Below are positions 1 through 64,000 of a DNA stretch of 64,000 nt, piece by piece. A program made the position numbers and the translations under genes. The DNA comes from an uncultured virus (IMG/VR IMGVR_UViG_3300031998_000023) (Duplodnaviria > Heunggongvirae > Uroviricota > Caudoviricetes). The stretch's first letter is position 1. Each line of letters begins with the position of its first letter. The stretch lies in IMG/VR virus record IMGVR_UViG_3300031998_000023; one strand, given 5' to 3'. The notes under the pieces were generated by a model. It was not told where the DNA came from, ran no database searches, and saw only the letters and a program-made list of their open reading frames with translations.

Positions 1-1
1 T

Positions 2-3000
2 TGTTATGTTTTAGAAGAAACATTTTATCCCGTATCTGGCGAAGGCGGAAATTATTTATATTTTAAAAATAAGTGTAAATCTCCACAAATTACAGGATAT
101 GAAAATATTAATACAACTGTTGGAGTTACATTATCAAAATATGGAAATCCTTCAAATATTAATATTGAATATTCGTTTAATTATAATCCATGGAGACCAT
201 ATACAATAGGAACAAAAATTTATTTACCAAAAACAGGAATAATTTTTTTTAGAGCTGTTGATACAAATGCAACATTTTCTATTGATGCAGATAATTTTTA
301 TATTTTTGATATTGATAATACACTTACAAATGATGAATGTAATGTTTCATATGATGACTTGTTAGGACAATATACTTTATTACAAACAAATTATGATGTT
401 ATTGTTGGGGGTAAAATTTCATCATTACTTATTTCTACAACTTCAGAAAATGCAATTTTAAATTCTTTTGGATTTTATGACTTATTTGGGAACATTAAAA
501 TAACAGATGCTTCTGAGTTAAATCTTGATTTATTGTCAATTCCATCATATGGATATAAATACATGTTTCATAGTACGGAGTATTTAAAAAAAGGTCCTAA
601 AATTGCGGCAACCAGTGTTAATGAATATTCTATGGATAATATGTTTGAATATTCATCATTAACCGGATTGTCTGATAATAATTTGTATTTTACATTACCA
701 GCATCACATTGTTGCTACTGCATGTTTGCTGAATCAAATTACAATACAAATCTTAATATTGCTTCATCTGATGGAAATGGCTCTTCTCATTTTGAAAACA
801 TGTTTTTTAAATGTAAAGGCTCAAATGCTTCTGTAACATTTCAAAATATGACAACATTTAATACAGATGCATGTAGAAGAATGTTCTATAGTGCCAATAC
901 TACAGTATTTTGCACGTTTTCTAATACAATTTCAAACATAGGCCAAACTGCTTTTTATGAAATGTATAGATATTCTCGTATAACTTCTGTTAACTTTACT
1001 GTAACAGGTAGTGTTTTTTCTCAAGGGTGTATGTATATGTGCGCAAATTTAAATTCAAATTCATGTTATATAAGTAATATGCATTTAGATTCAGATGATT
1101 TACGTTCTGAATGCTATTCTCATATGTTTTATTATTCAAAATGTGCAAATGGAACATTTTCTTTTAATACGCCAGGTACAATACCGCAGAGCGGATGCTG
1201 TAATATGTTTCAACATACAGGTGAAATAAATTGTGAAATATTACCTGCATTAAAATTAAGTAATTATTGTTATGCTTGGATGTTTTGTGATTCTGATATA
1301 AAAATAGCTCCTGAATTGCCGGCTATTGGCATTTATGAAGAATGTTATAAAAGTATGTTTCAATCTTCAAAAATAACACACCATCATAATCATAAAATAC
1401 ATAATACTGTAATTGATTTTAATATAGGTAGTGGCGATATTGTTGAAAATGATGAATATGTTTTAAACGCAACTAATTTACCATCAATGTGTTATAGTTA
1501 TATGTATGCATGGTCTAATTTACAATATGTTTCAAATATAATAACTCCAAATTTGTTAGTTGCTGGATATAGAAGTTGCTTTCATATGTTTGATGGAACT
1601 CCTATTAAATTAACAAATAGAGTTAGATGGTTACATAATAAAAGCAGAAATATTGATTTAACAGCAAGAGATTTTAGGCTTGAAAGTATTTTTGTTGATG
1701 GAAATTATAACGGAAGTGATTTTGATTTATTTGATGGAGATAGATTTTTTCATTTGTATAAGGATTATTATTTTAATGGTAATAATAGTAATATAGAAGT
1801 CTTAACAGGGATGACAATTGGCGGAATTGGAGGTGATTTGTACACAGTCAAAGAATCTGCTGAAAATTGTAATACTGTTGATGTTGATGGATATTTTGAT
1901 AAAATCAATAATAAAGACTGTTTTAAATTATTAACAGGAAAAACAGGAAATAATAGGTTTTTTAAAGTAAAATATGGACCAACTGAAACAGGAGCAGAAT
2001 ATTTAACTGCATCTGCTGATAGAAGAAAAACCATGGTAATAGGTAAATACCCTGTTTATTCTTATAATGAATCAACTGCAATAACTAACAATGAATATTC
2101 ATTAAGAACAAAATCAGAATACGTATATTTGAACGCAACGACTGTAGGTGAAGAATCGTATGCCTATATGTATTATAATTGCTATTATATTATACCAGGC
2201 CATAATTTTAAATTTTCAAATTCAAATAATTTAATAACATCTGACACTAGAAGTTTTAGTCATATGTTTAGTAAATGTAAACAGATTAGAACAATTACAT
2301 TAGATTTAAATAATATAATTACAGCTCCATATTGCTTTGAATATATGTATTCTGAATGTTATGATAGTGTTAATGAAAATATTTTTAACATGTTTAACAT
2401 TGAATATTTATATCAAGGTCTTGATTATATTTGTACTAATATACACACAAAATATCTTTATAATGATTGTAAGGAAAATGGAGCATTAACATATCATAAT
2501 TATTGCGAAAATTTATATAGGGATGGTAATACACATCATTTTAATCTGGATGGAATTTATATAAAAGGAAATGATATGACGACTTATAATTTTAGTAAAG
2601 CAGTATCAAGTCATTATACCTATCATATGTTTGATTCTTGTTATGCTATTAGATATGCTAAAATTGGATTGCCAAACAATACATTATCTGATGGGTGCTA
2701 TCAAGGAATGTTTACTAGCTGTATTCAATTAGTTAGTGGCATTACAATATCTACAGGTATCACAACAACACAAGGTTATTGTTTTTCACAAATGTTCATG
2801 GGATGTACAGATTATGTTGGCCCAATTAATTCTCTACATAAATTAACACCAACCACGATGTCAAACTATGCATATTCTGAAATGTTTGAAGGGTGTGCAA
2901 GTTTATCAGCATCACCATATTTGCCATCTACTAATATGGCTTCTAATTGTTATAATAAAATGTTTTATAGTGCATTTGAATTTGAATTGGATGTCGAAAT

Positions 3001-3613
3001 AGAAACAACATTAACAATTAAAAGACATTCGAATGGGCATGAAGAAGATTTTACTTTTTATTTCTGTGTTTCAGGAACAAACGATTCGATGAGAACTTTT
3101 TGGTATTTTTATGGTATTAGTCCTATAATAGAAAACGGCTATTTACAATGTTATTTTTATACAAATTCAATTACTGATGGATATGTTTTACCTAATTTTA
3201 CAATAAATGGTATTCAAGCAAAGAATTTATTTTGGTGGAATCCAGATACAGAATATTTTGGCTCTAATACAGCTTCTGTTATATCTTCATTAATAACACA
3301 ATTAGATAATTTTCTAACTAATAAATATATATATTATCATGGAAATACTGGCGCAACAAGAACAGGAAAAATAGTTAGCCACACTACTCCACATGCTAAT
3401 TATGGAGGAAGCGGAACTCAATATAAAGTAATCGGCGGGTTAAAAGTTATAAAAGCACAAATAAGCAAGTCTAATTTAGAAACTCATAATTATACAAATA
3501 ATTGGGTTGCTGGATTGGATAAAGTAAGCGGAGGAAAGTATTATGGTCCTGGCTATCAAGCAGTAACAGGTACTAGTACAATACCTCATGGATGGTCAAC
3601 TTATTCATCATAA
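2..3613 (+). CDS. Large BspA-like leucine-rich-repeat protein (surface or virion appendage-like), 5' truncated by the window
   Basis: Frame is open from position 2, upstream of the called TTG at 359; repeated LPAxxLxxxCYxxMFxxC units; very AT-rich. Confidence 0.6.
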   Translation, partial: CYVLEETFYPVSGEGGNYLYFKNKCKSPQITGYENINTTVGVTLSKYGNPSNINIEYSFNYNPWRPYTIGTKIYLPKTGIIFFRAVDTNATFSIDADNFYIFDIDNTLTNDECNVSYDDLLGQYTLLQTNYDVIVGGKISSLLISTTSENAILNSFGFYDLFGNIKITDASELNLDLLSIPSYGYKYMFHSTEYLKKGPKIAATSVNEYSMDNMFEYSSLTGLSDNNLYFTLPASHCCYCMFAESNYNTNLNIASSDGNGSSHFENMFFKCKGSNASVTFQNMTTFNTDACRRMFYSANTTVFCTFSNTISNIGQTAFYEMYRYSRITSVNFTVTGSVFSQGCMYMCANLNSNSCYISNMHLDSDDLRSECYSHMFYYSKCANGTFSFNTPGTIPQSGCCNMFQHTGEINCEILPALKLSNYCYAWMFCDSDIKIAPELPAIGIYEECYKSMFQSSKITHHHNHKIHNTVIDFNIGSGDIVENDEYVLNATNLPSMCYSYMYAWSNLQYVSNIITPNLLVAGYRSCFHMFDGTPIKLTNRVRWLHNKSRNIDLTARDFRLESIFVDGNYNGSDFDLFDGDRFFHLYKDYYFNGNNSNIEVLTGMTIGGIGGDLYTVKESAENCNTVDVDGYFDKINNKDCFKLLTGKTGNNRFFKVKYGPTETGAEYLTASADRRKTMVIGKYPVYSYNESTAITNNEYSLRTKSEYVYLNATTVGEESYAYMYYNCYYIIPGHNFKFSNSNNLITSDTRSFSHMFSKCKQIRTITLDLNNIITAPYCFEYMYSECYDSVNENIFNMFNIEYLYQGLDYICTNIHTKYLYNDCKENGALTYHNYCENLYRDGNTHHFNLDGIYIKGNDMTTYNFSKAVSSHYTYHMFDSCYAIRYAKIGLPNNTLSDGCYQGMFTSCIQLVSGITISTGITTTQGYCFSQMFMGCTDYVGPINSLHKLTPTTMSNYAYSEMFEGCASLSASPYLPSTNMASNCYNKMFYSAFEFELDVEIETTLTIKRHSNGHEEDFTFYFCVSGTNDSMRTFWYFYGISPIIENGYLQCYFYTNSITDGYVLPNFTINGIQAKNLFWWNPDTEYFGSNTASVISSLITQLDNFLTNKYIYYHGNTGATRTGKIVSHTTPHANYGGSGTQYKVIGGLKVIKAQISKSNLETHNYTNNWVAGLDKVSGGKYYGPGYQAVTGTSTIPHGWSTYSS

Positions 3614-3645
3614 AAAAAAGGCTCTGATTTTACAGAGCCTTTTTC
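3612..3645. terminator. Bidirectional intrinsic terminator
   Basis: AAAAAAAGGCTCTG-ATTTTA-CAGAGCCTTTTT between convergent genes. Confidence 0.85.
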
Positions 3646-4443
3646 TTATCTTTGCATCATTTTTTCATTGAATAGCATTATTGTTTTTTTCATGTCATCA
3701 GGGAACTTTTCTTTGAATTGTTCCATTATGAAATGTGGTAATCCGTAATATGGCTCAGCAATACTACAAGCCATTGCTGCTATAGTGTCTGAATCCCCAC
3801 CAATCCATATTGATTTTCTTATACAATCAATGAAATCGTTACTATTTAAGAAGCAAATAATTGCTTCAGGTACAGTTACTTGGCATGTTGCATCGAATTT
3901 ATGCGCACGTCTTCCAATTTCATCCATTGGTAACGACAGATTATATTTGAAATCTTCTTCAAGAATGCGTTTCATATCTGCTTTTCCTGCGCCACTTCTT
4001 GCGAGGTATATTGCTTCAGCAATTGCCTGAGCACCTTTTATACCTTCTTCATGGTTATGTGTTACTTCGGCTGACTTTTTAGACAAATCAAGGCATTCTT
4101 CAAGCGTATTTGCGTAGAATGCACAAGGTGACACTCTCATACCTGCACCATTTCCAAAACTGTTTATTGGGTCATTGGAATCACTTAGAACCCATGTTCT
4201 AAATTTTCCGCCATATCCCGCATCAGGATAATTTGTGGCCCAATCTTTAAGGTATTCGGCTAATTCTTCTGATTTGCCGCCTGTACTAACAAGCCACTCC
4301 ATAATAGCAACGGTAAGCACCGAATCATCGGTGAACTTACCGTCTTTTAATATTTCTATGCTATCGGGGCTTTCTTCATGTGTATTATTCCACTCATATA
4401 TTGAGCCACAAAAATCACCAACTAAAGCACCAATGTATTGCAT
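3646..4443 (-). CDS. ADP-ribosylglycohydrolase (DraG/ARH family)
   Basis: GALVGD, FTDDSVLT, SFGNGAGMRVSP and GGDSDTIA motifs. Confidence 0.92.
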   Translation of the reverse strand: MQYIGALVGDFCGSIYEWNNTHEESPDSIEILKDGKFTDDSVLTVAIMEWLVSTGGKSEELAEYLKDWATNYPDAGYGGKFRTWVLSDSNDPINSFGNGAGMRVSPCAFYANTLEECLDLSKKSAEVTHNHEEGIKGAQAIAEAIYLARSGAGKADMKRILEEDFKYNLSLPMDEIGRRAHKFDATCQVTVPEAIICFLNSNDFIDCIRKSIWIGGDSDTIAAMACSIAEPYYGLPHFIMEQFKEKFPDDMKKTIMLFNEKMMQR

Positions 4444-5036
4444 TAGATACGATTGATTCTAATTTTTATTACAGCACTGCCACTGTTGTCTTTACATGGC
4501 TTGTTGTTGAACTGCTTGTTATAGTTAGTTTTGTCGCATTTCTTTTCGCATGACCTTTCGGTGTTTGTGCAAGCAGTAAAGCGGCCCTTTTCATCTCTTG
4601 ATTGAGATTTTGCCTTGTCTGAAAGGATTTCGCTTGTTGACTTTCTTACAGGTTGAACAACGTGCTTAACGTAGTATTCGTTGTGCAAGTTGACTCTTTC
4701 AGCCTTTGCAATGAACTTTTCAGCGCCTTGGATGAGCATTTCAGCATCTCTTTTGGCTCTCTTAACTTCAGTTCTCACTTTCCAATAAAGTCTGCTTTCA
4801 GCTCTTGCCAAAGCAATTCTCTTACCAACTTGTGGGTCAAAATTGTCTTTGTCATCGCACTTTGCATAACCCTTGGCAAACATTCTAAAGTTCTCCATGA
4901 AGCGGTTTCCGCTCAAACCTATAGGAGTGATAACTTCACCTTCCAAATAGCACTTCACGGTCTTGTTCTTCTCGTCCACAATGAAGTTCGGCTCCCTTGT
5001 GAATCTAATCTTAAAATCGTCTCTGTAATTTTTCAT
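4443..5036 (-). CDS. Hypothetical phage protein
   Basis: 197 aa ORF coupled to its neighbours; GxAxCxxxDxFDxxxGxxIAxxRA motif common in phage proteins. Confidence 0.7.
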   Translation of the reverse strand: MKNYRDDFKIRFTREPNFIVDEKNKTVKCYLEGEVITPIGLSGNRFMENFRMFAKGYAKCDDKDNFDPQVGKRIALARAESRLYWKVRTEVKRAKRDAEMLIQGAEKFIAKAERVNLHNEYYVKHVVQPVRKSTSEILSDKAKSQSRDEKGRFTACTNTERSCEKKCDKTNYNKQFNNKPCKDNSGSAVIKIRINRI

Positions 5037-5048
5037 AATAATAAAATT

Positions 5049-6275
5049 TTAGTTATCTTGTTTATTTCTATCTGTTTTTTTATTGTTTTTTCTGTGGTGA
5101 TATGCTCTTTGCCTTTTCTTTTTAGGCTTTTCTTCCTCAGAAACAGTTTCTTCTTTCTTTTCTTGTGGCACACCTTCCATTTGAAGGCTTTCCTTTGTAA
5201 TACCAATTGTATCAACAAATTTTTCAAGTGTCAAGTCACAATATTCATCAATCCAATCGGTGATATAGTACAATTTCTTTGAACCTGCAATCAATCCAAA
5301 AATAATCGGGTCCTTTCTCTTTGCTCTTTCATACTCAGTTTCCTTGTATGATTTTTCCTCAGGGTCATAGTGAAGAACAACATAATTGTCAAAAATTTCA
5401 AGTTCATTGAGTTTTGAAATCTTGTTTACAACCTCTTGTGGAATCGGCTTTGCAAAGTTCTTGATATAGTCCAATGATAAGCCTTTTTCACACTTTTTGA
5501 TGAAATCAACAATTGTTTCCTCATCAATCACATAGTAATAACCTTCAGCAAAAAGCAAAGATTCATACTTGTTTGTAATAAGGCCCTTTAACAATTCTTC
5601 TTGAAGCGCTGTTTGACCCATATCAACGGCATTATGTAATGCTCTTAGGTAATTGCTAACCCTATCTTTATACGTGAAAGCGGATTCCTTAGATGTAGTC
5701 TTGACAAGTGAGAAGAACTTAATTGCATCAAATTCAAATTTTTCTTCTTCAGTAGTACTATTTGTCTTTTTGAATAAACGTGAAATCAGTTTACCAATAC
5801 GAGACTTGTTTTCTTCTTTTACTTCAATTGAATCATTTTTTTCTCCATTAGTAAAAATAAATGGATTTTTGTAATTTGAATCATATGCTGTATTTCCGAA
5901 AGAGCCGTAACCTGCCATGACATACTTAACGTTTTTTTCAACCAAAAGTCTTGTCATGTCTTTAATACCTGCTGATGCGATTTCATCAAAACTCAATCCT
6001 TCAGGAGTTTGATATAATGGAAGCCATCTTGTTCCAGAATCAATGCTTCTATCAACATCTTCATTAGTTAGTTCTTGAGATGGAGTTCCTATCTCATTTA
6101 AGCCAACATTATATATTTCGGCATAACTATATTTTGCCTCATCAGGGGATTCGGTTTTTTTTATTCCTTGTTCAGCCCTTTTCCATTTTGGTAATGTTTT
6201 GTTAATGGAAACGCCATCATCGAAAAGTCTAAGATGTTGTTTATCGTCTGTTAAAAGTTTTCTACTCATTGTCAA
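5049..6275 (-). CDS. Hypothetical phage protein
   Basis: 408 aa ORF in operon; conserved-looking C-terminal DPIIFGLI...LYYITDWIDEYCDLTL block. Confidence 0.7.
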   Translation of the reverse strand: MTMSRKLLTDDKQHLRLFDDGVSINKTLPKWKRAEQGIKKTESPDEAKYSYAEIYNVGLNEIGTPSQELTNEDVDRSIDSGTRWLPLYQTPEGLSFDEIASAGIKDMTRLLVEKNVKYVMAGYGSFGNTAYDSNYKNPFIFTNGEKNDSIEVKEENKSRIGKLISRLFKKTNSTTEEEKFEFDAIKFFSLVKTTSKESAFTYKDRVSNYLRALHNAVDMGQTALQEELLKGLITNKYESLLFAEGYYYVIDEETIVDFIKKCEKGLSLDYIKNFAKPIPQEVVNKISKLNELEIFDNYVVLHYDPEEKSYKETEYERAKRKDPIIFGLIAGSKKLYYITDWIDEYCDLTLEKFVDTIGITKESLQMEGVPQEKKEETVSEEEKPKKKRQRAYHHRKNNKKTDRNKQDN

Positions 6276-7122
6276 TCAAGTTTAATTCGTTAATTAAGTT
6301 ATTTCTATTTTCTTCATTTGTCAAATCACACCCATCAACGGCTTCCCATATGTGTCTTGTATATGAATTTTGATAGGCCATAACTAACTCTTCTGCGCTT
6401 TCATTACCAACAATATTAAATGTCTTTGTTGCTTTTTTAATGAATCTTCCAAATTTCTTTCCGTTATCGAATTTATTCCAATCAACATTTTTTTCTTGTT
6501 TAAGAAGTTTGATTTGTTCATCGGTATTCAATGACATAAGTTTTTTGTGTGGAAGATATGTCTGTGCAGTTTGTTGTTTACTGTTTCTAACACAGTCAAT
6601 GTTTCTGAACAATAGCCATGCCATGGCATCATTAGCGCTATCAACGTTCCATACTTTACAATCGAATTGGTAAAGCGGTCCGTTTTCGATTTCATCAATA
6701 CACATTTCAAGTACATTTTCAGCACTTGCACAAGATGGTATTGATTTAAGCCTTTCAATAGCCATTACTTGTGAAAATTTTGATGTGGCTAATGCTGCTA
6801 GAATGCTTTGCATTTTACACATTCTTCCGCCAAAGAAAACATCACCTTCAGGGTCATTTTTCCTGATAATCAATGAAATTTCATCGCTTTGTGTATAAGC
6901 GAATATACATCCCTGAACTTCTTTGCAAAGATATTTTGCCGTTTCGTTCATTGCTTCGATAAACGTATCATCGAAAGGCTTTTTAAACTTGTTCTTTATC
7001 ATCTTTGAAAAAGAACGGCCATCAATGTGTGCAATTATGTATTTGTCGGGGTCAAGAAAATAGTTAGCCGCTTTTTGGTAGGCATAACATTTTTCTTTTA
7101 AAGACATGTTTTCAGTATCCAT
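6262..7122 (-). CDS. tRNA(His) guanylyltransferase Thg1-like protein (3'-5' polymerase)
   Basis: HIDGRSFSK, KKPFD, YTQSDEIS, FFGGRMCK, FDCKV, DCVRNS motifs; start moved to the ATG just after the upstream stop. Confidence 0.9.
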   Translation of the reverse strand: MDTENMSLKEKCYAYQKAANYFLDPDKYIIAHIDGRSFSKMIKNKFKKPFDDTFIEAMNETAKYLCKEVQGCIFAYTQSDEISLIIRKNDPEGDVFFGGRMCKMQSILAALATSKFSQVMAIERLKSIPSCASAENVLEMCIDEIENGPLYQFDCKVWNVDSANDAMAWLLFRNIDCVRNSKQQTAQTYLPHKKLMSLNTDEQIKLLKQEKNVDWNKFDNGKKFGRFIKKATKTFNIVGNESAEELVMAYQNSYTRHIWEAVDGCDLTNEENRNNLINELNLIDNE

Positions 7123-7123
7123 A

Positions 7124-8023
7124 TTAAAATTCGTGAACAATTGTTAAATTTTGGACATCGTACTTCTTAGTATTAAACAGACTATTTGTTGTAAAAACCT
7201 CTGTAATAATACCACTGTCCATTCTTTCTTTTACTTTATTAATAGTACCATCACTGATACTATTTTCAACATGTGAAGCATATACATAAATGTAAGAGGC
7301 CCCGATTTCGTGAAGCGCATCTGCACTATATGCAAGTGTTCCACCGTATGAAATGATGTCATCAATCATAAGAACTGATTTTCCGCTAAGGTATCCTTCC
7401 ATGTTATCAATTCTTTCTCCTTTTTGGTTGAAGATTTTAAGGCCAATAATTTTTCCTGTTCTCCAATCACGGTCTTTTTCGCCATAGATAATGTCATATC
7501 CTTTAAGACGTGGCATATCTTTGTATCGTTTCATAGCGCCCGCATCAGGGAAGTAAATGATAGTGGTCCCATTATATACAGGCGTATCGTTTGTGGATTC
7601 GATGTCACAAAGAACTTCGTCAATCATCTTGTTAGGCGTAATTACCTTAACATTCTTAATTAATGCAGGTGTTACATCTGAATGTGGGTCGAAAATTTCA
7701 ACACGGTCAAATCCCAAGTAATTGATAAAGTCACAGAAATATTTCAAAGTGAAAACTTCGCAATCTGACTTTGTTCTATCCATTCTTGCGTTTGGCACAT
7801 ACGGAAGAACCAACTTGATTCTTGAATATACGTTAAACGTTTCTTTGATGTGCTTTGTTACAAAAAGTAACATTGAGATTTCGTAGTCACCCTCATAAAG
7901 CCATGTAATCTCAATTTCTTGATTCATTGGCCAATTAATCACATCTTCATTGAAGTTAAGTAACATAAGAGTATTGTCGGGAAAGTACTCTCGTTTGATT
8001 TCAAATCCGTTTACTTTAATCAT
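7124..8023 (-). CDS. Ribose-phosphate pyrophosphokinase-like protein (Prs family; candidate ADPR-PP synthetase Adps)
   Basis: FPD, LPYVPNARMDR, FDPHS, FPDAGA, MIDDIISYGGT motifs; NAD cluster context. Confidence 0.88.
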   Translation of the reverse strand: MIKVNGFEIKREYFPDNTLMLLNFNEDVINWPMNQEIEITWLYEGDYEISMLLFVTKHIKETFNVYSRIKLVLPYVPNARMDRTKSDCEVFTLKYFCDFINYLGFDRVEIFDPHSDVTPALIKNVKVITPNKMIDEVLCDIESTNDTPVYNGTTIIYFPDAGAMKRYKDMPRLKGYDIIYGEKDRDWRTGKIIGLKIFNQKGERIDNMEGYLSGKSVLMIDDIISYGGTLAYSADALHEIGASYIYVYASHVENSISDGTINKVKERMDSGIITEVFTTNSLFNTKKYDVQNLTIVHEF

Positions 8024-8048
8024 ATATGAAATTATTTAGTTCGTTATG

Positions 8049-8078
8049 AATATACAAATAATTTTTTATTTTCCAAAA
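8049..8078 (-). promoter_or_regulatory. Class I promoter motif upstream of the prs-like/thg1/ARH run
   Basis: TTGTATATT on the minus strand at 8049-8057 with upstream TTTG, matching more than 10 other copies. Confidence 0.6.
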
Positions 8079-8623
8079 TCCAAATATTCCCCGTAAATAA
8101 AATTAGGGTTATTTGCATCTTTTTCTGATGTTATAATGTTATCATAACTAATGTAATCTTGCCATGGGAAATCAATTGATTTATAATTGAATCCACGTTC
8201 TGATTCCTTGTTATAATAGTTATCGCATTTATATTGGAATATGGTGTTGTTTTTAAGTGTCAAGAATCCATGTAAAAAACCACGTGGAACAAAGAATTGC
8301 CTACGGTTTTCTTCTGAAAGGTATGCCCAATATGTTTCTCCATATGATTTTGAATCCTCACGTATGTCAACTATAACATCAATAACAGCGCCTTTTATTA
8401 CTCTGACCAATTTTGCCTGTGTAAATTCACCTGTTTGGCAATGCATACCTCTTAATACTCCATAAGAAGATAGTGATTGGTTGTCTTGTATAAATTTTAT
8501 ATCTGCAATTTTTTCTTTAAATTCTTTTTCATTGAATGATTCATAAAAATAGCCACGCTCATCCTTAAATATTTGAGGCTCTATTAAAGCAGGACCATCA
8601 TTAACTTTCCAAAGTGTATCCAT
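8066..8623 (-). CDS. rmlC: dTDP-4-dehydrorhamnose 3,5-epimerase
   Basis: DERGYFYESFN, QDNQSLS, GVLRGMH, QAKLVRV, FVPRGFLHGF, YKCDNYY. Confidence 0.95.
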   Translation of the reverse strand: MDTLWKVNDGPALIEPQIFKDERGYFYESFNEKEFKEKIADIKFIQDNQSLSSYGVLRGMHCQTGEFTQAKLVRVIKGAVIDVIVDIREDSKSYGETYWAYLSEENRRQFFVPRGFLHGFLTLKNNTIFQYKCDNYYNKESERGFNYKSIDFPWQDYISYDNIITSEKDANNPNFIYGEYLDFGK

Positions 8624-8987
8624 TTAAAATCAAATCTTGTTCTATCTCATCTCTTTGTTCTGAGATGTTATTCATTATTTCAACTAAATTATTGTATTGT
8701 CTAAGATATTTTGATGCTTTTCCAATTAATGAGCAATACACTTCATGCTCTTCTTTCAAATAAGACTTTTGTGCTTTTTCAAGATTTGTGAAGAAAAAAC
8801 CTATGTTGTCTAAATCTTTACATGCGTCATCAACCATCAATCCACCTGAATCATCAAGGTTTAGATATTTATATGTGTCATATACTTCAATGGATTCAAC
8901 AACATGGGTTTCAAGTCTAATTCCAAAATCAGACCCCTTATTTACAACATAGATGTTGTCACCTTCTTTTAAATCTTTGAATTTCAT
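8601..8987 (-). CDS. Hypothetical protein
   Basis: 128 aa ORF overlapping the rmlA stop and rmlC start. Confidence 0.7.
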
Positions 8988-9994
8988 TTTTCAATTCTTT
9001 GATTATATAATTTCATTAAATATTGTCCGTATTCGTTCTTTTCCATTTCCTTTGCAGCTGCGTGTATCCTATCCAATGTAAGCCAACCAGTGTTATATGC
9101 AATTTCTTCAAGGCAAGCTATTTTTAGCCCTTGTCTTTTTTCTATTGTTTCAATATAGTTGGATGCTTCTGACAAACTATCAAATGTTCCAGTATCAAGC
9201 CATGCAAACCCTCTATTGAAAATTTGTAATGAAAGACGGTTTTCAGTCCTATACCTTGTTTCAGATGGCTTACCGAATTTTTCTTCATCTAATAGTTCAC
9301 AGCATTGATACCCATTAAGTTTTTCGTATTTGTATATTGGGGTTATATAATTAATATATTTGTTGTTTACGTCAGTGATTTCTAATTCACCTCTTTTTGA
9401 AGGTGTAATTTCTTTTGCTATTTTCACAACATCGTTTGGGTAAAAATAAAGTCCAACAACTGCACAATCACTTTTTGGGTTTTGTGGCTTTTCTTCTATT
9501 GATTTTACTATAATTGGGTCATCTTCGTAAGTGTGCCCCTCATATTCAACAACTCCATATCTTTCAGGGTCATTTACATGGTATCCAAATACAGTTGCAA
9601 CATCAAAATTTTCAGCATTACTAACTGCTATTTTTAACATTTTTGAGAATCCTGGTCCATGGAAAATGTTATCACCAAGAACCAAACAAACAGAATCATT
9701 GCCAATAAATTCTTCACCAACAATAAAAGCATCAGCAAGACCTCTTGGAGATTCTTGTACCGCATATGTAAAAATAACACCAAATTGGCCACCATCACCA
9801 AGTAATCTTTTGAAAGATTCTGAATCCTGTGGCGTTGTTATAATAAGAATTTCACGAATTCCAGCCAACATTAGCACGGAAATCGGATAATAAATCATTG
9901 GCTTGTCATAAATTGGCAATAGTTGTTTTGATACGCCTTTTGTAATTGGATAAAGGCGTGAGCCTGAGCCACCTGCTAATACAATACCTTTCAT
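8984..9994 (-). CDS. rmlA: Glucose-1-phosphate thymidylyltransferase
   Basis: [62 protein letters not shown]. Confidence 0.97.
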
Positions 9995-10155
9995 TTCTTT
10001 TTGTTTTTATACCATTCTAAAAATTCTTCATATTCCTTATCGGAAATTTTTCTTGTCTTATCATCCTTGTGGGCACGATAAACAATGAACAAAATAATAC
10101 CACAAAAGAAAAGGTCACATAAAAATGAAATTAAGATGTAAGTTAAAATTGACAT
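9991..10155 (-). CDS. Small membrane protein (54 aa, below ORF-track cutoff)
   Basis: [30 protein letters not shown]...; ATGA overlap with the rmlA start. Confidence 0.6.
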
Positions 10156-10156
10156 G

Positions 10157-10837
10157 TTAATCTAATTTAAATACGTTGTTATAATCACTATATTTTCTAT
10201 ATATTTCTCTTGGAAGTAATATGTTTACAGGTGCTTCAGCACCTTTAAGCCAATATGGAACGTTAAATTTCAATCCATCTATTGTTACTGTATTATCCCA
10301 AGTATCAATGTTTGATATTATTTCATTTAATTGGCTTCTAAGTCTTTCCTTTGTCCAACCTATTGAGTTGAGATATTCATTAAGTCTTTCTTTTCTTACA
10401 ACAACAACCTCAGCCTCTAAAATATCATCAACATTTTCAATATTTCCACTTTTTGTTCTATCAATCCATATAAGTACAAGAGTGTCATTTATTACCTTGT
10501 CACTCATCCACCATCCATCACATCTTACCCAAGAGCCTTGTTGTTTAGTTCGCATGGATAACTCCAAGCAAAAAGTGTTCAAACGCTTTCTTTTGTTTTT
10601 TTCATTTGGGTATTGTTGCCCATCATTTATATATCTACTACCAGTTACTGCTTTCTCATCTACTATATAATGAAAGTGCCTACCCGTAAACTCACAATCA
10701 ACTCCCAACTTTTGTGTTTCTGGATTATCATTGTATTTGTAATCAGGAAATAGATGATAGAGATTACGTTCTAAAAACTCTCTTGCTATTTGTTCTTTTC
10801 GTTTGTCATCGTTTCGCCTATCCTCATACTCCATCAT
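10157..10837 (-). CDS. Putative PD-(D/E)XK-family nuclease-like protein
   Basis: QKLGVD...VDEK pattern. Confidence 0.45.
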   Translation of the reverse strand: MMEYEDRRNDDKRKEQIAREFLERNLYHLFPDYKYNDNPETQKLGVDCEFTGRHFHYIVDEKAVTGSRYINDGQQYPNEKNKRKRLNTFCLELSMRTKQQGSWVRCDGWWMSDKVINDTLVLIWIDRTKSGNIENVDDILEAEVVVVRKERLNEYLNSIGWTKERLRSQLNEIISNIDTWDNTVTIDGLKFNVPYWLKGAEAPVNILLPREIYRKYSDYNNVFKLD

Positions 10838-11291
10838 CTAACATTTCTAACTCACTTATTTTGAACCAATTGGTGCAATGTGTGTCTAAAAATGTCATAA
10901 GTCCACTGATTGAGCCTTCATTTTTACGACAAGAAATTTTTAGTCGTATTTTATCTCCTTCCTGTTCATAGTCATATATGTACCATGAATCATTGTATGG
11001 GTCGAAAATCTTAAATCCGTTGTATGAATAAGCTGATGTTGCGTTTATGTATGTTTTAGCCTGTGCTAATAATTTTCTATATTCTTCAACTTTTTCAATC
11101 TCATCTTTTGTATATGTTTCAAGAATTTTGTCACAGATGAAATTATATACAGGTGTTGACATGAAAATGGACTCATTCAACACACTTATTTTACTTTTAA
11201 TTGGTTCTAATAAAAACTGAACTTCTTGGAGTTGCTTTTGAAGTCTGTTTTGCTCACCAAGAAGTTCAATCATTTCCTTTATCTTATTCAT
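10824..11291 (-). CDS. Hypothetical protein
   Basis: 155 aa ORF overlapping its neighbours. Confidence 0.7.
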   Translation of the reverse strand: MNKIKEMIELLGEQNRLQKQLQEVQFLLEPIKSKISVLNESIFMSTPVYNFICDKILETYTKDEIEKVEEYRKLLAQAKTYINATSAYSYNGFKIFDPYNDSWYIYDYEQEGDKIRLKISCRKNEGSISGLMTFLDTHCTNWFKISELEMLDDGV

Positions 11292-11844
11292 TGATAACGT
11301 TAATTTGACATGACTTCATTGTTTCCAATGCAGCCTTATGCTTTTCAGGAGTTACACCTGCGCAACATGAAGCATCAACTGTGATGTCTGCCCTATCGTA
11401 AAGGATAGCCTTTTCCATCAATACATTGCTGATTACACAAATGTCAGTGCAGAATCCAACATATTCAATATCAAGGTTTCCTTGAAAATCTTCATCGGTA
11501 TCGAAGATTTCAGCCATTGCTGTTGAGCCAAATGTAGGCTTTTCAACACAAATCACATAAATACCTCTTTTTTCTGCTTGTTCAATGGCTTCTCTGATGT
11601 CTTTGTTGATTTTCCATCCATCACTGTTTTTAATACAGTGTTCTACGGGAAGCATTTTTCCCTCGTTTGTTGACAAGTAATCACCTTTATGCGTGTCCAT
11701 GGTATAAAGGATGAAATCACCGTTGAAGTCATTAATCTTTTTTACAATGTTCGGAACAGCCTTGATAGCGTCTTCGTTCCTCAAAGAACCGTCAATGAAA
11801 TCATTCTGACAGTCAATAATAACTAAAACTTTTTTCTTATCCAT
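11284..11844 (-). CDS. pncA: Nicotinamidase / isochorismatase-family cysteine hydrolase
   Basis: IDCQNDFIDGSL, DTH, PVEHC, EKPTFGS, GFCTDICV; start corrected from TTG 11874 to ATG 11844. Confidence 0.9.
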   Translation of the reverse strand: MDKKKVLVIIDCQNDFIDGSLRNEDAIKAVPNIVKKINDFNGDFILYTMDTHKGDYLSTNEGKMLPVEHCIKNSDGWKINKDIREAIEQAEKRGIYVICVEKPTFGSTAMAEIFDTDEDFQGNLDIEYVGFCTDICVISNVLMEKAILYDRADITVDASCCAGVTPEKHKAALETMKSCQINVINE

Positions 11845-11865
11845 AATAAAATGAATTTTTTCTTT

Positions 11866-12070
11866 AATATACAAGTTTTTATGAAAAAAAACAAATATTT
11901 CAAAAAAAATGAAAAAAAAATTGGTTAAGCACTAGTGCCCAGAGCAAGCTTTTATTGAAAATTTTAATCAAAATTAAGCTATAAAAATATATAAAAAAAT
12001 AGCTTTTATTTCAGGCACTAGTGCTCAAAATAGAATTTTTTGGTATTTTTGAAAATTTTATGTAAATTAG
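11866..12070. promoter_or_regulatory. Divergent intergenic control region with two GCACTAGTGC palindromes and back-to-back promoter motifs
   Basis: Palindromes at 11929-11938 and 12015-12024; TTGTATATT on minus at 11866-11874; TTTG...ATGTAAATT variant on plus near 12040-12068. Confidence 0.65.
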
Positions 12071-12089
12071 AAATAAAAAAAAATCCAAA

Positions 12090-12614
12090 ATGAGCACGTT
12101 TTTAGACCATATAACAGGCTTTTTCAGAAAAGTTGGACACTTTATCGCTAATTTGTATAAAGTGTCTAAATACTCTTTATTTAATAAGGTGAAATATAAA
12201 ACTATTGACGAATGCATAAATGGATATGCTTTCGACTTTGGGTATTTGTACAATTTGGAGTTGGCAAAATTGAAAGAAATGGTTGACTACTTTACTAAGT
12301 ATGGTATTTCTGCCGACAATGACTTATATATTAAGCAAATGAAATTGGCCATCAAGTTACTTCAAATTGTAATTAATGAGGAAGGATACCATTTTGAGCA
12401 TAATATAGATAACAATGTAAGTAAAAAATTCACTGATTTGAACAAATATGTGTGTGATGTAACCGTAAACACAAAAAATGCACACAGGTTTGTTCCTAAT
12501 GAGCAAGAAAGAGAATTTTATGTAAACAATTACCCACATGAACTTTACTTACTTAAAGCAACGCACTTGTATCACAAGTTGAGAGAATACTATGAGCAAA
12601 CTTGGTGGGATTAA
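12090..12614 (+). CDS. Hypothetical phage protein
   Basis: 174 aa ORF ending in WWD. Confidence 0.7.
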   Translation: MSTFLDHITGFFRKVGHFIANLYKVSKYSLFNKVKYKTIDECINGYAFDFGYLYNLELAKLKEMVDYFTKYGISADNDLYIKQMKLAIKLLQIVINEEGYHFEHNIDNNVSKKFTDLNKYVCDVTVNTKNAHRFVPNEQEREFYVNNYPHELYLLKATHLYHKLREYYEQTWWD

Positions 12615-12671
12615 TTTTGGTATTAAAAAAATAATTTGTATATTCAAGACGAATCTAAAAATTTAAGAAAT

Positions 12672-14216
12672 ATGTTTAATTGCAATGCAATGTTATTGAA
12701 GGACTTCTACAAAATGTGTCATTTATCTATGCTTGATAAAGGGATGACAAAATCTGTTTCATATTATACACCTAGAATGTCAAGGGTAAATAGATGGAAT
12801 AAAGTTGTTAACTTTGGGTTACAAGCGTTTTGTAAAGATTACCTTATTGATTATTTTAATGAAAATTTCTTCAATAGAAATGAAAACGATGTTTGTACTG
12901 AGTACAAATATTATGCTGAAATGACAATGGGTAAAGATGTTGTTGATGTTACCAAAATAAGAAAATTACATCAACTTGGCTATTTACCGATTGAAATTGT
13001 TTCTCTTCCTGAGGGGACTGAAGTTCCGATTCATTGCCCTATTTTTGGTATTACTAATACACATCCTGATTTTGCATGGCTTGGGCAAGCATTAGAGTCG
13101 TTAATTTCAGCAGAAATGTGGTATCCAATGATTTGTGCAACAGTTGGTCACACTTATAGAGAAATTGTTAATAAGTGGTATGACAAAACGTGCGATGACA
13201 ATATTCCACGTAGACGAGCTTTAGGAAATTTTGATTTTCGTGGCGACCAGGGTTTTGATGCTGCTTTGAAAGCAGGTGCAGGATGGTGTCTTTCATTTGT
13301 TAATACAGCAACAGTTCCTGTAATTCCTTATTTGGAAAAAAATTATAATTGCTGCTGTGGAAAAGAAGAAGTTGGGTTTGGTGCAGTTTCCACAGAACAT
13401 TTTGTTATGTGTAGTAATTCAGCAAAAGATATAAAAGACAATCCTGATTATGAGTTTTTTGATATTGACCCGTATCGTGAACGTATTTTTATAAAAAAAA
13501 TGCTAACAGAACTTTATCCTAATACTTCATTTAGTTGTGTTTGCGATTCTTATGATTATTGGAATGTTGTTAAAAACATTCTTCCTACACTTAAAGAAGA
13601 AATTTTAAGTCATAATGGATGTATGCTTGTGAGAGGTGATTCTGGAGACTGTGTAAAAGTTGTAACAGAAACTGTTTTTGAACTTTGGAAAATTTTTGGA
13701 GGTACTGTTAATTCTAAAGGATATAAAGTTCTTGATTCTCATGTCAAAGCACTTTATGGCGATTCAATTACAGTTCAACGTGCAGAAGAAATTTATGAAA
13801 TTCTTGAACAAAATGGTTTTGCAGCACAAAACGTTTCTTTAGGAGTTGGCTCTTTTTCAATGCATTGTATTGAAGAGGATGGTGTTTTAAAGCCGTTTAG
13901 CCGTGACACTTTTGGCGTTGCTATAAAAGCTTGTTATGCTGAATTTACAGATGAAAATGGAAACATAGAAAAACTTTCAGTTTATAAAGACCCTAAAACA
14001 GATAGAGAAAATGGTGGAGGAAATTTCAAAAAGAGCCAAAGAGGTTGCTGTATTGTGACTTATGAAAATGGTGAATACAAATTCACAGATGGGCATACTT
14101 GGGAAGAGGCGTATCTTTCTCCAAATTTGCTTAAACCGGTGTTTAGAAATGGTAAATTGATTGACCAAGAAACTTTATATAATATTAGGCAGCGTTTAAA
14201 TAAAAATAATTTTTAA
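12672..14216 (+). CDS. NAMPT/NadV-family phosphoribosyltransferase (candidate Namat-like ADPR-transferase, probably nicotinate-accepting)
   Basis: DFYKMCH, NFDFRG, STEHFVM, CDSYD, VRGDSGD, LYGDSIT, GVGS, RDTFGVAIKA, KDPKTD, KKSQRG; start corrected from TTG 12636. Confidence 0.92.
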   Translation: MFNCNAMLLKDFYKMCHLSMLDKGMTKSVSYYTPRMSRVNRWNKVVNFGLQAFCKDYLIDYFNENFFNRNENDVCTEYKYYAEMTMGKDVVDVTKIRKLHQLGYLPIEIVSLPEGTEVPIHCPIFGITNTHPDFAWLGQALESLISAEMWYPMICATVGHTYREIVNKWYDKTCDDNIPRRRALGNFDFRGDQGFDAALKAGAGWCLSFVNTATVPVIPYLEKNYNCCCGKEEVGFGAVSTEHFVMCSNSAKDIKDNPDYEFFDIDPYRERIFIKKMLTELYPNTSFSCVCDSYDYWNVVKNILPTLKEEILSHNGCMLVRGDSGDCVKVVTETVFELWKIFGGTVNSKGYKVLDSHVKALYGDSITVQRAEEIYEILEQNGFAAQNVSLGVGSFSMHCIEEDGVLKPFSRDTFGVAIKACYAEFTDENGNIEKLSVYKDPKTDRENGGGNFKKSQRGCCIVTYENGEYKFTDGHTWEEAYLSPNLLKPVFRNGKLIDQETLYNIRQRLNKNNF

Positions 14217-14271
14217 AATGCTTTGATTTTTTTTCAAAATATCATATATTTATATTAAAGTAGTATATAAT

Positions 14272-15174
14272 ATGGGAAAAAAGAATTGGACAGATAACGA
14301 AGTAAAAATTTTATATGAAAATTTTCCTGATGGCGGAATATATAAATGTATGGAATTATTACCTAATAGAAAAAGAAGCCAAATAAAAGCAAAAATTGAT
14401 GCTCTTCATATAAAGTCAAATCATCGTGATAAATGGACAGAAGAAGAAAATCAAAAGTTAAAAGAAGCTTGGGAAACATATTCAATGGAAGAATTGTTGA
14501 ATGCTTTTCCTGGAAGAAGTTATCAAAAAATACAATTACATGCAAATTGGCTTGGATATAGTTCAAAAACAGATAGGAAACGAAAATGCGATTTATCTTT
14601 TTTAGATTTAAATAATTTAACTAAAGAAAATGCATATTGGTGGGGATTTATAATGGCAGATGGACATATTAGTAAAAGAGGCCAAATTGTCATACAATTA
14701 AAGAATGTTGATGAAAATCATCTTCAAAAAATAGCGTTTCATTTAAATGGAAATATTAAAAAGGTAAAAAATGATTTTGTTAGGCTTGCATGTAATGACA
14801 TAAAAAAAATTACTGAATGGAGAAGTATTTTAGAAATGAATGAAAGTGCAAAAACATATTTTCCTCCTTCATTAAAAATATTTGAGCCTGAAATTATTTA
14901 TTTTTTTATTGGATTTGTTGATGGTGATGGGTGTATATGGAAAAGTAAAAATTATCCATTATTAAAAATTGAATTACATGCTTCATGGAAAGAAAATCTT
15001 GATTTAATTGCAAAAATTTTAAAAGAAAAATATGGGATAATTTCCGTAAAAACAAAAATATCAAAAAAAGGAACTTCTGTTTTAACAATAGAAAACAGAA
15101 ATGATTTAATTAACATTTTAAAATATGCTAAAGAAGTTGAATCTTTAGATAGAAAATGGAATAAACTAATTTAA
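14272..15174 (+). mobile_element. Free-standing LAGLIDADG homing endonuclease with N-terminal Myb-like repeats
   Basis: YWWGFIMADG and FFIGFVDGDG motifs; WTDNE/WTEEE repeats; more AT-rich than flanks. Confidence 0.85.
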
Positions 15175-15234
15175 ATTTATGAATAATAAGTAAACTATTT
15201 ATATAATCAATAAGATTGTATAAAATAGTTCAAC

Positions 15235-15402
15235 ATGAAACTTGTAATTGAGCAATGTGATGAGAAGTGGATTATAATGCTCCATGACATGCTTGGAAGA
15301 CGTAGATATAACAATTTGGATTTTGATTCAAGGGATGATGCTCTTGACTATCTTACAAACCAATTTAAGAATGATAACGATATATTAAATTCAATAGTAT
15401 GA
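15235..15402 (+). CDS. Small hypothetical protein (55 aa)
   Basis: MKLVIEQCDEKW...; preceded by ACTATTTAT; ATGA overlap with the next gene. Confidence 0.55.
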   Translation: MKLVIEQCDEKWIIMLHDMLGRRRYNNLDFDSRDDALDYLTNQFKNDNDILNSIV

Positions 15403-15800
15403 GAGAAGATTTCAACGAACATGTATCATATTGGAAATCACAATTTGCAGAAATGAAAGAAGCCTATAAGACTCTTTTCTGTGAATTATATGGCTTTGAT
15501 GTAAATGATGCATATTGGACAGGAAATGTTCTTGAAGTTGCTGACTATTTCTTCGGCCTATATGATATAATGTATGCTGTAAATACGCCGGTACCTGAGG
15601 AACTTCTTTTCAGATGGTATGATTACAGTCTAACATTGGTTGAATATTCTCTTGGAGATAGCAAACTTGAAAATTTTGTAAGAGGTCATAGACCTTATTC
15701 AGAAGAGAGTATCACAAAATTACGTGAACTTCAAAGTGAATTTACAAAATCAAAGATAGCACTTGACGATTTTTTAAATGAATTGAGAAATGGAAATTAA
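15399..15800 (+). CDS. Hypothetical protein
   Basis: 133 aa ORF in operon. Confidence 0.7.
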   Translation: MREDFNEHVSYWKSQFAEMKEAYKTLFCELYGFDVNDAYWTGNVLEVADYFFGLYDIMYAVNTPVPEELLFRWYDYSLTLVEYSLGDSKLENFVRGHRPYSEESITKLRELQSEFTKSKIALDDFLNELRNGN

Positions 15801-16254
15801 AATTATAGACGGTAATTTACTTGACACAAATGCAGACCTTATTTTACATCAGGTCAATTGTCAAGGGGCCATGAATAGCGGCGTTGCTAAGGCAATCAGA
15901 GAAAAATGGCCTATTGTATTTGAAGTGTATAGGGCTTTTTGCAATAGCGAGGGACAACGTTTAGGCGTTTGCCTTCCTGTAAAGATAAATGATACTCAAC
16001 GTGTTATTAACATGTTTTCACAGGATAAGTATGGATATGACGGAGAAATGTACACATCATATGATGCCGTAAATACTTGCCTTAGAAAAACAAGGGAGTA
16101 TTGTGAAAAGAATAACTTGAAAACAATATCGCTTCCGTATAAGATGTGCTGCTGCCGTGGCGGTGCTAATTGGGATGTAATAATGGCACTAATAAAGGCT
16201 AATTTTGAGTCATCGGATATAACAATTGAAATTTATAGATTAGACAAAGATTGA
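15790..16254 (+). CDS. Macro domain protein (ADP-ribose binding/hydrolase, TARG1/DarG-like subgroup)
   Basis: GNLLD, ILHQVNCQGAMNSGVAKAIREKWP, INMFSQ, LPYKM..RGGANW. Confidence 0.88.
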   Translation: MEIKIIDGNLLDTNADLILHQVNCQGAMNSGVAKAIREKWPIVFEVYRAFCNSEGQRLGVCLPVKINDTQRVINMFSQDKYGYDGEMYTSYDAVNTCLRKTREYCEKNNLKTISLPYKMCCCRGGANWDVIMALIKANFESSDITIEIYRLDKD

Positions 16255-16282
16255 AAAGAGCGTTCAAATGAACGCTTTTTTT
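16255..16282 (+). terminator. Intrinsic terminator
   Basis: AAAGAGCGTTCA-AA-TGAACGCTTTTTTT. Confidence 0.75.
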
Positions 16283-16332
16283 GTTTTTATGAATTTAATT
16301 TTGTATATTTTAACAAATAAATTTTAAGTAAT

Positions 16333-17391
16333 ATGTCAGAAAAATTAACTAAAAGACAAGTTCTTGTGGACCTTGGATATGAAGACACTGTTGTTTTTGA
16401 AAATCCAAGTTATGATAACGCAATTATCGGTACTGATGAAGAAGGCAGAGCCATTTATTCTTATGATTTGATGGTTGAATGCTTAATGATTGAAGATGGA
16501 ATGGACTATGAGGAAGCATGTGAGTTTATTGATTACAATGCTGTAAGGTCACTTCCTTATATTCCGAATCATCCTATTATTCTTTATAATAGTGGAATTT
16601 TCAATGATGAAATTTATGAGGAAAGGTATTTCAGAAATAATTTTGATGCCGTAAAGGAATCAGAGAAAGTCATCAAATGGATTAAGGAATGGTTCGATAA
16701 GAATGGTCCTGATTGCAATGCTATTGTTGGTATGAGTGGTGGTAAGGATTCAACTATTGTCGCTGGCCTTTGTGTCAAGGCTCTTGGCAAAGACAGGGTT
16801 ATTGGAATTTCAATGCCTGACGCTGGCCAAGGTATTAATGAAGCAGATAAGATTTGCGAACATCTTGGAATCAAGTATTACTGCATTCCTATTGATGGAG
16901 TTACTGGCGCATTGAAATTCTCATTATCATTAAACGGTGATAAGATTTCAGAGCAAACCGAACAGAATATTCCTCCAAGAATCAGAATGGCTACTCTTTA
17001 TGGGTTTGCACAATCTCACAATGGCCGTGTAATGGGTACATGTAATGCAAGCGAAAATTACGTTGGCTATTTCACAAGATACGGTGATGGCGCTTCTGAC
17101 GTTGAACCTCTTGGTAATTTTACTGTTGCAGAAGTAAAGGCTATTGGCCACGCAATCGGCATTCCTTATAAATGGGTTGAGAAGATTCCTGATGATGGAC
17201 TTCCGAACAGCTGCCCTGATGATGAAAAGTTTGCAAAGTGGGGGTTCAGTTATGCTTTGCTTGATAAGTACATTGCAAAAGGTACAACAAGCGACTCTGA
17301 AACCGACAGAATTATTAGGGAAAAGCACAATCAGACCAAGTTTAAACTTGGAATGGGTGAAGTATATGACCCTGATAAATACCAAATTTAA
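16333..17391 (+). CDS. nadE: NH3-dependent NAD+ synthetase with an extra N-terminal domain of about 90 aa
   Basis: GMSGGKDS, NIPPRIRMATLY, GTCNASE..VGYFTRYGDG, KIPDDGL, DD..F..WGFSY. Confidence 0.92.
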   Translation: MSEKLTKRQVLVDLGYEDTVVFENPSYDNAIIGTDEEGRAIYSYDLMVECLMIEDGMDYEEACEFIDYNAVRSLPYIPNHPIILYNSGIFNDEIYEERYFRNNFDAVKESEKVIKWIKEWFDKNGPDCNAIVGMSGGKDSTIVAGLCVKALGKDRVIGISMPDAGQGINEADKICEHLGIKYYCIPIDGVTGALKFSLSLNGDKISEQTEQNIPPRIRMATLYGFAQSHNGRVMGTCNASENYVGYFTRYGDGASDVEPLGNFTVAEVKAIGHAIGIPYKWVEKIPDDGLPNSCPDDEKFAKWGFSYALLDKYIAKGTTSDSETDRIIREKHNQTKFKLGMGEVYDPDKYQI

Positions 17392-17410
17392 TTTGGCACG
17401 ATTTTTGATA
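17392..17410 (+). promoter_or_regulatory. Sigma54-like -24/-12 motif (class II; about 9 copies in window)
   Basis: TTTGGCACGATTTTTGATA, 24 nt upstream of the ligase ATG. Confidence 0.65.
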
Positions 17411-17434
17411 TACAATAATTAAAATTTAAATTCA

Positions 17435-18094
17435 ATGAAATATCCAAGAACATATCATTTGCCGTTTTCACCTGGTACTACGAGTGATGACAGAATATTG
17501 CATGGTGATTGGTTTGCCTATTATAAAGGCAAAGAGGTTGTATTTACCGAAAAACTTGACGGTGAAAATACTGCCATGAACGTTGTTGATGTCTATGCTC
17601 GTTCACATGGCGCACCAACACGTTCACCTTGGTCACGTAATCTTTGGGACCCATCGTGTGGACTGTATTGGCAAATCAAGCCATATATTGGTGAGAACGA
17701 GACACTTTATGGTGAAAACCTTTATGGCGAACATTCAATACATTATGACAAACTTCAGGCTTATTGGCATTTGTTTGGAATTAATGATGGCGAAAGATGG
17801 TATGGATGGGATGAAGTTAAAGAATTTTCAAAAATAATCGGAGTTCCACATGTTCCTGAACTTTTAAGGACTGTATTGAATGATGAGTCAGAAGTCAAGG
17901 CAATAATTGATGAAATAATGACACATCCATCAACATACAACGACACTGAAAAAGAGGGCGTTGTTATGAGACTTACCGATTCGTATGGAATTGATGACTT
18001 TCCTAATTGTGTATGCAAGTGGGTTAGACCTCATCACGTCCAAACGGATGAACATTGGACCCGAAATTGGAAAAAAGCAGAACTTATCTATTAA
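17435..18094 (+). CDS. RNA ligase family protein
   Basis: KYPRTYHLPFSPG, TEKLDGEN (motif I), GEN, EGVVMR, KWVR. Confidence 0.88.
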   Translation: MKYPRTYHLPFSPGTTSDDRILHGDWFAYYKGKEVVFTEKLDGENTAMNVVDVYARSHGAPTRSPWSRNLWDPSCGLYWQIKPYIGENETLYGENLYGEHSIHYDKLQAYWHLFGINDGERWYGWDEVKEFSKIIGVPHVPELLRTVLNDESEVKAIIDEIMTHPSTYNDTEKEGVVMRLTDSYGIDDFPNCVCKWVRPHHVQTDEHWTRNWKKAELIY

Positions 18095-18105
18095 ATACAA
18101 TAACT

Positions 18106-18702
18106 ATGTACAAATTTGTTAAAATAGCAGACAAGAATAACAAAGAATCAGGAACTTGGTACTTTGTGCCAAATTCTATTGAACAGGTTCAAGAACATTT
18201 TGAAAAGATTTTCGGACAGGAAATCAAGGCAGGTGTAAAGGATGAGATTGAAAGAAGTATGTATCATCCCACAACTGCATGGAGGCAAGCCGTTGATATT
18301 ATGAACAGCCTCTACCAAGAGCCTTGGATTTTTTCAGCAATGAAACTTGAAAATCAGGTTCTTCAAGATAGAATTAGGTTTTTTGAAGAGGGTAAGCCAA
18401 TGTATCTTGCAAACGGAGTTATTCATTTTTGGCCATCTTGGGATTTGTACGAAATCGTAGATGAGGTTGAATTGGAAGAACTTGAATACCCAAGGGAAGC
18501 CCAATTTCATCTTGAAGAGGTTAGGTATATGCAGTGGGATATGCCTGGTTTGACAAAGGGTAGCCATTGGTATGCCAAAATTGGTAATCGTGATGTTAAA
18601 GATAAAGATGGTAATATGAAGTGGAACACCAAGAAAGAGGCTGAAAAAGCTGCTGAATGGTTCTGCAATTACCTCAATCATAAAACATATTTTGGGTGGT
18701 GA
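18106..18702 (+). CDS. Hypothetical protein
   Basis: ORF 18055..18702; probable start MYKFVK after the ligase stop. Confidence 0.65.
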   Translation: MYKFVKIADKNNKESGTWYFVPNSIEQVQEHFEKIFGQEIKAGVKDEIERSMYHPTTAWRQAVDIMNSLYQEPWIFSAMKLENQVLQDRIRFFEEGKPMYLANGVIHFWPSWDLYEIVDEVELEELEYPREAQFHLEEVRYMQWDMPGLTKGSHWYAKIGNRDVKDKDGNMKWNTKKEAEKAAEWFCNYLNHKTYFGW

Positions 18703-19076
18703 TAACAGTTTATAACAAAACAGTTGAAGACTATTCCACGTGTCCAAATAATTATTATATTGGCCGTGGCAGCATCCTTGGGAATCCTTACACGCATAAG
18801 CCATTACAAGGTACAATGGCCATATATCATACAAGAAACCGAGAAGAGGCTATTGAACGATATAGTGGGTACTTTGATTTAATGTACGAGCGTGATGAGG
18901 ATTTCAAGGCTGTTGTTGATGATATATACGAGAAATACAAGAAAGGCGAGGATGTTTACCTTGCTTGCTACTGCAAACCTGAGCCGTGTCATGGTGACAT
19001 TATAGCACAAAAGTTGCAAAAAAGACTGCTCAGGGAAAAAATAATAGAGGCAAAAAAATTGAGAGAAAAAGAATAA
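18696..19076 (+). CDS. DUF4326-like protein
   Basis: YIGRGSILGNPY...LACYCKPEPCHGD. Confidence 0.85.
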   Translation: MVITVYNKTVEDYSTCPNNYYIGRGSILGNPYTHKPLQGTMAIYHTRNREEAIERYSGYFDLMYERDEDFKAVVDDIYEKYKKGEDVYLACYCKPEPCHGDIIAQKLQKRLLREKIIEAKKLREKE

Positions 19077-19091
19077 TTTAAAATAACAACA

Positions 19092-19526
19092 ATGAAATCT
19101 TATAAAATTTACCTTGCATCATCTTTAAGTCTTGATAAGAGAGACAAAATGTTTGAGGCAATTGAATACCTAAGAAGCATTGGGCATGATGTGTATGCAC
19201 CTGTTGAGCACAAAATTGCAAATGCTTGGGATTATCCAAATGATGAATGGGGCCTTATGGTGTTTGAAGATGATATTAAGGCAATAAAAGAATCAGAGAT
19301 TGTTGTTATGCTTTCATACGGAAGAGATTCCACTGCCGGTGCTAATTGGGAGAGTGGATATGCTTTTGGACTTGGTAAGAAGATTATTCTTGTTGAAATG
19401 ACAGATGGCGTTATGTCTCTTATGGTTGCAAACGGAAGATATGCAACTGTTAAGGGGTTGGATGGGTTGAAGTCATATGATTGGGATAAAATGCCTCCTA
19501 TGAGAACAACGACAGAACAGAAATGA
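19092..19526 (+). CDS. Nucleoside 2-deoxyribosyltransferase / nucleotide N-glycosidase family
   Basis: IYLAS, DIKAIKESEIVV, GANWESGYAFGLGK. Confidence 0.82.
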   Translation: MKSYKIYLASSLSLDKRDKMFEAIEYLRSIGHDVYAPVEHKIANAWDYPNDEWGLMVFEDDIKAIKESEIVVMLSYGRDSTAGANWESGYAFGLGKKIILVEMTDGVMSLMVANGRYATVKGLDGLKSYDWDKMPPMRTTTEQK

Positions 19527-20401
19527 AATGGGATAATTATTATAATTTACCTGAAATACAAGAAGTTAGAGATAAAATTATAGATACATACACAAATAAA
19601 TTAGTTTTTATTGAGGGACCGCATAAATACTACCTTGATGGCGTTGAGTATATTTCGGTGTCAGAAGTAACACATAAATATAAGCCAATTGATAGTGAGC
19701 AAATGGCAGAAAATTGTGTTAAGAAATGGAAAAAAGACCAAGACCCATCATATAAGTATTTTGGTATGTCAAAGGAAGAAATTCTTGCGCAATGGAAAGT
19801 TAAGTCTGATAATGCTTGTGAGTTCGGAACAAATGTTCATGCCTTTGGTGAAAGTATGTTTTATTATATGACAGGACAGCCCGAAAAAATACTTCCTGAA
19901 TGTAAAGAACAATTTGATGAGACAGGACCGATTCCTGCAAATCCACAGGAAGAAGCAATAGTAAAATTCTGGAACGATTTACCTGATAACTTTGTTCCTG
20001 TACTTGCTGAAACAAAGGTATTTAATAGAAATGGAACACAATACGCAGGAACATTCGATATATTATTTTATTATGTAGAAGAAATAGAATCGCCAAAGAA
20101 CGGCTTGATTATATTTGACTACAAGACAAATGAAGACCTATATAAAAACTATCGTGGACAAACATTGCTTTGGCCATTTCAAGATTTGTTAGACCAAAAT
20201 GCTTCTTATTATCAATTGCAATTGTCGTGTTATCAAATTCCATTAGAAAATTTAGGATATAAAGTAATAGGAAGAAGACTTATTTGGGTAAGGCCTGATG
20301 GTAACTATGAAAAAGTTAAATTGGATTCAGTATCTGGCCGGTTACGTGAAGCCTTAAATATTCCAAGTGCAAATGAAATTATAGAAAAAGGAATCCTGTA
20401 G
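19523..20401 (+). CDS. PD-(D/E)XK exonuclease (Cas4/RecB-like)
   Basis: SVSEV, GTNVH, LAE, YAGTFD, IFDYKTN, YQLQLSCY. Confidence 0.85.
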   Translation: MKWDNYYNLPEIQEVRDKIIDTYTNKLVFIEGPHKYYLDGVEYISVSEVTHKYKPIDSEQMAENCVKKWKKDQDPSYKYFGMSKEEILAQWKVKSDNACEFGTNVHAFGESMFYYMTGQPEKILPECKEQFDETGPIPANPQEEAIVKFWNDLPDNFVPVLAETKVFNRNGTQYAGTFDILFYYVEEIESPKNGLIIFDYKTNEDLYKNYRGQTLLWPFQDLLDQNASYYQLQLSCYQIPLENLGYKVIGRRLIWVRPDGNYEKVKLDSVSGRLREALNIPSANEIIEKGIL

Positions 20402-20440
20402 TTTGTAATTACAGGATTTTTTTTGTATATTCATCATAGT

Positions 20441-20842
20441 ATGTATTTTGTAGGAAAAAAAATATTAGAAACGTCTGAAATTGATATAGAGGCTTATAAG
20501 GTCATAAGGCATGTTGGATTTTTGAAGCCAAAACATACTGGCCCATATATGACAAATTATGAATTTTATGACCTTAATGGAACCTATTTTACTACAGGTT
20601 TTTTCAATGAGCCACATTTTTTAAATGGAAAATATGTATCTACAGGAGGATTTCATTCTTTTAAGAATCTTCAAGATGCTGTTAAAGAAATGGACTTTTT
20701 GGGTGAATATGTAACAACAGGAAAAGATGAAAGCCTTGAAATAGTTCCATGCATTATACCAGCAAAAACTAGTTTTTCTACAGGATATGAAGAGGGTGGT
20801 ATTCCAGTTTATTGCAGTTGTACGTTAAAATTAAATTATTAA
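20441..20842 (+). CDS. Hypothetical protein, paralogue family A
   Basis: AYKV...GFHSF...CIIPAKT...YCS..LK shared with 24168 and 42388. Confidence 0.7.
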   Translation: MYFVGKKILETSEIDIEAYKVIRHVGFLKPKHTGPYMTNYEFYDLNGTYFTTGFFNEPHFLNGKYVSTGGFHSFKNLQDAVKEMDFLGEYVTTGKDESLEIVPCIIPAKTSFSTGYEEGGIPVYCSCTLKLNY

Positions 20843-20845
20843 GAT

Positions 20846-21100
20846 ATGACAGACAAAGTTATGACATTCAAGCATACAAAAGATGGTATGCTGACAGCTG
20901 AGAATCAAAGAGGTGAATTCCTTTTAAAGAACGAAATGCTTGGCGTTCTTCACGAAATGATTGGAGAAAAAGAAAGAGTTCTTGCAAATTATTCAAGTGA
21001 AGATGACACAAGGAAAGATGAAGATTGGTTTAAGCTGGCTAAGACAAAATACGAAAGTCAATTAGAAGTGTTGAAAGAAGTTAAAAGATTATTATACTAA
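20846..21100 (+). CDS. Hypothetical protein
   Basis: 84 aa ORF in operon. Confidence 0.6.
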   Translation: MTDKVMTFKHTKDGMLTAENQRGEFLLKNEMLGVLHEMIGEKERVLANYSSEDDTRKDEDWFKLAKTKYESQLEVLKEVKRLLY

Positions 21101-21783
21101 TGAGTTTAAGACATTACGATAGCATACCGAGAATACAGGACTACACAAGCCTAAATGGTGAAATGGTTTCTGGCTATAACAAGTTAGATGGCCAAAATTT
21201 TTGTGTTTGTTATAGGCCAAAACATAAGATTTGGGGGCCTTGTGGGTCTCGTACCCGTACAGTTGATGAAAACGATGAACAATTCGGCAATACTGTAAAA
21301 TGGTTCAATAATTCAAATTATAAAGCCATTTTAGAAAACATTGTCGCTAACAATAGAGGTAAAAAGCAATTGTTTAATGGCGTTGATGAGATGACATTCT
21401 ATTTTGAATGGTATGGAGAAAACTCATTCGCAGGTAGGCATCAAGAAGGTGATGAAATGCACCTTGCTCTTACCGATGTTTTCATAAAGAAAAGAGGGTA
21501 TATTCAACCACGTGATTTTGATGCTCTATTCAGAGATAAAGGAATTGAGTTACCAGACCTAATATACTATGGAATTCTGAATATGGATTTGGTCAACAAG
21601 ATAATGGAAAACGATTGGACCCAAGAAGGCTGTAATTTTCCGAATGTAAAAGAGGGTGTTGTGTTCAAAAGAACAACTTTGCTTCCTGGCCAGCGCAGAC
21701 CTATGGTAAAGGTTAAAACAAAATGGTGGCTAAATAAACTTCACTCCATGTATAGTGAGGAGGAATGTAAAATATTGGAGTAA
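21100..21783 (+). CDS. RNA ligase-like nucleotidyltransferase
   Basis: NKLDGQN, FEWYG, EGVVFK, KVKT. Confidence 0.75.
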   Translation: MSLRHYDSIPRIQDYTSLNGEMVSGYNKLDGQNFCVCYRPKHKIWGPCGSRTRTVDENDEQFGNTVKWFNNSNYKAILENIVANNRGKKQLFNGVDEMTFYFEWYGENSFAGRHQEGDEMHLALTDVFIKKRGYIQPRDFDALFRDKGIELPDLIYYGILNMDLVNKIMENDWTQEGCNFPNVKEGVVFKRTTLLPGQRRPMVKVKTKWWLNKLHSMYSEEECKILE

Positions 21784-21784
21784 T

Positions 21785-22096
21785 ATGAATAGCCTTTATT
21801 TTGCTAATGCCCGCTCAGAAGATGGCTACATTAGATATATCATATCTGCACCAACGGAAATTGTTTGCAGAAGTGTTATTACTAATGAATTAAAAAGGAT
21901 GCATGATTCTGCATATTTAATTACAGAGGAAGAAATAGAAAACAAAACCAGTAAAACATTCAAAGATTTATTGGATATGTTTTATATAACAGAAATTGGT
22001 GTTGCTAATGAAAAGTTTAACGTAATTGGACTTTTATATAAGGAAACTGGTTTTTATAATAAAAAATATATTTTTGATATAGATGATTTTGAGTAG
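21785..22096 (+). CDS. Hypothetical protein
   Basis: ORF in operon; probable start MNSLYF. Confidence 0.6.
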   Translation: MNSLYFANARSEDGYIRYIISAPTEIVCRSVITNELKRMHDSAYLITEEEIENKTSKTFKDLLDMFYITEIGVANEKFNVIGLLYKETGFYNKKYIFDIDDFE

Positions 22097-22325
22097 AAAA
22101 GATGAAATAAAACAAGTTGCAAAAGAAACTTACCCAAATGAAGGATGGGAATTTCAAAGAGTCTCTTTTGTTAGAGGCGCAATGTGGGCCGATGAGCATC
22201 CATCAAATGAGCGTTTTAAAGAAAAAGCCCATGAGTGGATAGAGAAATATATTGCTGAAGCAACTGGTATTGATTCTTCCGCTTTAATTGAATCATTTGA
22301 TGAAATGTTGGAGGAAAATAAATGA
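22083..22325 (+). CDS. Small protein, paralogue family B (FxxGAxWADEHP)
   Basis: Motif shared with the adjacent 22322 gene. Confidence 0.7.
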   Translation: MILSRKDEIKQVAKETYPNEGWEFQRVSFVRGAMWADEHPSNERFKEKAHEWIEKYIAEATGIDSSALIESFDEMLEENK

Positions 22326-22576
22326 ATAGAGAAGAAGAAATACAAATAAGGGCTGAACAAGAATATGATTGGTTTGGCGATACAGGTGATGTTAAAGGAG
22401 CTTTTATTAGTGGTGCAAAATGGGCCGATGAGCATCCTGACAAAGAAAAGTTAAAAAAGGAGTTCATAGATAAGGCTGTTGCGTTTTTACAGGAAGATAT
22501 TATAGAAGACTATGATGGCCTTATATACGAAGGCTTTTTGGAAAATTTTAGAAATACAATGGAAGAACAACTATGA
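22322..22576 (+). CDS. Small protein, paralogue family B
   Basis: FISGAKWADEHP. Confidence 0.7.
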   Translation: MNREEEIQIRAEQEYDWFGDTGDVKGAFISGAKWADEHPDKEKLKKEFIDKAVAFLQEDIIEDYDGLIYEGFLENFRNTMEEQL

Positions 22577-22711
22577 ATGAAACTGTAATATGTGGCCATT
22601 GTGCCTATGGATTTGATGAACTTGGACAGGAAGGTAAAATGGTTCATTGCTGTAAATTAAAGAAATCAGTGCCGTTTAATAATACTTGCGAAGAAGGAAA
22701 AGAATACTAAT

Positions 22712-23059
22712 ATGGGTAAAAAGAATAAATTTTTTAAAACAGCGTTGACTGAATTACCAAAGTATATAAACGCAAAAGGAAAATCCTATAAATTGGATAG
22801 TTCGCATGGTAATTCAAAGACATTTGGGGAATGGTGGTCATATAAATATACGGACAATGATGAACCTGAACAACTTCCAATTCAAGCTTCTGATGGGGGC
22901 TCCATATATTATTTATGCTCCATGGAAGATACTGAGGAAGAAGCAAAGGCTGATATGCTTAATAGATTAAATACGATGGTTGAGATTATGACAGAAGAAG
23001 ACATCAAAGAGCAATCAAGATTATGGAAAGAAAGAATGGAAAAACTTAAAAAGAAATGA
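22712..23059 (+). CDS. Hypothetical protein
   Basis: 115 aa ORF. Confidence 0.6.
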   Translation: MGKKNKFFKTALTELPKYINAKGKSYKLDSSHGNSKTFGEWWSYKYTDNDEPEQLPIQASDGGSIYYLCSMEDTEEEAKADMLNRLNTMVEIMTEEDIKEQSRLWKERMEKLKKK

Positions 23060-23250
23060 AAATAAAGGTTAGTAAAAATTATCCATTCGAAAGCCTAATT
23101 GCTGAAATGGATTATAGAAGATTGTTACGTGGCGATGATTGTACGTGGAGTTCGCCAAATACATCTACTTGGGAAGAAATGGATGTTGATATTGACCAAC
23201 TACATGAGTTAATAAGCAAAGGATATGCAATAAGAATAAATTGTTAAGAT

Positions 23251-23631
23251 ATGGGAAAAAATATACATAAACTTGTTATTGATGAAGACACAACAAAAGA
23301 AATAGAAGCGCAATCTGAAAAAGACTTTAAACAGTTCCAAGATAAACAGGTTTATAGTGGGCATCATTTATACTATAAAGGTGGGTATATGGATGGTGCT
23401 AAGTTTGCGTTGGAAAACCAATGGCGTAGTGGTAGGCCAAAAGAATCAGGCGTGTATTTGTGCTGTGATTTGAATCATAGTGCATTTTTACAATACCCAT
23501 TTACTTGTTTTTATGACGCTGAAGAATTTTCTTGGTACACAATAGTTGGTACAATAAAAATAAAGCAAAATGTGACCCATTGGATGCATATACCTCATGT
23601 AAAAGAATGGGATTATCCTTCAAAATTTTAA
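23251..23631 (+). CDS. Hypothetical protein (family B-like N-half plus DUF551-like C-half)
   Basis: GYMDGAKFA..QW and VTHWMHIP. Confidence 0.6.
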   Translation: MGKNIHKLVIDEDTTKEIEAQSEKDFKQFQDKQVYSGHHLYYKGGYMDGAKFALENQWRSGRPKESGVYLCCDLNHSAFLQYPFTCFYDAEEFSWYTIVGTIKIKQNVTHWMHIPHVKEWDYPSKF

Positions 23632-23803
23632 TATTATGGAAGAATCAAAAGATTTAATCGAAGAATTTGCTATTTGTACTGATGAAGACGTATTGAATGG
23701 TAATAAGTTTTGCTATTGCTGTTCAGAATATTGTCCGTTTTATAAAATAGTGACAAAAGAAGAATATGATATTTTTTGGGATAACTATGATAATGAATAA
23801 GAT

Positions 23804-23977
23804 ATGAAACATTTTCAAGACGAAGAAAACGATTCAATGAAAGATTATGAATTCAGTTTGATGCATCATGACGATGACCCGACAAATGATGATTATGATA
23901 AGTCATTGTTGCACCATGACGATGATTCAAATTGGAATGACTATGATTCTACAATAAGACATTTTCAAGACGATTAA
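23804..23977 (+). CDS. Small acidic tandem-repeat peptide (57 aa)
   Basis: MKHFQDEENDSMKDYEFSLMHHDDDPTNDDYDKSLLHHDDDSNWNDYDSTIRHFQDD; fills the gap between flanking ORFs. Confidence 0.6.
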   Translation: MKHFQDEENDSMKDYEFSLMHHDDDPTNDDYDKSLLHHDDDSNWNDYDSTIRHFQDD

Positions 23978-24167
23978 TTATGACAGTAAAAGAACTTATT
24001 AATGAATTAATGCAATATGACCAAAATGCAGAAGTAACTGTTGGTGATAATTTCTATAACGGAATTTCAATAAGTTACGGATATTCTGAAGGTTGTACAA
24101 AAGAACATTGCGAGTTTGTTTGCTTTGATAAAAAGCAAGATAACAACAAAGAAAAAACAAATTAATT

Positions 24168-24545
24168 ATGTGCTTATATTCATGGCAAAAAAGAAAAAAG
24201 GCAACTAAAGATATTGAGTGCTATAAAATAGTTGTAATGAAAAATGGCGTTATTCATTCAAAATATCACGATAAAGAGTGGGAAATGAATAAGTTATATG
24301 AAGCAGAAAAAGCATCACCATTTAAAATAAAGTCAGATGGCGATGTGACAAGTGGGTATTTTCATTCATATGATTCTTTTGAAGAAGTAAAGAGATGGGC
24401 CTTTTGTGATAAAAATGAAGTAGTTTGTAGGTGTATTATACCAGCTGGTACATATTATTATTATGGAATACACTCAGACGGGCATGAGGGATACGCCTCT
24501 AAAAAATTGAAAATAACGGAAATAATATCAGAATATCATGGATAA
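24168..24545 (+). CDS. Hypothetical protein, paralogue family A
   Basis: MCLY...DIECYK...YFHSY...CIIPAGT.YYYG...YASKKLKI. Confidence 0.7.
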   Translation: MCLYSWQKRKKATKDIECYKIVVMKNGVIHSKYHDKEWEMNKLYEAEKASPFKIKSDGDVTSGYFHSYDSFEEVKRWAFCDKNEVVCRCIIPAGTYYYYGIHSDGHEGYASKKLKITEIISEYHG

Positions 24546-25080
24546 TATTTGGATATATAAATCAACAGGACAACAATATAAAGTCATATCTGAAAATGCA
24601 AGGATGAAAGACCCATCAATGCCTGATAGGTGGATTGATTGTGTGATTTATTCTCCAATGTATGAAAACCAATATGAAATGTTTTCAAGAGAGAAATATG
24701 ACTTTTATGATAAGTTTGAAAAACAAGAAAAAACTACAGTTAGACAAGTAATTGTTAGGTTTTATAGAGAAAATGGTGAGTGGTATGCTGACATTCCAAA
24801 CCATACAAAGGAAGAAAATCAGATGGTTATGGGTGCAGATTTGGCACTTGATTTTTTGGCTCAAGATAGAAATGAAATTATTCTCACACTTTCAGATGAA
24901 GTTGGGGATGGCTTAAATATGCTTCATTTCCATAGATTAGAACATGATGACGATGGCGCATATTACCAAGTATGTGGGAGTTATGATTTAATAGAGCCTA
25001 TATGGATTTGTAATGTAACACACGATGTTTTTGGTGAGCATCCAGAAGACATATATTTAATAAGGTTTGAAAGAAAATAA
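24538..25080 (+). CDS. Two-domain protein with DUF1653-like N-terminus
   Basis: YKSTGQQYKV...VIY...MFSRE..DFYDKF, followed by a WYAD...MVMGAD domain. Confidence 0.5.
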   Translation: MDNIWIYKSTGQQYKVISENARMKDPSMPDRWIDCVIYSPMYENQYEMFSREKYDFYDKFEKQEKTTVRQVIVRFYRENGEWYADIPNHTKEENQMVMGADLALDFLAQDRNEIILTLSDEVGDGLNMLHFHRLEHDDDGAYYQVCGSYDLIEPIWICNVTHDVFGEHPEDIYLIRFERK

Positions 25081-25100
25081 GGTTAAACAATTGAAAATTA

Positions 25101-25853
25101 ATGGAGTTAAAGCCTGTAAAGGAGTATTTTAGAAAAGGAATAAAAAAGGACTCAAGAGACGGTGATAATGACTATATCAAGAGGTACACGACATATGGCT
25201 TTAAAAAGGCTTACGAAATGTGGAACGAATATTCGCATGATTCAATAAACAGTTTTTTCAATGACTTTTCAAAAGATTACAGTGATGAATTTTTGAATGC
25301 CAATTGTAAAAAATGCTATGATGAAATGCATGAGAATGGTTCTGAGGTTGAGTATGACAATCTTTTCGACTTGTTAATAAGAAGACTTGTAATTGATGCA
25401 TATATCGGTTTTAAATTTGAAGAAATCATTAAAGAAAACCTTGTAAAGAACGGAATTGCAATACATAATTATGATGTAATTTCAAATGAGGAAGAAAGAA
25501 CGCTTGACTATAAGTACGGCATTGATATAATGACTTTCAATGGTGATGAGGTTTCTTCGTTGATACAGGTTAAAAACACTACCACATTCGATGATGATAA
25601 TCATTATATAAGAGCAAGGAGAATAGAGTTCTTTGAAAAAGAGGAAGAGGCTAATGACTTCATTGATGACGGTAAATATAGAGAAGTGAAATTCTATGTT
25701 TACAATAAGGATGCGTTCATTTATAACAATAAATATGAATTTTTCGTTAATCCGGAAACGGATAAATGTTATTTTAAATTAAATGATTTGGTCAATAAAG
25801 AAGACGGGTCATTAAAATTTCACATTAAGAAATTAAAATCAAGAGAACTATGA
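25101..25853 (+). CDS. Putative restriction-endonuclease-fold protein
   Basis: E...D.KYGID...IQVK pattern. Confidence 0.45.
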   Translation: MELKPVKEYFRKGIKKDSRDGDNDYIKRYTTYGFKKAYEMWNEYSHDSINSFFNDFSKDYSDEFLNANCKKCYDEMHENGSEVEYDNLFDLLIRRLVIDAYIGFKFEEIIKENLVKNGIAIHNYDVISNEEERTLDYKYGIDIMTFNGDEVSSLIQVKNTTTFDDDNHYIRARRIEFFEKEEEANDFIDDGKYREVKFYVYNKDAFIYNNKYEFFVNPETDKCYFKLNDLVNKEDGSLKFHIKKLKSREL

Positions 25854-26914
25854 AATGGGCTAAGCAGTTTATAACAAAAGAAGACGGAACCAATGTAGAG
25901 GCACAAGCACCTATGATTATTTCCGCAAGCAGAAGCACTGATATTCCTGCATTTTATTCAGATTGGTTTTTCCATAGACTGAAGGTTGGTTATTCAGCAT
26001 GGATTAATCCTTTCAACAAGGAAAAGTCTTACATATCATATAACAAATGTAAGTTTATTGTATTTTGGTCCAAGAATCCAAAGCCGTTGATACCGCATTT
26101 GGATGAATTGAAAGAACGTGGTATTGGTTGTTATATTCAATATACATTAAATGATTATGAGAATGATGGTCTTGAAAAAGGAGTTCCACCATTGGAAGAA
26201 AGAATTGAAACTTTCAAAGCACTTGTTGATAAATTAGGCAAAGGAAATGTGATATGGAGATTCGACCCACTAATCCTTACTGACGAAATCACAATTACTA
26301 CTTTGCTTGAAAAGATTAAAAAAGTTGGCGACAAATTACTTGGATATGCTGATAAACTTGTATTTAGTTTTGCCGATATATTAACATACAAAAAGGTACA
26401 GGGAAATTTGACTGCCAATGGAATCAAATATCAGGAATGGGATGAAGAATCTCAGGTTAAATTTGCTGCTGCTCTTGCCGAATTGAATAAGTTTTCTCAA
26501 TGGAATTATAAACTTGCCACATGTGGAGAAAAGGCTGATTTGTCTGAGTTTGGTATTGAACATAACAAATGTATTGATGATGAATTAATTACCAAGATTT
26601 CATATAATGACAAAGAACTTATGGATTTTCTTGGAATTAGAATTAAATTCGTTGATGATTATTTGTTTGGTGAAGAAGCGTTGCCTGATGATGCAATTAT
26701 AATTAATGGCGACTATTACGGTGTAAGAACAAAGTCAAACAAAGACACCGGCCAACGTGCATTATGTGGCTGTATTGTAAGTAAAGACATTGGACAGTAT
26801 AATACATGCGCTCATATGTGCGAGTACTGTTATGCAAATTCAGACAAAGACGTTGCAAAGGAAAATTACCATAAATTCATAGAAAATGGTGGTTTAGGGG
26901 AAACAATTATATAG
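25850..26914 (+). CDS. DUF1848 family protein (radical SAM-like, C-terminal CxxxCxxC)
   Basis: IISASRSTDIPAFY, FWSKNP, WRFDP, QR..CGC..SKDIGQYNTCAHMCEYCYAN. Confidence 0.9.
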   Translation: MKWAKQFITKEDGTNVEAQAPMIISASRSTDIPAFYSDWFFHRLKVGYSAWINPFNKEKSYISYNKCKFIVFWSKNPKPLIPHLDELKERGIGCYIQYTLNDYENDGLEKGVPPLEERIETFKALVDKLGKGNVIWRFDPLILTDEITITTLLEKIKKVGDKLLGYADKLVFSFADILTYKKVQGNLTANGIKYQEWDEESQVKFAAALAELNKFSQWNYKLATCGEKADLSEFGIEHNKCIDDELITKISYNDKELMDFLGIRIKFVDDYLFGEEALPDDAIIINGDYYGVRTKSNKDTGQRALCGCIVSKDIGQYNTCAHMCEYCYANSDKDVAKENYHKFIENGGLGETII

Positions 26915-26956
26915 TTTGGCACAGTTTTTGATATAAATGGTCAAAATTAATTTAAT

Positions 26957-27418
26957 ATGGATAAAGAAACTAAAAAGTTATTACTAAAAGATGTATGCGC
27001 AAGATTGGTTTATGGCTTGAAAGCATATGTTGTTTGTAATAATTATCCAAATATCAATAATAAGCATTTTGAGGGTGATGTAACGGTTCTTTCAGCTTGG
27101 CCAAACGATGATGATGGAAGAATTGTTGTTGAAGATAGTGAAGGAAATGCTTTTGCTGTGTTTCTTGGAATTGAAGGCTATGAGGAAGATGTCTTCAAAC
27201 CTTATTTAAAGAAAATGCGCAAAATGCCAATAGTTGACAGGAACCAATATGAAAGTCTTAAACACGCTATTAGTGATGGCTATTTGTCAATTATAGGTCT
27301 TGAAGAAACCGATAAAAGTATTGATTTTCTCAATGAAAATTTTTATGATTATAGGGGCCTTATTGAACAAGGATTGTCTTTAGAAGCAAAAGATGACACA
27401 TATGAGAAGTCCATGTAA
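26957..27418 (+). CDS. Hypothetical protein, paralogue family C
   Basis: LLLKDVCARLVYG...PYL...YDYRGLIEQGL.LEA shared with 37946. Confidence 0.7.
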   Translation: MDKETKKLLLKDVCARLVYGLKAYVVCNNYPNINNKHFEGDVTVLSAWPNDDDGRIVVEDSEGNAFAVFLGIEGYEEDVFKPYLKKMRKMPIVDRNQYESLKHAISDGYLSIIGLEETDKSIDFLNENFYDYRGLIEQGLSLEAKDDTYEKSM

Positions 27419-28259
27419 TATTTGTATCGAAGAAGAATGCAAAGGCGCATATAATTGCCATTGCGAAACGTGCGAATTACGCATGAAATGCCCAAAACAT
27501 TTGCATGCAACAATTAGAATCACAAACAAATGCACCCAAAAATGTAGCCATTGCTGTTTTAACAGTTCACCTGAAAGTAATATTATGATGACTGTTGAAA
27601 TGGCTCAAGACATTGCAAAGTTTGTTAGAAACAACAATGTTGAATATCTTAACTTAATGGGTGGAGAGTTCTTTTGTAATCCTGATTGGTATAAGATTTT
27701 AAGCATTCTTATTGATTCAACTACCTTTGCAAGAATTGTTTCAAATGGTGATTGGGCTAATTCAAATGTTGTAAAGACTCAACTACTTAAATTGAAAGAT
27801 GAGTTTGGTAACAAATTCAAAATTTCAATTTCAAAAGACAAGTGGCATACCAATGAAAATGTTGAAAAGGCTGAAGAATTTTTAAAAGAAAAAAATTTTT
27901 TGTATAATATAGCAAAAGAAAGTGAAACAACTGACGAATCCATTGTTCCTATTGGAAGGTCAATGTTTAGCTTTAGCATGTTTTCAATGTTCCAATGCTA
28001 TTGCCATGAACCTGATAAGAAATATGGATTCTTAATTGATGAGGATGGAGATATATTCAAGTGTGAATTTGGTAATTTTGCATATGCCAATATCCATGAG
28101 TATATTGACGGTGGGTTTGACGCAAGGTTTAAAGAATACAATAAAAAATTTTACGAAATATTTATACCAAGTTGTAAAACATGCGCAAACTACTGTGAAT
28201 TCTTGCCAAAAGATGAACGTGAAGCGTATGGAAGAAAAATAACAGTAAACAGAGATTAA
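27402..28259 (+). CDS. Radical SAM protein with N-terminal Cys-rich segment
   Basis: TNKCTQKCSHCC, MGGEF, VSNG, C-terminal SPASM/twitch-like Cys. Confidence 0.88.
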   Translation: MRSPCNICIEEECKGAYNCHCETCELRMKCPKHLHATIRITNKCTQKCSHCCFNSSPESNIMMTVEMAQDIAKFVRNNNVEYLNLMGGEFFCNPDWYKILSILIDSTTFARIVSNGDWANSNVVKTQLLKLKDEFGNKFKISISKDKWHTNENVEKAEEFLKEKNFLYNIAKESETTDESIVPIGRSMFSFSMFSMFQCYCHEPDKKYGFLIDEDGDIFKCEFGNFAYANIHEYIDGGFDARFKEYNKKFYEIFIPSCKTCANYCEFLPKDEREAYGRKITVNRD

Positions 28260-28260
28260 T

Positions 28261-28500
28261 ATGGATAGCGAATTTTATGAAATTGTAAAAAACATTCCGT
28301 TGAAAAGCGGTGGCATAATTAACAAAGGTGGCCAATTGCAAAAGACTCATGGCGTTTATTACCTAAATGGTGGTATGTTACCTCCTGACTATCAAGCAGA
28401 CTTTGCAGGGCTTGTTTATGCCGAAAAAATGACAGGTTGGAATTACTTGGCTCCATTGAAGAGTAAGGTTGCCTTCCAAAATAGTAAAGAAGATAAATAA
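28261..28500 (+). CDS. Hypothetical protein
   Basis: 79 aa ORF coupled to the methyltransferase. Confidence 0.6.
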   Translation: MDSEFYEIVKNIPLKSGGIINKGGQLQKTHGVYYLNGGMLPPDYQADFAGLVYAEKMTGWNYLAPLKSKVAFQNSKEDK

Positions 28501-29273
28501 TGTCAAGTACTTGTATTATTTGTGGCGATTGCTGTGATGAGACTAAAAAATTAATAGATTCAGGCGTAAAAGTGGATTTGACAGTAACAAGTCCACCTTA
28601 CGATGATTTACGTACATATAAAGGGCAAAACTCATTTACAGAAGAAACTTGGAGAAGACTAATACCTTTGCTTTATGAACTAACAAATGATGGCGGCGTT
28701 GTTGTTTGGGTTGTTAATGATAGGACAAAGAATGGTAGTAAAACAGGTACTTCATTTAAGCAAGCACTTGCATTCATGGAAGCTGGGTTTAATCTCAATG
28801 ATACAATGATTTGGGAAAAGAAGAACCCAATGCCTCAGGTTAGTCAGCCAAGATATAGTTCTGGCTTTGAGTATATGTTCATTTTTTCAAAGGGGAAGCC
28901 TAAAACTTTTAATCCTATAATGGTTCCATGTAAATGCGCAGGACAAAAGTATGATTCTACATGCAAGAATATGGGTGGAGAAAATGGCCGTACAGAGAAA
29001 CATTTTACAATTAATAAGGAAAAGGTAAAGTCTAATATTTGGGATTTTGCAATCGCACGTAATAGAACAAATCATCCTGCCGTATTTCCACTTGATTTGG
29101 CATTAGACCATATCAAATCATGGACAAATGAAGGCGATTTGGTTTTTGACCCGTTTGTTGGTAGCGGAACAACAGGAATTGCATCTAAACAATTGAATAG
29201 AAGATTCATTGGAATAGACATTGTTCCTGAGTTTTGTGAACTTGCAAAACAGCAAATCAACGAAAATTTGTGA
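28500..29273 (+). CDS. Site-specific DNA methyltransferase, beta class (N4-C/N6-A)
   Basis: TSPPY, IWEK, HPAVFP, DPFVGSGTT. Confidence 0.93.
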   Translation: MSSTCIICGDCCDETKKLIDSGVKVDLTVTSPPYDDLRTYKGQNSFTEETWRRLIPLLYELTNDGGVVVWVVNDRTKNGSKTGTSFKQALAFMEAGFNLNDTMIWEKKNPMPQVSQPRYSSGFEYMFIFSKGKPKTFNPIMVPCKCAGQKYDSTCKNMGGENGRTEKHFTINKEKVKSNIWDFAIARNRTNHPAVFPLDLALDHIKSWTNEGDLVFDPFVGSGTTGIASKQLNRRFIGIDIVPEFCELAKQQINENL

Positions 29274-29357
29274 AAACATTGTTTTTAAAATATAAAATTT
29301 GTAAAAATATTTGTTTTAAAAAATAAAATTTGTATATTTATAATAAGATTTTTCCAT

Positions 29358-29429
29358 TGGGCCTTTGTGTAATGGTTAGCACACATGACTTTGACTCATG
29401 TAGTACAGGTTCGAATCCTGTAGGCCCAA
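29358..29429 (+). tRNA. tRNA-Gln(UUG), CCA not encoded
   Basis: Acceptor stem TGGGCCT/AGGCCCA; anticodon arm CATGA-CTTTGAC-TCATG (TTG at 29391-29393); T arm ACAGG-TTCGAAT-CCTGT. Confidence 0.93.
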
Positions 29430-29463
29430 CTTAAACTTGAATATTAATAAAATTTTTTATACT

Positions 29464-29934
29464 ATGAAGTTAATAATTTTCGATGGCCGTATCGGTGCTA
29501 AGGGAGCAGAAGTTTCGGCAACTAGGGGCGGTAAGCCTTTTGTAAGATTTAGTGTTGCAAATAATTCTTATGTAAATGGTCAGGATAAAACCGAGTGGTT
29601 CGATGTCACAAGTTATGACCCATTTATAATTGAAAACAAGGTTAATTCTTTGAAAAAAGGTACACCTGTTCAGATTGTCGGTACTTTGAACACTGAGGTC
29701 AAAGTTAAAGATGGTAAGGTTTGGGTAAACCAATATGTCACGGCTGACAGAATTGAGTTTATGTTTGTTGGAAAGAACGATGAACAAGGTAGTTCGTCAT
29801 CAGAAGCAACAGTTTCAACAGTGACTGGCGGAACACAGTCAGAGGCTATCATGAATGAGCCAGTATCTCAACCAGTGAACGAGCCTGAGCCAATGCCTAC
29901 ACCATCAGGTAGTGACGATGACCTTCCTTTCTAA
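29464..29934 (+). CDS. ssb: Single-stranded DNA-binding protein
   Basis: GRIG, FSVA, TEWFDV, KKG..V.I.G.L, acidic tail DDDLPF. Confidence 0.92.
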   Translation: MKLIIFDGRIGAKGAEVSATRGGKPFVRFSVANNSYVNGQDKTEWFDVTSYDPFIIENKVNSLKKGTPVQIVGTLNTEVKVKDGKVWVNQYVTADRIEFMFVGKNDEQGSSSSEATVSTVTGGTQSEAIMNEPVSQPVNEPEPMPTPSGSDDDLPF

Positions 29935-30025
29935 AGGACATTTTTAGTTAGTAAACTCTTATGCAAAAACAAGGCCATGTTGTTTGACCTTGTTTTTTTT
30001 ATATAAATTTTTAAATAAAACAGTT

Positions 30026-30367
30026 ATGATTGATATTAAGGAAATTTTAAGTGAACAAGATTTGAACGATTTTTTTGACCATAATGCAGATGATTTACAT
30101 GTTGTCAAGTTCGGTGCGGAATGGTGTGGACCTTGTAAATCACTTGAATCAAGATTAAAGAACATTGATTCAGAAAAAATCGGAAGCACATTATTTGCTG
30201 AAATTGATATTGCTGAAAACGATGAATGTGAAGCAATTTCAGAAAAATATGGCGTTACAAGTATTCCATGTATGATTTATTTCAAGAACAAAGAAATGGC
30301 AGACAGAAGTGTTGGGCTTGTTTCATTAGATGACATCTATAACAGAATCAATAAATTGAGTGAATAA
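30026..30367 (+). CDS. trxA: Thioredoxin
   Basis: FGAEWCGPCK, SIP. Confidence 0.92.
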   Translation: MIDIKEILSEQDLNDFFDHNADDLHVVKFGAEWCGPCKSLESRLKNIDSEKIGSTLFAEIDIAENDECEAISEKYGVTSIPCMIYFKNKEMADRSVGLVSLDDIYNRINKLSE

Positions 30368-30573
30368 TGGTTTGGGTTATAGGTATCATTAAATTTTTAT
30401 GTGCAGCAATAGCATTGTTCTGCACATGTGCATTTATATTGAGTTGCATAACAAGTGTTATTAATCCAAATTTTAAGGTTGAGGGTGATAAAGTTACCGA
30501 CAGCAATGATAATGTTAGATACATATTAGTTCTTATATTATCAATTGCTTGGGGTATTGTAATTGCTTTGTAA
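30367..30573 (+). CDS. Small two-TM membrane protein
   Basis: Two hydrophobic stretches. Confidence 0.6.
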   Translation: MVWVIGIIKFLCAAIALFCTCAFILSCITSVINPNFKVEGDKVTDSNDNVRYILVLILSIAWGIVIAL

Positions 30574-30824
30574 CATGGAAGATTTTGAGAAGAATACAGA
30601 ATGGATGAATGAAAAAGTGACCAAGATTGATGGCCACCGTTTTTTCTATAACTTTGTGTGCTTTTTCTTGTTTAGGGCAAGAAGAAAGATAACATACAAA
30701 GAGTTATTCCTATTGTATTATGGAATCCATAGAAAAACAATGGGTGAAAGTGATTCAAAGAAAAAAGCATTACAGTCCATTCTTAAAATTTATAAAGAAA
30801 ATAATGGTAAATATCCTGAAGTAA

Positions 30825-31205
30825 ATGATTGAGTATTTTGATGAATGTGGCACTAATGGCTGTGATGTAAAGGTATCATCACGAATTAGTAAACGTGGAA
30901 AACGACCTAAAAATTATTCATTGAGTAAGCCTAAAAAGGAATTTTATGGCGATGCAAGATTCAAGAATGGCGATTATAACGATTCTTATGAATGTCATAC
31001 ACATAAAGAAGAGTTATGTTTTGATATTGATGATTGCGATTGTGAGTGTGGCGACCCAATTGGCAACAAAGGAGTAGATGGCAGTAAGTATTTAAAAGCG
31101 TCTTATATACCTGACAAGAGTCTGTTAAAACCTATCAAAACTAAATATAACAATAAGTTAATAGATTATGGTGATGGCGAATGTTGCGGGGAGGCTTGTA
31201 GGTGA
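30825..31205 (+). CDS. Cys-rich hypothetical protein
   Basis: 126 aa ORF overlapping its neighbours. Confidence 0.55.
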   Translation: MIEYFDECGTNGCDVKVSSRISKRGKRPKNYSLSKPKKEFYGDARFKNGDYNDSYECHTHKEELCFDIDDCDCECGDPIGNKGVDGSKYLKASYIPDKSLLKPIKTKYNNKLIDYGDGECCGEACR

Positions 31206-31960
31206 TGATGAACGGTGATGATTATAGGCATTTTGTCTGTATTGTCGCAGGTGATAATCCATCAGAATTAATGGGGTATTATGATAAAAATCGTAAAGTT
31301 GAGCCATATATAGTTTATAGGTATTCAGACGCTGAAGAATTGAGGCAACGTTATATTGAAAGTTATCAATTAATGTTGAACCAAGATAACAGCGAATATG
31401 AAAAAGAATATATCCAAGAAATGATTCTTGATTTGTCTGAAATGTCTGCTGATGATTTCTATTATGAAATAACAGACGGTATGACAATAGACCCTGAAAA
31501 TGGAAATGCAATATCTGATGTAAACAAAGACGGAAAATTCAGTTACTGTAATGTTGGTAAGATATTTAGTGTTCCGTTTTTAACAAAAGATGGAAGGGAA
31601 GTATTCCAAGCAAGAAAAGGTGACATTGATTGGGATAAAATACATCTATCAAACAGTTACATATATGAACGTGCATGGGATATTGTTATGGAAAACTCAA
31701 AGCCAAAAGACGAACAAGAACAACAGATATATGATAATATGCATGATAAAGTGGCTTATTTCCAAAAATTTGAAAATAAGGAAAATTATGTAATAAGTAA
31801 TACAGCTTTTTGGGGATATGCTTTTCTTTCTGAAAAAACAGGATGGTCAGAAGCAACAGAAGTTGATGACCAATTTGTATGGATGGCAAACTATTACAAT
31901 TTGTTCATACAGAACCTGAGCGATGATACTTTATTGACAATCTACGAATGCGTTAGATAA
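31202..31960 (+). CDS. Hypothetical phage protein
   Basis: 252 aa ORF ending LLTIYEC. Confidence 0.7.
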   Translation: MMMNGDDYRHFVCIVAGDNPSELMGYYDKNRKVEPYIVYRYSDAEELRQRYIESYQLMLNQDNSEYEKEYIQEMILDLSEMSADDFYYEITDGMTIDPENGNAISDVNKDGKFSYCNVGKIFSVPFLTKDGREVFQARKGDIDWDKIHLSNSYIYERAWDIVMENSKPKDEQEQQIYDNMHDKVAYFQKFENKENYVISNTAFWGYAFLSEKTGWSEATEVDDQFVWMANYYNLFIQNLSDDTLLTIYECVR

Positions 31961-31986
31961 AAGTCTCGTGTACAAAGGCGGACTAT

Positions 31987-32020
31987 AAAAAAAGCGGGCC
32001 AAACGGTCCGCTTTTACTTT
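31987..32020. terminator. Bidirectional terminator
   Basis: AAAAGCGGGCC-AAAC-GGTCCGCTTTT between convergent genes. Confidence 0.8.
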
Positions 32021-32308
32021 TTAGTATTCATTGTATTTTTCTAACTCAAGTTCCAATGCCTTTCTTATTGTATTAGGGTCATATGAGTTTTTTATTTTTT
32101 CCAAATAAACAGAAAGGTCTTGGCAACACATATCAAGTTCTCTTTGGTCATCTTCATTTTCTTTAGGACTGAAGAAATTATCAGTCATGTTATTTAAGTC
32201 GCCAAAGAAATCATCGCTGTTAATATGTTCTTTTAACATTTTTCTAACAGCAGTGCTTACATATTTTTCCATTTGGCACTCATTAAGCCTTATCTGATTT
32301 TTTCCCAT
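32021..32308 (-). CDS. Hypothetical protein with LxEx-helix N-terminal motif
   Basis: IRLNECQMEKYVSTAVRKMLKE. Confidence 0.65.
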   Translation of the reverse strand: MGKNQIRLNECQMEKYVSTAVRKMLKEHINSDDFFGDLNNMTDNFFSPKENEDDQRELDMCCQDLSVYLEKIKNSYDPNTIRKALELELEKYNEY

Positions 32309-32981
32309 TTCTTTTACTGCTTAATTTTGTTTTATTTACGATGTTCTTATCATCATTCTTTTCTTTGAATTTACCTGCTGCCAAATCATCTGCCTTTTTG
32401 AATGCATCATCGCCATATGTACTTAATATGTGCTTTTGTTTTATGGCCTTTGGATTAAGGTTTTGCTTTTCTAAATCGCCTTCACCTTTGAATCCCCAAT
32501 TCCCTCTTGGCTTAAATTCAGTGTCGTTTACAAGGCTGTGTAAATAAGGATTTTCATATTGATATTCTTTTGCTCCATCATCTTTTTTAGCATCGTATCT
32601 ATCACTTCTCTTTCCATAAAGGTCTTTTGATTTTTGTCCATATGCTGTTTCAGGGTCTTTTCTTACCAAGAAAGTACCATCTTTAAATTCTAAAGGTTGG
32701 AAATTGTTGTTGTTATAAGTTGAGTTTCTATCCCAACCACCCATTCCATATCTTCTATAATGCTCTTCCTTATCAACTGGTACATATTGGTCAAAATCCT
32801 CATCACTCATATTAAATAAGTCATTACCGAAACTTGAGCTCCAATTACCTTGTACCAATCCACCATGTTCTCTTGCAAAATTCTTTAATTTTCTGCTTTT
32901 GAATGCTTCATTCAAATGCCTTTTGATTGATTCTTCTATAATTGTGGCCAATTTTGACTCACTGATTAATTGTTTTGCCAT
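32283..32981 (-). CDS. Hypothetical protein with LxES-helix N-terminal motif (possible virion internal protein)
   Basis: MAKQLISESKLATIIEESIKRHLNEA. Confidence 0.65.
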   Translation of the reverse strand: MAKQLISESKLATIIEESIKRHLNEAFKSRKLKNFAREHGGLVQGNWSSSFGNDLFNMSDEDFDQYVPVDKEEHYRRYGMGGWDRNSTYNNNNFQPLEFKDGTFLVRKDPETAYGQKSKDLYGKRSDRYDAKKDDGAKEYQYENPYLHSLVNDTEFKPRGNWGFKGEGDLEKQNLNPKAIKQKHILSTYGDDAFKKADDLAAGKFKEKNDDKNIVNKTKLSSKRNGKKSDKA

Positions 32982-32982
32982 G

Positions 32983-34503
32983 TTATCCAAATATTGCATC
33001 GTCAGAAAAACCGATTTTAAGTTTACCTTGTTCGGTTTCTGTTATTTTTATTTCGTTTACGGTTTCTTCTAAGTATGATTTAATTGTTTCTTTAATGATT
33101 GGTTCAAGCCTTTCATTTATTAATTCATCCAAATCATCAATAAGTTTGTTTATCCTTGAAGTGGCATAGTCTTCAAATGAACGCAATTCACCATTCTTAA
33201 CAATCCACTTTCTGTAATATTCTTCTATGTCTGCATCGGTGTCTTTTATAACAATTGAATCACCTTCAGCAAGTTCTTTCTTAATCCATTCATTTCCGTT
33301 CCATTCATTGATGTAGAAAGAAACTTTGAAGTTATCAAATGAAGCGCCTCTATCATCAACATCAATGAAATTTACACCATTTGATAATTCAGTTATTTGC
33401 TTTTTAGTCGCATAGACGTTTATCGTGGTCCATATTTGATTTGTTTCCGGAATTAGTATTGTTGGATAATCTTGCCCGAAAATGCTCTCTACGCCCTTAT
33501 AATTGGTTCCATCGTAATCTTTTACAAGCCTTATTGCATAGAACCCAACGTCAGTTATATCTTGTCCAACTTTATTGGTGTCATATACGAACATTTTTAC
33601 ATAATATCCATCTTCTGTTAATGTTGATGTCCATATAGTTGATGCACTACCAAATCCTGTAGGTGTTTTATCTCCATTATAGTCGTTTCCTACAGGTATA
33701 ATATCAAATCCATATACATCAAATCCACAAGTACCGTTTTCATTTATAGGGTTGTCATTGTAGGCCCATAAATAATCTGATTTTAATGGCTGTGCGGCTA
33801 TTTCTCCCAAGAAACCAATTGTTTCTGAACTATGTGGTAAATATCCTGGTTCTGTGTGCTCAGTTTCTAATGAATCCAATAAAACATCCCAATCATGTTT
33901 TGATGGTATTCTCCAATCACTATTTTCATCTGTTAGATATTCAGATATAATATCAAGTCCATCTACTGAATATAGTTTACCAAATATGTCACTTATTTCT
34001 TTTGTGACAACTCTATATCCTGGTGTCATTCCTGATGTTGGCAACTCTTCACCTGAGTTCAATTCTATATATTCGCTTGCAGGTGAATATGAACCTGTTT
34101 TTTCAGTGTTTTTAACTCCCAATGGAGAATTTATTGAGCCGTTTCCTTTTAATGTGCTATCAGTGTATAATGTTGTTGTAAAGCCTGAAATTACAAGTTG
34201 CTCATCATTTGGATATGTTATCGTAAGATTACCATTTGATGAATCATAATTAAATTTAAGATTATCTGTTGTTATTGTTGTACTTTCATTTAATTCAACA
34301 GACATTTCGCCACCATTTAATCTTCTCAATATAAGGTGGTTGTTATCTATTGCAACTGCTGCAATATCATGGCCCCTTAATGTGTTGAAGTTCTCATCAA
34401 CTTCAATGGCTTTTAGTGCGCAATTCTTAACTTCATCACCTGGATATGCCATTGTTTCAGGTAATTTGTAATATTTTACACCGTTAATTAATATTGTATC
34501 CAT
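32983..34503 (-). CDS. FISUMP (Fibrobacter succinogenes major paralogous domain)-like protein, probably virion-associated
   Basis: GKLY, WRIPSKHDW, LKS...W, GF...PVG, IWTST, AIRLVKD. Confidence 0.7.
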   Translation of the reverse strand: MDTILINGVKYYKLPETMAYPGDEVKNCALKAIEVDENFNTLRGHDIAAVAIDNNHLILRRLNGGEMSVELNESTTITTDNLKFNYDSSNGNLTITYPNDEQLVISGFTTTLYTDSTLKGNGSINSPLGVKNTEKTGSYSPASEYIELNSGEELPTSGMTPGYRVVTKEISDIFGKLYSVDGLDIISEYLTDENSDWRIPSKHDWDVLLDSLETEHTEPGYLPHSSETIGFLGEIAAQPLKSDYLWAYNDNPINENGTCGFDVYGFDIIPVGNDYNGDKTPTGFGSASTIWTSTLTEDGYYVKMFVYDTNKVGQDITDVGFYAIRLVKDYDGTNYKGVESIFGQDYPTILIPETNQIWTTINVYATKKQITELSNGVNFIDVDDRGASFDNFKVSFYINEWNGNEWIKKELAEGDSIVIKDTDADIEEYYRKWIVKNGELRSFEDYATSRINKLIDDLDELINERLEPIIKETIKSYLEETVNEIKITETEQGKLKIGFSDDAIFG

Positions 34504-34530
34504 TTATATGTGTTAAATTAAAATCTTTAT

Positions 34531-36108
34531 TTAAGATAAATAGTTTTTTATTGCGCAATAGTCAATAAATCCAAGGTACATTTTGAATGCTTTGATGTCA
34601 CCTATGAATGTGCCGCAGAAGTCTTGTTCTATAGGCCATGGGCTTCTTTCAACATCACAGTCTCTTGCAAATAATGTTTCCATTAAACCTATTGAGCCAC
34701 CACCTAATGATATATTATAAGGAACGCCCTCTTGTCTTTGGTAAACCTCATCCAATTCTTTGAATGAAAGTGCTGTAAGTTCCTTGCTTATGAATTTAAG
34801 GAATCCATTGACATAAATCATAATTTTCATTTTTCTTGGCCTTGTGTCACATTTGTCATCAGTTGGATTAAGTATGGCAAATCTAACGTTTACTGAGTTC
34901 CATTTATCATTTTCTATGATTCCTGGCTTTGAATATTCTTCGATAACACTGTAATGGTTTTCCGCATCGCAGTCTAATATACCATATCTATAGCCAATAG
35001 CGCCATCAGGAGTAACCCTTAATGCAAATACATTGTTCTTAACATCTTTTAGGACATTGTTTACTATTTCAGCAACTATTTCTTCCTCTGTTTTTCCTTC
35101 CAATTCATCTATGTTTTCGATTAGTTCATCAATATTATCAATAGTGAATCCTGTTTCAGTTCTGTTAAGCCATGGGAAATAGTTAATATTCTTTTTCTTT
35201 TTACCTTTGAGTCTGAACCTTATTCCTTCAATCCAATTATCAACCGTAAATCCCGTTTCTGTTCTATTGAAAACCAAGAATTTATTGTCTGAATCATTAA
35301 TTATGTATTCCGTTTGTTGGTTTAATGGATTACCATCTGAATCTGTATATGACCCGTCAATTGAATTACACTTTTCTTCCGCCTCTTCGACATAATCTTC
35401 AGGGAAGTAACTATCAGTGTCTTCTTCTGGAATTGGTATTGTTTCTTCATTTGAGTACAATTTCCAAAACTTGTTTTCTGCTCTTGTTCCCATGTAGAAG
35501 AATATTCCCGTATTTCCACTATGTGTGTTATTTACAGAATTTTCTGCTATCTCATAATCAGTTCTTGGCCTTAAATCGAAATGTAAAACTATGTCTTTAG
35601 TGATTCTATCAGGCAATACTTGATAGTCATGGCCAAATAATTTAAAGAAGCCTTGATAGAATCCACCTTTGAATGACATGTATTTAGTATCACCACTTTT
35701 AACTATCTCGCTATCATAAGAGTACAATTTAGTATTGCTTCTTATTGGTGATAGGAATAGTCTTGTATCTCCTGATTCAATGTTATATGTTGTATTGAAG
35801 AATATGTTAAGGAAGTCATCATCAGTTATACGGTCCTTATCAAAATATATGAATCCATTGTCAATACCAGTCATACCAATATCATGCATTTCAACACCAT
35901 TGTTTGTTGAACCGCTCCACTGTATTGATGAATACCACTTTCCATTTTCAAAATCAAAATCAGAAAAGTCGGCAATTGCCATGTCTTCTATGTTTTCAGC
36001 GCAATCACAAGCGGTTTCGCCTTTGTATAGCATGAAATCATAGTATTTCTGATTAAATAATTTGGCATCCAAACGTCTGTAATGCTTATTTTTAATGTTT
36101 TGGTGCAT
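34531..36108 (-). CDS. Large hypothetical protein, possible LamG/ConA-like structural protein
   Basis: 525 aa; WNSV.V...IYVNG...F.G.I..FKMY pattern; ACTATTTAT upstream. Confidence 0.55.
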   Translation of the reverse strand: MHQNIKNKHYRRLDAKLFNQKYYDFMLYKGETACDCAENIEDMAIADFSDFDFENGKWYSSIQWSGSTNNGVEMHDIGMTGIDNGFIYFDKDRITDDDFLNIFFNTTYNIESGDTRLFLSPIRSNTKLYSYDSEIVKSGDTKYMSFKGGFYQGFFKLFGHDYQVLPDRITKDIVLHFDLRPRTDYEIAENSVNNTHSGNTGIFFYMGTRAENKFWKLYSNEETIPIPEEDTDSYFPEDYVEEAEEKCNSIDGSYTDSDGNPLNQQTEYIINDSDNKFLVFNRTETGFTVDNWIEGIRFRLKGKKKKNINYFPWLNRTETGFTIDNIDELIENIDELEGKTEEEIVAEIVNNVLKDVKNNVFALRVTPDGAIGYRYGILDCDAENHYSVIEEYSKPGIIENDKWNSVNVRFAILNPTDDKCDTRPRKMKIMIYVNGFLKFISKELTALSFKELDEVYQRQEGVPYNISLGGGSIGLMETLFARDCDVERSPWPIEQDFCGTFIGDIKAFKMYLGFIDYCAIKNYLS

Positions 36109-36207
36109 AGTATTTCTTATAGATAAAATTATTCTTTAATAAATAGTTTTGATATGCCATATTTTTTTTGTATATTAGGATGTAGTGATTAAAATTTAAC
36201 AGTAGAA

Positions 36208-37269
36208 ATGACTGAGAAAAAAGATTATTATTCAATCCTTGGGGTATCTAAGGATGCTTCAGAAGAAGAAATAAAAAAGTCTTATAGAAAATTAGCAATG
36301 CAGTTTCACCCTGATAGGTGGGCAAATGGTACTGAACAGGAGAAAAAGGATGCAGAGGCTAAGTTCAAAGATATAGCCGAGGCATATGAAATTCTTTCAG
36401 ACCCACAAAAGAGGGCCCACTATGATAATGGTGGAATGGATTTTGATTTAGGCGGATTTGACCCTATGGACATTTTTGCTCGTATGGCAGGAATGGGAGG
36501 CGGCAGTCCGTTTGATAGTATGTTTGGCGGTGGACAGCGTGTTAGAAAAGGAAGCGACACTCATACTGATGTCACATTGACAATTGAAGAGGCATATAAG
36601 GGTTGCAAAAAGAAAGTTAAAATTAGAAAACAGAAAATATGCCCACACTGTAATGGACATGGAACTGAAGATGGAAAAGACCATATTTGTCCTGCATGCG
36701 GTGGAACTGGCATGATAACAAATAAAAGACAATTTGGTAATCAATTTTATAGTACATCATATCCTTGCTCACAATGTAAAGGAAGTGGAATGGACCTGAA
36801 TGCCCATATGTGCAGTAAATGCGCAGGAAGTGGAACTGTATATGAATATGTTGATGAAGAAATAGATATTCCACGTGGTGTTGCAAATGGAATGGCATTT
36901 AGAGTTGATGGACTTGGAAATGCTTGTGATGGCGGGATAAACGGAGATTTGATTGTTCGTGTTAATGTGTTGGAAGACAACTACTTTCAACGTCCTGACC
37001 CAATTAATGTGATTCACTATGAAAATGTTCCATTCAATGAAGCGTTGCTTGGATTCACGAAAGAATTCAGATGCGTTGATGGAACAAAGGTAACTGTAAA
37101 TGCACATGAACTTACCAAGCCTGGTGAAGCTTTCATATTCAAAGGAAAAGGTATGCCTGATGTAACAGGTAGAGGTGGCGTTGGTGACTATGCAATTGTT
37201 GTTAATTACGAATTACCAAATAAGCTTACAGATAAGCAGAAAGAATTACTTAAAAACTTTTATAAATAA
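36208..37269 (+). CDS. dnaJ: DnaJ chaperone
   Basis: DYYSILGV, HPD, G/F region, four CxxCxGxG repeats. Confidence 0.96.
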   Translation: MTEKKDYYSILGVSKDASEEEIKKSYRKLAMQFHPDRWANGTEQEKKDAEAKFKDIAEAYEILSDPQKRAHYDNGGMDFDLGGFDPMDIFARMAGMGGGSPFDSMFGGGQRVRKGSDTHTDVTLTIEEAYKGCKKKVKIRKQKICPHCNGHGTEDGKDHICPACGGTGMITNKRQFGNQFYSTSYPCSQCKGSGMDLNAHMCSKCAGSGTVYEYVDEEIDIPRGVANGMAFRVDGLGNACDGGINGDLIVRVNVLEDNYFQRPDPINVIHYENVPFNEALLGFTKEFRCVDGTKVTVNAHELTKPGEAFIFKGKGMPDVTGRGGVGDYAIVVNYELPNKLTDKQKELLKNFYK

Positions 37270-37286
37270 TTTGGCATAATTTTTGT

Positions 37287-37484
37287 ATGAACGGAAAAAG
37301 ATTAACGCTACAGCAATGCCATATATGCGGAAAAGTTATAAGTGGTACTGCAAATCTTATAAGACATATTAAGTCTTGTAAGAAAAAAATGTGTGAATCT
37401 TGTGATAATGAAGAAACTTGTAAATATAAATTTTGGTCATTAAATTGTCCGTTAAAAAATGAAAATAATATTCTTGGATATTGA
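37287..37484 (+). CDS. Small zinc-finger-like protein
   Basis: CHICGK...LIRHIKSC; CESC..C. Confidence 0.45.
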   Translation: MNGKRLTLQQCHICGKVISGTANLIRHIKSCKKKMCESCDNEETCKYKFWSLNCPLKNENNILGY

Positions 37485-37941
37485 TGGCGTGTTGAACTAC
37501 ACTCAATGGTATGTCTCTGACAGGAACCCAGGAAATCTTAATGGGGAAGAGGGAGATATTGACCCATTGTGTGCTGAAAGAGTCAACCGTATATGTGAAG
37601 AAACAGGTGCAAAAATAGTTCTTTCAAGTGATTGGAGAATTAATTGGCCTTGTTGTATTGACCGCATAGAAAAAGGTGGTATTAAGCATGGACTTATTAT
37701 TGACAAAACTCCTGAACATATGTGGGTTGAGCACGTCACACAAGATTTCCTTGACTTCACTTCAAGAGGGTCCGAAATTGAGGATTGGCTTTCTCAACAC
37801 CCTGAATGTGACAGATATGTAATTCTTGATGATAGGAAAGACTTCACTGAAGAACAGAAGCCTAATTTTGTCCATGTGAATTCAATGCGTGGACTTGACG
37901 ATGATGATGTTAATTTTTCAATTCAAATTTTAAACAGATAA
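37459..37941 (+). CDS. HAD domain protein (Swiss-Army-knife RNA-repair type)
   Basis: IIFLDIDGVLN, IVLSSDWR, RGSEI..WL, YVILDD. Confidence 0.85.
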   Translation: MKIIFLDIDGVLNYTQWYVSDRNPGNLNGEEGDIDPLCAERVNRICEETGAKIVLSSDWRINWPCCIDRIEKGGIKHGLIIDKTPEHMWVEHVTQDFLDFTSRGSEIEDWLSQHPECDRYVILDDRKDFTEEQKPNFVHVNSMRGLDDDDVNFSIQILNR

Positions 37942-37945
37942 AGAT

Positions 37946-38290
37946 ATGTCCAAAGAAGAAACTGCATTGTTAATAAAGGACCTATGTGGAAGGTTGGCGT
38001 ATGGCGTAATGGTAAGAACTTCGATTTCTGCTAAGCCTTTAACTTGTGAAATTCTTTCTCACATTATTAATGGGACTAATAATTTCACTATACTTCCATA
38101 TCTCAGGCCAATGTCATCAATGACAGATGAAGAAAAGGAAACATATGACTGTTTCTTTGATGAAAACGGTTCAATGAATTGTTCTGTTTCTGCATATGTT
38201 GATTGGCTTCTTTCTTGTCATTTTGACTTTCGTGGCCTAATTCCTATGGGGTTAGCCTTGGAAGCGCCTAAAGATATGTATAAGATTTAA
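37946..38290 (+). CDS. Hypothetical protein, paralogue family C
   Basis: LLIKDLCGRLAYG...PYLRPMSSMT...HFDFRGLIPMGLALEAP. Confidence 0.7.
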   Translation: MSKEETALLIKDLCGRLAYGVMVRTSISAKPLTCEILSHIINGTNNFTILPYLRPMSSMTDEEKETYDCFFDENGSMNCSVSAYVDWLLSCHFDFRGLIPMGLALEAPKDMYKI

Positions 38291-38301
38291 ATTTGAATAA
38301 T

Positions 38302-38763
38302 ATGAAAAAGAAAGAACCTATTTTTGAAATTATCGTTAATGGCAATGTAACGGAAGAAATTGTTGGATGGGACAAATTTGCCGAAGTTGAGAACATGTAT
38401 CTTGAACTGTTTTTTAAAGAAGGGTTTGAATCGCTATCTTCTTCATCAAGAGGCTCATCTGGCTATAAACTTTTGTTCAATCGTGAAACTCTTAAATCAT
38501 CAACATTTGCTTGGAGAGAGTTTACAGGTTTCTTGGATATGAATGGAAATCGTGTATATGATGGCGATATGCTTTATAGTCTTGAAGATGAAGAGGAATT
38601 TTCTCTAAATGAATATCCTGAAATGAATGGAAAAGAAGGATATTATTTGAGAAGAAATAATAGTTGGACAGAGATTCCAATAACAGGTTCTGAAATTAAA
38701 AAAGGATATACGGTTATACATCGTGTGTTTCCCGACATTGTAAATAATAAGATTAAAAAATAA
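38302..38763 (+). CDS. YopX-like domain protein
   Basis: EFTGFLDMNGNRVYDGD. Confidence 0.6.
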   Translation: MKKKEPIFEIIVNGNVTEEIVGWDKFAEVENMYLELFFKEGFESLSSSSRGSSGYKLLFNRETLKSSTFAWREFTGFLDMNGNRVYDGDMLYSLEDEEEFSLNEYPEMNGKEGYYLRRNNSWTEIPITGSEIKKGYTVIHRVFPDIVNNKIKK

Positions 38764-38766
38764 CTC

Positions 38767-39270
38767 ATGAAAAAGGAACAAATTGTTGAAACCTTGGTTA
38801 AATTCTTCGGTGAAGGCGCAACAAAAGGAGAAATCCAAGAAACAATGGAAGAATTTACCAATAGTGTAATAGAAAAGATAGCAAAGGACCCGCTGGATAT
38901 TACTCCAATCAAACCGATTGTAGATAAAATTTTCTCATTGTGTCCAAAGTGTAATTTCATTCCTCTTGCTTATGATTTTAATGATTATAGCAACCTAAAG
39001 ACCGAAAAGGACTTTGATGAAATTACTGACTTTATTACTGAAATAATTTCTGAAAACACTGATTATATAGTTCCGTTTGAGGATGACGATATGAAAGTGA
39101 GTGAAGTAAAGGAAATGTGGAAACTATGGGAAGATGCTGTTAAAAAGTGTTATATTCCTGTTGGTACAGATATTGATGCTTGCGATTGCATAGAAAGCAC
39201 ATATTATAGTGTATATGGCTATGATAGAAAAAAAGAAAAAATTACATATCTTAGTGAAATAAATTCATAA
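38767..39270 (+). CDS. Hypothetical protein
   Basis: 167 aa ORF. Confidence 0.65.
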   Translation: MKKEQIVETLVKFFGEGATKGEIQETMEEFTNSVIEKIAKDPLDITPIKPIVDKIFSLCPKCNFIPLAYDFNDYSNLKTEKDFDEITDFITEIISENTDYIVPFEDDDMKVSEVKEMWKLWEDAVKKCYIPVGTDIDACDCIESTYYSVYGYDRKKEKITYLSEINS

Positions 39271-39272
39271 TT

Positions 39273-40415
39273 ATGGGAATGGGTAAATTAAATAAAGTCG
39301 GATATGAACTTTGTGATATAAATATAATTCAATCAGAGATTTCACATATTGAGCATAGAGGCGAGTGTGATACAATGATTGAAATGTGCGGTAGAAGAGT
39401 ACACCCGGTTGTTGTTGCTCCTATGGCTGCTGTTACAAATGCAGACAATTATAAAGTATGGCTTGACAATAATTTTATTTGTGTTGTACCAAGAACAGTA
39501 CCGTTTGAAAAAAGATTAGAAATTTGTACAGAGACATTTTCTTCATTTTCTCTTGATGAGGCTGAAGAACTATTGAAAAACAAATACTTAGAGATGTTCG
39601 AAGGTAAAACATTCTATGTGTGCGTTGATATTGCTCAAGGCACTATGAAAAGAATGTATGATATATGTAAAAAATTGAAATGGGTACACAGTGGTATTGT
39701 CACCATGGCAGGTAATGTTGCAACTCCACTTGCATATAGATATTATGCAAACAGCAAAATTGACTATATGAGACTTCAAATTGGAAGTGGAAGTAGATGT
39801 ACTACAGCTTGTAATGTTGGTATTCACTATCCAACTGCAACTCTTATTGATGATATTATCATACAAAAAGAGAAATATGTAAACAAATATTATGATTATG
39901 ATGATAGGTATCAAGAAGGTCCATCAGAACCGGTATTTGATACAAAGATAATTGTAGATGGTGGTATTTCAAACTTTGACGATATTCAGAAATGCCTTGC
40001 TCTTGGCGCATTTGCCGTAATGAACGGAAGTTCTTTTGCAAAAGCTGAAGAGGCTTGCGGAGAAGTAAGATACCTTCAAAACGAATGTGAGTCATGGAAA
40101 GATGGTATTAGTTATGAAGAATATAAGCATCTTAGAGAGACTTGTACTTTTGTTTTGGAAAGAAGTCCATATCGTGAGTATTATGGAATGAGTACAAAAA
40201 GGGCTCAGAAAGAATGCGGTAATGTTTGTAGTAAAACATCTGAAGGTGTTGTAAGACCTGTTAAAGTTGAATATCCTATTGCAAAATGGGCCGACAATAT
40301 GAAAAGTTTTCTTGCAAGTGCAATGTCATATTGTGATGCCAAGAACATTGATGAATTTAGAGAAAATACTGAATTAATAATTAATCTTTCTGGTGATAAG
40401 TCTTTTAGGAAATGA
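39273..40415 (+). CDS. IMP dehydrogenase / GMP reductase family protein (no CBS domains)
   Basis: APM, VDIAQG, AGNVAT, IGSGSRCTT, IVDGGI, YYGMS, SEG. Confidence 0.88.
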   Translation: MGMGKLNKVGYELCDINIIQSEISHIEHRGECDTMIEMCGRRVHPVVVAPMAAVTNADNYKVWLDNNFICVVPRTVPFEKRLEICTETFSSFSLDEAEELLKNKYLEMFEGKTFYVCVDIAQGTMKRMYDICKKLKWVHSGIVTMAGNVATPLAYRYYANSKIDYMRLQIGSGSRCTTACNVGIHYPTATLIDDIIIQKEKYVNKYYDYDDRYQEGPSEPVFDTKIIVDGGISNFDDIQKCLALGAFAVMNGSSFAKAEEACGEVRYLQNECESWKDGISYEEYKHLRETCTFVLERSPYREYYGMSTKRAQKECGNVCSKTSEGVVRPVKVEYPIAKWADNMKSFLASAMSYCDAKNIDEFRENTELIINLSGDKSFRK

Positions 40416-40768
40416 AAAAAAAGTACAATTGTTATATAGTAAACAGTGATACGCTAAAAATAATGCGTGATAATGTTGATTTTCAGCGTTGCTATAGGGT
40501 TGAACACCCATGCACGGCAGAAGATTTTGCAAAAGGAATATATTCTAAAACGCTAATCTATTTGTTTGGTGAGCAAAACCTTGCAGAGCATAAAGGAAGT
40601 ATGTATCTTGCTGACATTTGTTTTAAAACAAAAGAAGAGGCTGAAGCCAAGTTGAAAGAAATTATTCTTGGTAAAATCCATGAAAATTTGAATTTGATTG
40701 ATAATGCAAAAAAAGACACAGTAAAACTTTATAAGAAATTAGACAAATTAGTACATGGAAGAAAATAA
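40412..40768 (+). CDS. Hypothetical protein
   Basis: ORF coupled to the upstream gene. Confidence 0.6.
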   Translation: MKKKYNCYIVNSDTLKIMRDNVDFQRCYRVEHPCTAEDFAKGIYSKTLIYLFGEQNLAEHKGSMYLADICFKTKEEAEAKLKEIILGKIHENLNLIDNAKKDTVKLYKKLDKLVHGRK

Positions 40769-41093
40769 GTTAATGAAAAGACCTTGTGAAGAGGTGTTAA
40801 GATTCAAGACCAAGAAATTGTTCTATGGTAGGGATTTGGAAGATTATGTTACAAATTCCATTTACAATGATTGGTGCAGATTCATTTTCCGTCAGAAAGG
40901 CGTGAAGGAAAAGATTGAAAAAGACAAACTATATAAGGTTTGGTTCGAGTACAGCGATGCATCAGACCCAATGGATTCTTCTTGCACGTATTCCATATAT
41001 TATATTGAGGAAACTCCTGAGGAAATACAAACTGCTCTTGAAATGTGGAAAACTAATGAGCAAAAAGTTAAAGACTATTTGCTTGCTGAATAA
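40755..41093 (+). CDS. Hypothetical protein
   Basis: 112 aa ORF. Confidence 0.6.
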   Translation: MEENKLMKRPCEEVLRFKTKKLFYGRDLEDYVTNSIYNDWCRFIFRQKGVKEKIEKDKLYKVWFEYSDASDPMDSSCTYSIYYIEETPEEIQTALEMWKTNEQKVKDYLLAE

Positions 41094-41125
41094 TATTTTT
41101 GTATATTAATTAAAATTTTGTTATT

Positions 41126-41521
41126 ATGGCTTTTGTAAAAATTAAATTGACTGATGAGCATTTGAAACTCATTGAAAACATTAAGTTTGAGAAATTCGTG
41201 TTCGACATGGAAACGAGAAACGGACGTTTTGGTTGGGGTATTGACCAATATAGCCTGTTTGGTGGTAGTTATGCCATGGAAGACATTGCTTTAATCCTTG
41301 GTCATTGGGGTGACTACATCAAAGGTACTGAAGATGACCCGATGGGAAGACGTTATCCTGAAGAAATGGAGAACCATATGTGGGACCTTTACCACTACAT
41401 TTGGGACAACATGGAGTACATATTCAAACTTGTCCTTTATTATAATAATAAAGGTGGATTGACTCCTGGCGAGTACAAGTTTGATACAAATAATGAAACT
41501 TGGGAAAAAATTACTGAATGA
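41126..41521 (+). CDS. Hypothetical protein
   Basis: 131 aa ORF with class I promoter at 41078-41107. Confidence 0.7.
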   Translation: MAFVKIKLTDEHLKLIENIKFEKFVFDMETRNGRFGWGIDQYSLFGGSYAMEDIALILGHWGDYIKGTEDDPMGRRYPEEMENHMWDLYHYIWDNMEYIFKLVLYYNNKGGLTPGEYKFDTNNETWEKITE

Positions 41522-41841
41522 TTATGAAAGAATATTGCGTTTTGACGGGCCAAGAAGTTACCGAAAAAGGTATTGAGCCTGTTTTCAAAAAGATGTGTTT
41601 GAACTGTACTACTTGCATTACGGCAGAAGATAAGTACAGATGTACAAACGAAAAGGTGATGGACCTTAATAAGAAAAAGGTATTGGAAAGTTTACCTGAA
41701 GGATTTGAGGTTGAAAGCATCACTTTGAAGCCGATGGAGTTGAAAGACCCAACTAAGAAATGTAAGAACTATAATCCAAACATGGAACTTATCGAAACGA
41801 AAGTCAAAGAGTTCTTCCTTTCTGAAGAAGCGGCAAAATAA
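41518..41841 (+). CDS. Hypothetical Cys-containing protein
   Basis: CLNC..C motif. Confidence 0.65.
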   Translation: MIMKEYCVLTGQEVTEKGIEPVFKKMCLNCTTCITAEDKYRCTNEKVMDLNKKKVLESLPEGFEVESITLKPMELKDPTKKCKNYNPNMELIETKVKEFFLSEEAAK

Positions 41842-41868
41842 AAAAGAGCGTCTTAATGGCGCTCTTTT
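41841..41868. terminator. Bidirectional terminator
   Basis: AAAAGAGCGTC-TTAAT-GGCGCTCTTTT. Confidence 0.8.
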
Positions 41869-41895
41869 CTTTTAATAAGAAAAACAACATAATTA

Positions 41896-42285
41896 TTATT
41901 TCAATTCATTACCTGAAATCATTGAGAACAGTGTGTTTACTTCAGATGAATCGAATGCATATTCATAACCATCTTGGTTTTTATCATGGTTAAGGCACTT
42001 CATGAATTTACTTCTTGCATTCTTCATATCATTGGTGTCATTACCTTCAACAGGCTCTACACTATATAATTTATAAGCGTATTGAGCTGGGTTTACACCC
42101 GGTTGTTTGAAAAATTCTTCAACTTCTTGCCTTCTTCTGTTATTTCTTTTCTTATCATCACCATTTTCTTCTTCTGAATCATCAGATGCTTCATTGCTCA
42201 TCATTGATAAGTAATCAAGGCTTTCTCTTACTAATTTATATACATAGTTTGCAAGTTGTTGCTCCGTCATTAATCTTTTAGCCAT
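41896..42285 (-). CDS. Hypothetical protein with LxEx-helix N-terminal motif
   Basis: MAKRLMTEQQLANYVYKLVRESL; ACTATTTAT upstream. Confidence 0.65.
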   Translation of the reverse strand: MAKRLMTEQQLANYVYKLVRESLDYLSMMSNEASDDSEEENGDDKKRNNRRRQEVEEFFKQPGVNPAQYAYKLYSVEPVEGNDTNDMKNARSKFMKCLNHDKNQDGYEYAFDSSEVNTLFSMISGNELK

Positions 42286-42387
42286 AAAAATACGTATTTT
42301 TCATATAAATAGTATTATTTTTCGATTAATTTTCAAGTTTGGCATGGTTTTTGATAACGATATGATATAATTTTAAAAACATTAAAT

Positions 42388-42798
42388 ATGTGCTTTTATT
42401 CAACAACCAAAAGATTTAAAATTGCTGACAGAGATATTACATGCTACAAAGTGTTAAGTATTCCTGACAGTTATTTTGAAGGTATTAATGATTCTTTGGT
42501 AACGCCATATACAAATACAATTGTCACCAAAGATATTTGGCAAGGTAAGAGTTTTTTAGTTGCTGATGGTAAAATTGAAGCAAAAAAAATCGAAGAAGGC
42601 TATTTTAACGGACTTTATGAAATAACAAAAGGTGTTATACATACATTTAAATATAGGTTTAATGCCGTTAAAAACTTAGGGGAAGGAAGTATTCTTTTCG
42701 AGTGTGTAATACCAAAAGGAACAAGATATATTGAGGGTGGCGATGGTTATTTTTCTGGTTTTGTATCTGAAAAAATAAAATTTTTAAAAAAAAGTTGA
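42388..42798 (+). CDS. Hypothetical protein, paralogue family A
   Basis: MCFY...DITCYKV...IHTF...CVIPKGTRY..G...FVSEKIK. Confidence 0.7.
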   Translation: MCFYSTTKRFKIADRDITCYKVLSIPDSYFEGINDSLVTPYTNTIVTKDIWQGKSFLVADGKIEAKKIEEGYFNGLYEITKGVIHTFKYRFNAVKNLGEGSILFECVIPKGTRYIEGGDGYFSGFVSEKIKFLKKS

Positions 42799-42870
42799 AA
42801 AAAAATTTGTTTTTTTGATTTTTGATTTGTATATTAGCAACATAATAAGTTTAACTAAAATCTAAGCGAT

Positions 42871-44517
42871 ATGACAAACATGAGTAACGGATTTATTAAG
42901 GCCAATACAATTGGCGCTGGCGCAAATGGCGCACGTACCGAGAACGGTGCAGTTTCTTACGCAACAATCGGAACAGCATTGCTTGACCAATTCGGTAAGG
43001 CAGGTTCATTCCGTGGAAGACCTATGTTGGATGTTTGGGCTGACCAAGCTAAGTTGTGGTCAGAAGACCCTGAGAACGCATTGAAGTTCCCATTCTATCT
43101 TAGAATGATTACCCGTCAATCTAATATCATTGGCGGTGAGAAGACCGAAAAGGTCCAAAAGGGTCAAGGTAATCGTGATGAAGCATTCAAGAGATTGCTT
43201 TGGATTGCCAAGTATCATCCTGACGAATTCTATCGTAACCTTTGGTTGCTTCCAATCGTTGGTTCATGGAAGGATTTGTGGACTCTTCTTTCAATGGAGG
43301 GTGCTGATGAATACTTGAAGGCTGAGAAGTTCTTCGAGGTTATGGCTGAGGGTATCAATGACCCGAACCACAAGGACCTTGTGAAAAAGTACATGCCTCG
43401 TATTCGTTCTGACAAGAAGTGTACAACTTCTTGGGCAAAGTCAACGAACTTGATGGCTAAGTTGTTTGCTAAGACAGCAGGTTGGTCTTATAAGGAGTAC
43501 CGTGAGTTCAAGGCTACCGGCGTTGCTCACAAGTTCCAAACCTATATCTGCAAGGGTCTTTACAGCAACATTGACTGGAAGACAATCCCAGGTAAGGCAT
43601 TGCTTAATTTGGTTAGTGGTAAGTTTTTGAAGGCTCACAACCTTGAGAACGACTACTACGAGTGGTTGAAGAAGCAACCTGTGGCAAAGTTCAATGGCTA
43701 CGTCTATGAACTTGGCCGTAAGTTGAAGGAATGCAACTTCAATCCTAACCTTGTCACGAAGATTACTCTTGACAAGCAGTTTGATGGGTTGATTCAAACA
43801 GCCTCAAAGAACGGTGGTGCAATCCAAGGCAACGTCCTTTGCGCACTTGACACCTCTGGTTCTATGACAGGTTTGGTTGATGCCAAGAACAACCTTTCAG
43901 CATTCGATGTATGCGTCTCACTTGGCGTTTACTTCTCTGAATTGAACCAAGGCGCATTCCACAACGTGGTTGCTATGTTCGACAATGTTTCAACATTGAA
44001 GACCCTTTCAGGTTCATTCACAGACAAGTACACTCAAATCGCAAGAGGTACTACTGCTTGGGGTGGAACTAACTTCCAAAGCCTTATTGACTTGATTGTC
44101 AAGACAAGGAAGAGTTCTCCAAACATTCCTCTTGAGGACTTCCCAAAGACGCTTCTTGTAGTAAGCGACATGCAGTTCAATCCTACTAACAGCTGGGGTG
44201 GCTACAACTCAGCACAGGAAAGAACCAACTACGAGGAAGCCATGAGAAAGCTTCGTACCGTATTCCCTGAAGACTTTGTAAAGGACTTCAAGATTATCTG
44301 GTGGTTCTGCTCTAACGCAAGAACAACTGACTTCCCATCAACGATGGAAGACGGTGGTACATACATGCTCTCAGGCTTTGATGGCGCTGTTGTGAGCTTC
44401 ATCCTTGGTGGCGACTTGCCAGTTAAGGTGGATGAAAAGGGCAACACTGTTCAACCTTCAATGGAAGACATTGTTAATGCCGCACTTAACCAAGAGGTCT
44501 TGGCCTTGGCCAGGTAA
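42871..44517 (+). CDS. DUF2828-like protein with C-terminal vWA (MIDAS) domain (TROVE/Ro-like architecture)
   Basis: RTENGA, G.G.R, GSWKDL, KYMPR, DTSGSM, GGTNFQ, VVSDMQF, SGF. Confidence 0.85.
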   Translation: MTNMSNGFIKANTIGAGANGARTENGAVSYATIGTALLDQFGKAGSFRGRPMLDVWADQAKLWSEDPENALKFPFYLRMITRQSNIIGGEKTEKVQKGQGNRDEAFKRLLWIAKYHPDEFYRNLWLLPIVGSWKDLWTLLSMEGADEYLKAEKFFEVMAEGINDPNHKDLVKKYMPRIRSDKKCTTSWAKSTNLMAKLFAKTAGWSYKEYREFKATGVAHKFQTYICKGLYSNIDWKTIPGKALLNLVSGKFLKAHNLENDYYEWLKKQPVAKFNGYVYELGRKLKECNFNPNLVTKITLDKQFDGLIQTASKNGGAIQGNVLCALDTSGSMTGLVDAKNNLSAFDVCVSLGVYFSELNQGAFHNVVAMFDNVSTLKTLSGSFTDKYTQIARGTTAWGGTNFQSLIDLIVKTRKSSPNIPLEDFPKTLLVVSDMQFNPTNSWGGYNSAQERTNYEEAMRKLRTVFPEDFVKDFKIIWWFCSNARTTDFPSTMEDGGTYMLSGFDGAVVSFILGGDLPVKVDEKGNTVQPSMEDIVNAALNQEVLALAR

Positions 44518-44535
44518 TCACTTGGTGGTGAAGAT

Positions 44536-44572
44536 AAAAGCCCCTGAAGATAAAAATTCGGGGGCTTTTTTT
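44536..44572 (+). terminator. Intrinsic terminator
   Basis: AAAGCCCCTGAA...TTCGGGGGCTTTTTT. Confidence 0.85.
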
Positions 44573-44617
44573 GTTTTTTAACTATAATTTTTGTATTATA
44601 ACATTAAATTGATTAAA

Positions 44618-45301
44618 ATGGGAACAAAGATAAAAACTTGGTTTGTAAGTGACACTCATTTTACACATGCAAATTCATTGTACTTTCATCCTGAGCGCCG
44701 TGAAGCAAGTGGCGTAAGTTTGGAAGAGTTGCAAGCAGATAAGAACGCTGCATTGGAAAAGCATGATGAGTGGCTTATTCAGAAATGGAATGATACTGTT
44801 AGTAAATGCGATAACATATACATTCTTGGTGATTTTTGTCTTGGTAATAAAGAAAAGACTGAAAGAATCCTTCAACGATTGAAAGGTAGGAAATACCTTA
44901 TTAGAGGAAACCATGACAAAAGTTGCAATGGTCTTGAAAGATATTTTGAGTGGGTTGGCGACATAAAAGAAGTGAAGTTCACCAATAATCAATATGATTA
45001 CATTGACCCAAATGAAACATTTTGCGTTGAAATGTGCCATTACCCTTTACTTACTTGGAATAGAAGACCACATGGTACGGTTCATCTTCATGGCCATTGC
45101 CATGGTACTATTGATAATTTCAATACATCGGCAAAAGAACTTCGTGCTGATGTTGGACTTGACGGTAAACTAAGTAATTATGGACTTATTGATTTGGAAA
45201 AAATCTATAAGTATTTTACCGATATTAAGAATAATGCAGGTGTAGCCACATTCAATGAATATAATGAGTGGCTTATGCAACAACAAGGTTTTAGAATGTA
45301 A
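44618..45301 (+). CDS. Calcineurin-like metallophosphoesterase
   Basis: SDTHF, LGDF, GNHD, HYP, HGHCH. Confidence 0.92.
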   Translation: MGTKIKTWFVSDTHFTHANSLYFHPERREASGVSLEELQADKNAALEKHDEWLIQKWNDTVSKCDNIYILGDFCLGNKEKTERILQRLKGRKYLIRGNHDKSCNGLERYFEWVGDIKEVKFTNNQYDYIDPNETFCVEMCHYPLLTWNRRPHGTVHLHGHCHGTIDNFNTSAKELRADVGLDGKLSNYGLIDLEKIYKYFTDIKNNAGVATFNEYNEWLMQQQGFRM

Positions 45302-45678
45302 TGAACATTTATTATTTGGCTTTTAGATGGAAAAGAGATGTAAACGTAGTTAAAGTAACAGCCAATCAATTGGCAAATGAATTGCTTGGTAACACTGATG
45401 ATATAATGGATTTGAAGTGGAATAATGAGCGTGAAGAAGATGAGTTTGGTATTAGTGACCAAGGATTTACACAGCATTTATGGTTTGATGGAAAGGATTA
45501 TGTAATTGAATTTGCAATGGACCCTCACTTCTTTAACATATATGAGTTTGTTAGAGACTCTGAAAACAAAAAAGAATGGTACGGTGAACATATGGTTGCT
45601 GACAATATTCCATGGATTTGCATTAGAATAGAAGATGAAAACGGTAATGAGGTTTATAATTTAAATAACGAGATTTGA
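45301..45678 (+). CDS. Hypothetical protein
   Basis: 125 aa ORF. Confidence 0.65.
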   Translation: MNIYYLAFRWKRDVNVVKVTANQLANELLGNTDDIMDLKWNNEREEDEFGISDQGFTQHLWFDGKDYVIEFAMDPHFFNIYEFVRDSENKKEWYGEHMVADNIPWICIRIEDENGNEVYNLNNEI

Positions 45679-45679
45679 A

Positions 45680-46438
45680 ATGGAAGATAATATTAAATTA
45701 CTTGTAATTGGCGATGTCCATGGGCGTGAGTTTTGGCGTGAGCCTGTAAAAGAAGTTCTGGAAAAAACGGATGCAAAAGTAATCTTTCTTGGTGACTACT
45801 TGGACCCATATCCGTGGGATTTTGACCACAATCACTATAAGGAAACTGCAATTGAAGTGTTTAAGGAGATTATTGACCTCAAGAAAGAATACAATAATCG
45901 TATTACCTTATTAATAGGAAACCACGATTGCGGCTATAGATTTGACCTTAAAATATGTGATTGCCGTACTGATTATCATCATTTTGAAACAATTAGTACT
46001 TTATTCCACGAAAATAAGGATTTGTTCCAATTGGCCGATGAAGCATATATTGGTGACAAGCACTTTATCTTTAGTCACGCAGGTATTCATAAAGGATATA
46101 TTGAATTTGCATTCCCTGACGAATTTGAAACCATCAATGAAAAGAATGTTGTTGACTATTTCAACAATGCATATTTTACAGAGGAACCAAAGGTAATCAA
46201 TTCACTTGGAATGTATGATGTCTATAGAGGATGGGGTGGATATGATTTCGGTTCAATCGTATGGGCCGATTTCCATAGTTGGTTTGGCGTAGATTATGAC
46301 GGATACGGCTATCAAGTGGTTGGTCATACACAACTTCAGCATGGATGTGGAGGAATTATAGAAGAAAATATTGCTGATATTGACTCTGCTGAGCCTTTCA
46401 TTATCAATGAGTTAGGTGAGTTGAAGAAAAAAAATTAA
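45680..46438 (+). CDS. Calcineurin-like metallophosphoesterase
   Basis: GDVHG, LGDYLD, GNHD, SHAG, VGHT. Confidence 0.92.
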   Translation: MEDNIKLLVIGDVHGREFWREPVKEVLEKTDAKVIFLGDYLDPYPWDFDHNHYKETAIEVFKEIIDLKKEYNNRITLLIGNHDCGYRFDLKICDCRTDYHHFETISTLFHENKDLFQLADEAYIGDKHFIFSHAGIHKGYIEFAFPDEFETINEKNVVDYFNNAYFTEEPKVINSLGMYDVYRGWGGYDFGSIVWADFHSWFGVDYDGYGYQVVGHTQLQHGCGGIIEENIADIDSAEPFIINELGELKKKN

Positions 46439-46536
46439 AAAAAATCTCGAAAAAATTTGTTTTTTATTTGGATAGTTTGTATATTCGCTATGTAAACAAA
46501 AACGAAACAACAAGAATTAACTAAAAAGAAAAAATT

Positions 46537-46782
46537 ATGATTTGGATTAGAGTATTTGTACCGCTTATTGTTGGTCTCATGGGAATCTACTACGGAATGT
46601 TGATTCTTCAATGTCTTACCTCTTGGTTTAAAATGACCAACAGAGAAATCACTTTCGGACGCTGCCTTATTCCTTTCTATTATTGGATTGCTCCGACAGA
46701 GGAAAAGAAAAAGGAAACTTTCTCAGACTATGCTGATGAGTATGAGGAACAAATCAAAAAGAATGAAAAAGAAGACAGATAA
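46537..46782 (+). CDS. Small membrane protein
   Basis: Hydrophobic N-terminus; class I promoter upstream. Confidence 0.65.
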   Translation: MIWIRVFVPLIVGLMGIYYGMLILQCLTSWFKMTNREITFGRCLIPFYYWIAPTEEKKKETFSDYADEYEEQIKKNEKEDR

Positions 46783-46868
46783 TCAGTAAAAACTTAAAAA
46801 GTAAACTTAACAACAAAACAAATAAAATTAATCTATTAACTTAACATTAACCTAAATTTTTTAAAATT

Positions 46869-48101
46869 ATGAGTAAAAATTCAGAGAAGGAGCCCATGAG
46901 CATTACTAAGAAGGCCATTACGGGCATTGTAACGATTGTCGTTGCTATCATGTTAATTTTCGTCTGCCGTTCACTGTTTGAAGATGCGGACAAGTCTAAG
47001 AACTACGTTTGTCAGATGCCTATCACCGGTGAGTACCACGTGTGGACCGAGGGTGGTTTGCAGATGCAGTACTTCGGTAACGTAGAGTCCTACAACAAGA
47101 CCTCACAGGTTGAGTTTAGCGGAATTGAAAAGAACGAAGCTGGCTATATTGCCACTGGCGAGAACCCTGCTGCTGCCCTTACTTTTAACGATAAAGGTCG
47201 TGGTATGATTATCGGTTCATTCCGAGTTGTTCTTCCTACTGATGAACAGAATATGATGAAGATTCAGCGTGACTTCGGTTCTGAGAAGGCCCTTATTAAT
47301 AACTTGGTTAGACCTACACTTTATAAGGTTGTTACCGCATGTGGTCCTTTGATGTCATCTTTGGAGTCAGTTTCTGAAAGCCGTACCGACCTTATTGACT
47401 ACATTACCGACCAGTTGAATAGTGGTGTGTACAAGACACGTCCTGTGAAGACTGAGGTTGTCAATGAGATTACAGGTGAAAAGGAAATGCGCACTAAGGC
47501 AGAAATTATCGAAGACCCGAATGCTCCGAGAGGTTATAAGCGTCAAGAGGTATCACCCTTTAGCCAATATGGTATCACTTGCGGTTTGGTGTCAATCACC
47601 GATATTAAATACGATGCCGCAACTCAGGACCAAATTGATGCCCAGAAGCAAGCTAACTTGGCTGTGATTACTTCAAAGACCAAATCAATTGAGGCTATGC
47701 AGAGAACCATTCAGATTGCAGAGGAAGGTAAGGCTGCTACCGAAAAGGCTAAGTGGGAACAAGAGCGTGTGAAGGCTGTTGAGGTCACTAAGGCCGAACA
47801 GGAAAGAGAAGTTGCACGTCTTGCTGCTGAAAAGGCTGAGTTCGATAAAAAGCGTATCATTGCTGAAGGTGAGGCTGAGGCTGCTGCTAACAGGGCTAAG
47901 GTCGCTGCCGGACTTACGCCACAAGAGGCAGCTGAATGGAAATATAAGACTGATAAGGCTGTTGCAGAGGCATTCGCTCAAGTCAAACTTCCTACAATCG
48001 TGATGGGTGGCGGAAACGGCTCAAACGGTGGGGACCTTGGAAACACTGTGGGTATGACGATGCTTTGGCAAATGTATAAGAACATGTCTACTTCGAAGTA
48101 A
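46869..48101 (+). CDS. SPFH/Band 7 (flotillin/prohibitin-like) membrane protein
   Basis: N-terminal TM segment, SPFH-like core, AE-rich coiled coil, AxGEAEA, LTP, P.IVMGG tail. Confidence 0.8.
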   Translation: MSKNSEKEPMSITKKAITGIVTIVVAIMLIFVCRSLFEDADKSKNYVCQMPITGEYHVWTEGGLQMQYFGNVESYNKTSQVEFSGIEKNEAGYIATGENPAAALTFNDKGRGMIIGSFRVVLPTDEQNMMKIQRDFGSEKALINNLVRPTLYKVVTACGPLMSSLESVSESRTDLIDYITDQLNSGVYKTRPVKTEVVNEITGEKEMRTKAEIIEDPNAPRGYKRQEVSPFSQYGITCGLVSITDIKYDAATQDQIDAQKQANLAVITSKTKSIEAMQRTIQIAEEGKAATEKAKWEQERVKAVEVTKAEQEREVARLAAEKAEFDKKRIIAEGEAEAAANRAKVAAGLTPQEAAEWKYKTDKAVAEAFAQVKLPTIVMGGGNGSNGGDLGNTVGMTMLWQMYKNMSTSK

Positions 48102-48123
48102 CATAATCTTATAAGAGAAAAAT

Positions 48124-48159
48124 AATAGTCCGTTGGGTTTTTTAATCTGACGGACTATT
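48124..48159 (+). terminator. Intrinsic terminator overlapping an ACTATTTAT motif
   Basis: ATAGTCCGTT...GACGGACTAT-TTATTT. Confidence 0.65.
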
Positions 48160-48216
48160 TATTTGTTGAGTGCGATGGGAACGTGCTGAATAATGATTAT
48201 AATAATTTTTATTTTT

Positions 48217-48906
48217 ATGGGACCAAAACATAAAACAAAATTCAAAGAAGGTGAAAGAATCAATGATAGTTTTACATTAGTAAAAAATTATTCAAGACCG
48301 ACAACAGAAAAAGGAAAAAACGAGTGGCTATGGGAATGTAAATGTGATTGTGGTAATGTTTTTAGTGTAAGAGAATATAAGATATTAAATAGATACGGAT
48401 GCCATTCATGCACAAATAAAAAAACATCAACAGAAACAGCGTTAAAAAAGAAAGATGGAATACCACATTATGGTCTTAAAAACAGACTTTATAAAGATTA
48501 TAGGGTTGGAGCCGCTAAAAGAGGAATAAATTTTAAACTCACATTTGAAGAATTCGTAAAAATCATGGAATGTGATTGCGCTTATTGTGGGAAAGAACCA
48601 AGTTTACATCAAGGAGAATTGCAATATATGCAAAAAACAATATCACCTTGGCTTCATAATGGAATAGATAGAATAGATTCATCAAAGGATTATGAATTAG
48701 GTAATGTTGTTCCATGTTGTTCGAAATGTAATTATGCAAAACATGAAATGAGTAAAGAAGAATTTTATGAATGGGTTAAAAATGTTTATTCTTTTTTGTT
48801 TTTAGGTGAAAATACAACTAAAAAAGAAACAATTGATTATGGCGCAAAATGTAATGAATTTCCGCAATATAATGCTTATAGAAATAAAAATAATGAACAA
48901 TTATAA
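48217..48906 (+). mobile_element. Free-standing HNH-type homing endonuclease
   Basis: WECKCDCG, CAYCG, NGIDRIDSSKDYELGNVVPCCSKCN. Confidence 0.8.
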
Positions 48907-48958
48907 TTTCTGGCACAGTTTTTGTATATGATATATTGTAACTTTAAAACTATTAAAA

Positions 48959-49636
48959 ATGAAGAAAATTTATTTGATTATTGTTATTATTTTTGTGGCA
49001 ATGAACTGTTTTGGCCAAAATAGAAATTATAGAGATTTCATCGTTCAAGAAGGTAGCACATGGAGTTATAGTATCATTGAAAACTATGATACCGATTTTT
49101 ATAAAGTAAATTTATCACACAATATAGGGAGTAGACTTTATTTTTCTGAACAAGATATTGAGGTTAATAAAATGATTTTCAATATTTGCGCTTATTCATT
49201 TTTTAGAATAGACCTTAAAGCTAATAGTTTAGTCCAATATAAATATTATAAAGCACCTCATAGTGGAACTATACATTATGGGTCTGATTTTTTTGAAATG
49301 GATGAAGTTATACATTTGCAAAATTATGTTATTAAAAACCAAGATACATTAGAAAAGGAATTTGGATTTTTAATTAAACGAATTTATATTGAAAATGAAG
49401 AAGTTTTTGAAGCATTTTCTCATACTATTTCAAATCATATTAAAATTGAAATTGTTGATGAAAATGTAAAAAAAGAAGCAAAGCCACAAAAATATAGAGT
49501 TGTTATTGCAGTAGAATATCCAAGTTGGGAAGAAGAAGCGGAAATGAGGCATAAACAAAATTTAGAAAAAATTGAACAAGAAAAACAAAGAAAGCAAGAA
49601 GAAAAGGCTTTAAGAATGCAAAGCTTAATTTTATAA
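48959..49636 (+). CDS. Secreted/periplasmic protein (signal peptide)
   Basis: MKKIYLIIVIIFVAMNCFGQ, Bacteroidota-type SPI with Gln at +1. Confidence 0.7.
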   Translation: MKKIYLIIVIIFVAMNCFGQNRNYRDFIVQEGSTWSYSIIENYDTDFYKVNLSHNIGSRLYFSEQDIEVNKMIFNICAYSFFRIDLKANSLVQYKYYKAPHSGTIHYGSDFFEMDEVIHLQNYVIKNQDTLEKEFGFLIKRIYIENEEVFEAFSHTISNHIKIEIVDENVKKEAKPQKYRVVIAVEYPSWEEEAEMRHKQNLEKIEQEKQRKQEEKALRMQSLIL

Positions 49637-49672
49637 TTTGTTTTTTTAGCACAATTTTTGTATATTCATAAC

Positions 49673-50239
49673 ATGAAAAAGAATTTTAGTAATTTAATAG
49701 GTTATTATATGGGAAACGAAGTTAGAGTAAAAGATGGTGTTCCTTATCTTGTAGCACCAAGCGAATCTGAAAAAATCAACAGAAGAGTTTCCGAAATTAA
49801 TTGGGAACTGAAACATGCAGGACAACTGCTACGCAATTACACTGAGATTCAAATTGAGTTAAGACGTAAGGCAAGAGAAGAGTTTGATACCCTTTCTTGG
49901 TACAAACAGGAAAAACTCAAAAAGGATATTAGGCGATACAGGGCGGTTCTTAACGGACTTAGGAACTATATGACTATCCTTAAAACGGAAAAGTCAATGC
50001 TTCAAAAGTCTTATCCTAAGAATATGAAGCCGAAAGAGCTTACGCCTGAGGAAAAGGCTATTAAGAAACAAAAACATGAAAATGGCCATAAGATTGCAAA
50101 GTTGAAGAGTGAGTTGTTCAAACTTGACAACGATTGCAGACGCTGCCATGGAAATTTTAACGATGATTGCCGTGACTGTTGGGCCCTTGACAAAAGAAGC
50201 GATTTGAAACAAGAAATTGAAAATCTAACTAAAAAGTAA
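49673..50239 (+). CDS. Hypothetical basic coiled-coil protein with C-terminal Cys cluster
   Basis: CRRCH....DCRDC; start uncertain. Confidence 0.6.
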   Translation: MKKNFSNLIGYYMGNEVRVKDGVPYLVAPSESEKINRRVSEINWELKHAGQLLRNYTEIQIELRRKAREEFDTLSWYKQEKLKKDIRRYRAVLNGLRNYMTILKTEKSMLQKSYPKNMKPKELTPEEKAIKKQKHENGHKIAKLKSELFKLDNDCRRCHGNFNDDCRDCWALDKRSDLKQEIENLTKK

Positions 50240-50244
50240 TAAAG

Positions 50245-51750
50245 ATGAAAAAGAGATTTATTTTATCAAAAGACCACAACCCTAACTACCTTTGCACCAT
50301 CTGTAAGATTGGTGAGACTTTCCCAATCGAAGGTGCTGACAAACTTGTTAAGACTGTTGTAAACGGTTACGACATTGTTATTGGTAAAGACCACAAGGAG
50401 GGTGATATTGTTATCTACTTCCCTGTTGAGACTGCAATCAATGAAATGTTCCTTTCCGCAAACAACTTGTTTGAGCGTTCAGAGTTTGAGAGAAACGCCA
50501 ATGCTGATGCCGTAAAAGAGTATCTTATCGAATTGGAAAAGGCTGATGAGGAAAACGACACTCAAAAGGCTGAGGAACTTTCTGCAAAGATTAAGTCAAT
50601 GTGTGGTTTCTTCGCTAAGAATGGCCGTGTTCGTATCATCAAACTTCGTGGCCAATATTCACAGGGTTTCATTGCAGGTGTTGATGCACTTGTAAACTTC
50701 GATGAAACCTTGAAGGATACTGATTGGGAATCTCTTGTCGGCACTCAGTTCGACTACATTGATGACAAGGAATTTTGTCATAAGTATATCCCACCTATCA
50801 GGGGCCATGGTCAGCAAAACCATCCTGGTGGTAATCAGTCAATTTGGAAGAAGAGAATGAAGAAAATCCGTAAGTTCAACAGACTTGTTGACGGACAGTT
50901 CGTCTTCCACTATGACACAAAGATGTTGGCTGAACATATCAACGAGTTTAAGCCTGATGACAGCGTATCTATTACCGTTAAGGTACATGGTACTTCTATC
51001 ATCATGTCAAACATCCTTGTTAATAGGAAACTTACAACTTGGGAGAAAATCAAAAAGTTCTTCGGCTGTAAAGTTCCGTTGACTGAATACGGTAACGTTT
51101 ACTCTTCAAGAGGTGTTATCAAGAACCAATACATCAACCAAGGTGTTACTCCTGGTTACTATGGCTGTGATATTTATGGCTGTGTAAACCGTGACTTCTC
51201 ACCTTACATTGATAAGGGTATGACAGTCTATGGTGAAGTTGTTGGTTATCTTGAAAACTCAACTTCAATGATTCAAAAGCAGCATGACTATGGCTGTAAG
51301 ACTGGCCAGTGGAAGTTCATGCCTTACAGAATCACTTCAACCGATGAAAACGGTAACAAGATGGAATGGGAAATCGTTGACGTTGACAATTGGACCCATA
51401 AACTTGTTAACGCACATCCTGAACTTGCTGACAAAGTATTGTTCTTGAATTTCGTTTACAATGGAAGATTCGGTGACATGTATCCCGACATTCCTGAAGA
51501 TGAAAATTGGAACAAGAACGTTCTTGCAAGAATGAAGGCTGACAGAAAGCTCATTCTCATGGAGGAAGATGAACCTATGTGCAAGAATAAGGTTCCTCGT
51601 GAGGGTGTTGTTGTCAGAATTAACAATGACCAATTTTCACGTGCTTGGAAGTTGAAGTCTCTTAGACACTATGGAAAAGAGGCTGAAGCTCACGATAAGG
51701 GTGAAGTTGACATTGAAGAGATTGAATCTTCAGAAGATAATGGGCAGTAA
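50245..51750 (+). CDS. RNA ligase, DRB0094-like (N-terminal OB/tRNA-binding-like domain plus Rnl2-type adenylyltransferase)
   Basis: PIEGADKL, G..V.YFP, IKLRGQYSQG, TVKVHGTS (motif I), YGEVVG, EGVVVR, KLKS. Confidence 0.85.
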   Translation: MKKRFILSKDHNPNYLCTICKIGETFPIEGADKLVKTVVNGYDIVIGKDHKEGDIVIYFPVETAINEMFLSANNLFERSEFERNANADAVKEYLIELEKADEENDTQKAEELSAKIKSMCGFFAKNGRVRIIKLRGQYSQGFIAGVDALVNFDETLKDTDWESLVGTQFDYIDDKEFCHKYIPPIRGHGQQNHPGGNQSIWKKRMKKIRKFNRLVDGQFVFHYDTKMLAEHINEFKPDDSVSITVKVHGTSIIMSNILVNRKLTTWEKIKKFFGCKVPLTEYGNVYSSRGVIKNQYINQGVTPGYYGCDIYGCVNRDFSPYIDKGMTVYGEVVGYLENSTSMIQKQHDYGCKTGQWKFMPYRITSTDENGNKMEWEIVDVDNWTHKLVNAHPELADKVLFLNFVYNGRFGDMYPDIPEDENWNKNVLARMKADRKLILMEEDEPMCKNKVPREGVVVRINNDQFSRAWKLKSLRHYGKEAEAHDKGEVDIEEIESSEDNGQ

Positions 51751-51806
51751 TCCTGCTCATTATCTTTATTTTTTATAAAAACTATTTATAAGAAAAAGAC
51801 AATGCC

Positions 51807-52169
51807 ATGAAAAAATTATTACTTATTTTAGTTTTGTTCGCAAGCATGTTATTCATTAGTTCTTGCGCAAGTGACACTGTTTTAGTGTATAGGGATTACC
51901 CTACCATGGTCTATTACCATCCATATTATTATTGGAATGGGTATCATTACGCCTATCATCATCCGCTTCCTCATCATCACACCTATAGGCCGCATCCTGC
52001 ACCCCATTACCATGCAAATCCACCTAAGCCACATGGTAATAATCATACTCCATATATGCCGCCAAAGCCCACAAATGTACCAAAGGCTACTGTTAGACCT
52101 AACAATAGTGGAACAAGCGGCTCAATGAGTGGCGGAAGAAGACCGAACACAAATTCAGGACGAAGATAA
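51807..52169 (+). CDS. His/Pro-rich lipoprotein
   Basis: Signal peptide ending FISSC (lipobox); low-complexity Y/H/P-rich body. Confidence 0.7.
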   Translation: MKKLLLILVLFASMLFISSCASDTVLVYRDYPTMVYYHPYYYWNGYHYAYHHPLPHHHTYRPHPAPHYHANPPKPHGNNHTPYMPPKPTNVPKATVRPNNSGTSGSMSGGRRPNTNSGRR

Positions 52170-52170
52170 T

Positions 52171-52202
52171 AAAAAAAGGCTCTGAGTAATCAGGGCCTTT
52201 TT
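52171..52202. terminator. Bidirectional terminator
   Basis: AAAAAAAGGCTCTGA-GTAA-TCAGGGCCTTTTT. Confidence 0.85.
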
Positions 52203-52204
52203 AT

Positions 52205-52957
52205 TTATAATGGCTTATATTCAAAGTTCCTAACTTTGAACGGTATTTCCAAATTACTTTTAATTATCGCAGGGTCATCAATATTAATATCAAGTATGAC
52301 ATCCATTAAATAACCTTTTTTCGGGTTGTTCAAGTTTTGAGTAAGCATGTGTGCATACTTTTTACTAACTGTTTTTGTCACATTACCATTTGCTTTGAAT
52401 GTTATCTTATCAGGCTCCCATACACATTCATACTTAATCCAATTTTCTATTGGGTCAAGAGGTTGGTCACACTTAGTAACATTCTTTGAACCAAGATGCT
52501 GATGCTTTATGTTTTTATCATTGTAATGAACATTGTAAGTTGTTCTCCATGACTTACATAACCATGGAAAATGATTGGTTAAACTATGTGCATAGTTATT
52601 ATTTTCAGACCATGCTTCAAGTATATCAATCTCAGGTGGCCAGTTACCATCGCCACTAAGCCAAAATGCACAAGAAATGTTTAATCCTTTTGGACATTTT
52701 GCTTCAATTGAAAACGTACCATAATCAAATGGTGTTGTTGTTCTTATTAATGCTCTTTCAATTGTAGGGTTAAACACTCTACCATCCCAATGTTTAATCA
52801 CTTTTGGGTTTTCTCTGTAACTCAATGACATTTCTCCGTCATCGTTGATTTGAATTACTTCAGGACTATCACTATACCATGCATGTGGGTAAGATGGATG
52901 TATGATTCTACCACCTTCCATTTCACATGACCAATCGTATCCGCACCAATTTATCAT
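52205..52957 (-). CDS. Glycoside hydrolase family 16 protein
   Basis: YG.F, AFWL, WPPEIDILE catalytic motif, W.PD.I.F. Confidence 0.88.
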   Translation of the reverse strand: MINWCGYDWSCEMEGGRIIHPSYPHAWYSDSPEVIQINDDGEMSLSYRENPKVIKHWDGRVFNPTIERALIRTTTPFDYGTFSIEAKCPKGLNISCAFWLSGDGNWPPEIDILEAWSENNNYAHSLTNHFPWLCKSWRTTYNVHYNDKNIKHQHLGSKNVTKCDQPLDPIENWIKYECVWEPDKITFKANGNVTKTVSKKYAHMLTQNLNNPKKGYLMDVILDINIDDPAIIKSNLEIPFKVRNFEYKPL

Positions 52958-53041
52958 ATTTTTATCATTTTTTTATAAATAGTTGGTTTTTTGGCATGTT
53001 TTTTGTATATTCGAGATAATGACATACAAAAATAAATTATT

Positions 53042-53632
53042 ATGGAATTCAAAAAAGAAAACTATTTTACAAGACACGAAGACAATGTTATTAATACAAT
53101 GTCCTTTGAAGAACTTCAAAACGCAGTGGATTATTTTGCACGTACATTAAAAATGAACAACATTTGTCCGTGTGAAGTACCTGTTTATTTTACCCATGAA
53201 GGTAAGAAATATGAATTCAGCAAGCATACAGCAATTGGGCTGGTTATGGGCCGTGGCTGTGAAGTGCATGTTGACTTTGATGACTATGACGAAATTAAAT
53301 ACGTTGCTCCCGATTCACGTCCTGAAAATGGTGAGTATTGGAATTCACGTGGAGTTGGTTATGACTTGTCAGGCTTTGTTGTTTCAAAGCTTGCAGGTGA
53401 ACGACTCCGTAGAATGGTTCGTCTCGTTCTTGAAAAGGATGAAACAAAGAGTTGGCTTGATTTCCGTGAAAGTGAACCTAATTGGATTCAATTCAAATTC
53501 CAAAAAAAAGAGTTCGATTTGGAAAAACTTGATGAAATGGCCCGTGCTAACAACAACATTTTAACCATTGAAATTTTGAAACAATGCAAAGTGAAGGAAG
53601 AAGATTCACAAAAAGAATTGAACAATCAATAA
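53042..53632 (+). CDS. Hypothetical protein
   Basis: 196 aa ORF with overlapping class I and II motifs upstream. Confidence 0.7.
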   Translation: MEFKKENYFTRHEDNVINTMSFEELQNAVDYFARTLKMNNICPCEVPVYFTHEGKKYEFSKHTAIGLVMGRGCEVHVDFDDYDEIKYVAPDSRPENGEYWNSRGVGYDLSGFVVSKLAGERLRRMVRLVLEKDETKSWLDFRESEPNWIQFKFQKKEFDLEKLDEMARANNNILTIEILKQCKVKEEDSQKELNNQ

Positions 53633-53634
53633 GA

Positions 53635-54087
53635 ATGTCAGACGGAAGTATTTGTGTTTCCACATGGTGCTTTATAATCAAACGTGAGGCAAACACAACC
53701 TATTGTCCAATATTTGAAGACGAAGAACGTAGATGGTGGAAAGACAGGAATATCTTTTATTTCCATTCAAAAGAAACAGCTAACGAAATAACAGAAGAAT
53801 GTAAACAAACATTAAAAGAAATGGCTGAAAAAATAAAGTACAACGACAAGGAAGAAGATGAGGTTGGTGAAATGTTTGATGCTGCACAACTTGCAGGTTT
53901 AGCAATGGGAATGAAACCAATTCCTCAAGAAGATTACGACAGATTCTGGAAATGGATGGAAACTCCGTTGAAGGATGTTCCTGATGAAGAATTGCTATGG
54001 TGCTATAAGCAAAACAGGCAAAATTCGATTTGTTCAAAAGCCGTATGGAAAAGCGAAATTGATAGAAGAAACCTTAAAATAGAATAA
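53635..54087 (+). CDS. Hypothetical protein
   Basis: Probable start MSDGSI. Confidence 0.6.
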   Translation: MSDGSICVSTWCFIIKREANTTYCPIFEDEERRWWKDRNIFYFHSKETANEITEECKQTLKEMAEKIKYNDKEEDEVGEMFDAAQLAGLAMGMKPIPQEDYDRFWKWMETPLKDVPDEELLWCYKQNRQNSICSKAVWKSEIDRRNLKIE

Positions 54088-54088
54088 A

Positions 54089-54382
54089 ATGAAAGCATTA
54101 CTTATTGTACTTTTAGTATTTATCCTTCTTATTACCTATGGACTTTATGTATATAGGTCAATCGAAATCCTTGACAGAGCTGGTTGCAACGGCTCGTTTA
54201 TTGAGTGGTTCACTGTTTTTTGTCCTATTGTGCATATTATCATATGCTTCAAATACAGGGAAATTTTTGAATTCAAAACATTTTGGAGCTTTTTCAAAGG
54301 TATTGACAAACAGTTTAATACCATGAAAGAGAACCTTGACGAAACTAACGAAAAATACACACGTAATAATAGATGGCCATGA
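54089..54382 (+). CDS. Small membrane protein
   Basis: Two hydrophobic segments. Confidence 0.6.
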   Translation: MKALLIVLLVFILLITYGLYVYRSIEILDRAGCNGSFIEWFTVFCPIVHIIICFKYREIFEFKTFWSFFKGIDKQFNTMKENLDETNEKYTRNNRWP

Positions 54383-54573
54383 TTATTGTAAAACTTTTAA
54401 TTTTTATTTTGCTTTGGATTGTGGCCCACAAAGTTTGTGAGGGCTATCCTTATGAGTTCATGATGCCTATGTATGAGGAAAATGAGGATAGAAAGCCAAA
54501 ACAATATGATTATTTCCACTTCTATTCCACAATTTACATGATTGTGTTTTTGATTATTATTCTAATTTGGTAA
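54373..54573 (+). CDS. Small membrane protein
   Basis: Two hydrophobic segments. Confidence 0.55.
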   Translation: MAMIIVKLLIFILLWIVAHKVCEGYPYEFMMPMYEENEDRKPKQYDYFHFYSTIYMIVFLIIILIW

Positions 54574-54888
54574 ATGTCAAGAAAGAGTGATTTGTTTTTC
54601 GCTTGCGCACCTGACCAAAAGTACATATTTGAACATGATGAATACGAATGGGATGATATTGTCAACGCTTTCATAGCGGGAGGTCTGTACGCTGACGCTA
54701 ATCCTCAGTACAAGTGGATTAAGCTGACCGAGAAAACTATAGAATCACTCAACGACTACACACGCTACCTTGTATATAAAGAGGATTACGATGAATATTA
54801 CGTTCTTGATGGTACTGATGTGAAAAGGGACTACCAAGAACGTGGTTATACTTATGCAAAAGAAATAGATTATCCAAGTTTAATTTGA
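54574..54888 (+). CDS. Small protein, family B-like
   Basis: AFIAGGLYADANP.YKWI. Confidence 0.6.
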   Translation: MSRKSDLFFACAPDQKYIFEHDEYEWDDIVNAFIAGGLYADANPQYKWIKLTEKTIESLNDYTRYLVYKEDYDEYYVLDGTDVKRDYQERGYTYAKEIDYPSLI

Positions 54889-55132
54889 AAAAATAAAAAA
54901 GTTATTTGCTTTTTTAAATTTCGTGGATTATATTTTAGTAAAGTTTTAAATATGACTAAAAAAATTACTGTAAAGCACACTGAGTGCCCAAAACAAATGC
55001 CAGGCAAAAGAACGCCTAAAGTTAATCCTAAAAATCCTGATAAAAGAACTGAGTCTAAAAAATAATTGATTTATTTTTAATTTCTGGCACAGTTTTTGAT
55101 ACGGATAAAGTGTAACTTTAAAACTATTAAAA

Positions 55133-55888
55133 ATGAAAAAATTATTAATCATCATTAGCGCTATCTTTATTTCAATCAATTGTTATTCTCAGTTTAGTAA
55201 GGGTTATAACAGGACTTTAAGCGGCTGTGGATATTCTTCAAGAGTTGAATGGGACTATGATTTTAAAACTTATGAATGTGCCGACAAGAACACAAACGAT
55301 ACAATAATTATGATTGATGGTGAGGAATATGAAATGTATGTTTATCCTTCAGCTCGTTCATATGACAATAAGAATTATTGGGGAAATAATCCATTATACA
55401 TTCCAAAGTGGGTAAAGAAAATGATTTATAATGATATTGTTGATGGAAAAACATATACTGAATTTTTAATATCTCCAAACTATAGGAAGTATAACGGAAA
55501 TTATTACAATGGATTACTACCGTTATATGGGTATAAAATAGTATTAAGAAGTGGTGCAAACAAAATAACCAAAACAATTATTGGTAAAGGTGGAGGGTAT
55601 TGTAGTGCTAAACTTGGTGATTTTCATTTGTATTTTCAATTAGATTGTATTAGAGGAAATTATAAATTAGATTTTAATCCTGATGACAATTATGAATTTA
55701 ATGCCGTTAAAGATTATTTAATTGAAAATCAAAATAGATTAGGAATTGAAATTAAAAGTTATTCATTTAGAGACTATGGTGATTGTTCTATTTACATATC
55801 ATATTATATGGAAGATGAATGGTTAGACCAAGCAAATCAATTAGAAAATTTCTATAAAGAAAAACGAATTGAAAGTATAAATTGGTAA
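55133..55888 (+). CDS. Secreted/periplasmic protein (signal peptide)
   Basis: MKKLLIIISAIFISINCYSQ; shares upstream leader with 48959. Confidence 0.7.
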   Translation: MKKLLIIISAIFISINCYSQFSKGYNRTLSGCGYSSRVEWDYDFKTYECADKNTNDTIIMIDGEEYEMYVYPSARSYDNKNYWGNNPLYIPKWVKKMIYNDIVDGKTYTEFLISPNYRKYNGNYYNGLLPLYGYKIVLRSGANKITKTIIGKGGGYCSAKLGDFHLYFQLDCIRGNYKLDFNPDDNYEFNAVKDYLIENQNRLGIEIKSYSFRDYGDCSIYISYYMEDEWLDQANQLENFYKEKRIESINW

Positions 55889-55894
55889 TTGAAT

Positions 55895-56269
55895 ATGGAA
55901 GCAAAATGGTTATATAGGCTTGAGGCCGTTAGTCCTGACAATGGCCTTTGGTACAACAAGAACAACGAAATGGTTTGGGGTATCGGTAAGTTGCCGAACT
56001 GCAAGACCAAGGACCTACCTATGGATTATGACCCAAGGTATCACGAAGACGGAAAAAATTGGTATTCAAGCTGCACACGCAAGGAAGACTTGTCGCATTG
56101 GTACAGCCTACAGGATGCCAAAGACTTAATTGACAATGGCTTTGTGTTCACAAAATACCTTGCTGTTGACTATCGTGAGTATGAACTTGAGACTTGTTTC
56201 CTGAAGGAAACAGCACTTGAACGTGTTGAAATTCCGTTTGATGAATTAAAAAAGTTGTGGGAAGAATAA
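55895..56269 (+). CDS. Hypothetical phage protein
   Basis: LYRLE...GLWY...LPMD.D...WYS.C...L..W. Confidence 0.7.
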   Translation: MEAKWLYRLEAVSPDNGLWYNKNNEMVWGIGKLPNCKTKDLPMDYDPRYHEDGKNWYSSCTRKEDLSHWYSLQDAKDLIDNGFVFTKYLAVDYREYELETCFLKETALERVEIPFDELKKLWEE

Positions 56270-56430
56270 GTTTGGCATACTTTTTGATATGGACAAGAAA
56301 GAATTTGAAAACATCGAAAAATGGGTTAAGATGTTGGAAGATGCTGAGAAGAATGAACTGCTTAACGAACCGTGGTTTCATCTAATCAGAATTGGAATGT
56401 TTGACTATCCCGACTTAATCAAATACTAAC

Positions 56431-59035
56431 ATGACAGAGGAAGAAAAATACGAAATCAAGAAATTCATCTATCATCACAATAAGAAGTTCAAGCCTTATT
56501 ATCAGATTAACGAAAAGGAAATCTTAACTGATGAGGAATGCGAGACAGCAAGGAAAGTATTGAGCTTTATAATGGATAATTTTAATGAAATGTATGGTTT
56601 TTTTAATTATTATTCATTTTTAAGGCCCCTTATTAGAAAACTGGCACGATTTTTGTTTTATTGCGGATGGATGCGACTTGATGAATGTATGTCTTATTTA
56701 AGAAGAGAATAATATGGAAAACAAAATTAGAATTGAACCTGAACTTAGAATTAAAGGAATGATTTGCCTACATGCTTTAGAAGATGGCGAAGAGGAATGG
56801 CTTGATGAAGACGAGTTCAATAGAGTGAAGCAATATGACGGAAAGACATATGTAGAATATTATACAGGATGGGAAGACTGTCTATACGAAGGCTTTTATG
56901 TAAAAGAGACACCTGAAGAAGTCCTCAACTTATTGAAAGAAGCAAGACGACAACTTCAGGAAGCATATGAAAAGTATAAAGTTGTTGAGAAAAATAATTG
57001 AACTATGGGATTAAAATACACCAAGCAAGACATTGATAAGATGGTCGAAGTCTTTTCGGCCATTAACGACAAAAAGAAAGCAAATGATGGCAAGGGCGTT
57101 CTTGATGAACTTGTTAAACTGATTGACTATCCTGTTCCTGTACTTAGGGAGTTCCTTAAATGTATGGAAGCTTTTTCCGACAAGGATGAAAACTACCTGA
57201 AGGAAAATTATATGGGTGTCATTGGCTATATTATCATTAGGCTTAACCTTGTTAACGAAAACGAAGAAATTTTGGACTTTTAAAGCATAAAGGAAATTAT
57301 GAAGCAAATAATTCAATTTGAATCAAGGGATGGCGAAATTTTTTCAAACAAGAAAAAGTGCCAAGACTACGAAGATGTCTTAGACAAGACAGACGAAATT
57401 ATGTCAACACTGAGAGATAACAGCGAGGTCAACAGTGGCATTGCTGTAAAGCAAGATGTTGATACCGTTAAAACAGCATTCAGGCGTTTTTTGCTTGAGG
57501 TTTGCTTGCCGGCTTTCAGTGATTGGGAGTGGGCACATAAAATCATCAAAGAAACTGCTGAAGGTACAAGACATAATAGCTGGGTTGCAAGACTGCTTTC
57601 AGACAACCCCGGCAATGGTAAAGTTTATTGGGAAACGTATTTCCGCTTTATGTGTATCAGCCCTGAAAGCGGAATCGAATACCAACAGCCTTATTATGTT
57701 GAACACGAAGACGAATTTAAAGGCGAAGTAATCTAATATGAAAATCTTTTATACATCAACTGTACACGGCATTGACGAAGACTTGGACCAAATTTGTCCA
57801 TTTCGTCAAAGAAGCGAGAAAACAGGTAGCCTGATTTATCTTGGCTCTGTTGCTTGCAAGGAATGTAAGCATTGCTATGGATATGGACAAAATCCTAATC
57901 CTTTTTATAAGCCGATTATAATTCCATTCTATTCAAGGAATACGAAGGAATTTTACTATAGCCCTGATTCTGAATTACCTGAATGGGGATTGAAAGACTG
58001 CAAGTTTGTTTCAGAAGTTGACTATATAAAGTGTATGAAATGCTACAGTGAACACGGACAACAAATGAGAAAGAACCGATTCAAACTTTGGTATTGGAAG
58101 CATATCGGTGAAAAACTATCTGATGCAAAGTATTGGCTTATCCAAACATATTCTGATATTAAGATTAAAGTTAAATTAAAAATTCACGGTTGGTAAAAAA
58201 ATAAAAATGAAAATGAATTCTACAGTTATTGGTTGTGTTATTATTGGCATTTTTGTCATTTTATTGATTTCCTCATTGGTTTATGACGTAATATCAAGAA
58301 AGAGAGACCTTAGGGCGTTTCAGCCTGGTTATATTGTTGAATACTATGATTCATATAGGCATGGAAAGTTTCGTCAAAGAGAACTTACTGCCTCATACGA
58401 AATCTTAGATGTTGATTGCATGTATGCCATGTATAAAAGCCTTAAAACAGGAAGAGAATTTGAAAAAAACCTTACTCTTGACCTGAAGTATTCTGACATG
58501 GTAATCAAGACCAAAGATGGCGAAATTATTAAAGAGTTTAACAAAGACAAATAAAACTATGATTTACAAAGGAGAAGAAATTAAGGATAAAGACTACGTT
58601 CTTGTTGAGGAAGAACCATTTATGGAATATTCAAGCAACTATGTCGAATTCGACTTGGAAGACTTGGAAGACTTGTGTGAGAAATACAAGGCAAAGGAAA
58701 AGGAATTGAAAGATTCAGGAGTTGATTTCAAGGATTTGAAGATTGAATTTTGGGCCCAAGATTACGAATACAATCCAAATGGCGCTGATTGGGATGATGA
58801 GGCAAAACTTTATTTTACCTATCAGCGATTAGAAACCGATAAGGAGAGTGAAGATAGAATCTTGCGTAAAATGGAATGGATTGACCTTAAACAAGAAGAA
58901 GAAAAAAGGTCACAACTTGCAGAAGAAGCAGTACAGCAATACGAAATTGCAAAGGCTAAGAAATTGCTTGAAAACAATGGATATTCTGTTAAGATAAATC
59001 CGAATAGCGGGTCAATGGACTTTGACAATAAATAA
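56431..59035 (+). other. Run of seven small co-oriented hypothetical genes (56431, 56714, 57005, 57299, 57738, 58207, about 58559)
   Basis: Tightly packed plus-strand ORFs with no recognisable motifs. Confidence 0.6.
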
Positions 59036-59091
59036 CATTATACCTTTTTATTTTTAACATTAAGCCAACTATTTATTGAAAAATCAAATAG

Positions 59092-60408
59092 ATGGCTTTT
59101 TTATTTTGTGAAAATATAGAGGAAATGGCTTATCCTGCATCATTTAACATGGAAGCATTCAAGGCAATTCCATCATATGCAGGTAAGATTAAATATTGTA
59201 AGGAAAAACTTGGCCAACAACTTGGTAGTGGTACTTCAAGAATGGTTTTCCCGATAGACGATGAAAAGGTTTTGAAACTTGCAAAGAATCCAAAAGGTAT
59301 AGCTCAAAATGAGGCTGAATGTGATTGGTGGCTTCAGAAGATTGGCCTTTTTGCTAAAATTTATGATTATGATGAAGATTATAAATGGATTGAAATGCAG
59401 GTTGCAAGAAAAGCAAGGCCAACAGATTTCATGAGATATTACGGGTATCCATTCAAAGTTGTATGTGCATATATTGATTATGTACATAGTTTGTATTCAA
59501 GAGGCTATCCATGGAGAGATAAACAATACGATGATATATTTGAACGTGTTGCTGACAGCGATGAATATTATGATTCAATATTTTACATGCTTTATGAGTA
59601 CATGGCAAACACTCAATTGAATGCAATTGGTGACTTGAAGAGAATATCATCTTGGGGTATTGTAAGTGAGAATGGAGAAGAAAGACTTGTTCTTATTGAC
59701 TATGGCCTAAATGATGATGTCGCACAAGAATTTTATGGAATGAAATTGAGAGAATCTGAAATTGTTGAAATGGTTAAAAAGGCAATCAAGAAAATATTAA
59801 AAGAAGAATATGATGATTGGTATGACAGCCCAATAGGTAAAGCATATGAAAATATATGGGATGGCGAAGTATTGGAGGAATTTTTAGATGACAAAAGGCA
59901 TGGAATAAAGACAAAACAATGGGATTTAATTCCTGCTGAACAATACCAAAATCTATTGAACAGATATATGCAATATGGCGAAAATGCAAGAATACCTGAA
60001 AGGATTGTTGATGAATGGATTCAATTAATTGCCAATAATCTTGTTACTTTAGAGTACATGACAGCATTCGCCGGCCATGCATCATATTTTCCTGAAGAAG
60101 CATTTGAAGATGTTTTTGGTGAACAATTCAAAGGAAAAATTGATTATGATAATGTTTCAGTATTCTTGGAAAATATAGGATATTATGATTGGGCCCAATT
60201 GCCTGACGGTAGTGATGCAATCAGTGACTATGGAATCAAGCCAATAGCAGATATATTATCAGAATTAAGTCCCGCTTCAACTCCTGAAGATAAATTGATT
60301 ATAATTAATAGGTGTCTTGATGTAATACATTGCCGAGGCGATTTGGCTTCAACATTCATACAAGGTGGCCGTTCCACTTGTTCACGAATTTCAGGACAAT
60401 ACAGATAA
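59092..60408 (+). CDS. Protein-kinase-like domain fused to an unknown C-terminal domain
   Basis: LGSGTSRMVF (Gly loop), VLKLA, QNEAE, GDLKR (catalytic loop), LVLIDYG (DFG-like). Confidence 0.7.
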   Translation: MAFLFCENIEEMAYPASFNMEAFKAIPSYAGKIKYCKEKLGQQLGSGTSRMVFPIDDEKVLKLAKNPKGIAQNEAECDWWLQKIGLFAKIYDYDEDYKWIEMQVARKARPTDFMRYYGYPFKVVCAYIDYVHSLYSRGYPWRDKQYDDIFERVADSDEYYDSIFYMLYEYMANTQLNAIGDLKRISSWGIVSENGEERLVLIDYGLNDDVAQEFYGMKLRESEIVEMVKKAIKKILKEEYDDWYDSPIGKAYENIWDGEVLEEFLDDKRHGIKTKQWDLIPAEQYQNLLNRYMQYGENARIPERIVDEWIQLIANNLVTLEYMTAFAGHASYFPEEAFEDVFGEQFKGKIDYDNVSVFLENIGYYDWAQLPDGSDAISDYGIKPIADILSELSPASTPEDKLIIINRCLDVIHCRGDLASTFIQGGRSTCSRISGQYR

Positions 60409-60411
60409 ACT

Positions 60412-60442
60412 AAATGCACTCAGAAATGGGTGCATTTTTTTT
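60412..60442 (+). terminator. Intrinsic terminator
   Basis: AAATGCACTCA-GAAA-TGGGTGCATTTTTTT. Confidence 0.85.
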
Positions 60443-60487
60443 GTTGTTTTTCTTCCATAAAAAATGTATATTATAATAAAAAACGTT

Positions 60488-61384
60488 ATGAATAGTTTCA
60501 TTGATGAATGCTTTGAAGGATATGTTATTTCAAAGATTGAAGAAATTCATGCACAGAAAAGCGGTAAAATTGACCCAGATTACGTTTTATATGTTGAGTT
60601 GATTAACAACATAACTTCAGATGTAAAAAGCATTCTAAACAAGTTTTACAAGGAAAAACGGTATATTATCGGAAAGACGTTAAACGACAAATACATAAAA
60701 GACAAAAATTGGGAAAAATGAGATATAGAGATTTAATAAGAACATTTGAAATTATCGCCAAATATGATGGTGGTCTTGATAATGAATGCCTTAATATGTG
60801 GGCAGAACATGATGAACATGGCATTGCGTTTGATTCTGATTGGGATGTGTCGGCAGATGATATTAGAGAATTAGCTGCTATGGGATGGAGTCTTGGCTGT
60901 GATGCTGAGTTTAATGAAGAAGATTTTGAGAAATGGGAAAACTACAAAGAATTGACTGATGAAGAAATAAAGGAATTATTTAGTGAGTACAATGGAATCT
61001 TCACATTCGAATGATAAAATAAAAGAGCCAATTGAATTATTTGGATATGAGTGTGGAAGCGGATGGTTTCCATATATTCAAAAAGCACAAAATTTATTAG
61101 ACAACTATAATGCTGAGCATCCGGATGAAGAGCCTCTTGAATTTGTTCAAGTTAAGGAAAAATTCGGTATGCTTACAATTTATTTGAATCGTTACCCTGA
61201 AAATATCCATGAAAAGATATGGGATATTGAAAAAGAAGCAGATGATGTTTGTGAACTTTGTGGAGCAAAAGGCGCTACAAGGAAATCAACTCACGGTTGG
61301 ATTATGACACTTTGTGACAAATGCCGTGAAGAGGAAATAAACAGGTATAATGAGAGGATGGGGAGAATATTAAATGCAAAATAA
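60488..61384 (+). other. Three small hypothetical genes (60488, 60709, about 60983)
   Basis: Overlapping ORFs; the third has the phage-typical GW...QVKEKFG.L...CELCG...GW..TLC motif. Confidence 0.6.
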
Positions 61385-62492
61385 GATATGTGTTTATGCC
61401 ATTTGTAAGAATGAATCTCAATTTGTTGACAGATGGTGCAAGAGTATGAAAGAAGCCGACTGTGTTGTTGTTCTTGACACTGGTTCATCAGATGATACAG
61501 TTGAAAGGCTTAGAGTTCAAGGCGTTACTGTTGTAAGTAAAGAAATAAAGCCATGGAGGTTTGACGTTGCTCGTAATGAGGCACTTAAATTAGTACCTGA
61601 AGATTGTAACATTTTGGTTTCAACCGATTTAGATGAATATTTTGAACCAGGTTGGGCTGCTCCACTTAGAGAACAATGGATTGATGGTCAGCATAAAAGA
61701 GCTGTATATACATATTATCTATCAGACAGTAATGGAATGCCAAGCAAAAAGATATTGTACAATAAAATACATTCAAAAGGATGGTATTGGAAATATCCTG
61801 TGCATGAATTATTGTTAAAGGAATCTGACAATACTGAGAATTTAGCCAACAATGAAGAATTGTTCATTGAAAATTCTGTTATATTGTATCATTATCCTGA
61901 TATGAGTAAGAGTAGGGGTAATTATATTGATTTATTGGAACTTAGAGCAAAAGAAAACCCAGAAGATTACTTTGGCCTTTATTACTTAGCTAAAGAATAT
62001 GAAGTTGTTAATTTAGACAAAGCATTTGAAGTTTCAATGCGTGGTATTCAAGTTGCTGATAACGATTTCTATAAATTTATTTTTATGGTAAATCTTGGAA
62101 CCATATGTGAAAAGAAGTTTGATTATGGAAACGCATTGAATTGTTATATTAATGCACTTCAATTAAATGGTGAATATAGGTTTGTATATCTATTTGCAGC
62201 ACGATTGCTTTTCAATATTGTAAAAGACTATGAAAAAGCTTATCAATTATTATATAATGGATTAAAGTATAGTTATCGCCACGACTATTGGTTTGATAGA
62301 AACGATGGATGGGATAGCGACTATTATGATTTGATGTCATTATCTGCTTATAATAGTGGGAGAAAAGCAGAAAGTTTAATTTTTGCATTGGTTGCAAGCA
62401 GTAAAGACGAATCAGACGAAAGATTAAAAGGAAATATAAATTCAATATTAAATGCAATAACAGATAAAGAAATTACTGATTATGAAGAATAA
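61374..62492 (+). CDS. GT2 glycosyltransferase with C-terminal TPR-like region
   Basis: ICKNE, LDTGSSD, FDVARNEAL, TDLDE, VHE. Confidence 0.9.
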   Translation: MQNKICVYAICKNESQFVDRWCKSMKEADCVVVLDTGSSDDTVERLRVQGVTVVSKEIKPWRFDVARNEALKLVPEDCNILVSTDLDEYFEPGWAAPLREQWIDGQHKRAVYTYYLSDSNGMPSKKILYNKIHSKGWYWKYPVHELLLKESDNTENLANNEELFIENSVILYHYPDMSKSRGNYIDLLELRAKENPEDYFGLYYLAKEYEVVNLDKAFEVSMRGIQVADNDFYKFIFMVNLGTICEKKFDYGNALNCYINALQLNGEYRFVYLFAARLLFNIVKDYEKAYQLLYNGLKYSYRHDYWFDRNDGWDSDYYDLMSLSAYNSGRKAESLIFALVASSKDESDERLKGNINSILNAITDKEITDYEE

Positions 62493-63618
62493 GATATGTG
62501 TTTATGCAATTTGCAAAAACGAGGCTCACTTTGTTGATAGGTGGGCAAAGAGTATGTTAGAGGCCGACAGCGTTGTTGTTCTTGATACAGGCTCAACTGA
62601 TGATACAGTTGAAAAACTTAAAAGCCATGGAATTACTGTTGAGCAAAAGATTATCAGTCCATGGAGGTTTGATGTTGCACGTAATGAATCAATGAAATTA
62701 ATTCCTGATGACTGTAACATCTTGGTATGCACTGATTTAGATGAAGTATTGGACCCAGGTTGGGCTAATGTTCTTAGGGAAAGATGGATTGACGGAGTAC
62801 ATAAGAGTTGTTGGTACAAATACGTTTGGAGCCATTTACCTGATGGAAGCAACGGAAGAATCTTTTGGTACAATAAAATCCATGTGAGAGGTTATGAATG
62901 GAAATATCCTGTCCACGAATTGCTTGATGTGATTCCTGGTTATGAGAAATCACTTGAGGGCCTTAAAGATTTATGGATTGATGAAGACGGTTTCAAATTG
63001 CATCACTATGCAGTGCCTAAAGAGAGTAGAAATAGTTATTTGCCACTCTTGGAAATGAGAGTACAAGAATACCCTGATGATTTGTCAGGTTGGCACTATC
63101 TAACACATCAATATTTTTATGAAGGAAAATATCAAAACTGTATTGATTTTGGTAAGAAGATGTTAGAGAAATTTGACAGTTCGCTTGATGGTTTGGATAA
63201 GTCAAATATTAATTTATTTATCGGTTATTCATATAGGGAGCTTGGACAATACGATGAAGCATTAGCATCATTCTATAAAGGAATTGAGTTGGACAAGACT
63301 TATATTGAGAATTATCTTGAAGTGGCTGACATTTATCTTGAACACAGCGACAAGAAAGATAGATTTGACCTTGCATATGGCATATTAAAGAAATGCTTCA
63401 AGAACATGTATAGACACTACTCATGGCTTGAGAAAGATGATTCATTTGCTTCAAGGCCGTTTGACCAACTTTCACTTGCTTCTTATTATGCAGGTAAAAA
63501 GAAAGAATCATTGCTTTATGCCTTTATCGCAAGAGAAAGAAACAAATCCGATGAAAGACTCAAGAACAACGTTGATGTTATTTTAGCAAACATTGAAGAC
63601 AAAGATTTAGTGAAATGA
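62482..63618 (+). CDS. GT2 glycosyltransferase with TPR repeats (tandem paralogue)
   Basis: Same motifs; FIGYSYRELGQYDEALASFYKGIELD TPR. Confidence 0.9.
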   Translation: MKNKICVYAICKNEAHFVDRWAKSMLEADSVVVLDTGSTDDTVEKLKSHGITVEQKIISPWRFDVARNESMKLIPDDCNILVCTDLDEVLDPGWANVLRERWIDGVHKSCWYKYVWSHLPDGSNGRIFWYNKIHVRGYEWKYPVHELLDVIPGYEKSLEGLKDLWIDEDGFKLHHYAVPKESRNSYLPLLEMRVQEYPDDLSGWHYLTHQYFYEGKYQNCIDFGKKMLEKFDSSLDGLDKSNINLFIGYSYRELGQYDEALASFYKGIELDKTYIENYLEVADIYLEHSDKKDRFDLAYGILKKCFKNMYRHYSWLEKDDSFASRPFDQLSLASYYAGKKKESLLYAFIARERNKSDERLKNNVDVILANIEDKDLVK

Positions 63619-63836
63619 AAATCCATATATACGATAATAAATTAAAAAAGGAAACATATTGTTTTGATGTTGTTTGCCCACAACCAGTTGATTTTCTGTT
63701 TGTAAAAGACAGGGAAACAAAGCAAAGGTACTTAATGGAGCGCACACGTGGAGAAGACCCGTTTGAGGGCCATCACTTCTTGCACCCATGCGAATATTCT
63801 CAATACGATGATGTTGAATTGCAAATAGAAAATTAG
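63615..63836 (+). CDS. Hypothetical protein
   Basis: 73 aa ORF overlapping the GT stop. Confidence 0.55.
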   Translation: MKIHIYDNKLKKETYCFDVVCPQPVDFLFVKDRETKQRYLMERTRGEDPFEGHHFLHPCEYSQYDDVELQIEN

Positions 63837-63840
63837 AATT

Positions 63841-64000
63841 ATGAAAGTTTCTGAACTTAAAATTATACTAAATGCCATTGAACTTCCTGATGATAATATT
63901 CCAATAAAGGTTAAACTTGAATTTGATGATGGGAATTATACAGTAAGGAACATTGTTTCATTTAGAGAATATAGTGATTGCTTAATTTTAAATGCTGAAA
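63841..64000 (+). CDS. Hypothetical protein, 3' truncated
   Basis: MKVSELKIILN... open to the window end. Confidence 0.5.
   Translation, partial: MKVSELKIILNAIELPDDNIPIKVKLEFDDGNYTVRNIVSFREYSDCLILNAE

Follow-up and report, generated by a model that had tools for sequence, protein, structure and literature searches.

The stretch of 64,000 nucleotides analysed here (the window) belongs to a large gut or rumen phage. Its ORF map places two divergent arms on either side of a 215-bp gap, with a Prs-like gene and a nicotinamidase gene on the minus strand and a NAMPT-family transferase gene and nadE on the plus strand (Table 1). These genes and their arrangement around a single divergent region had been described in a first-pass annotation and were recovered by the ORF map and by profile searches. 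The accompanying claim that each had its own class I promoter was not borne out: a sigma-70 scan of 11700-12800 gave 6 sites versus 7.1 ± 2.9 in shuffled sequences. Overlooked at that stage were a LAGLIDADG homing endonuclease gene (14272-15174) that breaks up the transferase-NadE arm, rmlA/rmlC between the Prs-like gene and pncA, and a Macro-domain gene between the transferase and NadE genes. The module genes are scattered among unrelated genes in the window, where the Adps-like gene lies 4.6 kb from the transferase gene, which it adjoins in relatives. The transferase ORF is open from TTG 12636, and its likely start is ATG 12672. A near-identity DNA search with 7000-17500 against 50,697 phage records returned no match. 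Alternative genetic codes were checked for the window and were not needed.

Table 1. Features of the locus, with positions in the window
Feature	Position	Strand	Evidence
Adps-like (Prs-fold) gene, 299 aa, proposed ADP-ribose pyrophosphokinase	7124..8023	-	Identity to Adps, profile scores, tree
PncA-like nicotinamidase, 196 aa from TTG	11284..11874	-	PF00857 E 6e-17
Divergent intergenic region	11875..12089	.	ORF map
Namat-family transferase, remodelled base pocket	12672..14216	+	PDB, fold and profile matches
GCA codon, Ala at the position of Namat Asp215 / human NAMPT Asp219	13308..13310	+	Alignment, codon read
Poa1p-like Macro-domain protein, candidate ADPR-1''-phosphate phosphatase (Adpp-like)	15790..16254	+	PF01661 22.3 bits
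NH3-type NadE, 352 aa	16333..17391	+	PF02540 161.8 bits; TIGR00552 155.3 bits (cut-off 63.65)

The Prs-like protein aligned over its full length with the Adps of phage SPbetaL1 (40% identity) and showed 32% identity to that of ICP1. Its TIGR01251 score of 100.7 bits lay under the cut-off of 113, as did those of the SPbetaL1 (106 bits) and ICP1 (98 bits) Adps, and it matched phrog_619 with 201 bits. Eight cellular Prs, monophyletic with support 0.965, served as the root of a tree in which the Prs-like proteins of the module nested within the Adps radiation; the SPbetaL1 clade was their sister group, and ICP1 Adps branched more basally. Residue markers from the ICP1 structure (F18, R87, F92) were uninformative; even SPbetaL1 Adps does not conserve F92, and the assignment therefore relied on the tree. 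Judged from its sequence, the protein is a relative of Adps and not a housekeeping Prs. For SPbetaL1 Adps itself, the Osterman preprint reports no product from ribose-5-phosphate.

The PncA-like protein has an alternative start at the Met at residue 11 (position 11844), and its PDB relatives include the nicotinamidases/pyrazinamidases 1ilw, 3o90 and 3pl1. Aligned to 1ilw, it presumably retains the catalytic Asp, the D-x-H...H metal site and the Cys of CTDICV. A PncA homologue is present in only 7 of the 50,697 GenBank phage records, so that isolate-based surveys miss the module. The module is visible in two of these seven; the remaining five are fragmentary records that carry PncA alone, in one case next to a PncB-like ORF. 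Two further loci, L011 and L015, likewise carry a PncA homologue without Namat in the available sequence.

The top PDB matches of the transferase were the Namat structures 9w5w/9w5x (339.8 bits, E 2e-100 with phmmer; fold TMq 0.87), and lesser matches were obtained with HdNadV (9ke8, 276 bits) and human NAMPT (108 bits). Its sole profile hit was the NAMPT/NadV equivalog NF006629, at 403.5 bits, just under the curated NCBI cut-off of 405 (SPbetaL1 Namat scored 593.7 bits); the PncB-type NAPRTase models TIGR01513/TIGR01514 did not match it, and no second PF04095 protein was present among the window ORFs scanned. The STEH, DFY and DFRG motifs, noted as kept in the first pass, are intact in the alignment. 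The register of the proposed Asp-to-Ala change was also unambiguous, with phmmer pairing LSFVNTATVP of the window protein with LSFTGTDTIP of 9w5w/9w5x and TSFLGTDTIP of 9ke8; the nicotinamide-binding Asp215 of SPbetaL1 Namat is absent and Ala stands in its place.

The residue comparison covered the window and 147 of the 150 cluster representatives. Only H187, G213, D215 and A242 (SPbetaL1 numbering; by offset H191, G217, D219 and A244 in human NAMPT) differ systematically between the canonical and the Ala/Ser types of Namat, and all four positions were changed in all 55 Ala/Ser sequences. In the window transferase the signature G-N-A-S replaces the canonical H-G-D-A (H187G, G213N, D215A, A242S), and Ser occupies the Asp215 position in 17 of the 150 natural representatives. 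Both types keep D13, Y15, R40, F189, R192, H245, R306, D308, G360 and D361 as well as G390, S391, the aromatic F392, T398, R399 and D400, a set covering catalytic, ribose-phosphate and adenine-clamp residues, with most of the clamp residues kept in the window transferase. D215 and A242 are nicotinamide contacts in the Namat structure (PMC12774641), and D215A in SPbetaL1 Namat lowered NAD+ output 8.1-fold. For the human enzyme, Table 2 of PMC4919578 gives D219S as a substrate switch (citing Khan et al. 2006), and the tabulated entries of the same review list D219A as loss of activity and H191R, G217R and A244M as blocking inhibitor binding. The Asp does not bar nicotinic acid absolutely, as crystal structures of wild-type human NAMPT with this ligand show (6ta0, 6ta2).

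The adenine clamp of Namat was defined by an SCL Arg/Lys and the SCH motif GSX-phi-X-phi-X-phi-TRD, with aromatics at positions 3 and 7. The window transferase has the Arg40 equivalent and the position-3 Phe, then Cys at position 7, a 9-residue insertion and F-S-R-D. This insertion, modelled as a beta hairpin, displaces the second clamp aromatic (Y396) in the window clade; some other Ala/Ser lineages retain the exact canonical motif GSYTYQYVTRD. On alignment grounds, the transferase is related to Namat, its base pocket being remodelled and its donor site apparently intact. Were it still to use nicotinamide or another base and form NAD+ directly, with PncA and NadE as merely a linked salvage pair, the retention of all catalytic and donor-site residues and the dispersal of the genes in the window would be accounted for. 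This is very unlikely in view of the uniformly changed pocket, which includes two known nicotinamide contacts, and of the effect of D215A. Moreover, PncA would consume the substrate of such a transferase, and the four genes are packed into tight operons, often with overlaps, in Phass-1, L005 and 64 of 80 bacterial loci.

The Macro protein matched phrog_335 ('phosphatase') with 134 bits; homologues occur in 1114 phage records, and the annotation of some of these reads Poa1p-like Appr-1''-p processing. Canonical loci have homologous Macro genes next to Adps and Namat or separating the two, an arrangement for which the name NARP1-AP has been introduced (bioRxiv 10.64898/2026.01.28.702374), and both the Macro and the 'hyp139' genes of canonical NARP1 operons also occur in Ala/Ser modules. 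In NadE the synthetase domain starts at about residue 104, after an N-terminal extension of about 100 aa that is a separate ORF in L003 and L011 and matches phrog_13182. Its best PDB relatives were 2e18, an archaeal-type NadE, and then, at E 2.8e-27, 3fiu, which we take to be the Francisella NMN synthetase. As stated in the first-pass annotation, the window holds no recognizable NMN/NaMN adenylyltransferase: PF01467 (NadD/NMNAT) was absent from the 76 window ORFs scanned with Pfam, which represent part of the genome, and searches of two relatives, the complete Phass-1 genome and one that is 98% complete, were likewise negative. A weak NadM-like ORF lies 56 kb from the module on the contig of one relative (61% complete). 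This ORF and the 3fiu match would suit a hybrid route in which nicotinate and PRPP give NaMN, NadE acts as an NMN synthetase and an adenylyltransferase completes NAD+ from NMN. We consider it extremely unlikely, given the better match to 2e18, the failure to find an adenylyltransferase in the window, Phass-1 or the nearly complete relative and, according to PMC3376133, the lack of NMN synthetase activity in the archaeal NadE of M. jannaschii.

Single-protein queries with P0133 and P0145 against IMG/VR found no related loci, and alignment queries were used in their place. Within 10 kb, both PncA and NadE were present in 80 of 84 Ala/Ser loci, versus 0/153 for PncA and 0/153 for NadE in Asp/Glu loci (240 loci). 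The expected co-occurrence of Asp loss with pncA and nadE also held for clusters at 70% identity, in 11/11 of the Ala/Ser type and 0/72 of the Asp/Glu type (83 clusters). Of the 150 nearest clusters at 50% identity, roughly one in three had the Ala/Ser pocket. In the tree the split between the two types is a single deep branch, so that the perfect co-occurrence counts as roughly one evolutionary event and not many. A bona fide Nampt outgroup was not found in 300 genomes from the class of one operon-bearing bacterium, where the only 4 NAMPT-family genes were all of the Ala/Ser type. The Namat tree therefore stays unrooted and we make no claim on the ancestral pocket; for the same reason, the preference of Namat for ADPR-PP could have arisen after the Ala/Ser clade split off.

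Unnoticed in the first pass was that gut Clostridia carry the same four genes as a chromosomal operon. NrtR is often its neighbour, adjoining 43 of 60 bacterial operons. The module is therefore not only phage counter-defence, and the phages probably share it with their hosts. Canonical PncB and canonical Prs were also found in all five operon-bearing bacterial genomes tested, so that the operon is not their only Preiss-Handler route; a second long NadE was present in three of the five, and NadD matches in all five, above the cut-off in three. NrtR controls classical salvage genes too, and PncA, Prs, a nicotinate transferase and NadE make up the Preiss-Handler pathway minus NadD. One could thus picture that pathway on a NAMPT scaffold, with PRPP from the Prs-like enzyme, NaMN from the transferase, conversion to NaAD by host NadD and completion by NadE. 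The insertion in the window-clade clamp motif and the use of PRPP by Namat in vitro, reported in the Osterman preprint, are compatible with it. We nevertheless judge it rather unlikely: the Prs-like protein groups with proven Adps and not with cellular Prs and scores below the Prs cut-off, the bacteria already own PncB and Prs, ADPR-linked accessory genes (Macro, hyp139) belong to the module, and R40, F392 and, in some Ala/Ser lineages, the whole clamp motif are kept.

The remodelled pocket together with the companion nicotinamidase and NAD synthetase suggests that NAD+ is probably rebuilt from ADP-ribose via nicotinic acid, and we think it reasonably probable that the module is a nicotinate-type variant of NARP1. 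PncA would deamidate the nicotinamide freed by NADase defences to nicotinate, and the Adps-like enzyme would pyrophosphorylate ADP-ribose to ADPR-PP, for which the Macro protein may beforehand turn ADPR-1''-phosphate into ADPR. The Namat-family transferase, with its four pocket changes, would couple nicotinate and ADPR-PP directly to NaAD, and NadE would amidate NaAD to NAD+ with ATP and ammonia, making an adenylyltransferase dispensable. This deamidated route had been put forward in the first-pass annotation, and every computational test run (Adps grouping, Namat donor site and base pocket, co-occurrence, no NadD/NMNAT found in Phass-1 or the 98%-complete relative) points in its direction. 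The earlier suggestion that NaAD resists NADases found no supporting evidence and was excluded from our reading. Removal of nicotinamide would relieve product inhibition of some NADases, with no obvious benefit to the phage, which counts against the route. We give slightly better than even weight to the broader proposal that the transferase represents a new enzyme, namely a nicotinate ADP-ribose transferase forming NaAD and PPi from nicotinate and ADPR-PP. It would define a deamidated pathway for reconstituting NAD+ that is self-sufficient with four to five enzymes, roughly equals canonical NARP1 in metagenomic diversity and is common to gut or rumen phages and gut Clostridia, where it would recycle ADP-ribose under NrtR control.

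Few anti-phage strategies are as common as NAD+ depletion, to which NARP1 is the main counter known in phages. If the proposal is true, a second NARP1 branch via nicotinate and NaAD adds a new enzyme reaction to NAD biochemistry and explains a large unannotated family labelled 'nicotinamide phosphoribosyltransferase' and 'ribose-phosphate pyrophosphokinase'. Gut Clostridia would then recycle ADP-ribose into NAD+, and the recognition of phage counter-defence genes in gut and rumen viromes would be altered. We found no published description of this module.

Among described systems, NARP1 (Adps + Namat; phages SPbetaL1, Bas63 and ICP1; bioRxiv 10.1101/2024.02.11.579819; PMC12774641; PMC13586617) shares with the module the pairing of an Adps-family with a Namat-family protein, the Namat fold and the phage location, as well as the catalytic His, the ribose-phosphate contacts, clamp Arg40 and the aromatic at 392. 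The module differs in the Ala at Asp215 and the changes at H187, G213 and A242, in the clamp insertion of the window protein, in its PncA and NadE, which canonical loci lack, in the predicted product (NaAD in place of NAD+) and, in the window, in two divergent arms instead of a single operon. NARP1-AP (Adps + Adpp Macro phosphatase + Namat; bioRxiv 10.64898/2026.01.28.702374) is paralleled by the Poa1p-like Macro gene inside the module, a candidate phosphatase, but lacks the variant transferase and the extra PncA and NadE. With Preiss-Handler salvage (PncA, PncB, NadD, NadE) the module has PncA, NadE and NaAD as predicted penultimate intermediate in common, whereas it is without a PncB-type enzyme and NadD and pairs a NAMPT-fold transferase with an Adps relative. 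NARP2 (Nampt + Nmnat, phage KVP40) and NARP3 (PnuC + NadR; PMC13464706) are likewise phage routes that restore NAD+, but from other substrates, and Nmnat, PnuC and NadR were not found in the window. Finally, human NAMPT D219S has the same Asp replaced, with a substrate preference reportedly switched according to the table of PMC4919578; there the change was engineered in a PRPP enzyme, whereas the module carries four natural changes in a lineage of ADPR-PP type.

The genes of the module lie on two divergent arms, leftward on the minus strand and rightward on the plus strand. The genes, this layout and an Asp-to-Ala residue in the NAMPT-family protein, as described in the first-pass annotation, all stood, but its claim of a class I promoter for each arm found no support: a sigma-70 scan of 11700-12800 returned 6 sites, against 7.1 ± 2.9 in shuffled sequence. 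The G+C content is about 32%. A search with 7000-17500 gave no near-identical DNA in 50,697 phage records, and the IMG/VR contigs that carry relatives span 43 to 217 kb. The window thus derives from a large uncultured phage.

Features of the two arms of the module
Feature	Coordinates	Strand	Placement
Nicotinamidase-like, isochorismatase-family gene	11284-11874	-	leftward arm
Two small ORFs, no assigned function		-	leftward arm
rmlA	8984-9994	-	leftward arm
rmlC	8066-8623	-	leftward arm
Prs-like gene	7124-8023	-	leftward arm
Thg1-like gene		-	leftward arm, after Prs-like gene
ORF without assigned function	12090-12614	+	rightward arm
NAMPT-family (transferase) gene	open from 12636; ATG 12672 is the probable start, in line with relative L003	+	
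LAGLIDADG homing endonuclease gene, free-standing	14272-15174	+	directly after transferase gene
Small ORF		+	between LAGLIDADG and Macro genes
Macro-domain gene	15790-16254	+	
NadE	16333-17391	+	
RNA ligase gene		+	rightward arm, after NadE

Several neighbours of the core genes are shared with relatives. The dTDP-sugar genes rmlC and rmlA, between the Adps-like gene and pncA, also accompany the module in three other loci (L002, L007 and L010), and a 66% identical copy of the LAGLIDADG gene occupies the same place in the relative L003 (L003:11649-12545). The first ~100 residues of the window NadE (16333-16650, plus strand) correspond to phrog_13182, a family without assigned function; this part is a separate small ORF in relatives (L003:2962-3222; L011:12258-12518) and is fused to NadE in the window phage. 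An RNA-repair-like set of Thg1-like, two RNA ligase and HAD_SAK_2 phosphatase genes (6262-7140, 17435-18094, 21100-21783, 37459-37941) is spread round the module, and a DUF4326 gene (18696-19076) and a nucleoside 2-deoxyribosyltransferase gene (19092-19526) fall in the same region. An ADP-ribosylglycohydrolase gene (3646-4443, minus strand; PF03747, 112 bits; weak DraG/Tri1-like matches) lies on the same arm as the Adps-like gene, 2.7 kb beyond it; it encodes a further ADP-ribose-linked enzyme, which might free ADPR from targets that carry the modification.

Sequence and predicted fold both mark the transferase as a relative of Namat, with an altered base pocket. Against PDB sequences (phmmer) it scored 339.8 bits with Namat, 276 with HdNadV, 130 with Xanthomonas Nampt and 108 with human NAMPT, and Namat was also the best structural match (Foldseek; TMq 0.87, rmsd 2.0 Å) of its AlphaFold2 model (pLDDT 90.9, pTM 0.90). 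The phmmer alignment placed the window segment LSFVNTATVP on LSFTGTDTIP of 9w5w/9w5x (E 2e-100) and on TSFLGTDTIP of 9ke8, which carry the Foldseek titles 'Namat in complex with NAD / nicotinamide' and 'HdNadV'; the translation of Namat from the reference phage SPbetaL1, whose numbering is used here, agrees by eye with the 9w5w sequence. The register given in the first-pass annotation was thereby confirmed, with Ala (GCA codon, 13308-13310) at the site of Asp215, the residue that hydrogen-bonds nicotinamide in Namat (PMC12774641).

In the 150 best-matching sequences, each representing a cluster at 50% identity, the Asp site was occupied by D in 90, E in 2, A in 36, S in 17 and V in 1, with a gap in 4, and Ala was found there in 120 of the 120 closest clusters (at least 71% identity). 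Comparison of 92 acidic with 55 Ala, Ser or Val sequences, window included, showed that D13, Y15, R40 (R or K), F189, R192, H245, R306 and D308 are kept in both types, as are G360, D361, G390, S391, an aromatic residue at 392, T398, R399 and D400. Systematic differences between the Asp/Glu and Ala/Ser types were seen at four positions only: 187 (His in 90/92 versus 0/55), 213 (Gly in 91/92 versus 2/55, the latter type having mostly Lys or Asn), 215 (Asp or Glu versus Ala, Ser or Val) and 242 (Ala in 91/92 versus Ser in 51/55). The nicotinamide contacts in the Namat structure include D215 and A242 (PMC12774641). Counted from the catalytic His and from the HDF and GTD motifs, the four residues correspond to H191, G217, D219 and A244 of human NAMPT; a review (PMC4919578) tabulates human NAMPT D219S as 'switch the substrate affinity' and H191R, G217R and A244M as stopping inhibitor binding. 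As hydrogen-bond donors, the variant side chains (Lys or Asn, Ser, Ser) would suit a carboxylate.

The adenine-clamp motif GSFTYQYNTRD reads GSFSMHCIEEDGVLKPFSRD in the window clade, its 9-residue insertion being a predicted beta hairpin (AlphaFold2, pLDDT about 85), and GSYTYQYVTRD or a close form is kept in other Ala/Ser lineages, including the complete phage genome Phass-1. One gene from Clostridia (L347, G053:C80:1-3075), which shares 58% identity with SPbetaL1 Namat, has Ala215 and Ser242 yet retains Gly213 and a clamp motif identical to the canonical one; it is possibly an intermediate form. Three canonical Namat homologues (P0161, P0200 and P0244) carry a ~300-residue insertion exactly inside the clamp motif (GSF / C...SHN / TYQMNTRD), which looks like an intein; for many other representatives the alignment is broken into 2 or 3 pieces, so insertions are probably frequent.

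On sequence comparison, the Prs-like protein is a relative of Adps. It aligns end to end with the Adps of the reference phages SPbetaL1 (40% identity) and ICP1 (32%), scores 201 bits with the phage family phrog_619 and, at 100.7 bits, falls short of the TIGR01251 cut-off (113), as do the proven enzymes of SPbetaL1 and ICP1 (106 and 98). In a FastTree phylogeny of 40 random canonical and 30 Ala/Ser-associated phage proteins, 8 bacterial operon proteins, 8 cellular Prs and named references, the cellular Prs were monophyletic (support 0.965) and the Ala/Ser-associated proteins were nested within the Adps radiation, where the SPbetaL1 clade was their sister group and ICP1 Adps took a more basal position; a small group (L105, L110 and L111) is the exception and falls elsewhere within the Adps clade. 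According to the Osterman preprint, ribose-5-phosphate gave no product with SPbetaL1 Adps. The placement among Adps weakens the main rival explanation, a PRPP-based salvage with host NadD completing the route, as do the ADPR-linked accessory genes and the presence of bacterial hosts' own PncB and Prs (see below). We regard this salvage as unlikely but not negligible, because Namat enzymes can use PRPP in vitro (Osterman preprint) and the transferase tree is unrooted. The Prs-like protein and the transferase match different parts of one family, phrog_12872 (547 positions), the former at positions 72-220 and the latter at 379-535, an indication that some phages encode Adps and Namat as a fusion.

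No match to PF01467 was found among the 76 window ORFs scanned, in agreement with the earlier statement that the window holds no NMN/NaMN adenylyltransferase. The profile was likewise without a match in Phass-1, whose genome is complete, in a relative of 98% completeness and in two further contigs. In a 61%-complete relative, a 415-aa ORF showed a weak NadM-like N-terminus only (28 bits versus cut-offs near 400).

The association of Asp loss with pncA and nadE, raised in the first-pass annotation, held across phages in 240 loci, made up of the window itself, records from GenBank and the IMG/VR loci gathered in five scans. Within 10 kb, none of the 153 loci with Asp or Glu carried a homologue of either PncA or NadE, whereas the 84 Ala or Ser loci had both genes in 80 cases, NadE only in 3 and PncA only in 1 (a 4.5-kb contig); three of the 240 loci had no transferase. 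Removal of duplicates left 189 distinct sequences; when these were clustered at 70% identity, both genes were present in 11/11 Ala/Ser and 0/72 Asp/Glu clusters. The usual order, on a single strand, is PncA, Adps, transferase, 'hyp139' or Macro, NadE, and all five genes overlap in Phass-1. In the transferase tree (FastTree, 140 sequences; 12 dropped for coverage below 80%; unrooted), all sequences with the canonical H-G-D-A pocket formed one clade and all Ala/Ser types fell outside it, so that the association reflects one ancient split and not many independent switches. The split is retained over divergence down to 31% identity, with several exchanges between Ala and Ser inside the variant group.

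Members of the families occur in 2017 (transferase), 1399 (Prs-like), 48 (NadE) and 7 (PncA of the module type) GenBank phage records; the last comprise two with the module and five PncA-only fragments, one of them beside a PncB-like ORF. In a gut 'Bacteriophage sp.' fragment (L346, MT835572.1 19283-22786), a PncA homologue is directly followed by a 485-aa PncB-like ORF matching positions 4-181 of the PF04095 profile; this pair would be a classical PncA-PncB and not a Namat module. The 'hyp139' family (120 to 139 aa, no Pfam match, phrog_1238 66 bits), absent from the window, is found inside canonical and Ala/Ser-type NARP1 operons (L008:9784-10203, minus strand; L019:9583-9945; L005:11461-11850) and might be the RyDEP family of bioRxiv 10.64898/2026.05.28.727677.

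Bacteria were scanned with each species represented by a single genome, which gave 394 stretches. The 80 top-ranking ones, for the most part from assemblies of gut and rumen Clostridia, were all of the Ala type, and in 64 of them the four genes formed a single operon. In Konateibacter massiliensis, a cultured species, the operon is chromosomal, since transporter and two-component genes surround it on a scaffold of 3 Mb. All five operon-bearing genomes tested also had canonical PncB (495 to 584 bits; cut-off 297) and canonical Prs (157 to 336 bits), the operon Prs-like gene being below the Prs cut-off in the tested bacteria (98 to 111 bits); NadD above cut-off and a second, long NadE were each present in 3/5. 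Any NAMPT-family gene was found in 4 of 300 genomes sampled from the class of one operon-bearing bacterium, all four of the Ala/Ser type. The regulator NrtR (NUDIX plus NrtR winged helix), which is responsive to ADP-ribose, was encoded within 1.5 kb of 43/60 complete bacterial operons and in 0/240 phage loci. Some bacterial operons adjoin a NadR-like gene (PF01467 plus AAA_28; L272:3500-4504) or a PnuC transporter gene (L270:10565-11002), which places them in wider NAD-salvage neighbourhoods.

A full-text literature search returned no description of a nicotinate-type NARP. The main texts of the NARP1, aRES/Adpp and RyDEP preprints and of the Namat and Adps papers contain no relevant mention of NadE, PncA/nicotinamidase, nicotinic acid or NaAD, and that of the NARP3 paper contains general mentions only. 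In summary, the deamidated NAD+ route proposed in the first-pass annotation is, as a predicted pathway, supported by the gene identities, the pocket changes, the donor-site conservation, the co-occurrence and the redundancy with the bacterial hosts' own Preiss-Handler genes. We infer the substrates and products of every step: PncA would convert nicotinamide to nicotinate and the Adps-like enzyme ADPR to ADPR-PP, the Macro protein may feed the latter step by turning ADPR-1''-phosphate into ADPR, the variant transferase would join nicotinate and ADPR-PP to NaAD, and NadE would convert NaAD to NAD+. The first-pass suggestion that the NaAD intermediate may resist NADases drew no support from the present data. 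The simplest account of all findings, and in our judgement a probable one, is then that the module represents a deamidated branch of NARP1, the known phage pair of Adps and Namat that rebuilds NAD+ from ADPR and nicotinamide.
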